Shown piece by piece: positions 1 to 53,614 of a stretch of DNA of 53,614 nucleotides. The DNA lies in assembly GCA_947246355.1 (NCBI GenBank), contig CAMXQX010000002.1, forward strand, positions 1-53,614, given 5' to 3'. The translations under genes and the position numbers were made by a program. Each line of letters begins with the position of its first letter. Position 1 is the stretch's first letter. The DNA is from an uncultured Bacillota bacterium (GTDB lineage Bacteria; Bacillota_I; Bacilli_A; RF39; UBA660). The notes under the pieces are model-generated. The model saw only the letters and a list, made by a program, of their open reading frames with translations, made no database searches and was not told the DNA's origin.

Positions 1-38
1 ATACTGTTTTACAATCCTGTATTCACTATCCTACCCCT

Positions 39-68
39 ATTTTACCCCCCCCCCCCTACAAATGTCAA
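39..68 (-). promoter_or_regulatory. Sigma-A-type promoter reading leftwards out of the window, with a homopolymeric spacer
   Basis: On the minus strand: TTGACA (63-68), an 18-nt spacer TTTGTA+G12 (45-62), then TAAAAT (39-44). It lies just downstream of the ariB-like terminator. The gene it would drive is off-window. Confidence 0.5.
45..56. repeat. C12 homopolymer (G12 on the minus strand)
   Basis: Twelve consecutive C read directly. Striking in such AT-rich DNA. Confidence 0.95.
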
Positions 69-84
69 CCCTTATTATTTCACT

Positions 85-114
85 AAAAAATAGAATTTTC
101 ATTCTATCTTTTTT
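85..114. terminator. Bidirectional intrinsic terminator downstream of the DUF4435 gene
   Basis: A6, then stem ATAGAAT (90-96), loop TTTC, stem ATTCTAT (101-107), one C, then T6 (109-114). Confidence 0.6.
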
Positions 115-117
115 ATT

Positions 118-131
118 GGGGGGGAGGGGGG
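118..131. repeat. G7-A-G6 tract, complementary to the C12 tract 61 nt away
   Basis: GGGGGGGAGGGGGG read directly, between the ariB-like stop codon (146) and the terminator hairpin. Confidence 0.95.
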
Positions 132-145
132 AAATTTTTCAAAAA

Positions 146-1066
146 TTACTTTTTGTGTTCTTCCAAAAAGAGGATCAAATCATTTGGCGTATCTGCATAT
201 TCACTTAAAGAGGACAAAAGATTGGTATGTGGTTCAAGCTCCACGGAAGTTCTTTTTGTAGTAAAATAAGTCCCATTTTGATTCTTAATTTTTAATGAAT
301 TTAAAATCCTACTTAAAAAATCCAGTTCAAATTTTCCTCTAAATAATTGCTGGCAATTGTTTTTATTAAAGAGATGGCATATTTTTTCTATTGTTGATAG
401 CCGAACATTGTATGCATTTGGAAATTCCTTTTTTAAAAAAGGTAGATCTATGGTAAATTTGGATTTAAGTTCATCAATTTCTATAGAAGAAAAGAGTTTT
501 GCAATTTTATAATCTCGAATGCATATCCGATGATCCTGTTTCTTCTGTTGCATGTTCATTTGATAATAAAGCCACGCATTAAAAAATAATATCTTTTTAT
601 GGAACTCTTCCTTCCGTTTTTCAAAATCATTAATACATTTTTGATAATCCGCATCACTTACATTAATTCCAAACTCTCTATTCAAAATTTTAGAAAAGCA
701 TTTGGAGGATATATAAAAATTTTCTATGGAATAACAAGGTGTCTGATAAATATCTTTTTTTGTTTGCCGAAGTGGGAAATAATCCCTATCAATTAAAAAT
801 ATTTTATTTACCCTATCATATATTTTTTTATTCTTAATAAGATCATAAGCCTTTAATACTTCTTTTCTACCACAACAGTTGTAATGAATGATCTCCCCGT
901 AATCATATTGTGCATACTTTTCAATACGAGAACTATAATACTTAAAATCATCTTCCCCTTCCAAAAAACAAAAGAGGCAATTATTATAAAAATTCCTATC
1001 TTGGCAAAATTTCGCAAAAGCGACAACACCTTTTCCTCTTGCTTCCCTAACTTCTTGTACGTCCAT
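146..1066 (-). CDS. DUF4435/TOPRIM-like nuclease; AriB-like partner of a PARIS-type ATPase-nuclease defence pair
   Basis: 306-aa ORF starting 12 nt after the ATPase gene on the same strand. FLEGEDDFKYY near the N-terminus and LIDRDY further on resemble the catalytic Glu and DxD of TOPRIM/OLD-type DUF4435 proteins. Recognised by motif, no search run. Confidence 0.6.
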   Translation of the reverse strand: MDVQEVREARGKGVVAFAKFCQDRNFYNNCLFCFLEGEDDFKYYSSRIEKYAQYDYGEIIHYNCCGRKEVLKAYDLIKNKKIYDRVNKIFLIDRDYFPLRQTKKDIYQTPCYSIENFYISSKCFSKILNREFGINVSDADYQKCINDFEKRKEEFHKKILFFNAWLYYQMNMQQKKQDHRICIRDYKIAKLFSSIEIDELKSKFTIDLPFLKKEFPNAYNVRLSTIEKICHLFNKNNCQQLFRGKFELDFLSRILNSLKIKNQNGTYFTTKRTSVELEPHTNLLSSLSEYADTPNDLILFLEEHKK

Positions 1067-1078
1067 TCTATAATCTAC

Positions 1079-2428
1079 CTATTCTTTCTCTTCAAGATAT
1101 TCTCCCATATTTTTAGCTAAATGATCAAATCGATTTTCAAATATAAATGGAGAATGGGTTACTGCAATTAAGGTACTACATTTTTTTGAATCAACAATAT
1201 CTGGTAAAAATTTTTCCTGCCACTTTATAGATAAGGATAACTCTGGCTCATCAAATAAAATGATACAATCTTTGACTTCTTCTATATATAATTTTGAAAA
1301 TATAGAGATTACTTGTTTTTCACCAGAGGAAAGACTTTGAATACTAATAGGAGTCTTACTATTGTCTCGATATATTCCAAGCTCTACATTCCGCTCATCA
1401 TAAATATAACTTTTTCCATTCAAATAACTATTACAAACAGCAACAAATTTTTTTACACGTTCATCGTATGCACTTTGTTTTTCATAACTATGAATTAAGT
1501 TTTTAATTAAATTCAAAAGGTAGATGTTCTTTTCGTTATAAATTTCAGAGGTGGAAACGAGCTGTTTTATCATTTCTTTATCATAATTATCAATTTCATC
1601 ACCAATTCGATCTAAAGCTATAGATAATTTATCTAAATCAATTTGCTGAGAATCAGAGGCCAACTCCCCATTAAGATACTGCTTTAATAATACTCCTGTC
1701 ATCTTTGTAAATCCATTAATCGCAGCCGAACGAATTGTCGATAGAATTTTCTCTGTTGCTTTTTCTACATCTGCCATACCAAAACGTATCAATCTGTTTT
1801 TTACTCGATCTTCTTCGACGTCAATTCCTAAATTAGACATGTCTTCTTCAATTCTTCGGTAAGTTGGAAAATAAAGAATCTCTTGATCTAAATTTTCTTC
1901 TATCTGTTTTTTAAAATCAATTACATTTCGGAAATCTCCTCTATCTTTTTTATTTAGATGGGATACAACATAACGATGCAATTCTTGTTTTGCCACCATT
2001 GGCGATAATCGATAAATATCCATTAATTTATAGCAATACTTTTTTAAGGAATCTGTATCTGTATCCTCTTTTTCAATAATATTCTTAATTTCTAATAGTT
2101 CTTTTTCTGAAAAAACTCCCTCTATATTAACATGTCTTCTTCGGTAAAGAGGGCTATAAATATATTCCTCAACATATGCAGTAATGTCTTGATGCTTTAG
2201 TTCTATTTTGCTATTGTTTTTAAAAGCTACAATCACTTCGTCAAATACGATAGCATTTAATTTTTCCATATTGCCACTTAAAACATAATACAAGCAATTT
2301 AAAATTGTGGTTTTCCCCATTCCATTTTCCCCTAGGAAAATATTAATATTTTCTTCCAAAGGGAGTTTTACATCAAATTGATGAAACAAATTTTTGATTT
2401 CAAAGTATTTTAGATGATTTCCATTCAT
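1079..2428 (-). CDS. ABC/SMC-like ATPase (AAA_15/AAA_21 type); AriA-like
   Basis: 449 aa. Walker A GENGMGKTT, ABC signature LSSGEKQ, Walker B ILFDEPELSL, H-loop AVTHSP. A long helical insertion separates Walker A from the signature motif. Confidence 0.65.
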   Translation of the reverse strand: MNGNHLKYFEIKNLFHQFDVKLPLEENINIFLGENGMGKTTILNCLYYVLSGNMEKLNAIVFDEVIVAFKNNSKIELKHQDITAYVEEYIYSPLYRRRHVNIEGVFSEKELLEIKNIIEKEDTDTDSLKKYCYKLMDIYRLSPMVAKQELHRYVVSHLNKKDRGDFRNVIDFKKQIEENLDQEILYFPTYRRIEEDMSNLGIDVEEDRVKNRLIRFGMADVEKATEKILSTIRSAAINGFTKMTGVLLKQYLNGELASDSQQIDLDKLSIALDRIGDEIDNYDKEMIKQLVSTSEIYNEKNIYLLNLIKNLIHSYEKQSAYDERVKKFVAVCNSYLNGKSYIYDERNVELGIYRDNSKTPISIQSLSSGEKQVISIFSKLYIEEVKDCIILFDEPELSLSIKWQEKFLPDIVDSKKCSTLIAVTHSPFIFENRFDHLAKNMGEYLEEKE

Positions 2429-2520
2429 AATTCTTTTATCCTTTCACCTTTTTTTATTTTAATATACTATATCTAAATTTCGATGCAAAGTCAATGTATG
2501 CCCATAAAATATATTGTTCA

Positions 2521-2568
2521 GAAAAAGAAAAAACGACATAGATTCATAGGTTAAGCTACATCGTTTTT
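2521..2568 (-). terminator. Probable terminator ending the fibre operon
   Basis: Imperfect stem AAAACGACATAG (2530-2541) / CTACATCGTTTT (2556-2567), 10 of 12 bp. A T-rich tail follows on the minus strand, directly after the stop at 2579. Confidence 0.4.
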
Positions 2569-2578
2569 GTATAATTAT

Positions 2579-4186
2579 CTATTTTGTAATGGTATACTCT
2601 ATCGCATAGGAACTGCTTGTATCAGATAAAACAGTAACATTGCTTTCTGTGATATTTGTTTTAAAGTAAGTATTTAAATACGCTACAATATCCATAACAG
2701 AGGTCTTTGTTGTATGAGATACAGATACCTTTAGCGTATTATTTTCTTTATTCTCAAAAGAAATTGTCATGCCGCTTGGAACAGTGAGTTCTTCAATTTC
2801 AAAAGTATTGTAATCCTGTCCCGTTGATGCGATCTTTACTAATAAATAACGATTGTTATCTTTATGTATAAAGTAGTCCGTAAATGCTACGGGAGGGGTC
2901 GATACATTCATATTATTTTTATCCCTTGTACAGTTTTTAGTAATGGAATCTTTAATTTCTTCTCTATAATAGATTGCTTGTTTGACTTCCAAAGGAATAT
3001 TACTATAATTTGACTCTAAACGACTTCTAAAGAGCATAAGCATATTTTTATATGTATCAAAATCAACTTGTGGTGGACTAACTAAATAATCGTTAGAACC
3101 GTTTAAAATCGTATTTTTAGTCAATTTGATTTGTGTATCTAGCGTCTTTGTGTCGTGATTTACAAGCTCCAATCCTTTTATACCCGTATTACCATAGAAA
3201 ATAACAGAATATATACCTTGTTTATCCGTAACGTATTTATAGATAGAATTCACAGATGTCGTATTATTAGGGTAAGCATATAAATTTAAGTAATGTTTAA
3301 ATGCTTGATTTAGTAGGTCTCTATCCGTCGTTGAAAAATACAAATTCATTTCATTTTGACCTATTTTAGTATGATTTTCGTAATAGGTTCTAGCATAGCC
3401 TACAAAATTATCTACGATATGAAATGTATATTCTTTTTTCGCACTATTGTAACTTATTTTAAAACCTAACAAGGCTTCATAATTATTTGGATGAATTAAG
3501 GCTTCTTTATTAGGATACGTATTTTTTACATAAGAAAGGATTTCTGTTTCACGATGAATAGATTTTGCATATTCTGTAATCCATTTTATAAAAATGTCAT
3601 ATATATTTTCTGAATATGGAATCGTTTTTGGGTTTTCGACGCCTATAGAAATGCGTTTTAAATAATCTTGATAACTTTCTTTAAACGTATATTTAATATA
3701 TGCTAACTTACGGTTTTCATCGACAATAATTTCATTTATCTTGGAAGTAAAATCAACATACTCTTTATTAGGATCAATTTTACATGTCATTGTTATGATA
3801 TTGGTATCCCCTTTTTCGGTATCAGGATTAAAAGTAATTGTCTTCGTTTTATCATTAACCGTCTTAACTTCTCCCTTTGAAATTACACTATCAAATGTAC
3901 AAGTACTAGGAATTGTAATTTCATAACGATCCTTTTTATTTACAATGGCTTTATTTGGTAAAAAAGTAAATTCTAATTTCGCTGTTTCTAACTTTGCTTC
4001 TTTTATTTCCATAGTATATTCATTATACATATTATAAAGATTTGCCTTATAAACCAGTTGCCCTCCATCCACATAACGTGAATAGGTCTTAGGTAAGTGT
4101 GTCAACCCAAAACTAGATAAAACAAGTAATAAAAATATTCCTAGCTTTAGATTCTTTTTATTTTCTTTCATCTTTTTCAAGTTCAT
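2579..4186 (-). CDS. Large secreted protein with a SipW-type (TasA-like) signal; putative minor or tip fibre component
   Basis: Start moved to M10 (GTGAGGAAG RBS), 10 nt after the upstream stop. The N-terminus has a basic region, a hydrophobic helix, then KTYSRYVDG, the same motif as the other two subunits. The rest has no domain I recognise. Confidence 0.6.
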   Translation of the reverse strand: MNLKKMKENKKNLKLGIFLLLVLSSFGLTHLPKTYSRYVDGGQLVYKANLYNMYNEYTMEIKEAKLETAKLEFTFLPNKAIVNKKDRYEITIPSTCTFDSVISKGEVKTVNDKTKTITFNPDTEKGDTNIITMTCKIDPNKEYVDFTSKINEIIVDENRKLAYIKYTFKESYQDYLKRISIGVENPKTIPYSENIYDIFIKWITEYAKSIHRETEILSYVKNTYPNKEALIHPNNYEALLGFKISYNSAKKEYTFHIVDNFVGYARTYYENHTKIGQNEMNLYFSTTDRDLLNQAFKHYLNLYAYPNNTTSVNSIYKYVTDKQGIYSVIFYGNTGIKGLELVNHDTKTLDTQIKLTKNTILNGSNDYLVSPPQVDFDTYKNMLMLFRSRLESNYSNIPLEVKQAIYYREEIKDSITKNCTRDKNNMNVSTPPVAFTDYFIHKDNNRYLLVKIASTGQDYNTFEIEELTVPSGMTISFENKENNTLKVSVSHTTKTSVMDIVAYLNTYFKTNITESNVTVLSDTSSSYAIEYTITK

Positions 4187-4196
4187 CACTTCCTCA

Positions 4197-4823
4197 CTAT
4201 CTCTTTTGTTCAATAGAATAATCTACTGTCATCACATTAAAATCTTGTTTTTCATTAAATATATATTTGGGATTTCCTGATTCATCCTTTACAATACCAT
4301 TAATGATATTTCCTTGTTTATCCTTATCTACTACCGTTTCGTCATACATAACGCTAACCTTATATATAGCTATGTCTTTATTTCCTGGGGAAATAGAGTT
4401 GCTAATTGTGAATACTTTATTTCCTTTTGCTTCACTTTCATTAGGAACAACTTTATCATCTTCTCCAGATAATGCAACTTTCGTAATTTTAAAATGAGTA
4501 TCTACTCGTATTGTCAATAATAATTCGGCATTTACTTCAATCTGACTTTTATCTACTGAAAAATAATATACAAGCTCCTCATAGGGACGATATTTCTTTG
4601 GATCAAAAGGGGTGGTTTCCTCTTTTTCACATTTCTCATCAGCACAATACTTAAGAGCAACATTAAATTTGGAAACTCTTGCTGTACTATCATCATCCAA
4701 CATACTTGAAATATACTTGGAATAGGTGATTACAGTTGTAAACAGCCCCATACAAATGACATACATAAATAACCATTTTCCTAAACTTTTTTTAAATTTC
4801 TTACTCTGTAATAACCCTTTCAT
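4197..4823 (-). CDS. Small TasA/BsaA-like secreted subunit (minor subunit candidate)
   Basis: 208 aa, RBS AGGTGG. N-terminus is a hydrophobic helix + ITYSKYISS...STARVSKF, parallel to GTYAKYVSE...EARVAKW of the major subunit. The C-terminal strand MTVDYSIEQ resembles ITLNIDITAEQ of the major subunit. Confidence 0.6.
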   Translation of the reverse strand: MKGLLQSKKFKKSLGKWLFMYVICMGLFTTVITYSKYISSMLDDDSTARVSKFNVALKYCADEKCEKEETTPFDPKKYRPYEELVYYFSVDKSQIEVNAELLLTIRVDTHFKITKVALSGEDDKVVPNESEAKGNKVFTISNSISPGNKDIAIYKVSVMYDETVVDKDKQGNIINGIVKDESGNPKYIFNEKQDFNVMTVDYSIEQKR

Positions 4824-4831
4824 TTTTCCAC

Positions 4832-5395
4832 CTACTTTTTCTTCTTCTTATTTAGATATTGTCTAAACTCTTCGTACTCTTTTTCTTCATCATCTAAAAT
4901 CAGATTTCCTTGTTTATCTATACTCACATAAATACCAAGAAAAATGCCATTTATCAAAATTAACACCGCGATCAAGGGGCTTTTTAATGCGCTTAGTAAC
5001 TTTTGGCCCCTACTCACTTTAAATACGTATTTCCCAACAATATTTTCTACATTCGTGGGTTGATCCTCTTTATTATTGTTGTCTCCTTTGGTTACCATTT
5101 CTACTTCATTGATAGAAATAATTCTATGGGTTACAAAGGAACCCTCTTTATCATAAAACGTTACGATATCTCCTTTTTTATAGGTTTTCTCTTTTGTATT
5201 GATAATAATCATATCCCCTATATGAAGGGTGGGTTCCATCGAACCAGATACAACTTCTAATGCTGTGTATCCCGCAATGGTTGCCATATCCTTTTTTAAA
5301 ATCCTTATACAAACAAAGCGATATATATTATAGGCAAACACTAAGGACAAAAGGAGGCAAAGCCCTACAACCAAGACCCTTTTTACTATTTTCAT
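4832..5395 (-). CDS. sipW: Signal peptidase I, SipW (archaeal/ER, S26B) type, short-tail paralogue
   Basis: 187 aa. SGSMEPTL catalytic Ser box, VTHRI His box, KGDNN box, N- and C-terminal TM helices. Matches B. subtilis SipW motifs rather than the Ser-Lys LepB type. Confidence 0.8.
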   Translation of the reverse strand: MKIVKRVLVVGLCLLLSLVFAYNIYRFVCIRILKKDMATIAGYTALEVVSGSMEPTLHIGDMIIINTKEKTYKKGDIVTFYDKEGSFVTHRIISINEVEMVTKGDNNNKEDQPTNVENIVGKYVFKVSRGQKLLSALKSPLIAVLILINGIFLGIYVSIDKQGNLILDDEEKEYEEFRQYLNKKKKK

Positions 5396-5404
5396 GCTAT
5401 AGAC

Positions 5405-8029
5405 CTATTCTTGGCAAGTTTTAATTTCTGTTTCAAAATCAAGGCCTATAGATAATCCATATTTATCATTAATACTTGCATCTGTCAATTTTTCTGCTGC
5501 GTGGTTTCCAATTAAAGTATCCAATTCATCATCAATTTCTTGCCACTTCCAAAAAACAGTAATGACAGCAGTTTCGTTAGGCGCTAATTCTATTTTTTCA
5601 TCCTCTTTAAATGGAATCATAGCAGTAAAACGATCTCCTGTTTCCTTTATTGTATCATCTTTTCTATTTAAAATCCAATATTTTTCACCAGGTTCGCCGT
5701 AATAGTATGTATAGTTATCGTCTTCAAAAGCCGAATAACGAATCATATAGCCCATATTTAGACAACCCTTATTAGGAATACAAATATTTTTTTCTTTTAA
5801 TGTCATACCTGTTATGGTAATCACATCATCACTTTCATTTGTAAAGTTCATTTTATAAGAACCTGCTGCTCCAGGATAAATGACTTTATCTTCCCCATAT
5901 TGTTTAAAATACTCTTCATTATGGAATAAATCAACTTCTGTTAACCATAGTGTTTTTTTAATAGGATTATCTACAATTGGACTAGAACTTGTCTCATAAA
6001 TTGCATACAATTCCAAATGATCCTGCAATTCTTTTATGATACTTTTATCTGTTCTATTATAGATAATTGGCCCATCAATAGATGTACTATATCCCTTAAA
6101 TTTATAGTATACACAAGTTCCATCTACCTTTCCTATCTTATATGGTTCATCGTACTTAGACAAATCTATACTTTCATCGTAAGATAAGAAGAATTCATAA
6201 GTATCTGTAAATTCGTTGAACAGTCCTCCATTGGCAGAAATGATAACATGGTACTTATTCCCAATTGCAATCTCTATATCAAATTCGGAAATAAGAATTC
6301 CTTGCACTTTTCCTACTACATGAATTTTTGAGTTTCCTATAGAACCTGCTTGAATTTTAAATGGAAGTGCATTGGGTTCCGTATGATCTCCCACATATTC
6401 TAAAGTAATATCTCCTGTGTCATTGGCACTATCTACTGTTAAAGTAACACAGTAACTATTATCATCGTTGCAAATGGAAACTTCTTTGGAATGATTAGAA
6501 TTTACGACATGCGTACTTTTTCCAGCAAACAAGTTGGTATTTAAAACAATGTCTCTTTCACCTGCGCCGTTTACATAACTCATATCGTATTTGTCTTTCA
6601 AAGAAGAAACGACATATTTATCAAATAAAATTTTGGTTTGTGCTTGTTTTCCATCATAAATTATGGATAGATTGGCTTGAGTTCCACTATTCGTCTTTCT
6701 TGGTGTTAACACAATATATCCTTTATGAACCTCAATTTCACATTCCTTTCCGTAAGCATCTAAATTAGCTTTAATACTAGCCAAATTGTATTCTTCTGTT
6801 ACATTGCCTTCTTCTTCTACAACATAATTAATAATGGATGGAATAGAGAGGTAAGTTGTGTAAGCACTATATTCAAAACGAATCGTACGTTTTGGATTAT
6901 AAATGCTAACTGTATATGTGTTTACTTCTCCGCTTTCGGATATAACAATAATCTCAAGATAATTATTTCCCTCAATTAGATGTAAATTATTCAAATCAAT
7001 AATCGAGATACCATTTAGTTTATATTGAATACTACTGGTTGCTACTTCCACCTCTGCCTTTAAAGACAAGTCCTTTTCATTATAACTAACACGTATACTA
7101 TAATTATTAATCTTTTGGTTAAATGATTGGTCTAAGTTATAATTTGAATTTAAAACCTCAAGTGATTTTAAATAATTATTTCGATTTTTGTTATTTTCAC
7201 TTGGTTTATCTTGACCAGGTTGACTTGGATTCGTATTAGGCTTATTTCCCCCAGGTTTATTATTGTTTGACTGGTTTACCTCTTGATCAATGACAGTAAC
7301 TGTATACGTATTGGTATATCTTTTTCCATTGTATGTAATCGATAAGGTAATTTTTGCAGTCCCCTTTTTATGGCCTGTAATTAAGAGTTTTCCTTGGCTA
7401 GCTATTGCTGTTGCAACGGATTCATCACTGGAAGTTACAGTAACATCCCCCTCCATTCCAATCAAACTATAGGATACCGTTTTTTGGTTATTTTGCCTTA
7501 AATTAATCGTTCCGCTATTACTAGATAAATCAATATATTTTTTAGAATCAGTAATGGTTACAGTTGCACTAGCTTCGTAAGTTTTTCCGTTGGTTGTTGT
7601 TTGTAGAGTAACGGTCACACTTCCCACTTTTTTAGGAACGATAACGACATGGCCCCCACTAACATAGCAATAAGCTATATCAGCATTACTTGTTGAACAA
7701 GTAAATCCATTTGGTGTTATTTTAGAATAAGAAAAACTAAGTCGACCGTCTTCTGCATCCAAAGCTATTTCTAAGCTATCCGTATCAAATTTTAATTCTT
7801 GATTGGTTATTGTTTCTCTATCATTGGTATCTTTATCAATAGGAATATCTTCTTCTTTTTTGAATACATTATTAATACTATCAGACAAAGAGCTTCCTAA
7901 TTTCCCAAAGAACTGAGATGTGCAACTACAGCTTGTAATTAAAAGAAGAAGTACAATGGCAAGTATAATCAATAAAATAATCTTTTTACCATCATCTTTT
8001 TCTTTATTATTTCTATTATAATTTTCCAC
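5405..8029 (-). CDS. Giant multidomain surface lipoprotein ending in a fibre-subunit-like domain (anchor/adhesin candidate)
   Basis: 874 aa, GTG start. Signal plus lipobox LLITSC. Two Big_2-like Ig repeats (e.g. SSDESVATA...GTAKITL), a Pro/Asn-rich linker, and a cadherin-like beta-sandwich (YLKSLEV...). The C-terminal ~180 aa share VxPGxxGxY, WKW and LDTxxGN motifs with the 252-aa major subunit. Confidence 0.65.
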   Translation of the reverse strand: MENYNRNNKEKDDGKKIILLIILAIVLLLLITSCSCTSQFFGKLGSSLSDSINNVFKKEEDIPIDKDTNDRETITNQELKFDTDSLEIALDAEDGRLSFSYSKITPNGFTCSTSNADIAYCYVSGGHVVIVPKKVGSVTVTLQTTTNGKTYEASATVTITDSKKYIDLSSNSGTINLRQNNQKTVSYSLIGMEGDVTVTSSDESVATAIASQGKLLITGHKKGTAKITLSITYNGKRYTNTYTVTVIDQEVNQSNNNKPGGNKPNTNPSQPGQDKPSENNKNRNNYLKSLEVLNSNYNLDQSFNQKINNYSIRVSYNEKDLSLKAEVEVATSSIQYKLNGISIIDLNNLHLIEGNNYLEIIVISESGEVNTYTVSIYNPKRTIRFEYSAYTTYLSIPSIINYVVEEEGNVTEEYNLASIKANLDAYGKECEIEVHKGYIVLTPRKTNSGTQANLSIIYDGKQAQTKILFDKYVVSSLKDKYDMSYVNGAGERDIVLNTNLFAGKSTHVVNSNHSKEVSICNDDNSYCVTLTVDSANDTGDITLEYVGDHTEPNALPFKIQAGSIGNSKIHVVGKVQGILISEFDIEIAIGNKYHVIISANGGLFNEFTDTYEFFLSYDESIDLSKYDEPYKIGKVDGTCVYYKFKGYSTSIDGPIIYNRTDKSIIKELQDHLELYAIYETSSSPIVDNPIKKTLWLTEVDLFHNEEYFKQYGEDKVIYPGAAGSYKMNFTNESDDVITITGMTLKEKNICIPNKGCLNMGYMIRYSAFEDDNYTYYYGEPGEKYWILNRKDDTIKETGDRFTAMIPFKEDEKIELAPNETAVITVFWKWQEIDDELDTLIGNHAAEKLTDASINDKYGLSIGLDFETEIKTCQE

Positions 8030-8062
8030 AAACTTCTCCCCATTTCTAGACTATAATTTAGT

Positions 8063-8101
8063 TTCCAAATAAGCCTATGAAAATCATAGGCTTATTTGGA
8101 A
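8063..8101 (-). terminator. Perfect 18-bp stem-loop after the major subunit gene (attenuator or mRNA-stabilising 3' hairpin)
   Basis: TTCCAAATAAGCCTATGA / AAA / TCATAGGCTTATTTGGAA. There is no strong T-tail on the minus strand, so this is possibly partial termination or a processing/stability element. It overlaps a second 7-bp hairpin at 8098-8115. Confidence 0.5.
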
Positions 8102-8131
8102 GTTAAATAACTTCCAGTTTATCATCGTGCA

Positions 8132-8890
8132 TTATGGTGTTACTGCCTCTCTTGTTTGTTCAGCAGTAATATCAATATTTAATGTAATTACATGACTTTT
8201 TGGAGCTGCTGCTATTTCATTACCTAATTTTGTATCAAGTTTATTTGTAGCATCATCAACCTCGAAGTCCCATTTCCAATAAATAGTATATGCTGTATTG
8301 TCAACTGTACCTGGAGCAAAAACTTTATTAGCTGTTCCAGAATATAATCCTTCAAGTGTTGTAAGCAATTGTTCAAAAGTTAATAAGTCATCAGCTGCTA
8401 CTGTATCAATATCGATGTTATCGCTTGTAGATACATAGAACTTGATTGGATCATATGTCTTTGTTGTGTCAACAGCAACACCTGTACTTGTGTCTGTAAC
8501 AACGTAAGTTGTTTTAACACCGTTTGTACTACCATCTGTATTTACTTTTAATGTATAATTTGTTTCGATAGTACCATCAAGAGCAAAGGTATATTGACCT
8601 TTTGTTCCAGGAGCTACAACGTTGTCTTTTGCACCTGTTACATCAGTTGGATCTAAATCTCTTGATAAAGCTTCAACAACTACACCATTTGCATCGTAGG
8701 TATAAGAACTCTTGAATAGATCCAATTCAGTATCAATTCCAGTTCCTAAACCAATTTGCCATTTTGCAACTCTTGCTTCATCTGAAAGGTTAATTTCAGA
8801 TACATATTTAGCATAAGTTCCACTTACAGAAAAACCAGTTCCAACTACTGCAATAAGTAGTGTTGCTAAGATTGCCATTTTCTTTTTCAT
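8132..8890 (-). CDS. Major TasA/BsaA-like SipW-dependent fibre subunit
   Basis: Start moved to MKKKMAIL behind a perfect AGGAGGTGA SD. Signal ends VSGTYAKYVSE (compare TasA GGGTWAAFND). The protein is Thr/Asp/Val/Gly-rich and Cys-free. Codon usage is visibly different from its neighbours. Hairpins flank the gene on both sides. Confidence 0.7.
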   Translation of the reverse strand: MKKKMAILATLLIAVVGTGFSVSGTYAKYVSEINLSDEARVAKWQIGLGTGIDTELDLFKSSYTYDANGVVVEALSRDLDPTDVTGAKDNVVAPGTKGQYTFALDGTIETNYTLKVNTDGSTNGVKTTYVVTDTSTGVAVDTTKTYDPIKFYVSTSDNIDIDTVAADDLLTFEQLLTTLEGLYSGTANKVFAPGTVDNTAYTIYWKWDFEVDDATNKLDTKLGNEIAAAPKSHVITLNIDITAEQTREAVTP

Positions 8891-8955
8891 AATTTCACCT
8901 CCTATCATTACTAGTTTTGATGAATAATTTGAGGAAGAATAACTTCCTAATCTAT

Positions 8956-8980
8956 GTAAATCTCTTGGTAGAGGATTTAC
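8956..8980 (-). other. Stem-loop in the 99-nt gap between sipW-1 and the major subunit gene
   Basis: GTAAATCTCT / TGGT / AGAGGATTTAC: 10 bp with one bulged G and no T-tail. Confidence 0.4.
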
Positions 8981-8989
8981 CCAATTTAA

Positions 8990-9754
8990 TTAAAACTTGT
9001 ATCTATCTTCATAATTGCTATCTTCTTTTTTTTCCTTTTCTTCTCTTAAGCGTAGCAATTCTAAAAACTCTTCTCTTGAAATTTGAGGCTGCTCCTTTTG
9101 TTGCATCTCTTTTAATCTTCTTAATTCTTGCAACTCCTCTTTTTCCAAACGTTCTTTTTCTTTTTCTTGGTACTCTTTCATCATCTTGAATTTTAAGTAC
9201 TCTTCTCTTTCTAGATTTTTATCTTTTCGCATTGAAATTGCAAAACAGATTACAAATACTATAGTAATAATGAGAGCCAAAGTTAAAACGGTTGTCGGTT
9301 CTGCTAAGCTTTTCATCATTGTTCCAAAGCCAGCAATACGAGTTACATATATTCCTTCTACATCATCTAGAGCAACTAAATTTCTATCTTGTGTACTATT
9401 GTTGTCTCCTTTTGTAATAAATTTTTTTGTTCCCTTATTTTCAACAACATCTATAATTCTATGGGTCGTAACTGTATTTTCAACATCCCTAAAGGCGATA
9501 ATATCACCTGTTTTTAAAACATTAGGATCAATCATCTTTGTAATAATTAAATCACCTTTATGAATTTTTCCTTCCATAGACCCCGATAGAACAATGAAGG
9601 GTTTATATCCGAAAACACTTGGGACTTTATCTTTGTTTGTAGTTGATTGAAACATAATAAATACATTCATTAATAAGATTGGTATTAAGAATATACAAGC
9701 AATGATAACTAGCCAACTACTAAATGATTTGTACCATTTTTTTCCCTTTTTCAT
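8990..9754 (-). CDS. sipW: Signal peptidase I, SipW type, with an 81-aa charged C-terminal tail
   Basis: 254 aa. LSGSMEGK Ser box, TTHRI, KGDNN, and a C-terminal TM helix. The tail is E/K/R/L-rich (EREEYLKFKMMKEYQEKEKERLEKEELQELRRLKEM...). Confidence 0.8.
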   Translation of the reverse strand: MKKGKKWYKSFSSWLVIIACIFLIPILLMNVFIMFQSTTNKDKVPSVFGYKPFIVLSGSMEGKIHKGDLIITKMIDPNVLKTGDIIAFRDVENTVTTHRIIDVVENKGTKKFITKGDNNSTQDRNLVALDDVEGIYVTRIAGFGTMMKSLAEPTTVLTLALIITIVFVICFAISMRKDKNLEREEYLKFKMMKEYQEKEKERLEKEELQELRRLKEMQQKEQPQISREEFLELLRLREEKEKKEDSNYEDRYKF

Positions 9755-9775
9755 CCTTCATCACTCCACTTGCTA

Positions 9776-12370
9776 TTAGCAATAAATTTTATTACCTCTA
9801 TTATATCTTAAATACTTTTTTTTGGCAAGTGGCAATTCATTGGTAAGTAATACCATTTTATTATTTTCTTCTTGTCTTCTTTGTGATTCTCTATTTTTTC
9901 TTTGTTCAAACCACTCTTTTGCAAGCTCGTCAACAATTTGTCTAGTTGCTTTTTCAGAAATAGGTACGCATTCCTGTGGTTGTGATTCGACTACGGTTTC
10001 TTCTTCAACTTTTTCTTCTGTTTGTGATTCAACTACAGTTTCTTCTTCAACTTTTTCTTCTGTTTGTGATTCAACCATAGTTTCTTCTTCAACTATTTCT
10101 TCTGTTTGTGATTCAACCACTGTTTCTTCTTCAACTATTTCTTCTGTTTGTGATTCAACTACAGTTTCTTCTTCCATTACTTCCATCATTGTTGTATCCA
10201 ATGAGAAAGTATTTTCCATTACAACCCAATCTGTATCATGACATTTATTACATTCTACTTGTTTCTCATTTGGATGGTCCCATGTATTTTCAATACCAGT
10301 TGGCTCCCAATTATGTTGTTCATGTGTTTTTGACTCATAAGAGCAAGCACTTCCATCACTTCTCTTATTTTCACAAGTTATCTTGACATAATGAGATTCA
10401 ACTGTATCTTTCTCATATTGAGGTTCGCTAAATTCATGAATATGCACAGTTTCATCATGTTTACATTTTGGACAAGTTACAGCAACTGTTTTTCCATCTT
10501 CTTTTGTAAATTCAGCTCCTGTTAAATCACAATCTTCTAATACTCCCTCAACCGCTATAGTATAATCACATGTAGCACAATCTTGTTTTTTTCCAAGAAG
10601 ATGTTGTCCATTAGAAACATATTGATAATCTCCTGTTTCTTCCACTGGCTTCATGGTATGGTCTCTTGTCATCTCACCAGCACAAGTCTCACATTTATTT
10701 TTTTCGCCACTTTCGTTATTATTTTCCCAAGGGCTATTAGAGCTATGTGCCTCTGTGGTTTTAGATATTTCTTCTTCATAATCGCAAGTTGCGCACACAT
10801 CTTTAACAATAGTTGTATGTGTTTTTCCATTTTGATCATCTACATGTTCTGTTTGGTGTTCCATAGTGTGATCTCTTGTATCCTCATGTTTACAATCTCC
10901 ACAAGTTCTTTTTTCATTTGCACCATTATTTTTAAAATCGCTATAATTACAGTTTTCATTTACTGATGAATGTGTTTCATAATTACAAGTATTACATTTT
11001 TGATCTTCATTCTTTTCATGTGTTCCATTATGATTATCCTTATACTCTGTTGTTATAGCTAAATCATGGTCTCTTGTTTGTTCAGCTTCACAATGATCAC
11101 ATGTCAATTTTTCTCCTGCTTCTCCTATAGAAGTCCAAGTTCCAACACAATCTTCTATTGTATCAAATTCTCTTTTTTCATCACATGTTTGACAATCATA
11201 CGTTATTCTTTCAATATGAGTTCCATCATTTTTTGCAATATAAGTTGTAGTTGAATTCTCATAGTCGAAACTATGGTTCCTTGTCATTTCATCGCCACAG
11301 CTTGGACATACACTTACCTCATAGTAAGCTCCATTCGATTTCCATATTTCATGAATACAGTCTTCTAAAGAAGTTTCCTCCTTTGTGTAATCACAAGTTT
11401 CGCATGTGCTTGTAGAGATAACTTTATGTTGATGATCTTCTCCAGCTTCATAACTTTTTTCCGTATTTATTTTGTGTCCACGCGTTTGTGTATACCCACA
11501 GCCGCTATCGCACTTACTTTCTTCTCCTTTTTCGAAAGCATTATAGTATTCACCACAATTATGAGGTTCTACTTTTTTTGAAATTTCTTCTGTATAATCA
11601 CAAGTATTACAAGTATTACCAATAATTTGTGTATGGGTTCCATTTTCGTTATCAAGGTAAGAAGTATACATTTCTACATCATGATCCCTTGTTTGTTCAT
11701 AACTACATTGGATACAAGAAGCAACTTCCCCTTCTTTTCCATTCGAAACCCAGTCACCATACTCACAGTCTTGTTTCTTTTTAATCGTTATTTTTTCACC
11801 ACAAGAACATTTTTTATTTGTAATAAATGTATGGGTTCCATCTTCATTAGACTTACAAACTTTACTAGTTACTTTAAAGTTATGTTCATGGTTATCCTCT
11901 TTGTCTTCGCTTTCTTTCTCTTCTTCTGAACTTTGACTTGGTTTTGGTTCAGATTGCGACTCTGTTTCTTTTTCTGTTTCTACTTGTGTTTCGGTCTCAA
12001 TTTCTGATGAAAATGCAATTGCAGACGTTTCTTCTTCTATAATTTCATTTTCATTGTCCCTTGCACTATTTTCAATACTTCTTTCTACATAGACAGACTC
12101 CTCTTCAGAAACCTCTTCTATAGTGGTAACTTCTTCTGTCTCTATAGATGTTTCTGTCTCCTTTTCTTTCGTAGATGGTAATCGAAAATTTTTATCCTCT
12201 TCCCCAAATTTCATAGTGATTTTTTTCGTTTTAGCATCTTCTTTAGCTAAACGTTGTATTTCACAACTGCCTATCCCAACTGCCAACAAAACTGCGGCTG
12301 CAGTTAAACCTGCTCTTTGAATTGCGTATTTTTTTTCTGATTTTTCTTCTGTAAATTCTTCTTTTCTCAT
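9776..12370 (-). CDS. Acidic lipoprotein with 7-8 tandem five-Cys (CxxC...C...CxxC) modules and a 14-aa C-terminal repeat array
   Basis: Start moved to MRKEEF (RBS GAAGGGGGA). Signal and lipobox AVGIGSC. The repeated ~65-aa module is GTHx(5-6)CxxCxY...C...W..G..GE...CxxC...TRDH. Five copies of EEETVVESQTEE(I/K)V follow. The first gene of the operon, ending 21 nt before sipW-1. Confidence 0.7.
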   Translation of the reverse strand: MRKEEFTEEKSEKKYAIQRAGLTAAAVLLAVGIGSCEIQRLAKEDAKTKKITMKFGEEDKNFRLPSTKEKETETSIETEEVTTIEEVSEEESVYVERSIENSARDNENEIIEEETSAIAFSSEIETETQVETEKETESQSEPKPSQSSEEEKESEDKEDNHEHNFKVTSKVCKSNEDGTHTFITNKKCSCGEKITIKKKQDCEYGDWVSNGKEGEVASCIQCSYEQTRDHDVEMYTSYLDNENGTHTQIIGNTCNTCDYTEEISKKVEPHNCGEYYNAFEKGEESKCDSGCGYTQTRGHKINTEKSYEAGEDHQHKVISTSTCETCDYTKEETSLEDCIHEIWKSNGAYYEVSVCPSCGDEMTRNHSFDYENSTTTYIAKNDGTHIERITYDCQTCDEKREFDTIEDCVGTWTSIGEAGEKLTCDHCEAEQTRDHDLAITTEYKDNHNGTHEKNEDQKCNTCNYETHSSVNENCNYSDFKNNGANEKRTCGDCKHEDTRDHTMEHQTEHVDDQNGKTHTTIVKDVCATCDYEEEISKTTEAHSSNSPWENNNESGEKNKCETCAGEMTRDHTMKPVEETGDYQYVSNGQHLLGKKQDCATCDYTIAVEGVLEDCDLTGAEFTKEDGKTVAVTCPKCKHDETVHIHEFSEPQYEKDTVESHYVKITCENKRSDGSACSYESKTHEQHNWEPTGIENTWDHPNEKQVECNKCHDTDWVVMENTFSLDTTMMEVMEEETVVESQTEEIVEEETVVESQTEEIVEEETMVESQTEEKVEEETVVESQTEEKVEEETVVESQPQECVPISEKATRQIVDELAKEWFEQRKNRESQRRQEENNKMVLLTNELPLAKKKYLRYNRGNKIYC
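9981..10175. repeat. 42-nt tandem repeat, about 4.6 near-identical copies, in frame within the Cys-repeat gene
   Basis: Unit TGTGATTCAACTACAGTTTCTTCTTCAACTTTTTCTTCTGTT begins at 9981, 10023, 10065, 10107 and 10149. Confidence 0.9.
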
Positions 12371-12475
12371 TCTATTTTCCCCCTTCAAAAATATTGGAAT
12401 GTTGAAAAGCAATATTTTGAAATCTAAAGGTGAATATGAATTCAACAAACCAAATCAAAAAAATGATTTAGCTCC

Positions 12476-12504
12476 AATATACAACTTTTTTTTATATTTG
12501 TCAA
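12476..12504 (-). promoter_or_regulatory. Candidate sigma-A promoter of the fibre operon
   Basis: Minus strand: TTGACA (12499-12504), 17 nt spacer, TATATT (12476-12481). About 100 nt upstream of the ATG at 12370. Phased A/T tracts lie immediately upstream. Confidence 0.5.
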
Positions 12505-12552
12505 ATCAAAATCAAAATTTTTTTAAATTTTTTTAAATTTTCTTTATTTTTT
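12502..12552. repeat. Helically phased A/T tracts (A3T7 every 10 bp, plus TCAAA(A) repeats)
   Basis: AAATTTTTTT AAATTTTTTT AAATTTT... read directly. T-runs start at 12518, 12528, 12538 and 12547. Confidence 0.8.
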
Positions 12553-12628
12553 ATAGAAAATAACACACACAAGTGAAAGACAATAGACAGTATTTTCTTT
12601 CTATGTTATTATAAAAATAGGTGATAGT

Positions 12629-13780
12629 TTGAAAGCTGTTGGTATTATTTGTGAATACAATCCATTCCACAATGGCCATTTGTATCACATAAATAAAGTT
12701 AAAGAAATGTATCCTAATCATAAAATTATAGTTGTTATGAGTGGAAATTTTACAGAACGTGGAGATGTAAGTATTATAAATAAATGGAAGAAAGCTGAAT
12801 TAGCCCATTTTCATGGATGTGATTTAGTGGTGGAACTTCCTTTTGCCTTTGCAACACAAAGTGCTGATATTTTTGCACAAGCTTCTATTTTTCTTTTAGA
12901 AGCTCTACAGGTAGATGTTTTGGTTTTTGGAAGTGAATCCGATAACATTGCATTACTCAAAAACATAGCCAAGGTACAATTAGAAGACAAACGGTACCAT
13001 AAGCTTATCTCCAATTTCATAGAAGAAGGAATTTCTTATCCAAGTGCTTTATCAAAAGCCATCTTTCAAATCACAGGAAAAAAAATCGAAAAGCCAAATG
13101 ATATTTTAGGTCTTTCCTATATAAGAGAAATTTATAAGCAAAACAGTTCTATTGAACCCATCTGCATTAAAAGAAACAATGATTTTTCTAGTAAAGATTT
13201 AACAGAAAATATAACAAGTGCTACAAGTATTAGACACGCTTTATATCACCAAGAAGATATCACCGATTATGTTCCTAATAAAACAGCAGAAATACTCAAA
13301 GGTCCTCTTTATTTCAATAACGACTTTTTCGCACTTTTGAAATATAAAATTTTAACGGACAATGATTTAGGTAAATACCAAACGGTAGAGGAGGGAATAG
13401 AGAATCGATTAAGAAAATATATATTAAACAGTAAGTCTATGGAGGAATTTATCTTAAAAGTAAAAACAAAAAGATATACCTACAATCGTTTAAAGCGAAT
13501 GCTAATTCATATTTTAGTAGGTTTTACAAAGGAGGAGGCCAACTCCTTTAAACATCCTGAATATATCCGAATTTTGGGTTTCAATTACAATGGACAAAAA
13601 TACTTAAATGCAATAAAAAACACAATTCCTTTACCCATTGTATCAAAATTTAGTTCCCTCAATCATCCTCTTTTAAAGTTAGAATTAAGATCCACCATTG
13701 CTTATGCTAGTATTTTAAATGAAGAAGACAAAGTAAAAACCATTGAGGAAGAATATAAAAATAGTCCTATTATGTATTAA
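12629..13780 (+). CDS. tmcAL: tRNA(Met) cytidine acetate ligase (YlbM/UPF0348 nucleotidyltransferase)
   Basis: 383 aa, TTG start after AGGTGA. The N-terminus KAVGIICEYNPFHNGHLYHINKVKE closely matches B. subtilis YlbM/TmcAL. Confidence 0.85.
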   Translation: MKAVGIICEYNPFHNGHLYHINKVKEMYPNHKIIVVMSGNFTERGDVSIINKWKKAELAHFHGCDLVVELPFAFATQSADIFAQASIFLLEALQVDVLVFGSESDNIALLKNIAKVQLEDKRYHKLISNFIEEGISYPSALSKAIFQITGKKIEKPNDILGLSYIREIYKQNSSIEPICIKRNNDFSSKDLTENITSATSIRHALYHQEDITDYVPNKTAEILKGPLYFNNDFFALLKYKILTDNDLGKYQTVEEGIENRLRKYILNSKSMEEFILKVKTKRYTYNRLKRMLIHILVGFTKEEANSFKHPEYIRILGFNYNGQKYLNAIKNTIPLPIVSKFSSLNHPLLKLELRSTIAYASILNEEDKVKTIEEEYKNSPIMY

Positions 13781-13797
13781 GGAAAAAAATAGTTATT

Positions 13798-13834
13798 AAG
13801 GAAAAAAATAGTTCAAATGAACTATTTTTTCCTT
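13798..13834. terminator. Bidirectional terminator between convergent tmcAL and the herA-like gene
   Basis: AAGGAAAAAAATAGTTC / AAAT / GAACTATTTTTTCCTT. The left arm is also duplicated as an 18-nt direct repeat (13777-13794 and 13796-13813). Confidence 0.6.
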
Positions 13835-15594
13835 ACAAACCAATTCGCTCGAATATCACAGCTACTGCTGGAAGGGCTTGGATTTGGCATATCTAGAGAA
13901 ATAATGACAGGAACCTTAAAAGCAGAACCAAAAGCAACACAAGTTCCTGGCTGTAATATTTTTATTTTTTTTATGGTCTCATTTGTGATATTTGGCACAA
14001 TTTCACGAATATATTCAATGTCTTTAGGATGCAACATCCTAAAAATTAAAAAATTAGAACACTGTGATAAGCAAGTCTCTGATAACTCAGAAGGTCTTTG
14101 CGAAATAAGGCCCAACAAAACACCATATTTTCTACCTTCTTTAGTAATACGTTCAAAAATATTATACCCTAGTAAAAAGTTATCATTATCATTTTGCACA
14201 TAACGATGCGCTTCTTCTAAAACAATGTGAAAAGGCATACTCGCACGATTTTTTAATGCTTTCGCATAATCAAATAATAACTTCGAATAAATTTTTGTAA
14301 TATTTTTTGCTAAACGGTCATCAATATAATTGATATTAAAATTGATAATTTGAGCTTTATATCCCTCTTTCGTTGTTAGTAGTGATTTGATATAATCTTC
14401 TCTTGTTATATAATTGGGATAATCAAAATAGATACTTTCATCTCCACTTGCTAAAGAATGCATTCGAACCTTTAATACATTGGCCTCATCGTAAACCTTA
14501 TCACTTTTAAGGACACCTTCTGAAATGAGGGCAAAGTCAAAAGCATCTTTTAAATCATTTAAATTGTATTTAAATGTTCCATTAGGTAAAGTTAAAACAT
14601 AATCATCGGTCAAATAAGAGGAAATAAAATTCATAATCAGTTCCATTTCTCGAATCTTACCGCTTGCATCAATATTCATACAATGCTTAAGAGGTCTTGT
14701 ATACCCTGGCTGTTCAATTAAGGTTTCTAGATTTAATTCGCTTGTATTATAATAGGATAAAATGGAAAAAATTTGGTCACGAATCGCAGTAGACGGCCTT
14801 CCACTAGATAATATATCAAGCAAAGCCCTCGCAATAATATCATTTTTACTCTTGATAACTTGTTTTTCTTCCTGTGCGAAAATAGTAACCAATTTTAAAG
14901 CTTTTTCAATAATTTGGATTTGAGAATGCTTTTCTGCCCCAAGGAGTAGAGCAATATCATCCACGCTAAGAAGCCATAAAGGAATTTTAAGAAGTTCTGT
15001 ATCTTTATCATCTACATTCGTGGTATAGGCTTTAAACTGAATTCCAAAAACTTTATCGCTTAGTTTTTCAAAAGCAGTATGGTATTCTCCATATGCATCA
15101 AAAACAAAAATGCTTGCTTTATAAGGAAGGGGGTTTTCCTTCGAAAAAAGATTTTGAAAAATTCTAGCAATTCCACAAGATTTTCCTGTACCCGTCGAAC
15201 CAAAAACCGAAAAATGTTGACTAAAAAATTTATTAATATTGACATGAATATCCATATTTTTATAAATAGGACTCTTTCCTAAATATAAATCTCTTGTATC
15301 CTCATAATTCGCTACACTAATAATGTTTTTCACTAAAAATTCAGGAACCAGTTCAACGATAGAAGAAAAACCAGGTTTAGAAATAACACCAAAAACGAAT
15401 GCAGAACCTTGCATCTGTCCTACTAAGTGAATATCGGCAATTTCATTTTTTATATTGATAATTTCTCCAATTACATTTTTTTCTTCTGTCTTTAAAGATA
15501 CATAATGATGAATTAATTCCCTACTTTCTAATATATCTTGTTTTAGTCTTACATAAATGATATTTTCCTCAACACCAACCACTTTTCCTATCAT
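13822..15594 (-). CDS. HerA/DUF87-family ATPase, paralogue 1
   Basis: Start at MIGKVVG (GGGAGG RBS), by analogy with paralogue 2. HAS-barrel-like N-terminus, Walker A GSTGTGKS, and a Walker B region HIVLEEAHRY. Begins about 20 nt after yqeH. Confidence 0.7.
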   Translation of the reverse strand: MIGKVVGVEENIIYVRLKQDILESRELIHHYVSLKTEEKNVIGEIINIKNEIADIHLVGQMQGSAFVFGVISKPGFSSIVELVPEFLVKNIISVANYEDTRDLYLGKSPIYKNMDIHVNINKFFSQHFSVFGSTGTGKSCGIARIFQNLFSKENPLPYKASIFVFDAYGEYHTAFEKLSDKVFGIQFKAYTTNVDDKDTELLKIPLWLLSVDDIALLLGAEKHSQIQIIEKALKLVTIFAQEEKQVIKSKNDIIARALLDILSSGRPSTAIRDQIFSILSYYNTSELNLETLIEQPGYTRPLKHCMNIDASGKIREMELIMNFISSYLTDDYVLTLPNGTFKYNLNDLKDAFDFALISEGVLKSDKVYDEANVLKVRMHSLASGDESIYFDYPNYITREDYIKSLLTTKEGYKAQIINFNINYIDDRLAKNITKIYSKLLFDYAKALKNRASMPFHIVLEEAHRYVQNDNDNFLLGYNIFERITKEGRKYGVLLGLISQRPSELSETCLSQCSNFLIFRMLHPKDIEYIREIVPNITNETIKKIKILQPGTCVAFGSAFKVPVIISLDMPNPSPSSSSCDIRANWFVRKK

Positions 15595-15615
15595 AAAGCC
15601 TCCCATTTCTTCTTT

Positions 15616-16614
15616 TTATAAAAAACTTTTTCTTGTATAAACATCCACGTTTTTTAAAGTATACACTTTTATTTTTGCTTTTTTCATGACTTTAATAAAA
15701 CCTAAGCCTTCGATAACAATATCTTCTTTTTCGTTAATGGTAATCTCCTTTTTCTCTAAATTCTTTAACTTGTCATTGTCTTTATAAAAACGTAAAATAG
15801 GCAAATTATTTGAAAGATAAAAAACAATATTGTTGTCTTCTTCTACTTCCAATCGGACAAGCGAATCTATCAAAAAAATTTGATCACATTTTACTTGAAA
15901 TATGGTCGGCTTTAATTCGGATTTAGGAACAATTCTTCTTAGCGTTTCGGAATCAACTTTATCAACTATACTATTTTCTACAAGTAAACCTGGGGTGTCA
16001 ATAAAGGTAAGCTCATCGCTGATAGGTATCTCGATCATATCTAAAGTAGTGGAAGGAAGAATAGAGGTTGTAATTCGATTTGTTAAATTGGAGTAATTAT
16101 AAATAATCTTATTAATTAAAGTCGACTTTCCTGCATTGGTAATTCCAACCACATAAACTTTATTGGATTTTTTATATTCAAATACAAGTTCCATCAATTC
16201 GTCTAAGTGATAATTATTTTTACTACTGACAATGATTTTATCCACAACATGTAATGGCAACGTATCAAAATAATGCAATAGTTTTTCTTCATAAATCTGT
16301 TTAGGAACCAAATCTCTTTTCGTCAAAACCAAAAGGACATCATTATGAATATATTGGCAAAGCTCATGAATGCCACCAATGTTTAATAAGTCAACAAGAA
16401 CAAGAACAAGGTCTTTGCTTTTATCTATTTTTTTAAAAATTTTGGCAAAGTCTTGATTTGTCTTAGCAACAACTTTATATTCATTGTAATTTTGGATGCG
16501 AAAGCACCTTTCACATAGTTTTGATTTATCTATATTTTCTTTCTTTATAAAACCTTCCTTATCTTCAAACTCACTCTGTAAAGATAAGCCACAACCTGTA
16601 CACTTTTTATTCAT
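15616..16614 (-). CDS. yqeH: Ribosome biogenesis GTPase YqeH
   Basis: N-terminal zinc motif CTGCG...CERCFRIQNYNE, circularly permuted GTPase (TKRD before GITNAGKST). Conserved yqeG-yqeH order. Confidence 0.85.
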   Translation of the reverse strand: MNKKCTGCGLSLQSEFEDKEGFIKKENIDKSKLCERCFRIQNYNEYKVVAKTNQDFAKIFKKIDKSKDLVLVLVDLLNIGGIHELCQYIHNDVLLVLTKRDLVPKQIYEEKLLHYFDTLPLHVVDKIIVSSKNNYHLDELMELVFEYKKSNKVYVVGITNAGKSTLINKIIYNYSNLTNRITTSILPSTTLDMIEIPISDELTFIDTPGLLVENSIVDKVDSETLRRIVPKSELKPTIFQVKCDQIFLIDSLVRLEVEEDNNIVFYLSNNLPILRFYKDNDKLKNLEKKEITINEKEDIVIEGLGFIKVMKKAKIKVYTLKNVDVYTRKSFL

Positions 16615-17125
16615 AGTATCTCTCCTTATAAAACAAACCCTTCTTCGACATCTTTCTAAAAATAGCTTCTTCTCTTTTGCGATGAATACGTGTTAAAAAA
16701 TTCGTATCACTCGCTAAAGGAGAAACAAGAATAGTTGTAATTCCCACTTTGTTTCCCCCTTTAATGTCTGTTAAAAGCTGGTCTCCAATTATAGCAACTT
16801 CACAGGGTTCTACCTTATATTCCTTCAGTACCTTTAAAAAACTTCTCTTACATGGTTTAAACGCTAAAAAAACAAAGGGTATTTTTAATGATTCTCCTAT
16901 TTTTTTCACTCGATTTTTAGGACCATTGGAAAACAATATTACCTTGAAGTGTTCTTTTAAAAATTCGATTTTTTCCTTTATTTCAAAATGAATATCTTGC
17001 TCTTTATTTTTTAATATTGTATTATCCATATCGATTAAAATCAATCGAATTCCTTTTTCTTTCAAGGAATCAAAATGAATATCTGTTATCTTGTTTTGAT
17101 AAATATCTGGTCTTACCCTTTCCAT
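16607..17125 (-). CDS. yqeG: YqeG-family HAD-IIIA phosphatase
   Basis: LILIDMDNTIL HAD motif I and GDQLLTDI motif. Overlaps the yqeH start by 8 nt. Confidence 0.8.
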   Translation of the reverse strand: MERVRPDIYQNKITDIHFDSLKEKGIRLILIDMDNTILKNKEQDIHFEIKEKIEFLKEHFKVILFSNGPKNRVKKIGESLKIPFVFLAFKPCKRSFLKVLKEYKVEPCEVAIIGDQLLTDIKGGNKVGITTILVSPLASDTNFLTRIHRKREEAIFRKMSKKGLFYKERYYE

Positions 17126-17175
17126 AGAACACTTCCCTTATATATATTTATTTTAGCATACAAAAAAAAAGAAAA

Positions 17176-17562
17176 CTAGTCTTTTCTTTTTTCAAATTTT
17201 TGTTTTATTATCCTTCTTTGTTTTTCAATTTCACCATATTGCTCTGTTTGCTCTAAATCAATAATGTCTTCTATGTCTTCCATTCTAAAAGGAATGGTCC
17301 CTATAATAATAGAAAAGAAAAGAAAAAAAGTAGCCAAAACATAATCCATTTTATCATTTCCTAAAACATAACAGGTAAGACTAGAAGAAAAAGCCATGCT
17401 TCCTGTTGTAAAACAAATTAACTTTTCTCTTAATTTTTTTTCCTTTTTTTCTAAACTAATAACTAATTTATGGTAATATTCCTTTTGTTTTTCTCTAGGA
17501 ATTCTCTTTAACTCCATCCATTTATCTAACAATACAAATGTTCTTTCTAAATTTTCTTCCAT
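17176..17562 (-). CDS. Hypothetical two-TM membrane protein
   Basis: 128 aa, perfect AAAGGAGGA RBS, two central hydrophobic segments. Confidence 0.6.
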   Translation of the reverse strand: MEENLERTFVLLDKWMELKRIPREKQKEYYHKLVISLEKKEKKLREKLICFTTGSMAFSSSLTCYVLGNDKMDYVLATFFLFFSIIIGTIPFRMEDIEDIIDLEQTEQYGEIEKQRRIIKQKFEKRKD

Positions 17563-17631
17563 AATCCTCCTTTAGTTATATGTACTACATCTTTTCTTTT
17601 CTCTTTCATACTTTATGATAGGTGATTATCT

Positions 17632-17820
17632 ATGCAAAACAATTGCAATCGTTGCAATCATAATAAGGGGTGTGGGTGTTGCTACCCTTGTATGCTTATT
17701 TTTATTATTTTAGCGTTATACCAACTCATTTTAACTTTTTTTATTCTTACAAGATTTAATTTTTTTCTTTTCTTTTTCTTCTTATTTTTAACTTTTTTAT
17801 TTTTCTTGTTTACGATATGA
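17632..17820 (+). CDS. Possible small Cys-rich membrane peptide (uncertain)
   Basis: 62-aa ORF with an AGGTGA RBS 7 nt upstream, in an otherwise empty 234-nt gap. The N-terminus CNRCNHNKGCGCCYPC has 7 Cys in 16 residues and is followed by a Phe/Leu-rich tail. The tail is partly antisense to ysxE, so it may be an artefact. Confidence 0.3.
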   Translation: MQNNCNRCNHNKGCGCCYPCMLIFIILALYQLILTFFILTRFNFFLFFFFLFLTFLFFLFTI

Positions 17821-18684
17821 ATTTACCCATTTAAGGCATTTGTATAAAAGATCAATTTCCTTTGTAAAATAGCTGCAAGTTTCAAATAAGGAATCCCCAA
17901 ATTCCAATTTAGAAGGGATAGCAATCAATACCAAAAGAAGTATCCTCTCCTCCTCTAGAAGGGGATATTTTTTCTCGTACTCTTGTAGCAGAAAGGCAAA
18001 ATCAAAGGCAAGGGCATGATTCTTATACAGTTTATATAAATCAAAGATAGGGATATCAATTCTAGCCTGATCCCAACTTGTAAGATAGGAATTTTGATTT
18101 TTTATGAAATGATCTAATTTTAAATTGTTATGAAGAACAACAAACCTCGCTTTATTTTTTGTTTGGACAAGCTCATACCATTTTTCTAAGTTTTCTTTTG
18201 CATAATAAAGACAAGAAAATAACAAATTGATATTACGCGATAATAAATAAGCCGAGGGAGAGGGATAGATTTCTTTTTCAATCATTTCAATCATATCGCT
18301 ATAATACTCCTCTAAATGCTCAATATTTCCAGAAATGTCTTCATACATTTTTTTAAAATAATCCACTTCTATTTCTTTATAAAAAGTAGTCTTACTATGA
18401 AGAAGTGCTACCAAATCCACTAAATCAACAACTCTTTGTTCCTCTGGATACTCTATATTAGGAATATAAGGTGTAATTTCATAGTCATCGTCGTCATTTA
18501 ATACTTTTGGATAGTAATTGAAGTGCCTTGAATCCAAATATCTATATATATCCTTTTTGTATTCACTTTTTTTCTTAACAGCATACACTTCTCCATCTGA
18601 TTCTATAAAATAAAGTTTTCCATATTTTTCATAACGAGTTGGCTTTAAATTATGTTTTTTTAAAAAATTATGAAGCTGTTTCAT
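17797..18684 (-). CDS. ysxE: CotS/YsxE-family spore coat kinase-like protein
   Basis: 295 aa. Phosphotransferase-like HNNLKLDH motif. Lies immediately downstream of, and overlapping, the SpoVID-like gene, as in the B. subtilis spoVID-ysxE operon. Confidence 0.6.
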   Translation of the reverse strand: MKQLHNFLKKHNLKPTRYEKYGKLYFIESDGEVYAVKKKSEYKKDIYRYLDSRHFNYYPKVLNDDDDYEITPYIPNIEYPEEQRVVDLVDLVALLHSKTTFYKEIEVDYFKKMYEDISGNIEHLEEYYSDMIEMIEKEIYPSPSAYLLSRNINLLFSCLYYAKENLEKWYELVQTKNKARFVVLHNNLKLDHFIKNQNSYLTSWDQARIDIPIFDLYKLYKNHALAFDFAFLLQEYEKKYPLLEEERILLLVLIAIPSKLEFGDSLFETCSYFTKEIDLLYKCLKWVNSYRKQEK

Positions 18685-19354
18685 TAATAAATGGAATTAA
18701 AATTTTATCATTTATATTCATATTTGATAAATCGTTATAATCCTCTAAGTCACTTTTAGAAACTCCATATTTCGTTAAAATGGACTCAACAGTATCTCCT
18801 TCTCTTACGATATATACTTTATAGCTTTTATACGTTTCTGTGCTTTCTGCACTCATAGCCGTAAAAGCGGTATCTTCTTCTTCAATGCATCTTTCTTTTG
18901 GTTTTACTTCTTCCAAAACTTCTTTTACCTCTTCTTTTTCTTCCTCTATCACCTCTTCCGTTTCTTCTTTTATTGCATTCCTATTGTCTACCATTTCTTC
19001 TTTCATCTCCTCTTTTTCCTCTATTTTTTTCTCTTCCAATTTATCAAGACAAACGTCAATACTTACTGCTAATACCTTATTGTTGATAATTTCATAGTAA
19101 AAATCATCAATATCAATGGTTGCGTTTTTTAAATCATATTTTTCATCCATATGAATTTCAAAAGGAATTTCATAAAAAAATTTTTCTAAAGAAGTAGAAT
19201 TCTCTGTAATACGATAATCTCCATTTACTAAGAAATTTCCACTAATTAAATAAGTGTCCTTAATACTTAATGTATGCTCTAATGAAATACTAGCGATTTC
19301 TAAGACATCCGTTTTAAACAGTAAATCTTTTTTAAAAGGAACTATTTTTTTCAT
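18668..19354 (-). CDS. spoVID: SpoVID-like spore morphogenetic protein with a C-terminal LysM domain
   Basis: ATG at 19354 behind AAGGAG. The N-terminal region VLEIASISLEH...GDYRI...IDDFYYEI resembles the SpoVID N-domain. An acidic linker follows, then LysM (YIVREGDTVESILTKYGVSKSDLEDYN). Confidence 0.65.
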   Translation of the reverse strand: MKKIVPFKKDLLFKTDVLEIASISLEHTLSIKDTYLISGNFLVNGDYRITENSTSLEKFFYEIPFEIHMDEKYDLKNATIDIDDFYYEIINNKVLAVSIDVCLDKLEEKKIEEKEEMKEEMVDNRNAIKEETEEVIEEEKEEVKEVLEEVKPKERCIEEEDTAFTAMSAESTETYKSYKVYIVREGDTVESILTKYGVSKSDLEDYNDLSNMNINDKILIPFINETAS

Positions 19355-19400
19355 CACATCATCTCCTTAATAAAATCATATTATAGCGTCTTTCAAAATA

Positions 19401-19427
19401 GAACAAAAAAGAGAATTGTATTCTCTT
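19401..19427 (-). terminator. Intrinsic terminator after the disrupted gene
   Basis: AAGAGAAT / TGT / ATTCTCTT (8 bp), followed by TTTTGTTC on the minus strand. Confidence 0.55.
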
Positions 19428-19600
19428 AAAATTTTTGCCATAACATAATAAGGATAGTACCACCTTTATTGTATAGCATGAAGCATGTAGCACAAAAATT
19501 TTTAAATATTAATTTAAATCAATAAACAAAAAATTACTAGTTATAAAGTAACTATCCCAATAATTTTATTAATTTTTCCTTTTATTAAATATAGTTTTGA

Positions 19601-20161
19601 TTAGTTTTCTAATACCTGTTTTTTTTGAAATCCAATAGGTAAATCCACACCTTCTAGCAATTCCATTTTTATATGCCCTTGTTTAAACCATAAAACATCT
19701 CTTAATGAATACATTTTGAAGTCAAGCAATTCGCATTGAGATACCATATTCATATTCTTTTTTCTTTCCTCCAGTGTCATAGAATTAAATCTCTGTGTAA
19801 TATTATTTTTTTCTTCTGCAATACTTTGACCTAATGCAATAGTTTCCTCTTCTGATAAATCTTTAGCTTCATTTTAATCTATCATCCGATCAATGCCTTT
19901 AAAAAAGTCAATTTCTTCTAGTTCTTCAAATTTAACAAATTCATATCTATTACTATCATTAATAACTATGCCATTCCCAAAAAACTTCATAAATACAGAT
20001 GCTGGTATTGCTAGATCAATTTGATTCAAATAAGCAATATCATTTTTTTGAACATATACAGCATTATCAGTAATTATTTTCATATACAAAAATCTCTTTA
20101 AGTAGTTAGTATATATCACTAGTTTTTTAAATAATCCAATAATTTTGAAAAGAAACTTCAT
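19601..20161 (-). pseudogene. Unknown-function gene interrupted by an in-frame TAA
   Basis: My own translation shows the 95-aa ORF (19874-20161) continues in the same frame for 90 more codons after TAA at 19874-19876 (NEAKDLSEEET...QKKQVLEN), ending at TAA 19601-19603. Confidence 0.5.
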
Positions 20162-20316
20162 TTAAAAGTAGTAAATTGGTAGTACAATACGGTTAGAATC
20201 TTATATATTTTTCCAAAAATCAATGCTTTATACTAAAATTTAAAACTTTTTATTTACAAAAGATGTAAATGATTTTTAAAAAAACTTTAATTTAAAAAAA
20301 TAAAACCCTTTAGGTT

Positions 20317-22920
20317 TTACTTTCTTAAGCTCCTATATATTTTTTCACAAGGATTATTAATCAGTAGAAAGAATTCTTCCATTCTTTTTTCATATTTTTT
20401 ATTTGGTTTACACCCTTGCTGTATTAAAGAAGACAGTTCTTCTAACAAAGCCTCTGCTTTCGTATATAGATTTCCAAAGGCATCTTTATGCTCTAAATCC
20501 AGCTCTCTATAAGTATGAAGTCCTGCATCAAACTCTACTTTATCGGGAACAAAATAAAGAATGGGTCTTTTTAAAAGAACAAAATCAAATTGAAACGAAG
20601 AAAAATCTGTAATAAAAATTTTATATTCTTCTATGTTGGTTTCTCCAAAATCCATATGAACATTTTCTACATGCTCAAGTTCATAAAATTTCGCATATTC
20701 CTTAAAAATAGGATGTAATTTAAAATCAAGAGTAAAATGATTTGTTTTAAGTAAAGACTGTAACTTCTTAGAATGAAGTAAATCATACGTTTCTTTAAAG
20801 AAACTAGAGTTTAAAAATTCACGGATCTTTAAATCTCTTTTTCCTTTGACCAAATTTCCAATTAAGTATTGTCTCCAAGAAGGAGCAAATAGAATTTTAT
20901 TCTTTTGTTCTACTAATTTGTTCTTCTTTTGCATTCTAGGCATTCCTGATTTAATAAAATCATGCTTTTCATAATTATATTTTTGTATTAAATTTTTCTC
21001 TTCAAATTCAGTTGAAATTACAAATTTAGAAATTTCTGTAAATTCTTTGGAATACATTTTTCTTAAATTGGCGTGCAAAATCCCATGTTGTAAATAGATA
21101 AGTTCGTATTTTTTAATATCAGTATACCATTCAATTCCATTATTAAAAGGACAATAAACTTGTAAATCCGTAAAAGAGGTCAGAATTTTATCACAACGTA
21201 AGAATATCTTTTTGTGTTTTAAAGTCTTAAATTTTAATAAGTATTTTTGCTCTTCTCTACTAAAATGCTTCTTTATTTTACCATAATCATCATCGTATAC
21301 ATAAAACCTCAAAACTCCATCTTTTTTCTTAAAATCATGTTTAAATTGAACACAACCATTATCAGGTACTCTTCCATTATCATAATATAGCCAAATTGGC
21401 TGTTTTTTAGGATACGTTTTCGCTAAAAAGCGATAGAGCACAATCTTATAATTTTTTTTCCCATATTTAAAAATATTTCGAGCACTATCCTTTACTCGTA
21501 AAAAAATTGTATTCTTTCTAATTTTGAATTTCTTTTTATTACAATCGATACAAAGTTTTTTATCATATAAAATGTGAGATGTAAACTTATTAAAATTAAA
21601 TAAAAGGGGTATCTTTATTCCATTTACCTTTGTATAAAGCTTAAATTCTTTTACATCTCTAAAATGTATACTTATCTTATATCCATAGATGGTATTGGTC
21701 TTCATCTTCGATTCATAATAAGAATAATTGGTTAAAAAAGTATCTATTCTTTCTTCTCTTTCTGTATTATTTTTATATTGTATATCTAAATATACATTTG
21801 GTTTTTCATCTTCATAAAGAATGGTGTTTAAATTTCCATATAAAATAAGTTGGTCATCCTTTATAAAGAAACGATAAATCGTAGAAGGTATATTTTTTCT
21901 TTTTACAATTTCCAAAGAACCACAACAAACTGTATACGTTCCATCTTGTTCCACGGTGATATTAAAATTTTCTTTTTTCAGTTTTAACAAATATACTTTA
22001 TGAAATATATTCATATAAGGAAGGGCAAGAATGACTTCATTATCAAGTTGACTCACTAAATTTACAATTCTATCCATTGCCCTCTTATATTCTTTTTTTT
22101 CATAATGATAAGGAAGCAAGTCATCTTGTTTGATACGCCAAGATAAATTATTTACATAAAGGGTTTGGATATATTTAGGAACGTGTCCATTTACTTTGTA
22201 TCTATCAAATAAGTATTCATAATAACTTGTAATTGTCTCAAAACTGTAATAGGCTTTGGTAATGGTATCATTTGCAGTTCCTACATGTCTCCTATAAATA
22301 TAAGAAGCATCATTACAAAAACCAATTTTTTTCTTCTGCATTACTATCTCTGTAGCAAACCTCTCATCTTCAGAAAAATTTTGGTCTACTGCAAATAGAA
22401 AATTTTTATCAAACCTATTTTTAATCATGATATTTACTGTGGCTTGAATGAGTGTATAATTTTCTTCCAAATCATAAACAGCAGTTCCCTTTTCAAACAT
22501 TTTACTATAACGAACATGAGGCTTAAGATTTCCATTTACATTATAAATAATCGGATAGGTCACTAAATCAATCTCATCATAGTGTTTTTCAAAAAAATGA
22601 AATAAATTTTTACATGTTTCTTCTGATAAAGCATCATCGGAGTCTAGGAATAAAATATATTTACCAAGAGCATGCTGCATTCCTATATTTCTTGTATCAG
22701 ATACACCTGTATTTTCTTTATCAATAATAACAACATTTTCCCCTTTATATTTTTGTATGATTTCTAAACTTTTATCTTTCGAACCATCATTGATTAAAAC
22801 CATTTGTATTTTTTGGGGGTCAAAACTTTGTTTCAAAACAGAAGTAATACACTCTTCCACATATTTTTCATTATTGTATACAGGAATAATGACTGATATA
22901 TCGTATTGGTATTTTTTCAT
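20317..22920 (-). CDS. Fused GT2 glycosyltransferase + CDP-alditol phosphotransferase (TagF/TarL-like)
   Basis: Start at MKKYQYD (AGAGGTGA RBS). The N-terminus ISVIIPVYN...LDSDD is GT-A family 2. The C-terminal half has the TagF-like Glyphos_transf pattern (LFAPSWR, ITDFSS). Confidence 0.75.
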   Translation of the reverse strand: MKKYQYDISVIIPVYNNEKYVEECITSVLKQSFDPQKIQMVLINDGSKDKSLEIIQKYKGENVVIIDKENTGVSDTRNIGMQHALGKYILFLDSDDALSEETCKNLFHFFEKHYDEIDLVTYPIIYNVNGNLKPHVRYSKMFEKGTAVYDLEENYTLIQATVNIMIKNRFDKNFLFAVDQNFSEDERFATEIVMQKKKIGFCNDASYIYRRHVGTANDTITKAYYSFETITSYYEYLFDRYKVNGHVPKYIQTLYVNNLSWRIKQDDLLPYHYEKKEYKRAMDRIVNLVSQLDNEVILALPYMNIFHKVYLLKLKKENFNITVEQDGTYTVCCGSLEIVKRKNIPSTIYRFFIKDDQLILYGNLNTILYEDEKPNVYLDIQYKNNTEREERIDTFLTNYSYYESKMKTNTIYGYKISIHFRDVKEFKLYTKVNGIKIPLLFNFNKFTSHILYDKKLCIDCNKKKFKIRKNTIFLRVKDSARNIFKYGKKNYKIVLYRFLAKTYPKKQPIWLYYDNGRVPDNGCVQFKHDFKKKDGVLRFYVYDDDYGKIKKHFSREEQKYLLKFKTLKHKKIFLRCDKILTSFTDLQVYCPFNNGIEWYTDIKKYELIYLQHGILHANLRKMYSKEFTEISKFVISTEFEEKNLIQKYNYEKHDFIKSGMPRMQKKNKLVEQKNKILFAPSWRQYLIGNLVKGKRDLKIREFLNSSFFKETYDLLHSKKLQSLLKTNHFTLDFKLHPIFKEYAKFYELEHVENVHMDFGETNIEEYKIFITDFSSFQFDFVLLKRPILYFVPDKVEFDAGLHTYRELDLEHKDAFGNLYTKAEALLEELSSLIQQGCKPNKKYEKRMEEFFLLINNPCEKIYRSLRK

Positions 22921-24380
22921 TTTTTCACCTCTTTTCTCCACTCTTTATAAGATACAAATTTTACCTTTGTAGTAGAATCAATTCCATAAAAAGATTTAAA
23001 TCGATTTAAAAATTCTGCGTTCACAGGATCTGGGCACCACATATATTTCGTATAAGGAAGTTTAGGTAAAATCAAAGTCTCTTCTGTTTTATGTTCTTCT
23101 ATTTCTTTTTTTCTTGCATTATCTACTTTAAAAACATACCCATAAATGCAAAACAAATAGATAAAAAAGAAGACAAGAAGTGAGGTTAAAAGTACTTTGA
23201 TATAACTGGATTCTTCCTGAATGACATTCTCATAAAAGAGAGACACTACCCATATCCAAAACAAATAAATAGGAAAGAAACATCTTCCTCCAATGGGTGT
23301 TACAACAAACAAAGGAGCCGTTAAAGTAATGATGCTGATAAGGGCGAAAAGAAGTTTACATCTTTTTGCTTTTTCCTTTATAAAGAATACACTTGTAAGA
23401 ATACTAAGACAGTAGATAACAGTAAATAAACCACTGATATACTTGGTATACTTTAAAAATAAAGAGATGCCGCTATAACGAAGAACAAGATTATAAATAG
23501 GATAAATAACTAAAATCGTACTTAATATATATATTATCTTTTCATATCTTTTCTCTTTTTTTAAATAGCGATAAAGTGAAAGCAAAACAAGTCCACTTAA
23601 AACAACATTCAATACATAATTTTCGGCACTAAGGTATTTATAAATGGTTGTAAAATAACTTGTAATCGAACTCGTAAGAAAACTAGATAAGCCAATGGAT
23701 CTATAAGTATCTGTCCCACTAGAAATATTGGAATAAGCACTATTGGAAAACATTAAAATAGTTCCCACAATACTTCCTACAAAATACAAAACAAAGCTCC
23801 AATTCACTTTTTTATATTGAAGAAGGTAGTAAAAGATGCTAAGGAGAGCAAGTACTAAAACATAAAGAGTAACATGTTCTACAAAAAGAACACTGATAAA
23901 ACCTAAAATTGGAAAAAAGAGTCTCCTTCCCCAAGTATCTTTTGTTTTTCCTATAAAAATATCCTTATTCATATAGATAAATAAGAAAACAAACACCATC
24001 GAGGCAACATAATTAGAAAATCCAGCCGTCCAAACAATCGCTTCTCTAAAAATCAAAATAGGAGTGGCAAGGAGTAATAAGCAAGGTAAAAGATATGTTT
24101 TTTTCTTATGGGTAAGTTCTTCTATACAAAAGATAAGAAAGGTAAGACTAAAAGACATAATCAATGTTTTAAAGAAATTACTTCTTGTAAGAGCAAGTAC
24201 AACAAGATTGCCGGCCCATCTACCATTGTATCCTTTAAAATAGGTTTCCAGTCTTTCTAAACCATAACGAGAGCCCCATGCCCAATCGTCATGTGAATAA
24301 GGAAATAAGTAGCACAAAAGAAAAAGCAGAAAAAATAAAATTCCATAAAAGAGCAACTTATTTTTTTTCTTCAAATTCAT
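22917..24380 (-). CDS. Polytopic membrane protein, GT-C/DUF6056-like (putative wall-polymer glycosyl- or polymer-transferase)
   Basis: About 12 hydrophobic segments, with an N-terminal YSHDDWAWGS motif. The start is uncertain (M13 chosen). Confidence 0.55.
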   Translation of the reverse strand: MNLKKKNKLLFYGILFFLLFLLCYLFPYSHDDWAWGSRYGLERLETYFKGYNGRWAGNLVVLALTRSNFFKTLIMSFSLTFLIFCIEELTHKKKTYLLPCLLLLATPILIFREAIVWTAGFSNYVASMVFVFLFIYMNKDIFIGKTKDTWGRRLFFPILGFISVLFVEHVTLYVLVLALLSIFYYLLQYKKVNWSFVLYFVGSIVGTILMFSNSAYSNISSGTDTYRSIGLSSFLTSSITSYFTTIYKYLSAENYVLNVVLSGLVLLSLYRYLKKEKRYEKIIYILSTILVIYPIYNLVLRYSGISLFLKYTKYISGLFTVIYCLSILTSVFFIKEKAKRCKLLFALISIITLTAPLFVVTPIGGRCFFPIYLFWIWVVSLFYENVIQEESSYIKVLLTSLLVFFFIYLFCIYGYVFKVDNARKKEIEEHKTEETLILPKLPYTKYMWCPDPVNAEFLNRFKSFYGIDSTTKVKFVSYKEWRKEVKK

Positions 24381-25152
24381 CACCATACCATTCGTTATAT
24401 GTAATCCATGATTCATAATGTACCATATTCTTTAAATTATCAATGGCTTTTGTTTGGGTAGCATAAACAGGAATTAAAACATTAGACTTAAAGGCAAATT
24501 CATTCGCCTTTAACTTGTAAAGTTCTCCCTCATTTGGAATCTTTCCCCAATAAAATTTACCAAAATACGTTAATTGATCATGGTTCGCGTATTTCGTTAC
24601 AATTTGATTTGTCATCTTATGATGAATATGTCCATACTCCCCATCTGGATTATGTGTAACAACTAAATCCCAATCTTTATAAGATAAAATATCTTGGATA
24701 TCTTTATTAATATTGTTCCAATCTGCTTTCCAGTCACTCTTTTTACCCTTCACCAAATCAGGGTAATTTAGCATAATGTAGTCATCCCCTGTTAAGGACA
24801 TGACTTCTTCAAACTCACGAACTCTATCTTTGCGACCCCCACAAGTAATACAAACAACCAAATATTTTTCATTATAAAGAGCACTACTTCCCCAAAGTGT
24901 TTCATCATCAGGATGAGCTATAAACATGACCTTCTTTGCTGTTGTTTTAATATTATCAAGATTCATTCCCTTGCTTAAAATACGATTATAATCTTCACAA
25001 ACATTATTTGCACAATATTGAACCGTATTCTCTTTTTGCTTATGGCCTGTAAATGCAACCGTTATAACTACAATTAAAACTAGTGGAAATAATAAAATTC
25101 TTGTTCTCAATAGAGTACTACTTATTTTTTCTTTTTCCATTGAATCATTCAT
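24358..25152 (-). CDS. PIG-L/LmbE-family deacetylase with an N-terminal membrane anchor
   Basis: FIAHPDDETLWG and HNPDGEYGHIHH motifs, with an N-terminal TM helix. Confidence 0.75.
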   Translation of the reverse strand: MNDSMEKEKISSTLLRTRILLFPLVLIVVITVAFTGHKQKENTVQYCANNVCEDYNRILSKGMNLDNIKTTAKKVMFIAHPDDETLWGSSALYNEKYLVVCITCGGRKDRVREFEEVMSLTGDDYIMLNYPDLVKGKKSDWKADWNNINKDIQDILSYKDWDLVVTHNPDGEYGHIHHKMTNQIVTKYANHDQLTYFGKFYWGKIPNEGELYKLKANEFAFKSNVLIPVYATQTKAIDNLKNMVHYESWITYNEWYGDEFEEKK

Positions 25153-25174
25153 TTTATCACCAAATTTCCTTAAT

Positions 25175-25183
25175 ATTATAACA
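25175..25183 (-). promoter_or_regulatory. Extended -10 (TGTTATAAT) upstream of the PIG-L gene
   Basis: Read on the minus strand, 23 nt upstream of the ATG and downstream of the tarJ terminator. Confidence 0.4.
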
Positions 25184-25251
25184 CAATTTAAAAAATGTAA
25201 AACAGGAAAGTAGAAAAAGTATATATTTTTACCTACTACTTTACAAAATAG

Positions 25252-25273
25252 AAAAAAAGCTAAAACTAGCTTT
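25252..25273 (-). terminator. Intrinsic terminator after tarJ
   Basis: AAAGCTA / GTTT / TAGCTTT followed by T7 on the minus strand. Confidence 0.65.
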
Positions 25274-26292
25274 TAAATCTCCCATTTCATTACTGTCTTA
25301 AATTCATTTCTTAAATCGTTTTCAAATGCCTTATGCATATCGGCAATACTCCGAACTGTAACTTCTTCTGAAATAATAGAATGTAGGTAATTTCTCACAT
25401 CTTCATTTTCTTCAATAAAAGCAATCGATCTTTCAAAGTCCTCCAATCCACTTCGACTATTTCCAAGTAAGGTAAGACCTTTTTCCAAGACCATGCGTGT
25501 ATTGATGGCTACATTATTTTCACTCACACCCATTAAAGCAATGGAACCCATTGGATTAATATAATCAATGATTTGATTGATTGCCTTTTCACTACCACTT
25601 CCACCAACACATTCAAAAGCATGATCCACTCTTAAATCTGGCGGAATATGATTAACAAGATAGGTTTGATCTGCAAAAGAGAAGTAGTTCAATTTTTGTT
25701 CTGTTGTTCCAAAAACAACAATCTCTGCATTTGGAAATGTTTTCTTTAAAACCAAAGAGGTCACAAAACCAACATTTCCATCCCCCCATACTCCAATAAT
25801 TTGTTTTTGCAAATGGCTATATTTATCAAAATGTTCCAGTGCATTCATAGCAACACTTAAAAGTTCCAATAAAACGGCGATGTTGGGACTTGCCTTATAA
25901 AAAGGAAGCACGCGATTCTTTTTTATTTTTACAACACTTTGCATAAATCCATCCATACCACTTGCTCTAAAACGACTACTTGTCAAATAATTTTCTTTAA
26001 TCACACTACTATATTCGTGAGGGGTATTAGGAATCATGACCACATTGCACCCTTTTTCATATTCCCCACTAGGATCATATAATACTGTTCCAACAGCCTC
26101 ATGAATCAAGGCCATAGGAAGTTTTTTATCCATCACTTCCTTGCCACGACTACCTGTATAATATCTTTGATCAGCCGCGCAAATGGATAAGTACGTTGGC
26201 CGAATAAAAAGACAATCTGCGGTAATTTCCTCATCAATAAATTCCGTTCGAATTTGCTTAGGAGCAACCAAACGATAGGATTGATTTATCAT
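25273..26292 (-). CDS. tarJ: Ribulose-5-phosphate reductase (CDP-ribitol pathway)
   Basis: MINQSYRLVAPKQ...YLSICAADQRYYTGSRG...LPMALIHEAVG closely matches S. aureus TarJ as I recall it. Confidence 0.85.
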   Translation of the reverse strand: MINQSYRLVAPKQIRTEFIDEEITADCLFIRPTYLSICAADQRYYTGSRGKEVMDKKLPMALIHEAVGTVLYDPSGEYEKGCNVVMIPNTPHEYSSVIKENYLTSSRFRASGMDGFMQSVVKIKKNRVLPFYKASPNIAVLLELLSVAMNALEHFDKYSHLQKQIIGVWGDGNVGFVTSLVLKKTFPNAEIVVFGTTEQKLNYFSFADQTYLVNHIPPDLRVDHAFECVGGSGSEKAINQIIDYINPMGSIALMGVSENNVAINTRMVLEKGLTLLGNSRSGLEDFERSIAFIEENEDVRNYLHSIISEEVTVRSIADMHKAFENDLRNEFKTVMKWEI

Positions 26293-27008
26293 TTATTCTC
26301 TCTTTCCTTTAAAATAGCATTCGCTATTTTTAAATCATATAATGTTGTTATTTTTATATTGTATACTTCCCCTTCAACAATATGAACATTTTTTCCTTTT
26401 ATGACAAACATTTTACAAGCATCCGTTAATATTTTTTTCTCTTCTTCTGTTAAAGAAATATAGATTTCCATTAAATCTTTTATTTTAAAACTTTGAGGGG
26501 TCTGTCCTTGGTACATTTGGCTTCGTAGTGGTACATTGCTAATGATTTTCGCATCTTTGGATTCAATAATTGTATCTGTTGCAGGAATGACGGTATCCAC
26601 TGCGCCATACTTTTTAGCGGCTTCAATATTCTCCAAAATAATCCTTTGTGTAATAAAAGGTCTTACTGCATCATGAGTTACAATAATATCTTCATCGTTT
26701 AGTCCAAAATGTTTCTCAATATATCTACAACCATTCATAATGGTTTCATTTCTGTCTTTTCCTCCTTCAACAACAAAAACATTCTCTTTATTTGCAATAT
26801 ACTTCTCAATCACATCTTCTGCATGTGAAATCCATTCCTTTGAACAACATAAAATAATTTTATCGACTTCCTTTAAAAGCAGAAATTGTTCAATGGTATG
26901 AATAAAAATAGGTTTTGTCCCAAGGCCTAAAAACTGCTTTGGCATCTCTGTATTTCCCATTCTTGTTCCTTTACCACCTGCTAGTATTTCTACATAAGTC
27001 ATATACAC
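26289..27008 (-). CDS. tarI: Ribitol-5-phosphate cytidylyltransferase
   Basis: ILAGGKGTRMG...PKQFL, THDAVRPF, MYQGQTPQSF and YNIKITT motifs (IspD/TarI family). Overlaps tarJ by 4 nt. Confidence 0.85.
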   Translation of the reverse strand: MYMTYVEILAGGKGTRMGNTEMPKQFLGLGTKPIFIHTIEQFLLLKEVDKIILCCSKEWISHAEDVIEKYIANKENVFVVEGGKDRNETIMNGCRYIEKHFGLNDEDIIVTHDAVRPFITQRIILENIEAAKKYGAVDTVIPATDTIIESKDAKIISNVPLRSQMYQGQTPQSFKIKDLMEIYISLTEEEKKILTDACKMFVIKGKNVHIVEGEVYNIKITTLYDLKIANAILKERENK

Positions 27009-27117
27009 ATCTCCATTCTAGGTTTCTAAATCAATTATAGACTACTTTAAAAAAAAACACAAGACAAAGGCGATTTCCACCATTTCTTTTGGAGATCGCC
27101 TTCCGTACAGTTTTTCT

Positions 27118-27957
27118 TTATTTTTTCACTTTTTCTTTTGTTTTTTCTATGTCAAAATAGGTATGCGCATATTCCAATACTTGTGCCATTTCTTCTGTAG
27201 TAGAAAACTTTTTTTCATAGGAATCTATTTCATGATTGCATTGCATATGCCATCGAACTTCATCAAAAGGTATAGCTTTAATCATATCACAAGAAATATC
27301 TATCTTATTATAATTTTGTAAAGTAATTTCCTTATTTTTACAAAGCCGATTTCCCAATAAAAAGGCTCCAACATTTTCTCCATCCACTTGCTTATAAACA
27401 TCAACACCATAAATTTCATCTATGTCTGCTGTCTCTTTTTGAAATAAACCAATTTCCATTTTATCATAAATACATACAAAGTAATTGTCTACTGCAAACT
27501 TTATTACTTTCTTCTTTGGTTTTAAGAAATCAAAGGGCGATACCCCCATCATATGGCACCCGTAAGCTAAAATTTGGTTAAAATCTAAGTCTGTTAATGT
27601 TTGCCCCTCTTTGTAATGCAATAAAATTCCGATTTGATACATTTGCTTACATAACTCAGTAAAAGCGATTACTTTCTTCAAAGTACAGGTTGCTATACAG
27701 GTGCTCACTTCGTCTGTAATAAACTGGTGTTTTGCTAAAAAAAACGCGAAAGGATTTGTAGATGTTGCTATTCTAATTCCTTTGGTTTCAGAATCTATCA
27801 TCGTATATACTTCTGCATAGCGACTTGATGAATAGGTATCGTCTTTGGATACGTTTATGTTTTGTTTTGTAAATAAGCCGATTTGGTTATTATCATAACT
27901 ACATAGAAATAAATTATCTTTTATTTTTAGTAGTTCTTGTATTTTTTGATCATACAT
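27118..27957 (-). CDS. Hypothetical cytoplasmic protein with an internal duplication
   Basis: Start at MYDQK (GGGGGA RBS). Two copies of a ~50-aa unit: DNLFLCSYDNNQIGLFTKQN... and DNYFVCIYDKMEIGLFQKET... Confidence 0.6.
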   Translation of the reverse strand: MYDQKIQELLKIKDNLFLCSYDNNQIGLFTKQNINVSKDDTYSSSRYAEVYTMIDSETKGIRIATSTNPFAFFLAKHQFITDEVSTCIATCTLKKVIAFTELCKQMYQIGILLHYKEGQTLTDLDFNQILAYGCHMMGVSPFDFLKPKKKVIKFAVDNYFVCIYDKMEIGLFQKETADIDEIYGVDVYKQVDGENVGAFLLGNRLCKNKEITLQNYNKIDISCDMIKAIPFDEVRWHMQCNHEIDSYEKKFSTTEEMAQVLEYAHTYFDIEKTKEKVKK

Positions 27958-28134
27958 ACTATTTTCCCCCGTATTTTGCCACAAAAAACTCTATAAGCGG
28001 TTACCAAATATCCTTTATTTTTCTTCCATAATCTTATACAGCAACTATTCCGTTCATGAATGGTCTTTATCTTAATATATTTTTTTCAATCTGTCAACAT
28101 ATCTTCTGTTCTTTTAAAAACATCTCTTTTTTGT

Positions 28135-28560
28135 TTAACGATTATTTCTTCGAAATACGAACCATTTACTTAAAAAATAATTCATAACTGTAACGACAAC
28201 TTGCACGATTAATTTAGCAATTTTGTCGTTCATTTTGAATACAGTTACAGTGATAAACATAATGGCCATATCCATAAGTAAAGTAAAGATTCTTGAAGAA
28301 ACAAAGGAAATAATTTCTTTTTTCTTGTTTTGATTTTTACTTTTAAATACAAATTTTCGATTGGTAATATAAGCAAATGTTACTGCGCAAACCCATGAGA
28401 AAACATTAGCAATTTGTAATTCAAAGGCATGATTAGGATTTAGAAGCGTCAAAACCACTAAATAATAACTTCCAAGCGATACAATGGTTGTTAATACGCC
28501 CACTATAAGATAATTAATAATTTCCTCATATTTTTTATACAATGCCATTCTCTTTTTCAT
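28135..28560 (-). CDS. GtrA-family membrane protein
   Basis: 141 aa with four TM segments. Typical GtrA layout (YLIVGVLTT..., NRKFVFKS, LSKWFVF). Confidence 0.75.
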   Translation of the reverse strand: MKKRMALYKKYEEIINYLIVGVLTTIVSLGSYYLVVLTLLNPNHAFELQIANVFSWVCAVTFAYITNRKFVFKSKNQNKKKEIISFVSSRIFTLLMDMAIMFITVTVFKMNDKIAKLIVQVVVTVMNYFLSKWFVFRRNNR

Positions 28561-28588
28561 AGCATCATCAACTTCGCTTTCTTTCCTT

Positions 28589-29662
28589 TTAAAACTTACG
28601 TTCCATATGAACTGTTCCTTCTAAAATGTTTTTTTCTTTTAGGTCTTTTAAATAAGTTTGTGTATTTTGATAAGCTATATCACACATCCATTTCGCAACT
28701 GGAGCTTTTTTTTCTTCTTTTGGTCCATTTTCGATCGTTCTATATCTTTTTTTGGTGATTGTATCTCCTAAAATGATATTTTCTGTTAGATGCTCTCCAT
28801 TGGCACCTACATTCCCGTAACGATTTTGGCCAAAAGGGGAAATACCAATAGAAAAATCACATGAATTTGGATTCTCACTATATAGTTTAGCAATTCTTGT
28901 TTTTTCTGCTGCATACATAGAAGTCGCATTGACTCCATATTGTACAGATGCAATTAATAGTTCTCCCCAATGTTCACATTTTTGCATTAAAATTGGATTT
29001 TCTAAAACACGATGGATTGCAGCTTCATAATTATAGTTTGCAGTATGCACTTGCATGAGCCAGTGCTGATTTTTCCATTCCATCACACCATAGGAGGCAC
29101 CCACTTTTCCTGTATCTGTAAGACCAACGGAACCAGGGTTAAATAAAGTAAAATCTCCATATTCCCCTATATGGCTTTCATGAACGTGAGCAGTTAAAAC
29201 TATTTTTATATTTTTTTCCTTTAATTTTTTTCGCATTTCTTCTTCGATGGGCATTTTGTGTTGTAAATAAATAGCATCGGTTCCTGGAATAGAAACGATT
29301 TTACTTTCTTCTAGCGTTGATAAATATTTCAATTGTTCCTCTGTCATTCTTTCGCAAGAAAGAAGAGGGGGACCCATAGTTGTCTCTATACTCCAGTCTA
29401 CCTGTTTTCCAGCCCTTTTGGCCTCGTAATATTTCCTAACCATTCCTGTTTCACGATTTCCACTAATTACATAAATAGGAAACGTTTCCTTTAAAAGATC
29501 CATCACTTCCAAACATTCTTTTCCTTCTAAGAAATCACAACAGTAGTCACCTAAAAAAATAAATCCATCGATTTGCTTTCCATACTTATGGAAAACATCT
29601 TCAATCACACTATTAAAAGCTTCAATATTTCCATGAATATCACCAAGTACAATAAGCCTCAT
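28589..29662 (-). CDS. Metallophosphoesterase (YfcE-like) with a ~150-aa unknown C-terminal extension
   Basis: MRLIVLGDIHGN, GDY, GNRE and AHVH motifs. Confidence 0.7.
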   Translation of the reverse strand: MRLIVLGDIHGNIEAFNSVIEDVFHKYGKQIDGFIFLGDYCCDFLEGKECLEVMDLLKETFPIYVISGNRETGMVRKYYEAKRAGKQVDWSIETTMGPPLLSCERMTEEQLKYLSTLEESKIVSIPGTDAIYLQHKMPIEEEMRKKLKEKNIKIVLTAHVHESHIGEYGDFTLFNPGSVGLTDTGKVGASYGVMEWKNQHWLMQVHTANYNYEAAIHRVLENPILMQKCEHWGELLIASVQYGVNATSMYAAEKTRIAKLYSENPNSCDFSIGISPFGQNRYGNVGANGEHLTENIILGDTITKKRYRTIENGPKEEKKAPVAKWMCDIAYQNTQTYLKDLKEKNILEGTVHMERKF

Positions 29663-29933
29663 AATCTCACCTTTCTCTTATTATATTGCAATTAATACAA
29701 AAAAGCAATGAAGGCCAAAGAAAAATTTACCCTTTTAACATATCCCTACGATGAACTAAGTAACCCTCTTAAAAAGAAAGAGAGTTCATTTTTATGCATT
29801 TCCCAATTGCAAAGAATATGCAAAGTAAAATAAGGATAATACAGTTAACGATAAAACTACTTTGGATGCTGTTGGTATCGCCTATTTTTTTATTTGTGCC
29901 TTGCCTTCACAAAAAATAAATTCTACAAAATAA

Positions 29934-29955
29934 AAAAGAAGAAAATCCTTCTTTT
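29934..29955 (-). terminator. Terminator after herA-like paralogue 2
   Basis: AAAAGAAG / 6-nt loop / CTTCTTTT, overlapping the stop codon, with a T-rich tail. Confidence 0.5.
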
Positions 29956-31705
29956 ATGCCTTCCATCTTGCCTCCACATCACAGTTACTACTATGTGGAG
30001 GTGGGCTTGGTGGATCCATTTTTATAATGATTGGAATGCGAAAGGCTTTTCCAAATCCAACACAAGTTCCTGGTTGTAGACTCTTTTGTTTTTCAATAAT
30101 TTCTTGATTGATATTAGGAAGCATTTTGGCAATGTAATCTAAATCTCTTGGGTGATTCATTTTAAAAATTAGGAAATTGGAACATTGTGAAATAACCGTT
30201 TCTGAAATTTCAACTGGTCTTTGCGAAATTAAGTTAAAAACGAGTCCATATTTTCTTCCCTCTTTGGCTACACGATCAAAGATATTATACCCAAGTAAAA
30301 ATTTATCACTATCATTTTGCACATAACGGTGTGCCTCTTCCAAGAAAATGTGAAATGGAATAGAAGCTCTTACTTTTAAAGCTTTGGTAAATGTAAACAG
30401 CATCTTTGTATAAATTTTTGTAATGACTTTAGCAATTCGATCTTCAATATCTTCCAAGTTAAAATTAATAATTTGTGCCTTTTTACCTGGTGCTACCGTG
30501 ACAAGAGATGCAATATAATTTTCTAAAGTAATATATTGCGGGAAATGGAAATATTTGGCGTTTTCTCCAATCACAATCGAATGGAGTCTTACTTTCAAAG
30601 CTATAGCCTCACTATACGTTTTCTGATTTCTTAAAAGCCCCTCTGAAATCAAAGTAAAACTTAAAGCTTTCTCCAAATCTTCTAAAGTGAAATAATGGCT
30701 TTCTCGTGACTCATACTTATCAAGCTGATCATCAATAAAATCAGAAATATATTGGGTGACTAAAATGCTTTCTGTAAAATTTCCTTCCTTATCAATAATA
30801 AAACAATCCCTAAATTTACGAACATATCCAATACCTTGCACAGGAGCTTCTAAGTTGAAGGCTTCTGTCGAACAAGTAGCAAGAATCGAGAAAATATCAT
30901 TTCTCTTCGCTGTTGCACTTTGATTTGTATATAAAATGGTCATAATTGCCTTGGCAATTAAATGGTTTTTATATTTCGTAGCCATTTCCCCGGATTCTGA
31001 AAAAATACGCACCAATTTAAGCATTTCTTCAATAATAGGAAGTTGAGAGTGATCGGTTGCATCCAATAATAAAGCCATATCATCTACATCCAAAAGCCAC
31101 AAAGGAATGGAAAGAAGGTTTCCCTCTGCATCATTCACATTCGTTGTATAATATTTGAAATAAAAGTTTGGATTGATTTTATTAATGTCTTTAAATGCAG
31201 TATGGTACTCTCCATACGCATCAAAAATAAAGAAATTAGAGCGTATTGGTACAACGTTTTTGTTAGTAAACACGTTCTGCATCAATCTCGCAAGTCCCCA
31301 CGATTTACCACTTCCTGTATTTCCAAAAATTGCTGAGTGGTTTGAAAATAGATCATTGACATCGACATAAAGAGGAAAATCGTTATAAAGGGGAGATTTT
31401 CCGATTAACATACTACTTGGAGTTTCTCTTCCCACAATTAAACCAAATTCCTCTTCGGTAATCATGCGCACATGTGCAGATAAACTTGGTTTTCGTATAA
31501 CCCCTCCCAAAAAACGATTATTTTTAATTTCCCCTAAAAAACGAACCTTAATGAGTTCCATATCCATATCTTCTACTTCGCCAATAATTTTTTGGGTCCC
31601 ATCTTCAAAAACGATATGCATATTCATCATATCTTGCGCTAAAACATTTCCTTCTACCTTAATGTGTGCCACATTATCGGATATATATATAATTTTCCCT
31701 ATCAT
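29954..31705 (-). CDS. HerA/DUF87-family ATPase, paralogue 2
   Basis: 583 aa. MIGKIIYISDNVAHIKV N-barrel, Walker A GNTGSGKS, HIFLEEAHRY. The C-terminal third is highly similar to paralogue 1. Starts 15 nt after ylxM. Confidence 0.7.
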   Translation of the reverse strand: MIGKIIYISDNVAHIKVEGNVLAQDMMNMHIVFEDGTQKIIGEVEDMDMELIKVRFLGEIKNNRFLGGVIRKPSLSAHVRMITEEEFGLIVGRETPSSMLIGKSPLYNDFPLYVDVNDLFSNHSAIFGNTGSGKSWGLARLMQNVFTNKNVVPIRSNFFIFDAYGEYHTAFKDINKINPNFYFKYYTTNVNDAEGNLLSIPLWLLDVDDMALLLDATDHSQLPIIEEMLKLVRIFSESGEMATKYKNHLIAKAIMTILYTNQSATAKRNDIFSILATCSTEAFNLEAPVQGIGYVRKFRDCFIIDKEGNFTESILVTQYISDFIDDQLDKYESRESHYFTLEDLEKALSFTLISEGLLRNQKTYSEAIALKVRLHSIVIGENAKYFHFPQYITLENYIASLVTVAPGKKAQIINFNLEDIEDRIAKVITKIYTKMLFTFTKALKVRASIPFHIFLEEAHRYVQNDSDKFLLGYNIFDRVAKEGRKYGLVFNLISQRPVEISETVISQCSNFLIFKMNHPRDLDYIAKMLPNINQEIIEKQKSLQPGTCVGFGKAFRIPIIIKMDPPSPPPHSSNCDVEARWKA

Positions 31706-31720
31706 TTTCTCATCCCCTTT

Positions 31721-32008
31721 TTATAAAATATTTTCAATCTGCTCTTTCAAATCGCTATCTTTAACAATTTCCAAAATCTTTTTATTTTTTTCGTATATCT
31801 GTAATATTTTCTCATAAAACAATAATTTTTCTTCTGTTTCTTTGATATTTTTATGTACAGCATTGCGACTCACCTTATAGTTTTCACTCATCTCAGAAAG
31901 TGTCAAATTTTGAAAGTAATAATCCATAAAATACTCCTTTTGCTTGTCGGTAAATAAGTCTCCATAAATGGCAAATAAATTACCCAAATAAATGCGTTTC
32001 TCCATCAT
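31721..32008 (-). CDS. ylxM: YlxM/UPF0122 helix-turn-helix protein (SRP-operon associated)
   Basis: 95 aa. LFAIYGDLFTDKQKEYFMDYYFQNLTLSEMSENYKVSRNAVHKNIK is typical of YlxM. Confidence 0.8.
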   Translation of the reverse strand: MMEKRIYLGNLFAIYGDLFTDKQKEYFMDYYFQNLTLSEMSENYKVSRNAVHKNIKETEEKLLFYEKILQIYEKNKKILEIVKDSDLKEQIENIL

Positions 32009-32253
32009 AAAAAGAAAGAAGCCCCTAAACAGAAAATTCCTACTAAAAAGTAAAGAAGAGTCATCGTTTTTCTTTTGGTGATTTTATAACTATTATAAGC
32101 CATGCAAAGTAGTGTTAAACCACTTACTGCCTCTAAAATAGGTATAAACTCCCTTCTAAAAATACTCATTACTAAAAAGTAAGAAACAAACACAATAAGA
32201 ATGATTTGGACCAAGAGACCTGGTTGGTTTATTTTTTTATTCTTCACTCGCAT
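32005..32253 (-). CDS. Small three-TM membrane protein (uncertain start)
   Basis: ORF between ftsY and ylxM that overlaps both. Hydrophobic segments are present but no clear RBS. Confidence 0.4.
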   Translation of the reverse strand: MRVKNKKINQPGLLVQIILIVFVSYFLVMSIFRREFIPILEAVSGLTLLCMAYNSYKITKRKTMTLLYFLVGIFCLGASFFL

Positions 32254-33220
32254 CCCCCAACAATCCATAAATATATTTTTCGATATCGAAAGGCTTTAAG
32301 TCTTCCTTAGCTTCGCCAAGTCCTATATATTTAACAGGAAGGCCAACTTCTTCTTTAATAGCAAGAACAATTCCCCCTTTGGCTGTACCATCTAGCTTTG
32401 TTAAAACAATTCCTGTTATATTGGTTACCTCTTTAAATCCTTTGGCCTGGCTAATGCCATTTTGGCCTGTTGTTGCATCCAATACCAGCAAAGTTTCGTG
32501 TGGAGCACTTGGATCTATTTTTTGAATAACACGGTGCATCTTCTCCAGTTCATTCATTAAGTTGGATTTGTTTTGGAGTCGACCCGCTGTATCAACCAAT
32601 ACAACATCAAAATTTTCCTCTTTGGCTTTTTCCATCGCTTCGTAAATAACACTAGAGGGGTCGCTACCTTCTTTCTTTATAATAGTACAGTTTATTCGTT
32701 TTGCCCATTCTTCCAATTGTTCTGTTGCCCCTGCTCTAAATGTATCTCCTGCCACCAGCAAAATTTTTTTCCCTTCTTCTTTTAATTTATAGGCAAGCTT
32801 TCCTATCGTCGTTGTCTTTCCAACCCCATTAACCCCAACAAACAACAAAACAGTAGGGCCTTCTTTATTATAATTAATTTTATTGGTTAAAATAGCATCG
32901 CCGACATAAATAATAAACATTTCATCTACTATAATTTCTTTTAAATCGGAAGCATTTTCTATTTTTTCTTTCGCAACGCGCTTACGGAGACGATCCACAA
33001 ATTGCATGACAGTAGCAACACCAATATCCGCCGTAATTAAAATTTCCTCCAATTCTTCAAAGTAGCCTTCATCTATTTTTTTATGCCGAAGAGAGAGTGC
33101 TGTCAATTTTGATTTCAAATCATTCCTTGTTTTACTAAGCCCTTCTGTATACTTTTTTACTTCTTCTTTCTCTCTTTCGTCTTTTTTTAATACTCTTTTT
33201 AAATTTTCAAATAGTTTCAT
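32237..33220 (-). CDS. ftsY: Signal recognition particle receptor FtsY
   Basis: GVNGVGKTTTIGKLA, DTAGR, and TKLDGTAKGG (SRP GTPase family). Confidence 0.9.
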   Translation of the reverse strand: MKLFENLKRVLKKDEREKEEVKKYTEGLSKTRNDLKSKLTALSLRHKKIDEGYFEELEEILITADIGVATVMQFVDRLRKRVAKEKIENASDLKEIIVDEMFIIYVGDAILTNKINYNKEGPTVLLFVGVNGVGKTTTIGKLAYKLKEEGKKILLVAGDTFRAGATEQLEEWAKRINCTIIKKEGSDPSSVIYEAMEKAKEENFDVVLVDTAGRLQNKSNLMNELEKMHRVIQKIDPSAPHETLLVLDATTGQNGISQAKGFKEVTNITGIVLTKLDGTAKGGIVLAIKEEVGLPVKYIGLGEAKEDLKPFDIEKYIYGLLGDASEE

Positions 33221-33278
33221 TGTATCACTTTCCTAACATTCATTTTACTATAAAATAGTAGAAAATACAAACCTAAAG

Positions 33279-33307
33279 TGGACAAAGATAAAAAAATAGT
33301 CTATAAT
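33279..33307 (+). promoter_or_regulatory. Candidate sigma-A promoter of rnj
   Basis: TGGACA (33279-33284), 17 nt spacer, TATAAT (33302-33307). An AAAGGAG RBS precedes the ATG at 33349. Confidence 0.5.
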
Positions 33308-33348
33308 AAACATGTTCATTTCATCTTGCAAAAAGAAAGGAGTTTAAA

Positions 33349-35049
33349 ATGAAATTTAAAGAAGAGGGCGATACGAAGATATTCGCGCTTGGTGGCTTAG
33401 GTGAAGTCGGAAAAAATATGTATTGCGTCATGCACGCAAATGAAATCGTGATCACAGATGCAGGTATGTTGATGCCTGATAGTACTTTAATGGGGGTTGA
33501 TTATGTTATCCCTGACTATACTTTTTTGAAGAAAAATGAAAATAAAATTAAAGCCTTATTTATAACTCATGGCCATGAAGATCATATTGGAGGAATTCCT
33601 TTTTTACTACAAACAGTAAATATTCCCTTAATCTATGCTCCTAATCAAGCAGTGGGTCTCATTCGTAAAAAATTAGAAGATAGAAATATACAATACAAGA
33701 ATCTAGTCGTTTATGACGAAAAAACCAAAGTTAAATTCAAAAATATTGAAATAGAATTTTTTAGAACAACCCACTCGATTCCAGATTCTCATGGGATTTG
33801 TATTACCACACCTAATGGAACCATTGTAACAACGGGCGATTTTAAATTCGATTTAACACCGATTGGCCCTATGGCTAATTTACACAAAATGGCATCCATT
33901 GGTAAACATGGCGTTACATTACTACTTAGCGATTCTACCAATGCTTTAAGTGAAGGATTTTCACTTAGTGAATCTCGTGTTGACAGTGCTCTTTCTGATA
34001 TTTTTGAAAGGCAGACAGGTAGAATTATTATCGCAACATTCGCATCCAACATTTATAGGTTAAAGCATATTGTTGATACCTGTAAAAGAAATGGAAGAAA
34101 AATTGCCATTTTTGGGCGAAGCATGCAGAATAATATTGAAATTTCTATTAATGGGGGATATATCAAAAACAAAGATATATTTGTAACCGCTGAGGAGGCC
34201 AACCATCTTCCTCTTGATAAAGTATGTATCCTATGTACGGGAAGCCAAGGAGAACCTCTTGCGGCTTTATCAAAAATAGCCGATGGATCACACAAGCAAA
34301 TTAAATTGCAACCAAACGATGTTGTTATTTTCTCCTCGTCTGCCATTCCTGGAAATGCAGCAGCAATTGGAAAAATTATCAATAAACTTTATTTAAAGGG
34401 AGTAGAGGTATACACAAATACTTCTCTAAACGACATCCATACCAGTGGACATGCCAATGAGGAAGAACTAAAATTAATGATCCGATTGATGCAACCCAAA
34501 TACTTTATGCCATTTCATGGCGAATACAGAATGCTTAAAAGACACGCTGATATTGCAGCTTTATGTGATATTCCAAAAGAAAACACATTTGTACTCCAAA
34601 ATGGAGAAGTTTTATCCATGAAAAAGGGAGTCATAAAAAAAGGAGGGCTAATTCAAGCGGGTGATACCTATGTGGATGGAAATCGCATTGGAGATGTTTC
34701 GACATCCATTATCCGAGATCGTAAGATTATGGCATCGGATGGAATCATCATCATCATTGCCAGTATTGATGCGACAAAACCATCCCTTCTTGGAAAGGTA
34801 AACATTTCAACACGTGGATTTGTTCTTGTCAATGAAAATATAGAGCTTTTAAATGAATTAGAAGGAGTTGCTAGAAAAACAATTTTACAAGGGCTCCATA
34901 AACCAGTCAATTATGCAGAGATTAAATCCGATCTGATTTCAAATATACAAAACCAAGCGTTTATAAAAACAGGCAGACGTCCTATCATTTTGCCTGTCAT
35001 TATGGATGTTAAAAGTAGCAAGAATACCAAAAAAGGAGATGCAAACTGA
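33349..35049 (+). CDS. rnj: Ribonuclease J
   Basis: 566 aa. FALGGLGEVGKNMY and HGHEDHIGG metallo-beta-lactamase/beta-CASP motifs. Confidence 0.9.
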   Translation: MKFKEEGDTKIFALGGLGEVGKNMYCVMHANEIVITDAGMLMPDSTLMGVDYVIPDYTFLKKNENKIKALFITHGHEDHIGGIPFLLQTVNIPLIYAPNQAVGLIRKKLEDRNIQYKNLVVYDEKTKVKFKNIEIEFFRTTHSIPDSHGICITTPNGTIVTTGDFKFDLTPIGPMANLHKMASIGKHGVTLLLSDSTNALSEGFSLSESRVDSALSDIFERQTGRIIIATFASNIYRLKHIVDTCKRNGRKIAIFGRSMQNNIEISINGGYIKNKDIFVTAEEANHLPLDKVCILCTGSQGEPLAALSKIADGSHKQIKLQPNDVVIFSSSAIPGNAAAIGKIINKLYLKGVEVYTNTSLNDIHTSGHANEEELKLMIRLMQPKYFMPFHGEYRMLKRHADIAALCDIPKENTFVLQNGEVLSMKKGVIKKGGLIQAGDTYVDGNRIGDVSTSIIRDRKIMASDGIIIIIASIDATKPSLLGKVNISTRGFVLVNENIELLNELEGVARKTILQGLHKPVNYAEIKSDLISNIQNQAFIKTGRRPIILPVIMDVKSSKNTKKGDAN

Positions 35050-35059
35050 ATCTCCTTTT
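35031..35059. terminator. Hairpin shared by convergent rnj and the kinase gene
   Basis: AAAAGGAGAT / 9-nt loop containing the rnj TGA / ATCTCCTTTT. Confidence 0.45.
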
Positions 35060-36344
35060 ATGTGTAATTTAATTTTTTCATTAATGGTAAAGTAATCACC
35101 ACTTGGGTTCCTTTTCCAATGTTGGATTCATAATGCATGGTTCCCCCATGCCCTTTAATAATCTCACTTGACAAATAAACACCTAGTCCTGTTCCTGTTT
35201 TCTTCGTGGTAAAAAAAGGCTCACTTAACTTTTTTAAATTTTCATTTGTAATTCCCATTCCGCTATCTTCAATAGTGATTTTAATATTTTCCTTATTTTC
35301 TTTTGTATAAATTTTAAGAATTTTTTTCTCCTTTTTTTCCATGGATTCAATACTATTTTTAATGATATTGATAATAACTTGATTGAGTCGATTATAATCG
35401 GCTTCCATAAATAATTCCTCGTCTGAAATACACAAATCCATTTTAATTTTCTTTTCCTTTAATAAAGGCGTTACACTATCAACTACATTTTCAAGTAAAT
35501 AATTGATATCTAACATTTCTTTTTCAATTTTAATTTTACTGATAGAAAGAAAATCTTGCAATAAAGTTAAAACTCTCTCAATTTCCCCTCTCAAAATAGG
35601 AATATATTTTTTACTATGTTCTATATTGTCAACATCAAACATATCTAAATATCCTTTACAAACTGCAATGGGATTTTTGATTTCATGCGTGATTTTAAAA
35701 ATAGAATTTCTAAGTTTTTTCTCTTGATCTAATAAAGAGATGGCATTGGAATATAAAATCATATCCTCTGACTTTTTTAATAAAAAAATCGTAAAACTCA
35801 CCAACATATAAAAAATAAGAAGGGTTATAAAGCCATCATAAATAGAGGCAATACTCTCTCTTTGCAATAAAAAGTAGTTATAAGCAAAAATCGATTTTAC
35901 AAAAACAAAAATAAAAGCGTCTTTGGTATATTCATGTTTCCGAAAAAATAAGATTTTATATAAAATATAGCAACTCATTCCTTCAATAAAAAGAATAACC
36001 ACATTTTCATGAAAATTAATATGCATGAAATAAATTTGAAATAGGCTAATGATAAGAAAAGGGAGTTCTCTTTTTTTGATATAAGCCAAAATAAGAGGAA
36101 TATTTAAAGAGAAATACAACAAATAGGAATACTTTGCTGTATTTATTTTTACCATCAAATAAATCATAGTAAGAAGGGCTACATCGAATGCTACTTCCCT
36201 TCGTTCTTTATCTATATTTTGAGTATAGATTTGATAAATTATCCATATACATAATGGGAAAGTAACAAAAAGAATCTGTAATAGAATATTGTCAAATAAT
36301 GTCATAAAATCACCTACTACCATTATAAATAGGGTGTTTGTCAC
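35058..36344 (-). CDS. Orphan membrane sensor histidine kinase
   Basis: About six N-terminal TM segments, H-box HEIKNPIA, N-box IIKNSIES, and G-boxes DSGMGI / GTGLGV. There is no adjacent response regulator. Confidence 0.8.
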   Translation of the reverse strand: MTNTLFIMVVGDFMTLFDNILLQILFVTFPLCIWIIYQIYTQNIDKERREVAFDVALLTMIYLMVKINTAKYSYLLYFSLNIPLILAYIKKRELPFLIISLFQIYFMHINFHENVVILFIEGMSCYILYKILFFRKHEYTKDAFIFVFVKSIFAYNYFLLQRESIASIYDGFITLLIFYMLVSFTIFLLKKSEDMILYSNAISLLDQEKKLRNSIFKITHEIKNPIAVCKGYLDMFDVDNIEHSKKYIPILRGEIERVLTLLQDFLSISKIKIEKEMLDINYLLENVVDSVTPLLKEKKIKMDLCISDEELFMEADYNRLNQVIINIIKNSIESMEKKEKKILKIYTKENKENIKITIEDSGMGITNENLKKLSEPFFTTKKTGTGLGVYLSSEIIKGHGGTMHYESNIGKGTQVVITLPLMKKLNYT

Positions 36345-36384
36345 ATTTTGTCGAATTCTGTAGAAAAGAAAAAAAGTGATACAA

Positions 36385-36699
36385 TCACTTTAAATCATCA
36401 ATATGCTTTTTTAATTGATAGGCTCCTTCTCCTAATATAATCTTAAGTTGATTATCGATCTCGACAATACCCTGTGCCCCTAATTTTTGAATAGCATCTT
36501 TATTGACAATATCTACATTTTTAAGTGTCACAATAAATCGAGATTTGTTTACCTCATAATTTAAAATGTTATCTTTGCCACCTAAATATGTCACTAACTT
36601 ATTTACTTCAAATTGAAAATCTTTCTTTTTTGACTTTATAATCGCAATAGCAACAATGATTAAAACAAAAGCGATAATAATATATTGTATATAATCCAT
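36385..36699 (-). CDS. Membrane-anchored PTS EIIB(Glc)-like domain protein lacking the phospho-Cys
   Basis: 104 aa. A TM helix followed by LVTYLGGKDNILNYEVNKSRFIVTLKN...IVEIDNQLKIILG. This is the EIIB fold pattern, but NKSRF replaces C(I/A)TRLR. Confidence 0.55.
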   Translation of the reverse strand: MDYIQYIIIAFVLIIVAIAIIKSKKKDFQFEVNKLVTYLGGKDNILNYEVNKSRFIVTLKNVDIVNKDAIQKLGAQGIVEIDNQLKIILGEGAYQLKKHIDDLK

Positions 36700-36828
36700 A
36701 AAATCACCATTATAATTATACTATATATTTTTTTTATTGAATAGTTTTTTTTACTTTTTAGAAAAAAACTATGTCGAAGAAAGGAAACTACATTGTAATT
36801 TACCCTATATTTTAGTAAGATAAACCTG

Positions 36829-37968
36829 GTGATAACAATGAATGTAACAAAATATAAGGTAGAAAAGTCATTAGTAATTATAATGTTTTTATTCTTTGTC
36901 ATTAGTATTATTACCATTTATAGTGCTGGTTTTTTAGATAAAGATAACTCTACTTTATATATGAGACAGCTGATGTGGTATTCTTGTGGGACGATCTTAG
37001 TATTCTTTATTATGTACATTGGTAATGATTTTTTTATTAAGAATAGTCTTTTTTTCTATAGTATTGGAAACTTTATTTTACTCTTCCTTCTTCTTTTTGC
37101 TCGACCAATCAATGATGCAAGGTGTTGGTTTGAAATCAAAGGAATAGGTACTATTCAACCAAGTGAATTTATGAAAATCATTTTAATCCTTTTCTTAAGT
37201 AAACAAATTGATGAATTTCGAAGAAAATTTCCTAATCCATCTATAAAAGAGGAATTTTTATTTCTATTAAAGATAATAGGCATTGTATTCATCCCTAGCC
37301 TTTTAACTTTCTTAGAACCAGATACAGGCGTTGTTTTAATCTACTTACTGATTACCTTTGTAATGCTTTTTATAGCAGGTATTCGCTTTCGCTGGTTTCT
37401 CTTTCTTATTCTGCTTTGCCTTATCGGCGTTGCAAGTATTTTATTTGTATATTTTCAAAACCAAGATTTATTTATAAAGTGTTTTGGAACCAGTTTTTTT
37501 CTTCGAGTTGATCGTTTGCTTGACTGGGGTAGTAAAAGTGGATTTCAGTTAGAACATGGATTATATTCCATCGGTTCTGCTGGACTGATTGGGCATGGTC
37601 TTAAAAAAACACCTCTCTATTTTCCAGAGGCCCATACCGATTTCATTTTTGCAGTTTTTTCTTCCAATTTTGGATTATTGGGTTCTTTGTTTTTACTATG
37701 CTTAATCCTTTTCTTTGATTTAAAGCTTATCCAAACTGCTTTAAAAACAAATTCGAATATCTATAAATACATTACTGCTGGAATTGTAGGAATGCTTATC
37801 TATCAACAACTCCAAAACATTGGTATGACTTTTGGAGTTGTCCCTATCACAGGTATTACTCTCCCTTTTATTAGTTATGGGGGGTCCAGTCTTTTAAGTT
37901 ATATGTTTATGGTGGGCATTCTTTTTAATATTTCAAATGAAGCATTAAAACACTATCATCCCTATTAA
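36829..37968 (+). CDS. SEDS-family peptidoglycan polymerase (FtsW/RodA/SpoVE)
   Basis: About 10 TM segments. Motifs QPSEFMKI, TDFIF and LPFISYGGSS. The start may be the ATG at 36838. Confidence 0.8.
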   Translation: MITMNVTKYKVEKSLVIIMFLFFVISIITIYSAGFLDKDNSTLYMRQLMWYSCGTILVFFIMYIGNDFFIKNSLFFYSIGNFILLFLLLFARPINDARCWFEIKGIGTIQPSEFMKIILILFLSKQIDEFRRKFPNPSIKEEFLFLLKIIGIVFIPSLLTFLEPDTGVVLIYLLITFVMLFIAGIRFRWFLFLILLCLIGVASILFVYFQNQDLFIKCFGTSFFLRVDRLLDWGSKSGFQLEHGLYSIGSAGLIGHGLKKTPLYFPEAHTDFIFAVFSSNFGLLGSLFLLCLILFFDLKLIQTALKTNSNIYKYITAGIVGMLIYQQLQNIGMTFGVVPITGITLPFISYGGSSLLSYMFMVGILFNISNEALKHYHPY

Positions 37969-38012
37969 AAAAGAATAGATTTGTCTATTCTTTTTTATAC
38001 CTACCTTATCTA

Positions 38013-38915
38013 CTATCTCTTCAAAATTTTTTCTTTAGCAACATAATGTATTTCTGAAGCCCCTTTATAAAATAAACTATCCAAATACTGCAATCCACCT
38101 GTACACGCAGAGAAAGTTTTAAAAGAAGGATTAACTAATAAAACAGGTCCATCCCGCAATGGAATTCTTCCCCTTAAATACTTTGTATCACGGAAGGCCA
38201 TAGAATGATTTGGAGTAATACATCCTCGATTCGGTTGCCCAACTAAATTTAAAATAGCTTGCAAAGGAAATATTCGTAGTTGTGTCACTCCACTATGCGT
38301 ATGTCCTGCTGCAGCAACATCTATATGAGATAAAAATCCGTTTTGATTTAGATATTGAATCACATTAGGATCATGGCACAATAATGTATTCATATTTTCT
38401 TTACTTAAATTCTTTAAAAAAGCATAATGTTCTACATCTTCCAAAAGAATCTCATTCATTCGCTCCATGTAATTACAAGGCGGATTATATCCACTGACGG
38501 TATAGCCATCCTTCACCATTTTCACTTCATTATCTAATACATACACATTTTTATAAGAATTCATCTTATCTAAAAAATAGGATTTGCTAAAATCAAAATC
38601 ATAAACACTCTGTCGATTTTGACAATAAGCAACATCATGATTTCCATAAACAATGTAAGTAGGTGCCATTTCACCTAGACTAGAAATGAATTCCATACAT
38701 TTTTCAGCTACATATGTATTTTTATACAATACATCTGTCCCATCTAAAATATCGCCCAATACATATATAGCGTCGTATTCATTCATTTTAAGTACTTCTG
38801 TGATTTTTTCTAAATCGTGGATATCTCTCTTTTTAAATACATGTAAATCGGAAATAACAAGTACTTTTAAATCTGTATTTTGATTTGAAAAAATTGTTTG
38901 ATTGGTTATTTTCAT
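38013..38915 (-). CDS. Metallophosphoesterase (YkuE-like)
   Basis: Start at MKITNQ (GGGGGGA RBS). SDLH, GDILD, GNHD and GHTH motifs. Confidence 0.7.
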   Translation of the reverse strand: MKITNQTIFSNQNTDLKVLVISDLHVFKKRDIHDLEKITEVLKMNEYDAIYVLGDILDGTDVLYKNTYVAEKCMEFISSLGEMAPTYIVYGNHDVAYCQNRQSVYDFDFSKSYFLDKMNSYKNVYVLDNEVKMVKDGYTVSGYNPPCNYMERMNEILLEDVEHYAFLKNLSKENMNTLLCHDPNVIQYLNQNGFLSHIDVAAAGHTHSGVTQLRIFPLQAILNLVGQPNRGCITPNHSMAFRDTKYLRGRIPLRDGPVLLVNPSFKTFSACTGGLQYLDSLFYKGASEIHYVAKEKILKR

Positions 38916-39075
38916 ATCTGTGTTCCCCCCAAACACTTTATATAAATTTTTCTTAATTTCACAAGTCGAAATCTTTACTACTAATTTGCTACTTTCGAAA
39001 CGAAAAACATAAGAAATTATGGCAATTTATATGAATATTACAAACCGTTATAAATAAAAATTGAGTAGTTTCTTC

Positions 39076-40698
39076 TTATTTAAAGGTAATAACGGGTCTA
39101 AATCCTATTTTTTCATTCGCACTTCCATTGGAATGACTATATGCATATAACCCGCTCGCTGTCCCATTGGAATAGTCTCCCCCACGAATCATATATTTAT
39201 TACTTGCATTGACAAGAGTATGCATATCATTATACCATGTTCCAAATAAAGCAGAACCTAAACAACTTGACTCTGTTGTTGTACAAGTCTGGTAATAATC
39301 TACATATTGATTATCTATTTTAGTACCATTCCACATTAATCCTGTAGAAGCGGTTCCATAAACACCCATAACAAATTCACTCGCACCACCAGATAAATCA
39401 TAAATACCTGTAATATTGCCTGTAGTTGTTCCTTCCATTGCTTTATTATCTGTATAACTATTTGCACAAGTTGTGCTTACTAAAGCGGTCGTATTTCCAC
39501 TAGAACATCCTGTTATTGTTTTTTTATCCTTATAATAATTGTTTATATAAATTTCTGCATTTTTTCCATATTTTGAATTGGTTAAGTAAGCTACTGCTCC
39601 CCACTCTGTATTTTTAATAAGATGCGAATCCACTTTCGTACTATCTAGTCCAAAAGAGGGGGAACTTGCCATATTGGCAACAACTTGAAAAGCATTTTCA
39701 ATAGAGATGCCCGTCCAAGCATTTCTTTTAGGAACAACCACTAAATCAATATGACTCTTATTACAAGAAGAGATGCCTGGTGTTTGGAAACAGCTTGTAT
39801 TAATGGGTGCACTTGCTTCGAATTTAGCTACCCATAATCCATTTAGTACTTTTCCACCCCATTGAAAAGCAGGGTGAATCGTATAACCACTCGTTGGAGA
39901 AATTTTTGATGTCGTAATAAAATTAATATTAAAAGAAGTTCCATTTAATTGATACTCATAACGTGGAATCCAAACATACATACCTGTTACATCATCCAAA
40001 CTAATCTTAGTACCAGGAATAGCCCTTTGGTAATAAGCTCTTGTATGCTTACCATTTTTATCAATACAATTTCCCCGTTTCTCACAATCCGATGCTTGGG
40101 GGGAAACCGTAACAGCATTTGCCCATTTCTTTTCCCCATATTTATACCATTCTTTGGTCAAATCAGCTTTTACCCATGAACCATTCTTATATTCAACAGG
40201 GATCATTCCCTCATGCAATGCAGGGGAGGAAATGCTCGCATTTTCTACATACAGATTGTTATCTTTATTGGGGCTATTAAGTGCATCTGAACTACAAATT
40301 GTACTCTCCGATAACGTATATACAAATTCATTGTATTGATTGGTTGTAGCATAAACAATTCGATTCAAAAAATTTTGTTCTGTCTTATTGCTAGAACTAT
40401 AATCAATATAATCCTTTAGTTTTTCTTCATCCAACATACCTGTATCTACTAGTTCTTTAAGTGTAATACAATAAATGGATTTTTGGGTATCACTTATATA
40501 CATTTTCTGAAACGTATCCGCATTACTGTTTGTATAACTATCTGCTGCGTCATAAATCATCTGTTTCGTTGTTTCACTAATTGTTCCTCGCTTAGATGCG
40601 ACTAAATTTTGAATTTGTGGAATAGCAACAATAATTAATAATCCCATAATAACAACGACTGCTAACATTTCTACCAAAGTAAATCCTTTTTTCTCCAT
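39076..40698 (-). CDS. Prepilin-type N-terminal methylation-domain protein fused to an FGE/SUMF1-like C-terminal domain
   Basis: Start moved to MEKKGFTLVEMLAVVVIMGLL (AGAGGGA RBS), a class III signal peptide. The C-terminus (RGGDYS...EKIGFRPV) resembles formylglycine-generating-enzyme-type domains. Confidence 0.65.
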   Translation of the reverse strand: MEKKGFTLVEMLAVVVIMGLLIIVAIPQIQNLVASKRGTISETTKQMIYDAADSYTNSNADTFQKMYISDTQKSIYCITLKELVDTGMLDEEKLKDYIDYSSSNKTEQNFLNRIVYATTNQYNEFVYTLSESTICSSDALNSPNKDNNLYVENASISSPALHEGMIPVEYKNGSWVKADLTKEWYKYGEKKWANAVTVSPQASDCEKRGNCIDKNGKHTRAYYQRAIPGTKISLDDVTGMYVWIPRYEYQLNGTSFNINFITTSKISPTSGYTIHPAFQWGGKVLNGLWVAKFEASAPINTSCFQTPGISSCNKSHIDLVVVPKRNAWTGISIENAFQVVANMASSPSFGLDSTKVDSHLIKNTEWGAVAYLTNSKYGKNAEIYINNYYKDKKTITGCSSGNTTALVSTTCANSYTDNKAMEGTTTGNITGIYDLSGGASEFVMGVYGTASTGLMWNGTKIDNQYVDYYQTCTTTESSCLGSALFGTWYNDMHTLVNASNKYMIRGGDYSNGTASGLYAYSHSNGSANEKIGFRPVITFK

Positions 40699-40722
40699 AT
40701 ATTTCCCTCTATTCTTATCTTT

Positions 40723-40751
40723 ATTATATCTTTGAACAAAAAAAAATGCAA
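40723..40751 (-). promoter_or_regulatory. Candidate promoter for the pilin-like gene
   Basis: Minus strand: TTGCAT, 17 nt spacer, TATAAT, lying between rpmF and the pilin ATG. Confidence 0.45.
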
Positions 40752-40754
40752 CAA

Positions 40755-40961
40755 TTAAGCGGCATCTTCTTTTTTTATAACTTCTTTTCCTTTGTAAGTT
40801 CCACATTCTTTACAAACACGGTGTGGTTTTGTTATAGAACCACATTTTGGACAAGTTGTTGTTGTATTTTCAGAAATTTTATAATGCGTACGACGCTTTC
40901 TACCTCTTGTCTTACTTACTTTTCTAAATGGAACTGCAAATAACTGAATTTCTAATTTCAT
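40755..40961 (-). CDS. rpmF: 50S ribosomal protein L32
   Basis: [20 protein letters not shown]...CPKCG...[12 protein letters not shown] zinc-ribbon L32. An 8-residue N-terminal extension makes the exact start uncertain. Confidence 0.85.
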
Positions 40962-40976
40962 CTTTTCTACCTCGCT

Positions 40977-41456
40977 TTACTTTAACAAATCATTTAATTT
41001 TTCAAAAGGTGAATTTTTTACTTCTTCACCATCTGTCATTAGTCGCCATCCATCACCCTCTAGATGAATATTTTTAGCTTTTTCACTAACAACTTTCATG
41101 GGAATTTCCATTAGTATATTTTCCCATATAATTGGTAAAATATCAATAGAATTTTCACACTTTTTCGTATTTTTTTTATCTTTTTGTATTTCCTCTTCTA
41201 AATCTTCATCAATTTCTACCGAAAATGGATATTTTACCTCCTCCAACGTGATTGAGCAAGGAAGAAGCATCACACCTGTTAAAGTAGCCTCAATATGGTA
41301 CGTCTCATAATACAGGCAAATGCTTCCCTTTATTTGTACATTCTCTAGTGCAATAAGCTCTGTTTTTTCTAACAGCTCTTTTGCAAATGAACATGTTTGA
41401 TTAAAATCAATCGCCTTTTGGTACCCATTTTTTAAATTGGTTATGTCTAGAATCAT
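40977..41456 (-). CDS. yceD: YceD/DUF177 protein
   Basis: 159 aa. Conserved position directly upstream of rpmF, with an acidic C-terminus. Confidence 0.7.
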   Translation of the reverse strand: MILDITNLKNGYQKAIDFNQTCSFAKELLEKTELIALENVQIKGSICLYYETYHIEATLTGVMLLPCSITLEEVKYPFSVEIDEDLEEEIQKDKKNTKKCENSIDILPIIWENILMEIPMKVVSEKAKNIHLEGDGWRLMTDGEEVKNSPFEKLNDLLK

Positions 41457-41511
41457 ATTTCCTTCCTTTCCCCATGTAAGTAAATTCTTTTCTAATTCCT
41501 CTTATACCTCC

Positions 41512-41520
41512 ATTATACCA
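41512..41520 (-). promoter_or_regulatory. Extended -10 (TGGTATAAT) upstream of yceD-rpmF
   Basis: Read on the minus strand, about 55 nt upstream of the yceD ATG. Confidence 0.4.
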
Positions 41521-41530
41521 TAAAAAGCTT

Positions 41531-42217
41531 CTATTTCATTGTTTTCATAAAAAGCAAAAGTAAGATAATAAAGGAGAAAATGAAAAAGAGAATTAAAGAA
41601 CCATACTTAATTTTTAGATGTAATTTCTGCATTTCTTCCTTTGTTCTTTCATTATATGGATACAAAGCGCGATTCATTTCTTTTAGCTTTATTTCATTTC
41701 TTTTCTTCTGAACTAAAAATTTAGCTTGTTCTAATAAAAAATCGATGTTTTTCTTAGAATTTTCTTCTTTTTTCCTTGGTTTATATAAATCCCTTACTAT
41801 ATCCAAATTTTCATTTTTATACCTTTTTTCTACACGATTCGTTGCTGTGATTGTTGAAATCAATTCTCGTATTTTTTGATCTTCTTCATTGCTAATTCCT
41901 TTCGGAAACCTCTTTTTCTGAAGATGTTCTTCTGTATTCTGATTCATTTCTAGAAGCATTTGATACATGATATCGTCTTCTGTATAATGCTCTTTTTTAT
42001 TCTCTAATTCATAAGTTTTGTCTCTTTTTTCTTGCTCTTTATATGCATCATAACTTTCAAAAAGCCTTTCTATTCTTGTGGTTTCTAATCCCCTTTCTCT
42101 TTTCAAAGATGAACCCAATTGTAACTCATCGATTTGATCATATAATACTTGATTTCTTTGACTACGTCTAGTCGTCTTTGCTTCATCATTATAGTATCTC
42201 TCCATTCTACTAGCCAT
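41531..42217 (-). CDS. Tail-anchored K/E-rich protein, MxSRMERYY family, paralogue A
   Basis: Start at MASRMERYY (AGGTGA RBS) and a single TM helix at the extreme C-terminus. Shares SRMERYY, RSxxNxxLYD and LLE(E/Q)AK with the gene at 47100-47903. Confidence 0.6.
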   Translation of the reverse strand: MASRMERYYNDEAKTTRRSQRNQVLYDQIDELQLGSSLKRERGLETTRIERLFESYDAYKEQEKRDKTYELENKKEHYTEDDIMYQMLLEMNQNTEEHLQKKRFPKGISNEEDQKIRELISTITATNRVEKRYKNENLDIVRDLYKPRKKEENSKKNIDFLLEQAKFLVQKKRNEIKLKEMNRALYPYNERTKEEMQKLHLKIKYGSLILFFIFSFIILLLLFMKTMK

Positions 42218-42401
42218 AGTATCACCTAAATAAATCATACCACATTTTTGTTATTTTAAAACCTATTTTTACCTTTCTATCTATCGAAAAAACAATAAAA
42301 TAAAATTGTATACATTTTGTTTACAGAGTGAAAGAATATATTTACATTTGTTGTACAATATAATTCTAGAATATGTTATGATATTTTTAGGAAGTGATGT
42401 T

Positions 42402-43094
42402 ATGTTAAAAAATTTAATACTGATCTTGATCGCTATAATACCCATTACCCTTTTACTAAAATATGTTTTTGACAAAGACGCCATTGAAAAAGAACCATTT
42501 CGATTATTACTAAAACTCTTTATTGCGGGTATATTTTCTGCATTAATTGTCATTGCTCTATCTAGGGAATTAAAAATGATATTGCCTATTGATAATCCTT
42601 TTTATACATCCTTTATAGAAATTGCATTTATAGAGGAAATTTGCAAATGGATATTTGTATATATACTCACATGGAAGAACAAAGAATTTGACTATAAATT
42701 TGACGCAATTGTATATTGTATTTTTGTATCTTTAGGATTTGCCTTTATTGAAAACATAGGTTATGCATTTCATTATGGGATTTCGACTAGTTTGCTTCGT
42801 GCTATCATTTCTGTTCCTGGGCATGCTTTCTTTGCCATCTATATGGGATATTTTCTTGGTATGGCAAAAATGTCCTATACCAATTTTGAAAATAAAGAAG
42901 GTTCTATTCATACAATCTACAGTATTTTAATCCCTACATTTCTTCATGGTATATACAACTACTGTTTGCTGGGAAAAAATGATGGATTCTATATTTTGTT
43001 TATTCTATTTATTATCACATTATATATACTGTCTTTTAAAACAATTAATACCTCCTCCCATATGGATATTGCGCTTGAAAATAAGGGACTATGA
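42402..43094 (+). CDS. prsW: PrsW-family intramembrane metalloprotease
   Basis: Start moved to MLKNLIL (AGGAAG RBS). YVFDKDAIEKEP, EEICK (EExxK) and HGIYN (HxxxN) motifs, with multiple TM segments. Confidence 0.75.
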   Translation: MLKNLILILIAIIPITLLLKYVFDKDAIEKEPFRLLLKLFIAGIFSALIVIALSRELKMILPIDNPFYTSFIEIAFIEEICKWIFVYILTWKNKEFDYKFDAIVYCIFVSLGFAFIENIGYAFHYGISTSLLRAIISVPGHAFFAIYMGYFLGMAKMSYTNFENKEGSIHTIYSILIPTFLHGIYNYCLLGKNDGFYILFILFIITLYILSFKTINTSSHMDIALENKGL

Positions 43095-43187
43095 TAAAAG
43101 TTATCGTAGTTCTTTTTTTCGTTTTTTACATTCTCTGTTCAAAATAAATCATTAAAAAAGATAGTTCTTTCTATAGAAACTATCCCT

Positions 43188-44543
43188 TTAATCAAAATCT
43201 TTTCTTATCCTAGCTATATTTTTACATACCTTTCTTTTTTCTTTTGGTGGTATCCCATCTAATAAATTTTCTGTTCTTCGATAAATGATATCATCAAAGA
43301 ACATTCTTGGATAATTACTAAATAAATAATTGAGCACAACAACAATATCTTTATGGTTATAATTTGTACCTATCTCTTCTTCATAAATTGGCAATCTTGT
43401 CATCATCTGTTCTTCTTCTATTTTACCAAGAAGATATGCAAATACTTGCGGTGTAAATGCAATAAGAAAGTCAAGGTATTCTTTTACTTCCTCTTTTCTA
43501 AATGAACTAAGGAAAAGATAATAAAATCCCTTTCCAATCCTTCTCATATATTCTTTCGTATAAAAAACGATATCTTCTATAGGCTGTAGAATATTTATTA
43601 GATGAAGTCCCTTATTGATTACAGCAACTATTTCAGCACGATCATAAAGAGGAGTATCCTTTAGATGTTGTCGCATATAAAGGAGAATTTCCCTTAAATT
43701 ATCTCTTTCCCTTTTTATAATATCTGCATCAATCTCTATTTGTTCTATAAAAGATTGTATGGCTAATATAAAACTATTATGATACACATACCCTCTTGGC
43801 ACTTCATCTAATTCTTTTTTTATGTCCTTAGAGGCTAACATCTTTTTAAGAATAGTAAAAGAATAAAAATTTTCAACTCTTATTAAATCAAATCCTTGTG
43901 GCATTGCATAATTTGTTTTATCTTGAAACAAATGAATATATTTTTCTTTGTTCGCAAAATTGCTTTCTTTTAATATACGAATGATTTTACTTTGTATTCT
44001 TCTATCTTGTATAACTTGTGGGTAATCCAACAACAACTTATTTAAAAAAAAAGGAAAATCTTCATCAATATACATCTTTGCTTCTTTATCACTCATGAAG
44101 AGGGTGTTTAAATATTGAAAATCTTTTTGAATATCTAATCTTAACTGATGCACAGAGATGGCATCAAAATCTTTAGCCGATGCCACTGTAGCATATCTTG
44201 AATCATATTCTCGGTTATACACTTCCATTTCATCTTTCCAATTCTGGTTGCTGATTGCTTCCTTTATCCAATGAAGAATCTCCTTTTCAACTTCATCTTT
44301 AACATAATTTTCTAACAAAGAAGCAAAAGTATATAACCGTTCAACAATGGATATTGGATATATGTTTTTAGAAAGCATGTCATCAACAAAATAACATAAC
44401 CATTGAAGATAACCATTTTGAATATCTACATCTAATAACCCTTCTTCTAAAAGTTTCTCATATTGATTGGAAAAAAGAAGGTATTCTGTAAAATAATAAT
44501 AGTATACTGTATTTTGCATTTTTCTATTTTCACTCTTCTTCAT
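43188..44543 (-). CDS. Hypothetical cytoplasmic protein downstream of lon
   Basis: Start at MKKSEN (AAGGAGAG RBS), overlapping the lon stop by 14 nt. No domain recognised. Confidence 0.6.
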   Translation of the reverse strand: MKKSENRKMQNTVYYYYFTEYLLFSNQYEKLLEEGLLDVDIQNGYLQWLCYFVDDMLSKNIYPISIVERLYTFASLLENYVKDEVEKEILHWIKEAISNQNWKDEMEVYNREYDSRYATVASAKDFDAISVHQLRLDIQKDFQYLNTLFMSDKEAKMYIDEDFPFFLNKLLLDYPQVIQDRRIQSKIIRILKESNFANKEKYIHLFQDKTNYAMPQGFDLIRVENFYSFTILKKMLASKDIKKELDEVPRGYVYHNSFILAIQSFIEQIEIDADIIKRERDNLREILLYMRQHLKDTPLYDRAEIVAVINKGLHLINILQPIEDIVFYTKEYMRRIGKGFYYLFLSSFRKEEVKEYLDFLIAFTPQVFAYLLGKIEEEQMMTRLPIYEEEIGTNYNHKDIVVVLNYLFSNYPRMFFDDIIYRRTENLLDGIPPKEKRKVCKNIARIRKDFD

Positions 44544-46878
44544 ACACTCTCTCCTTTTCAACCATAAAAACATAATTAAAAACTTCTTTATAATTTTTAA
44601 CAGGTATAAAAGTAATATCTTCTCTTACTTCTAAAGGAATATCCAAAACGTCTACTAAATTGTCTTTAGGAATGAAAATTTCTTTGATCCCATTTCGATG
44701 TGCTCCAATTGTCTTTTCCTTTAAGCCCCCTATTTTTAAGACATCACCATGAAGTGTAATCTCCCCCGTCATAGCAATTTTTCTATCTACTTTCTTATTG
44801 GTAAAACTACTAATTATAGCCGTTGTAAGGGCAATCCCAGCACTAGGTCCTTCCTTCTTTACCGCCCCTTCTGGTACATGAATATGAATATCATTTTCTT
44901 CTAAATCCTTGTAATTTATTCCAAATTTTTTATAATTTGCCTTTACATAATCAAGAGCAATGGTCGCACTTTCCTGCATAACCTCCCCCATAGAACCCGT
45001 CAAAATGAAATTACCCTTGCCTTTAAAATAAGTAACTTCTATTTTTTGAATGTCTCCACCATAGTAAGTATAAGAAAGCCCATTCACTACACCACTTTCA
45101 TTTGCCTTGGCTGCCTTTGAAAAATGATAGATTTCCTTTCCTAGAAATTGCTCTATTTTTTTATTATCAATAATATATTTATTCACAACTATCTTTTTAA
45201 TAACCAGTTGTGTTACAATCTTACGTACAATTTTTGCAAGTTGTCTTTCTAGTTCTCTTACCCCACTTTCCCTTGTATAAAAACGGATAATTTTTAAAAT
45301 AGCATCATCACTTATCTTAATTCCTGCTACATTTACACCATGTTCCTTACAAATCCTTGGAAGAAGATATTTTCTTCCTATTTCTAATTTTTCATATTCT
45401 GTATATCCAGATAAATGAATAAGTTCAAAACGGTCTTTCAATGCCTCTGGAATTTGTTCTACATAGTTGGCTGTTGTAATAAATACAACTTTTGATAAAT
45501 CAAATTCTTCTTCTATATAATTGTCACTAAAATATTTATTTTGTTCTGGGTCCAAAATTTCTAGTAAAGTACTTGCAGGATCTCCTTTATAATCCTTTGT
45601 CATTTTATCAATTTCATCAATTAAAAATACAGGGTTCTTACTCTTGGCTTTTTTTATTCCTTGCATGATTCTCCCTGGAGAGGAGCCTAAATAGGTTCTA
45701 CGATGTCCAACAATTTCTGCTTCATCATTGATACCTCCAACAGATATTTTCACGAATTTTCGGTTCATTGCCTCGGCTATTGAAAACGCAAGAGAAGTTT
45801 TTCCAACCCCAGGAGGGCCTACTAAGCAAAGAATAGGACTTTTTAAATTTCCTTTCATCTGCTTTACAGCTAAATATTCAATAATCCGCTCTTTCGCCTT
45901 TTCTAGTCCATTATGCGTTCGATCTAAAATAAGACGTGCCTCTTCTAAATTATCGTTATCAACTGTCTCTTCCTCCCAAGGTAAATCCAAAAGCCAATCA
46001 ATATAATTTCTTATAATATTTACCTCTGGTGACAATTGCGACATAGCTTCAAATCTTTTAATTTCGTCCAAAAGACGTTCTTTTACTTTCTCATTTGCCC
46101 GCAATTTTTCTAATTTCTTCTTTAAAAATGTAACTTCATCTTCTTTTATAGTCGTTTCTTTTAATTCTTGCTTTATACTTTTTAATTTCTCTTTTAATAA
46201 AAATTCTCTCTGATTTTCGTCAATCGTCTTCTTTACTTTCGCGTCTAGTTCTCTTTCTAATTTAAAGTTTTCTTGTTCTAAATATAAATCAGAAAGAACC
46301 ATTTCTAATCTTGTACATACTTTTTCCTCATTTAAAAAAGCAAGCATTCTTTCTTTTGCAATATTTAAACTAAAAGCCACTACATCAATTAATTTCTCTA
46401 AGGAGATTTCTTCTTTAAAAGAGGAAAGTATACTATTATTCGCATACGGAACAAGATCAATATAATTCTTCACTTCTTCCTTTAATTTCTTAATATAGAA
46501 CGCTTCCCTTTGCTTTTCAATCTGCTCCGCTGAAATGGGTTCTATAATGGATTCTAGCATATTCTGTGTACTTGCATAAGTTAAATATTCTAATACCTTT
46601 GCTCTTTGAATTCCAGTAAGTAAAAGACGTATTTTTCCATTTGGCAAATCTATCTTATGACTAATACTTGCTATAATTCCCTTTTTAGGAAGCTTTTTGA
46701 TATCATCGGTCTCCTCTAATTCATTTTCCTTTATAACAATCAGTACTTTATTTTCGTGAAACAGTTCTGCTACATCCAATATACTTTTATGGTAATCGTT
46801 ATCAAATTCTATTCTTAAATCACAATTTGGAAGAAGAACAATTCCTTTTAAAATAACAACTGGTAAATTATTTTTCAT
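44530..46878 (-). CDS. lon: ATP-dependent Lon protease (LonA)
   Basis: 782 aa. LON N-domain LPVVILKGIVLLP, Walker A GPPGVGKTS, and protease Ser box EGPSAGIA. Confidence 0.9.
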   Translation of the reverse strand: MKNNLPVVILKGIVLLPNCDLRIEFDNDYHKSILDVAELFHENKVLIVIKENELEETDDIKKLPKKGIIASISHKIDLPNGKIRLLLTGIQRAKVLEYLTYASTQNMLESIIEPISAEQIEKQREAFYIKKLKEEVKNYIDLVPYANNSILSSFKEEISLEKLIDVVAFSLNIAKERMLAFLNEEKVCTRLEMVLSDLYLEQENFKLERELDAKVKKTIDENQREFLLKEKLKSIKQELKETTIKEDEVTFLKKKLEKLRANEKVKERLLDEIKRFEAMSQLSPEVNIIRNYIDWLLDLPWEEETVDNDNLEEARLILDRTHNGLEKAKERIIEYLAVKQMKGNLKSPILCLVGPPGVGKTSLAFSIAEAMNRKFVKISVGGINDEAEIVGHRRTYLGSSPGRIMQGIKKAKSKNPVFLIDEIDKMTKDYKGDPASTLLEILDPEQNKYFSDNYIEEEFDLSKVVFITTANYVEQIPEALKDRFELIHLSGYTEYEKLEIGRKYLLPRICKEHGVNVAGIKISDDAILKIIRFYTRESGVRELERQLAKIVRKIVTQLVIKKIVVNKYIIDNKKIEQFLGKEIYHFSKAAKANESGVVNGLSYTYYGGDIQKIEVTYFKGKGNFILTGSMGEVMQESATIALDYVKANYKKFGINYKDLEENDIHIHVPEGAVKKEGPSAGIALTTAIISSFTNKKVDRKIAMTGEITLHGDVLKIGGLKEKTIGAHRNGIKEIFIPKDNLVDVLDIPLEVREDITFIPVKNYKEVFNYVFMVEKERVYEEE

Positions 46879-46904
46879 GTACTGCCTCCTTCAAATTGTT
46901 TCCT

Positions 46905-46913
46905 ATTATAACA
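46905..46913 (-). promoter_or_regulatory. Extended -10 (TGTTATAAT) upstream of lon
   Basis: Read on the minus strand, 27 nt upstream of the ATG. Confidence 0.35.
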
Positions 46914-47099
46914 CAGTGTTGTCAAATTTCCTCCCTTTTTTTTCAAATTTTAAAAAAAATCAGTGTATTGTCTACACTAATTTAAGTACAATTTTGTAGG
47001 AAAATGCATTTCTATTAAAGTTACACTGGCTATATTGAATGGGTTTCTACAATATCCTTTTATTCACTCCATGTGTTTTTTCTTCTAAAAAGTACCTTT

Positions 47100-47903
47100 C
47101 TATTTTAACAAGAAGAAAAGAAGAAGAAAAACAATGGTCACTAGAGGTATACCAATAAGGAGCAGCTTCTTTTTTTTATCAAGATTTATATTAAAATCAT
47201 TTTTATCGTATAACCCTTCGAAGTCTTTACTATCCATATTTAAACTTGATGTATAAAAGGAGTTGTCCATTTTCTTTTCTTCCTTTTCTCTTTGGTTCTT
47301 TTCGTCAATCCTTTTAGCTTCTTCTAAAAGAGAAGTAATAGAAGTTTTTATAGTAGAAGCCGCTTTTTCTGGAGAAGCCAAATCTGCAAACATATTTAGA
47401 CTAAGCTGCTCATCATCTAAGCTTCTTAACATAGCGGTATTAGAAAGGATATCTTTTTTGTTTAAGGAAGGTTCTACTTGTTCTTCCTTTTTTCTTTCTC
47501 TATCTATTTTCAACTGCTTTAAAATTTGATAACTTGTATCATCCAATGTATGATACGCAGAATTCGTTTTTCCTGTATTGATCTTTTCTAATTCGTCTTT
47601 AATGTCATAACTCCTCGTTTGTTCCGTTTTTTCCTCGTTCACTGAAATACTTTCATTCTTACGTTCATCTAGAATTCTTTGGTATTCCCTTTGTCTTTTA
47701 TAATCTTCTCTACTTTTTAACATTTTTTTTATTTTTGAAATATCAATCTCATTTGTTTTGTCTAAAGGAGCGACTGCCGCAATATTACTATATTCTTCTA
47801 CATCGTCAATGGTATATACCTCATCATAAAGTTCTCGATTCTTTTCACTTCGTTTTGAAACTTTTTTATTTGTCTTATAATATCTTTCCATCCTACTATT
47901 CAC
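47100..47903 (-). CDS. Tail-anchored K/E-rich protein, MxSRMERYY family, paralogue B
   Basis: GTG start proposed (AAGGTGG + 6 nt), giving MNSRMERYY, parallel to paralogue A. C-terminal TM LLLIGIPLVTIVFLLLFFLL. Confidence 0.55.
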   Translation of the reverse strand: MNSRMERYYKTNKKVSKRSEKNRELYDEVYTIDDVEEYSNIAAVAPLDKTNEIDISKIKKMLKSREDYKRQREYQRILDERKNESISVNEEKTEQTRSYDIKDELEKINTGKTNSAYHTLDDTSYQILKQLKIDRERKKEEQVEPSLNKKDILSNTAMLRSLDDEQLSLNMFADLASPEKAASTIKTSITSLLEEAKRIDEKNQREKEEKKMDNSFYTSSLNMDSKDFEGLYDKNDFNINLDKKKKLLLIGIPLVTIVFLLLFFLLK

Positions 47904-48010
47904 AAACAACCACCTTATATTCATCATATCATAAATTCTATTCATTTAAAACATTTTCCCTTGCAATAAAAACTTTTTTTTCCTATAATGGTAGTGAGGG
48001 AGTTGAATTT

Positions 48011-48223
48011 ATGAAAAAAGTAATTGTGGATAAGGAAAGATGTATTCGCTGTGGAGCTTGTGTTGGGATTTGTCCCAAGGTCTATACTTTTACAGAAGAA
48101 GATGACGTAGAGACAAAGAATGGAGAAAATATCTTAGATGAAATGTCTGAAGAAGTAAAAGAGGCTGCTATTGAAGCTCTTCATGGATGCCCTGTAGAAG
48201 CCATTCAAGAAGTAGAAGAATAA
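48011..48223 (+). CDS. fer: 4Fe-4S ferredoxin
   Basis: 70 aa. CIRCGACVGICP...CP cluster motif, GAGGGAG RBS. The upstream part of the 162-aa ORF is rejected. Confidence 0.8.
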   Translation: MKKVIVDKERCIRCGACVGICPKVYTFTEEDDVETKNGENILDEMSEEVKEAAIEALHGCPVEAIQEVEE

Positions 48224-48234
48224 TTTTATGACTT

Positions 48235-48259
48235 AAAAAACGACTACTTGTCGTTTTTT
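48235..48259. terminator. Bidirectional terminator between fer and rluB
   Basis: AAAAAACGAC / TACTT / GTCGTTTTTT, a perfect 10-bp stem. Confidence 0.65.
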
Positions 48260-48969
48260 GTTGCTTCAAAATAGAGTTTTTTTACCTCTTTTGGTGATAG
48301 TTTACGATAAGAACCGGCCTTTAAATCATCGACGCGAAGAAAACAAAATTGATCCCTTCTTAATTTTAGAACCGTATAACCAATCGCTTCAAACATTTTC
48401 TTTACTTGATGATTTTTTCCTTCATGGATGCAGAGTTCAACAAGAGAAGTATCTGTTTTTTTATCATATTTTTTTACTCTTACCTTGGCTTTGGCGGTTT
48501 TTACTCCATCAAGCATTACGCCATTTTGAAGTAGACTTACTTGCTTTTTCCCAACCAAACCTTTTACTTTGGCAATATATATTTTATCTATACTGTTTCT
48601 AGGATGAATTAATAAATTCGTTAATTCTCCATCATTTGTAAGCAGTAACACACCTGTTGTATCATAATCAAGTCTTCCTACAGGATAAATTCTTTTCGTC
48701 GTTGCAATGAAATCCGTAACCGTTTTTCGCCCTAATTCATCATTTGTAGAAGTTATAATTCCTCTTGGTTTATTTAATAAATAATACTCTTTTTCCTCAT
48801 TTTTTAGGATATAGCCTTCTACAGCAATGGTGTCCCTAGAAGTGACTCTGACTCCCATTTCTCGTACAACTTGTCCATTGACTTTTACTTTTCCTGCTTG
48901 GATCAACTCTTCTGCTTTTCTTCTTGATGTATACCCACTATTTGCAATTACCTTTTGCAGTCTTTCCAT
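48244..48969 (-). CDS. rluB: 23S rRNA pseudouridine synthase, RsuA/RluB family
   Basis: S4 domain (RLQKVIANSGYTSRRKAEELIQAGKVKVNG) and the catalytic motif GRLDYDTTGVLLLTNDG. Confidence 0.85.
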   Translation of the reverse strand: MERLQKVIANSGYTSRRKAEELIQAGKVKVNGQVVREMGVRVTSRDTIAVEGYILKNEEKEYYLLNKPRGIITSTNDELGRKTVTDFIATTKRIYPVGRLDYDTTGVLLLTNDGELTNLLIHPRNSIDKIYIAKVKGLVGKKQVSLLQNGVMLDGVKTAKAKVRVKKYDKKTDTSLVELCIHEGKNHQVKKMFEAIGYTVLKLRRDQFCFLRVDDLKAGSYRKLSPKEVKKLYFEATKNDK

Positions 48970-49000
48970 TTTTGATCACCCTTTTTACCCATTATATAGA

Positions 49001-49028
49001 AAAAAAATAGAAATTGCAATTTCTATTT
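49001..49028 (-). terminator. Intrinsic terminator after the DUF4026/DUF2314-like gene
   Basis: Palindrome AAATAGAAATTG/CAATTTCTATTT, followed by a T-run on the minus strand. Confidence 0.6.
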
Positions 49029-50288
49029 CATCAAAAGATAAGCTGTTCCTGGAGTTACTGGAAAAGAGGGGGTATAGATTGTCCAATCGGTTACATCTTG
49101 GACGGTATACCAACCTATATCTCCTTCATGCATGTTTTCTACATCATAAGGTTCTTGGGTTAATCTTGCTTTAAATCGATCTCCTTCGAATGCAAGAAGT
49201 TCAAACCATATGTGTTCAAATTGACTCTCATTGTCAACAGGAAGGCCAATTTTAATGATAATCTTATTCTCTTTGTTATTAAATGCCTCCTTTACAAAAG
49301 AAAAACGTTCCATCGCTAATTCTTTCATACGAGCAGTTTCTTCATTGCTTATAAAAAACAGGGGGTTGTTATTCCAAAAATCATTGAATATAGAAATTTT
49401 AGAACGTTTTTTCTTTTTTTCATCCTCTCCGTTTTTATAAAGAAAAATAATACTCGTTCTACTGTTATGTCCATCTTGTCTATCTTCAATTCCCCCTAAG
49501 GTAATCTCTTTATATTCGCTTAAACCTTCGGTCCATGGAAGATACGTTACTACAATGGGCTGTCCATTTAATAATGCACCAATATAAGCACTTCCCTCAA
49601 ATTCTATCTTTTTATCGATAAGGTAACTTGCAAATGTGGTAATAAGTTCATAATGGCTATTATAATTTTCCTTATTTGAATTTAAAACTTCAAGTTCTGT
49701 AAGATCACATCGACAAAGTCCATGCGTATGTAACCATACTTCTCCATTTTCAGCTGTTACTGCGTGAACTGTATACAAATCTTTCGATCCTGGCAAAATT
49801 TTCGATTTTGCTGTCATTTCTACCCAAGCTTTTGGAAGGAGTTTCTCTGCACTTTCATCCATAACTCCAATTAGATTAGGGACCATAGCTACAGCCAACT
49901 TTAACTGTAAATGGTAAGATTTTTTGGCATCTTTATTAAATTTCATAAACAGGGTCAAAGAAGCTTTTGCATTTTTAAATTCTTCCTTTTCTCCTTTTGA
50001 AAAATAATAATTTGGATCATCCAAATAGAAATTTGGTAAAGAAAAACTCGATGGATAATAACCAATTTCAAAGTCCTCGTTTTCATAATTGATTTTCATT
50101 CTACCTACTTCTTGCTCGGTTAAGGCCGTCTTTTCTTTAATTTCTACACCTTCTATTTGAGCAACACGATCAACGATGCCATCTAATAAAGTTCTTGTCG
50201 CTTCCTTGGGAATGATTATCATATAAGATTCTTTTTCCCAATACCCTAAAGGTGCTTCTTTTAATTCTTTCTCTTTCTCAAAATGCAT
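49023..50288 (-). CDS. DUF4026 + DUF2314-like two-domain protein
   Basis: Start at MHFEKE (AAAGGAGGA RBS). The C-terminal HIWFELLAFEGDRFKARLTQEP pattern resembles DUF2314. Confidence 0.55.
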   Translation of the reverse strand: MHFEKEKELKEAPLGYWEKESYMIIIPKEATRTLLDGIVDRVAQIEGVEIKEKTALTEQEVGRMKINYENEDFEIGYYPSSFSLPNFYLDDPNYYFSKGEKEEFKNAKASLTLFMKFNKDAKKSYHLQLKLAVAMVPNLIGVMDESAEKLLPKAWVEMTAKSKILPGSKDLYTVHAVTAENGEVWLHTHGLCRCDLTELEVLNSNKENYNSHYELITTFASYLIDKKIEFEGSAYIGALLNGQPIVVTYLPWTEGLSEYKEITLGGIEDRQDGHNSRTSIIFLYKNGEDEKKKKRSKISIFNDFWNNNPLFFISNEETARMKELAMERFSFVKEAFNNKENKIIIKIGLPVDNESQFEHIWFELLAFEGDRFKARLTQEPYDVENMHEGDIGWYTVQDVTDWTIYTPSFPVTPGTAYLLMK

Positions 50289-50419
50289 ATTGTTATCCTC
50301 CTTTTCGTCATCTATTCCAATTAGCATCCTAATTCTTCTATCATCTTTGGAAATTTTTTCTCTTTTTAATTCTTTACCACTATATCCAATAAATCATTGG
50401 CTAAGTAAAATTCTATCAT

Positions 50420-50743
50420 TTATGAACTATGGAGGAAAATTTGATTACAAATAAGGAGAAGAATCAATAAAATAGGGATAATAATACAGATTTGCAAAAT
50501 AAGATCCATCTTAGTAAAGGAAGTAGATAAAAAAATAAAATTTTTTTTCGATTGTTCCCCTATTTTTTTTAACTCACTTCGTAGTGGTTTACTCCTTTTT
50601 CTTTTTTCCTTTTCCTCTTTTTTGGTACTTCTTCCCCATTCCATATTTTGTATAGTTGCCTTGCTTTTTTCCTCCAATGCAGACTTACTACTTTTTTTCA
50701 ATGCTTCTACTTTTTCTTTCGAAGTTATTTTCTTTTTATCCAT
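50420..50743 (-). CDS. Small tail-anchored K/E/S-rich protein
   Basis: 107 aa with a single C-terminal TM helix. Confidence 0.5.
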   Translation of the reverse strand: MDKKKITSKEKVEALKKSSKSALEEKSKATIQNMEWGRSTKKEEKEKRKRSKPLRSELKKIGEQSKKNFIFLSTSFTKMDLILQICIIIPILLILLLICNQIFLHSS

Positions 50744-50790
50744 AAAATACCCTCACATCAATACCATTTTAACACGGTCTTTTTTCTTTT

Positions 50791-51318
50791 TCAAGGTGCG
50801 AAAAAAAAATGAGCAACAATAAAAGCTGCAAGAATACCTGCTAAATCAGCAAGCAAACCTGCGAAAAGGGAATAGCGGATTTTTTTAATCCCAATACTTC
50901 CAAAATAAAGCGTAAGTACATAAAAAGTGGTATCCGTAGATCCTTGAATGATACTCGCTAAATTTCCAACAAAGCTGTCAGGATGAAAGGTAGCTAGAAT
51001 TGTATTTAAAAGAGCAAGGGAAGAAGAACCAGAAATAGGACGCATTATAGCAAGAGTTACGATTTCAATGGGAATCCGTAAAAACTGAAGGAAAGGATTT
51101 AAAAAAGATAACAGAAACTCCAAAAATCCACTTTTCATAAGAAGATTGATCCCAAAAACCATCGCTAACATAGAAGGAAACATCGTTAAAATCATAGGAA
51201 AACTTTCCTTCGCGCCTTCAACAAAAGAATCATATACCTCTGTTTTTTTTAAAATTCCATAAAAAACAACAAAAAGAACCATGCAAGGAATAATGAGATT
51301 TGAAATCGTTTCCATCAA
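50791..51318 (-). CDS. spmB: Spore maturation protein B
   Basis: 175-aa polytopic membrane protein in the conserved dacB-spmA-spmB order. Confidence 0.8.
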   Translation of the reverse strand: MMETISNLIIPCMVLFVVFYGILKKTEVYDSFVEGAKESFPMILTMFPSMLAMVFGINLLMKSGFLEFLLSFLNPFLQFLRIPIEIVTLAIMRPISGSSSLALLNTILATFHPDSFVGNLASIIQGSTDTTFYVLTLYFGSIGIKKIRYSLFAGLLADLAGILAAFIVAHFFFAP

Positions 51319-51890
51319 TGCCTCCTTGAAAAAAGATAATTAAAGAAAAGACCTACAGCTGTTGAGACAAATGTAGCAATTAAGCAGGGAAGAACAATAG
51401 CAGTTGGATTTGTACTTTTATAAAGAATACGAAGGGATAAAATAGTTGTTGGAATAATAGTTAATCCACTCGTATTTAATACCAAAAAAGTGATCATACT
51501 CTTACTTGCTGTATCCTTTTTGTCATTTAATTTTTGTAACGATTGCATCGCTTTTAGTCCAAAAGGGGTAGCTGCATTTCCAAGTCCAAACATATTGCAA
51601 ATGACATTGGAGGCGATATAACTTAAAGATTCGTGGTTTTTAGGAATTTCTGGAAACAAGTATTTGAGAATTTTAGAAATTTGTTTGGATAGTTTTTTAA
51701 GTAAACCCGAATCTTCGGCTATTTTCATAATTCCAAGCCATAAAGCCATCACAGGAAAAATTTTTAAAATCATAGAGAATGCTGTATCTGCACTTAACAA
51801 AATTTCTTCATTTAGTATATCAAGTTTCCCTGTAAAAATACAGAAAATGACACCGCAAAGGATAAAGAACGCCCAAATTTTGTTTACCAT
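51315..51890 (-). CDS. spmA: Spore maturation protein A
   Basis: 191-aa polytopic membrane protein (nucleoside-recognition-type) with 4-nt overlaps to its neighbours. Confidence 0.8.
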   Translation of the reverse strand: MVNKIWAFFILCGVIFCIFTGKLDILNEEILLSADTAFSMILKIFPVMALWLGIMKIAEDSGLLKKLSKQISKILKYLFPEIPKNHESLSYIASNVICNMFGLGNAATPFGLKAMQSLQKLNDKKDTASKSMITFLVLNTSGLTIIPTTILSLRILYKSTNPTAIVLPCLIATFVSTAVGLFFNYLFSRRH

Positions 51891-52978
51891 ATTTTTTTAA
51901 ACCATTCTAAAAACTTTTGAAAATTACTTTTTTTAGCTTCTTTTTCCTTTTCTTTTACGAATATTTCCCTTGTTCCAATTTGCTCATCCGCCAAGAATAC
52001 TTTTACAACCCCTACAGTACTTTCATTTTCTATAATTCGCATCTTTTCCAATTCAAACTTTAATACAATGCTTTTTCTTTCTTCCTCCGTAAGAGCATAT
52101 TTAAAATCTTCTTTTATATACAAATCATAATCTTCATAATAAATTTCATCATAGATTTGAAGATTTCCTTTGCTTAAAAGTGTATAGGCTTTGTACGTAG
52201 AAAAACCATAATCAAATAGATTTTGATGATCTTGCCAATCATTTCCATCATTGAGTGTTACAGCAACTAAGTTTAAACGATCTTTGCTTGCTGTTGTTAC
52301 TAAAGTTCTCCTTGCCTTTTCAGTAAAACCAGTCTTACCACCTGTTGTATATTTATACGAATTTAGTAATTTATTTTTATTCGTCCAGCTATAAGCATTT
52401 TTGTTCGTTGTTAATGTATATTTTTTGGTTCCTGTAATCATTTTAAAGGTCTCATTCTGATAAGCATATTTCATTAGAATTGCCATATCATAAGCCGTTG
52501 AATAATTTCCTTTTTCTTGATCTAATCCACTGGGATTATGAAATGTAGAGTTAGTCATACCTAATTCCTTTGCCTTTTCATTCATCTTGGAAACAAATTT
52601 ATCTACACTCCCTGCTGTATGATGAGCAATAGCTAGAGCAGCATCATTTCCACTTCTTAACATTAAGCCATATAATAAATCCTTCATCGTCAATTCTTCA
52701 CCAGGTTTGATATATATTCCAGATCCATATGCTTTTTTTATCTCTTCTCCTATTACTACCTTGTCCTCTATATTTTTATTTTCAATAGAAACGATGGCTG
52801 TCATTACTTTAGAAATAGAAGCAACACTACGAACATTGTGTATATCTTGTGCATATAAAATTCGACCACTATCCATATCCATTAAAATTGCCGATGTGGC
52901 AGATGTCGATATAGCATAAACATTCATTGCCTTCATCGATAATAGCAATATTATACATATAAAACCTATTTTTTTCAC
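51884..52978 (-). CDS. dacB: D-alanyl-D-alanine carboxypeptidase (sporulation PBP5*-like)
   Basis: Signal peptide, then SxxK (ASISKVM), SGN (RSGND) and KTG (GGKTGFT) motifs. Confidence 0.85.
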   Translation of the reverse strand: MKKIGFICIILLLSMKAMNVYAISTSATSAILMDMDSGRILYAQDIHNVRSVASISKVMTAIVSIENKNIEDKVVIGEEIKKAYGSGIYIKPGEELTMKDLLYGLMLRSGNDAALAIAHHTAGSVDKFVSKMNEKAKELGMTNSTFHNPSGLDQEKGNYSTAYDMAILMKYAYQNETFKMITGTKKYTLTTNKNAYSWTNKNKLLNSYKYTTGGKTGFTEKARRTLVTTASKDRLNLVAVTLNDGNDWQDHQNLFDYGFSTYKAYTLLSKGNLQIYDEIYYEDYDLYIKEDFKYALTEEERKSIVLKFELEKMRIIENESTVGVVKVFLADEQIGTREIFVKEKEKEAKKSNFQKFLEWFKKIW

Positions 52979-53039
52979 TCTATCACCTATAATAAGAATA
53001 TGAAAAAAAGGACTAATTTAGTCCCTTTTGTTATAAAAC

Positions 53040-53447
53040 TTATAAATGAAGTTTTTCTACTTTCTCGGTAGATTCTGTATTCTCTAAAGATTCCTCAGAG
53101 GATAACCAAATTTTGACCAGTTGGATAAATTTTTCTAATTCATGCGTTTTTTCGATTTCCCCTAAATGTTTCATTCTATCCTCAGAAAATACTTTATGAA
53201 TATCATAATTATCCAAAAGTAAAAGCTTTTCTTGCAGCTTACAATACACCATTTCTTCTTTGGTTGCCACATCTTGTTGTTTGGCTTGCATATCCATATA
53301 TGTATTAAACAATGCCAATACTTCTATACAAAGGCCTTCATCATGGAAATTCTCTTTTCGCCGTTCATTTGTAGGGAACTTAATGATATTATTGGGTACA
53401 AACAACTTACTACTTGTTACATCATAAACCTGTACGTTTCTTGTCAT
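53040..53447 (-). CDS. Hypothetical protein
   Basis: 135-aa ORF with a GAAAGGAAAG RBS and a strong promoter upstream. No domain recognised. Confidence 0.55.
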   Translation of the reverse strand: MTRNVQVYDVTSSKLFVPNNIIKFPTNERRKENFHDEGLCIEVLALFNTYMDMQAKQQDVATKEEMVYCKLQEKLLLLDNYDIHKVFSEDRMKHLGEIEKTHELEKFIQLVKIWLSSEESLENTESTEKVEKLHL

Positions 53448-53516
53448 TTCTTTCCTTTCTACCTAGAATTAATTTTCTAGATACTCACTAAAGAATAAAT
53501 CTTTAATTTAATCTAT

Positions 53517-53544
53517 ATTATATAATTTTTTTCACATTTGTCAA
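53517..53544 (-). promoter_or_regulatory. Consensus sigma-A promoter for the 135-aa gene
   Basis: Minus strand: TTGACA (53539-53544), 16 nt spacer, TATAAT (53517-53522). Confidence 0.55.
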
Positions 53545-53614
53545 ATTATACCAACTAGCGATAGTGTAAAATGGTTTGGGGATAGAGTATAAAAAAGGAA
53601 GCCCTTTTGTTAAA

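Follow-up and report, generated by a model that had tools for sequence, protein, structure and literature searches.

The window analysed here, a stretch of 53,614 nucleotides from an uncultured Bacillota bacterium, contains seven genes (G1 to G7, minus strand, positions 2579–12373) that in our judgement probably encode a surface fibre, anchored in the cell envelope, dependent on signal peptidases, and built from β-sandwich subunits of a family that has no name. An earlier note on the same DNA had described the locus as a SipW-dependent fibre system with two SipW peptidases, three TasA-like subunits, a giant lipoprotein with a subunit-like C-terminus, and a lipoprotein made of cysteine modules, and had regarded the architecture as undescribed. 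Our analysis supports the peptidases and the lipoproteins but not the TasA label, and finds the claim of an undescribed architecture overstated.

The locus and its signal peptidases

The genes follow the order in which they were first described, and the gene spacings and the hairpin behind the major subunit gene were also found as claimed. G1 (9776–12373, 865 aa) lies in an open frame at 9776–12448 and probably starts at the ATG at 12373, which has GAAGGGGG just before it. It is followed by G2 (8990–9754, 254 aa), by G3 (8132–8890, 252 aa; open frame 8132–8908), which probably begins with the ATG at 8890, preceded by AGGAGGTGA, and by G4 (5405–8029, 874 aa). The remaining genes follow at short distances (9 nt between G4 and G5, 8 nt between G5 and G6, and 10 nt between G6 and G7), namely G5 (4832–5395, 187 aa), G6 (4197–4823, 208 aa), and G7 (2579–4186; open frame 2579–4213), which has 530 residues in public gene calls and 535 when started from the ATG at 4186, behind GAGGAAG.

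The promoter proposed upstream of G1 (TTGACA-17-TATATT, 12476–12504, minus strand) is present in the sequence and matches the σ70-type consensus at 11 of 12 positions, but since such matches occur in this AT-rich region at chance frequency (50 found compared to 53 expected from shuffles), we regard it as a plausible candidate only. A hairpin with a T-run is likewise found at the end of the operon (2521–2568, minus strand); it is weak (-11.3 kcal/mol, z -2.2) and was not called by a terminator scan, so that the terminator claimed at this position survives as a terminator-like element. The operon is surrounded by housekeeping and defence genes, and YsxE-like and SpoVID-like sporulation genes of the host lie at 17797–19357, 5–7 kb past its promoter end.

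Both G2 and G5 pass the cut-off of TIGR02228 (95.4 and 92.1 bits, respectively, compared to 51.85), and G5 also scores above the cut-offs of Peptidase_S26 and S24. Their scores against the Bacillus SipW equivalog NF046067 (101 bits for G2 and 80 bits for G5) are below the cut-off of 190, and they are therefore SipW-type enzymes rather than SipW orthologues. On the basis of these matches we assign G2 and G5 as archaeal/ER-type (S26B, SipW-type) signal peptidases I, paralogues 1 and 2, of which G2 has a long, charged C-terminal tail. The two proteins look active, as both have the catalytic Ser (SGSM) and His (THR) motifs; among their orthologues, these motifs are kept in 60–63 of 63 proteins for G2, and in 51 of 56 (Ser) and 56 of 56 (His) for G5.

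An unnamed family of probable subunits

The signal peptide of G3 has an end predicted by analogy at VSGTYA/KY, with cleavage after T-Y-A and before K, and is followed by the conserved segment KYxSxxxxxDEARVAKW. After this N-terminal segment, the AlphaFold model (pLDDT 86.5) shows a core formed by a β-sandwich with two helices, and K, E, D, and Q residues are invariant among the homologues. The family is large, with 6,409 representatives at E ≤ 1e-3 (50% identity clustering), but has no curated Pfam or NCBIfam model; none of the 336 close homologues is named or has a Pfam domain, the only name encountered was "hypothetical protein", and our search found no paper on the family. A perfect AGGAGG Shine-Dalgarno site, together with the flanking hairpin, agrees with the proposed role of G3 as the major subunit.

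G6 has a similarly conserved N-terminal region (VITYS/KY, then ARVSKF) and a C-terminal hxhxAxQ strand, and is found in 56 related loci. Comparison of the G3 and G6 families by hhalign (95.3% probability, E 2.1e-8, 90 columns) identifies G6, at the sequence level, as a shortened paralogue of G3 and, as had been suggested, a minor subunit. The 16-residue segment directly after the cleavage-type site is common to G3 and G6 and is their most conserved part. More generally, the hydrophobic N-termini of G3, G6, and G7, as well as those of their orthologues, all end in T-Y-(A/S) followed by (K/R)-(Y/F). Within the loci fetched, a signal-peptidase gene lies within 1.6 kb of 78 of 85 G3-family genes, the other seven being located at contig ends or having a peptidase that was missed by the search pattern.

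The claim that the subunits are TasA-like found no support in any of the comparisons made. G3, G6, and G7 have no match to Peptidase_M73 (PF12389) at E ≤ 0.1, nor do 70 members of the G3 family at E ≤ 1, and neither TIGR04088 (SipW-dependent signal) nor TIGR04090 (BsaA) matches the window proteins or these 70 members. TasA was not found in a search of the G3-family profile against PDB sequences, and hhalign aligned the family with TasA over 16 C-terminal columns only, with a probability of 1.6%. Foldseek, run with the G3 model against the PDB, gave no match at E ≤ 0.001 (best E 0.054), and TasA (8AUR and 5OF1, both present in the sequence copy of the PDB) is absent among the best 50 of 476 matches with E ≤ 10. 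The weak top matches include the donor-strand pilins FocH, SafA, the PapG pilin domain, and PapK, all at E ≥ 0.05. By HMM, profile, and Foldseek comparison against the PDB, G3 consequently has no significant similarity in sequence or fold to TasA, BsaA, or any solved pilin. The TasA-type jelly-roll, on which the claim of three TasA-like subunits had been staked beforehand, was not recovered for G3 among the PDB matches listed, and the label is not supported, although a very distant relation is conceivable.

This bears on the strongest of the rival explanations, according to which G3 and G6 belong, as extremely divergent members, to the TasA/BsaA superfamily and form a largely shed biofilm-matrix scaffold and no discrete, anchored pilus. 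SipW-type peptidases adjoin the subunits, there are echoes of TasA in the T-x-A motif at the cleavage site and in the C-terminal hxhxA(T/E)Q strand, and the superfamily is reportedly very divergent, with multi-paralogue operons that include anchors (PMC11580942). The mature TasA chain in 8AUR begins right after GGGTWA, and its T-W-A/A-F site parallels T-Y-[AS]/[KR]-[YF]. Furthermore, small proteins from the clostridial loci reach sub-threshold TIGR04090 scores of 38 bits (E 1e-9) and 20 bits, compared to a cut-off of 60; these proteins have no profile similarity to G3 or G6. Given that no HMM, profile–profile, or Foldseek link was obtained for either G3 or G6, and given the anchors described below, we consider this explanation unlikely.

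The probable anchor protein and the N-terminal segment

The 874-residue lipoprotein with a subunit-like C-terminus is supported in both respects. G4 consists of a lipobox (LITSC), an Ig-like/cadherin-like stalk (Cadherin-like 31.2 bits, Big_2 22.6 bits), and a C-terminal G3-type domain of ~170 residues. Pattern matching for [LVI][ASTVI][GAS]C where the N-terminal hydrophobic segment ends finds the lipobox, as L[IL]TSC or nearly so, in 51 of 55 orthologues with that of the window included; the other four have Gly for Cys. The similarity between the G3 family and the G4 C-termini is clear from hhalign (95.3% probability, E 2.3e-8), and DLF, V.PG..G.Y, and WKW..D.LDT.GN occur in the same order in both. 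The G4 domain lacks the 16-residue N-terminal segment of G3 and G6.

In Clostridia, the G4 position (position 3) is occupied by proteins in which a short G3-like domain (99.1% probability, E 8e-19, 143 columns) lies between a transmembrane segment at the N-terminus and an anchor at the C-terminus, and here, too, the N-terminal segment is absent from the G3-like domain. Of the three proteins, two are anchored through a PxTG-like sorting signal (borderline to TIGR01167, 15.6 compared to 15.9 bits), and one through a plain transmembrane segment. A sortase-dependent Gram-positive pilus was considered for the operon and rejected, as neither a sortase match nor an LPXTG signal was found in its seven proteins.

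Because the anchor domains of two lineages lack exactly the 16-residue segment, we read the G4 domain as acceptor-only, i.e., as a domain that would receive a strand from a neighbouring subunit. The conservation of a dedicated anchor with a subunit-type domain in two lineages also argues for attachment, and against the shedding implied by a TasA/BsaA scaffold.

The strand exchange between subunits that we infer is what separates the fibre from a second rival explanation, a non-polymerising coat or adhesin complex, in which G3 would be abundant and wall-associated, bind G4 and G7 by ordinary contacts or form a two-dimensional layer, and use its N-terminal segment simply as its first strand. In the AlphaFold model of the G3 monomer, residues 41–54, and with them DEARVAKW, are packed confidently on their own domain, so that the segment could be an ordinary first strand and need not act as a donor strand. 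G4 and G7, moreover, resemble typical multidomain Gram-positive surface proteins. A complex of this kind does not, however, sit well with the anchors of two lineages, whose domain is kept except for precisely the 16 N-terminal residues, with the conservation of this segment, which is higher than that of any other part of G3 and G6, or with the combination of dedicated peptidases and a stoichiometry-tuning hairpin that is typical of pilus operons. We thus find it distinctly improbable.

A candidate tip protein

G7 had been proposed as a third subunit, but only the signal-end motif is common to this protein and G3/G6. It comprises an N-terminal hydrophobic helix, a PKTYS/RY motif, a β domain, an α/β domain, and a C-terminal β domain (AlphaFold pLDDT 85, pTM 0.59), and has no Pfam match. 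Foldseek against the PDB gave 17 matches at E ≤ 0.001 to Ig domains of collagen adhesins and Gram-positive pilins, with ACE19 (6e-5), Cnm N2, SpaD, EbpC, and CNA at the top (probability 1.00 over ~140 columns) and ClfB also present; since the TM-scores, normalised by target length, are 0.2–0.5, the resemblance holds at the domain level. The corresponding position in related loci is occupied by a protein of ~350–1,200 residues (mostly 500–870), with a detectable match to G7 in ~20 of them. We regard G7 as a candidate tip or adhesin protein.

RNA elements and conservation of the locus

G3 is flanked by RNA elements on both sides. The leader (8932–8980, minus strand), compared across intergenic sequences from 67 loci, contains a hairpin at 8956–8980 of the form GTAAAY–variable stem–GTTTAC, followed by ATAGAT. 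Its basal stem is almost invariant, with compensatory changes in two of six predicted pairs, and the upper stem varies yet stays complementary in an alignment read by eye. A small GGAAG...CTTCC hairpin at 8932–8948 has a pattern found in only 12 of the 67 loci, and no σ70 hexamer pair fits the leader.

The element between G3 and G4 (8056–8115, minus strand) is strongly structured (-33.1 kcal/mol, z -6.6). In it, a small hairpin (GGAAGTT-ATTT-AACTTCC) overlaps an 18-bp perfect stem, TTCCAAATAAGCCTATGA/TCATAGGCTTATTTGGAA, after which there is no U-tract. Strong stems occur at this position in all 62 related loci, 9 of 16 pairs show compensatory double changes, and an exact 21-mer recurs in 17 other species-level loci and two metagenome contigs, always at the G3–G4 junction. 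The hairpin sequence is conserved even across species whose G3 proteins are ~35% identical. The element has no Rfam family and is itself a candidate new regulatory motif. In chaperone–usher operons (papA), a strong stem-loop after the major pilin gene is the classic route to an excess of major pilin mRNA. The present hairpin similarly separates the major-subunit cistron, which it directly follows, from the genes of the minor subunits, but differs in being conserved in sequence, in having a competing small 5' hairpin and no U-tract, and in being paired with a hairpin in the 5' leader. The hairpins on both sides may increase the amount of G3 mRNA compared with that of the other genes through processing, stabilisation, or partial termination.

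The neighbourhood as a whole is strongly co-conserved. In about 55 of 77 species-level loci, all from metagenome-assembled genomes, the order SipW–G3–G4–SipW–G6–large protein is kept, in most loci with a Cys-rich tethered protein upstream, and the genomes include many small ones labelled Tenericutes or Mollicutes.

Assembly model and relation to known systems

We propose that export by the Sec pathway and cleavage would free the N-terminal segment of a subunit, and that this segment would then enter the adjacent subunit as a donor strand, giving a heteropolymeric fibre. G4 would be held in the membrane by its lipid or an uncleaved helix, pass through the wall with its Ig-like stalk, and present its acceptor-only domain as the base of the fibre, with G3 as the shaft, G6 as an adaptor, and G7 as the distal adhesin tip. 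Conceivably, the peptidases divide the labour such that G2 cleaves G3, and G5 cleaves G6 and G7.

More tentatively, the locus may represent a Gram-positive pilus class in its own right that is common among uncultured Bacilli and Clostridia of the gut, with a fold unrelated to TasA and sortase pilins, paired SipW-type peptidases, N-terminal strand insertion without chaperone or sortase, an acceptor-only lipoprotein root, and a stoichiometry set by the conserved RNA element through a factor that recognises it; we hold this wider reading to be possible, but well short of probable.

To call the architecture unprecedented would be an overstatement, since the combination of tip, adaptor, core, and anchor with a dedicated peptidase is known from tafi and from AbpX loci, and multiple BsaA/TasA paralogues have also been reported to share operons with anchors and signal peptidases (PMC11580942). 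The tafi locus of Haloarcula hispanica encodes the parts of a linear, heteromeric filament, namely a tip (TafC), an adaptor (TafE), a core (TafA), and an anchor (TafF), as well as a signal peptidase I (TafD) that is needed for processing of the major subunit; the anchor, as shown or modelled, has a membrane-spanning end and a subunit-like domain that receives the donor strand of the core subunit (PMC11821415). The likeness, which is one of architecture and not of homology, extends to the dedicated peptidase, the major subunit, the subunit-like minor proteins, and the anchor with a subunit-like domain, and the clostridial position-3 protein has the same topology, in which the C-terminal anchor comes after a subunit-like domain. 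On the other hand, tafi is archaeal and Tat-exported, whereas the signals here lack a twin arginine. There are two peptidase paralogues instead of one, and the Bacilli form has a lipoprotein-type N-terminal anchor, a long Ig stalk, and a Cys-module partner. Finally, tafi subunits have been placed in the TasA superfamily (bioRxiv 10.64898/2026.01.04.697558), to which the subunits described here have no detectable similarity. AbpX loci of archaea and bacteria are larger clusters that comprise a major subunit, minor subunits, a predicted tip, and a TIGR02228-type peptidase, and models of the bacterial loci have SLH or LPXTG anchors attached to the fibre through strand complementation (bioRxiv 10.64898/2026.01.04.697558). 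Their subunits belong to another family, and their peptidases are described with ten transmembrane helices and a DUF5305 partner, in contrast to the 187–254 residues of G5 and G2.

Among Gram-positive systems, tapA-sipW-tasA of B. subtilis (PMC9674648, PMC10151520) also has a SipW-type peptidase adjoining its substrates, a T-x-A motif with an aromatic residue at +2, an accessory protein with a subunit-related part, and proposed chaperone-free donor-strand polymerisation. It differs in having three genes rather than seven; in the operon described here there are two peptidases, both below the Bacillus SipW equivalog cut-off, no match to Peptidase_M73 or the TasA fold, and an anchor that would only accept a strand, whereas TapA donates one. 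The sipW-bsaA-bsaB-bsaC operon of C. perfringens similarly combines SipW with paralogous subunits; the Bsa oligomers are reportedly membrane-anchored and not wall-linked, and the BsaA family often occurs with LPxTG proteins and signal peptidases (PMC7395162, PMC11580942). In contrast, the window proteins lack a TIGR04090 match, a von Willebrand A protein, and a link to type IV pilus genes, and an N-E-K isopeptide triad is not evident in G3. A further parallel is offered by the type V pili of Bacteroidia (Fim/Mfa; e.g. PMC13655056), in which a lipoprotein anchor subunit holds a strand-exchange polymer whose formation is triggered by proteolytic removal of an N-terminal part; these pili, however, belong to diderm bacteria, and all their known subunits are lipoprotein precursors cut by gingipain-type proteases.

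A spore-associated appendage or coat component, suggested by the sporulation genes nearby, by the first description of TasA as a SipW-dependent spore-coat-associated protein, and by its name in PDB entry 5OF1 ("Spore coat-associated protein N"), is very improbable, as the sole upstream promoter-like site is of the vegetative σ70 type, the neighbouring genes serve housekeeping and defence, and the system is also present in many small genomes labelled Tenericutes or Mollicutes.

Carriers of the G3 family include many uncultured Firmicutes from the guts of mice, rabbits, ruminants, and humans. If adhesive fibres do form, the gut microbiota would possess a major colonisation structure that has gone unrecognised, and archaeal tafi would have a bacterial counterpart. 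The rules of assembly are directly testable, since the peptidases come as a pair, the anchor changes from lineage to lineage between lipid, transmembrane, and PxTG-type forms, and the hairpins around G3 are unusually conserved.

The Cys-module protein

G1 is acidic and rich in Cys and His, and has no match in Pfam, NCBIfam, or PDB sequences. Its N-terminal hydrophobic segment ends in a lipobox-like IGSC, a pattern match that agrees with the Cys-module lipoprotein of the earlier note and suggests that G1 is tethered to the membrane. At the corresponding position, directly upstream of the first peptidase gene, most related loci encode an acidic protein with 9–65 Cys residues, poorly conserved in sequence, that has an N-terminal hydrophobic segment or, in many cases, a lipobox. 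G1 might serve as a metal-binding, membrane-tethered accessory protein. It contains seven tandem modules, 60–74 residues long, with the pattern H...CxxC...C...CxxC...TR[DGN]H; in the last of them, the ending is TVHIH instead. On their 3' side lies a tandem DNA repeat (42 nt x 4.6, 9980–10174), which encodes five acidic repeats of 14 residues.

The operon and its conservation

Seven ORFs follow one another on the minus strand of the window between 2579 and 12448, in the order described in the earlier note: G1, a Cys-module protein; G2, a SipW-type signal peptidase; G3, the major subunit; G4, a lipobox anchor; G5, a second SipW-type peptidase; G6, a minor subunit; and G7, a candidate tip adhesin. 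The likely true starts of G1, G3, and G7 are the ATG codons at 12373 (preceded by GAAGGGGG), 8890 (preceded by a perfect AGGAGGTGA), and 4186, respectively. The spacing of 8–10 nt noted for the genes behind the major subunit is also present (G4–G5, 9 nt; G5–G6, 8 nt; G6–G7, 10 nt), and the seven-gene observation as a whole is confirmed. The proposed flanking signals fare less well. The promoter TTGACA-17-TATATT at 12504..12476 has both hexamers and the spacing, with 11 of 12 consensus positions, but in this AT-rich stretch such matches are no more frequent than in shuffled sequence. Similarly, the terminator placed at the operon end has a hairpin and a T-run, but the hairpin is weak.

Scanning one genome per species gave 264 relatives of G3, from which 77 loci (L numbers below) were kept, nearly all of them belonging to uncultured Bacilli, "Tenericutes", and Clostridia of the gut. 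The order peptidase 1, G3, G4, peptidase 2, G6, large protein is found in about 55 of these 77, and contig ends truncate most of the others. In most loci the gene directly upstream encodes an acidic, Cys-rich protein that has a hydrophobic segment or lipobox at its N-terminus and a fast-diverging sequence. A signal-peptidase gene is found at most 1.6 kb from 78 of 85 G3-family genes.

Signal peptidases

Both G2 and G5 score above the curated cut-off of TIGR02228 (archaeal/ER-type signal peptidase I, which includes SipW) and below that of the Bacillus SipW equivalog. The catalytic Ser and His motifs are present in both and in nearly all orthologues of either paralogue. The assignment of two SipW-type peptidases stands. 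The apparent third SipW of some loci is instead a bacterial P-type signal peptidase adjoining a protein with an ordinary signal peptide. In eight extended Bacilli-type loci (L008, L011, L017, L021, L026, L033, L043, and L068), a P-type enzyme is encoded downstream of the G7 position, followed in seven of them by a 480–1,013-aa protein with such a signal peptide (...GTFVFA|NP).

A subunit family without a detectable link to TasA

By hhalign (95.3%, E 2.1e-8, 90 columns), G6 is a shortened paralogue of G3. In both families conservation is highest in the 16 residues directly behind the predicted cleavage site (KYxSxxxxxDEARVAK). G7 shares only the signal end with G3 and G6. Among the 336 close relatives of G3, just one carries a name from its source ("hypothetical protein") and none a Pfam domain; of 1.84 billion cluster representatives, the family profile matches 6,409 at E <= 1e-3.

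The subunits had been called TasA-like, a description that none of the tests supports. Peptidase_M73 (TasA), TIGR04088, and TIGR04090 match neither G3, G6, and G7 nor any of 70 G3 relatives. The AlphaFold model of G3, a confident one (pLDDT 86.5), is a β-sandwich with two helices, for which Foldseek finds no PDB match at E <= 0.001; donor-strand pilins and PapD-like Ig domains are among its weak top matches, and TasA (8AUR, 5OF1), though contained in the PDB sequence copy, is absent among the 50 matches listed. The G3-family profile likewise retrieves no TasA from PDB sequences, and direct comparison of G3 with TasA by hhalign is negative except for a 1.6%-probability match over 16 columns in the last strand (hxhxAxQ). 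Searches of PDB sequences with G1, G3 (single sequence and profile), and G4 gave nothing meaningful, the Vip2 matches (E 0.05–0.5) being spurious. No link was found between G3 or G6 and the small BsaA-like proteins encoded in clostridial loci. Weak ComP_DUS matches in 16 G3-family members raised the possibility of type IV pilins, which we reject because the conserved motif comes after the hydrophobic segment rather than before it, and because pilus ATPase and platform genes are absent.

Several Lys, Glu, Asp, and Gln residues are invariant or nearly so in both families (K34/K49, E115, D225, and Q251 of G3; E96 and Q206 of G6). It is pure speculation that they might form an isopeptide-type covalent lock like that proposed for BsaA, or might bind calcium as AbpX and the cannulae do. 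Genomes with the full operon often have, in addition, an orphan G3 paralogue of 214–243 aa (L019, L027 at about 10001–10645, L034, L044, and L025); it is followed by a 175-aa bacterial P-type signal peptidase I in place of a SipW-type enzyme.

The putative anchor, the tip candidate, and the Cys-module protein

Counting the window protein, 51 of 55 G4 orthologues have the lipobox, which is LITSC here. In G4 it is followed by cadherin-like and Big_2 domains and by a C-terminal region of ~170 residues homologous to the G3 core, in which DLF, V.PG..G.Y, and WKW..D.LDT.GN occur in like order. This C-terminal domain lacks the KYxSxxxxxDEARVAK segment of G3 and G6. Four orthologues (L016, L031, L032, and L036) have LIT(T/S)GLTT where others have LITSCSCTS, and thus no lipobox Cys; they are presumably anchored through an uncleaved helix, and all four conserve an FGRIG motif after this sequence.

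Both peptidases are retained in clostridial loci, together with a homologue of G3 and a G6-like protein. Position 3, the slot of G4, is occupied there by a protein of ~300 aa. A transmembrane segment at its N-terminus precedes a G3-type domain (99.1%, E 8e-19) that, like the one in G4, lacks the N-terminal segment, and an anchor forms the C-terminus. In two of three such proteins this anchor resembles a PxTG sorting signal, and the third has a plain transmembrane segment instead. The anchors of the two lineages thus differ both in type and in the end of the protein that bears them. No other evidence speaks as strongly for the position-3 gene encoding the base of a polymer as the recurrence, in two lineages, of an acceptor-only subunit domain joined to an envelope anchor. 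In this clostridial variant (L073, L075, and L077; about 8900–19200), the G7 position is occupied by a giant protein of 1,372–1,789 aa, which contains Listeria-Bacteroides repeats in two of the loci, L073 and L077. Farther downstream, the latter two loci encode a 177–180-aa protein with a sub-threshold BsaA-family match (TIGR04090, E 1e-9).

In the model of G7 (pLDDT 85), one domain matches Ig domains of collagen adhesins and Gram-positive pilins (E 6e-5 to 1e-3); a family profile search added just two truncated relatives. The hydrophobic N-terminal segment of G1 ends in IGSC; the protein also has seven Cys/His modules and an acidic repeat, and it has no match to known families or PDB sequences. 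A 42-nt tandem repeat at 9980–10174 (4.6 copies, 94% matches), which encodes acidic EEETVVESQTEE(I/K)V repeats close to the G1 C-terminus, probably varies in length.

Conserved RNA hairpins flank the major subunit gene

The hairpin noted downstream of G3 (8056–8115, minus strand) is indeed very strong (−33.1 kcal/mol, z −6.6), conserved, and covarying. A strong stem occurs here in all 62 loci retaining the G3–G4 junction, with the conserved sequence GGAAGTTATTTAACTTCCAAATAAGCCTATGA-loop-TCATAGGYTTATTTGGAAAYTAAAT and compensatory double changes in 9 of 16 pairs. An exact 21-mer of this hairpin is found once in the window, once each in 17 other species-level loci, and in two metagenome contigs, every copy lying between G3 and G4 homologues. 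Its retention across species whose G3 proteins are only about 33–55% identical implies that some factor may recognize its sequence specifically. Four bases of the long stem also belong to a small 5′ hairpin, so that the element could fold in alternative ways; no U-tract follows.

The spacer between G2 and G3 contains a second conserved and covarying hairpin (8956–8980), of the form GGTAAAY-variable stem-GTTTACATAGAT, behind which some loci have a GGAAG...CTTCC hairpin. This leader region (8932–8980, minus strand) and the downstream hairpin bracket the G3 cistron and recur at like positions in L001–L072. An internal sigma-70 promoter in this spacer was considered and rejected, there being no acceptable −10 at the right distance from a conserved TTTACA. 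Rfam has no family for either flanking hairpin, its sole match being a chance one to a microRNA (E 0.31). The two elements may process or stabilize the G3 message, which would yield an excess of the major subunit.

Proposed assembly and comparison with known systems

From the components observed here, their homologies, and their conservation, we infer how the subunits would be cleaved, polymerized, and ordered. G3, G6, and G7, whose signals lack a twin arginine, would be exported by Sec and cleaved by G2 and G5 after T-Y-(A/S), by analogy with TasA, the mature chain of which begins after GGGTWA; the mature proteins would then begin with K-Y or R-Y. The freed N-terminal segment of each subunit would then insert into a neighboring one. 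In G3 this segment is hydrophobic at most alternating positions (Y35, I39, L41, A45, V47), and KYVSEINLSDEARVAKW is the putative donor strand that would complete the sheet of the next chain. The chain would run from G7 as the tip adhesin through G6 as the adaptor and G3 as the repeated shaft to G4 as the acceptor-only base, lipid-anchored and raised on Ig-like domains. The earlier interpretation of the locus is retained in part: the operon probably encodes a fibre system that depends on SipW-type peptidases, but the proposed homology to TasA is not supported.

Nor is the architecture unprecedented, because like parts are combined elsewhere. The operon mirrors the layout of the archaeal tafi of Haloarcula hispanica, for which a tip (TafC), an adaptor (TafE), a core subunit (TafA), an anchor that combines a subunit-like domain with a membrane span (TafF), and a dedicated signal peptidase (TafD) have been shown or modelled (PMC11821415). 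Paralogous subunits, tips, anchors, and signal peptidases likewise occur together in AbpX loci (bioRxiv 10.64898/2026.01.04.697558) and BsaA/TasA operons (PMC11580942). The system described here differs in its subunit family, which has no detectable link to TasA, its two conserved peptidase paralogues, its lipoprotein-type anchor, its Cys-module partner, and its conserved RNA hairpins. We found no paper on this system.

Host and neighboring genes

Many of the genomes are labelled Tenericutes or Mollicutes, and a wall-less host was considered as the reason for a lipoprotein anchor. This is rejected here because spore-coat/SpoVID-like genes and a teichuronic-type glycosyltransferase are present. 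The sub-threshold matches to YsxE/CotS and to the LysM end of SpoVID (17797–19357, minus strand) suggest a walled, spore-forming Firmicute. A HerA-type ATPase (13822–15606, minus strand; PADLOC HerA, 376 bits, E 6e-113) is flanked by a TmcAL-like nucleotidyltransferase (12629–13780) and a YqeH GTPase gene, with no obvious defence partner gene seen. Directly downstream of the operon lies a two-gene PARIS-type anti-phage system (146–2428, minus strand), composed of an AriA-like ATPase (1079–2428, minus strand; PADLOC AriA, E 8e-32) and an AriB-like DUF4435/Toprim protein (146–1066, minus strand; AriB, E 4.5e-37).
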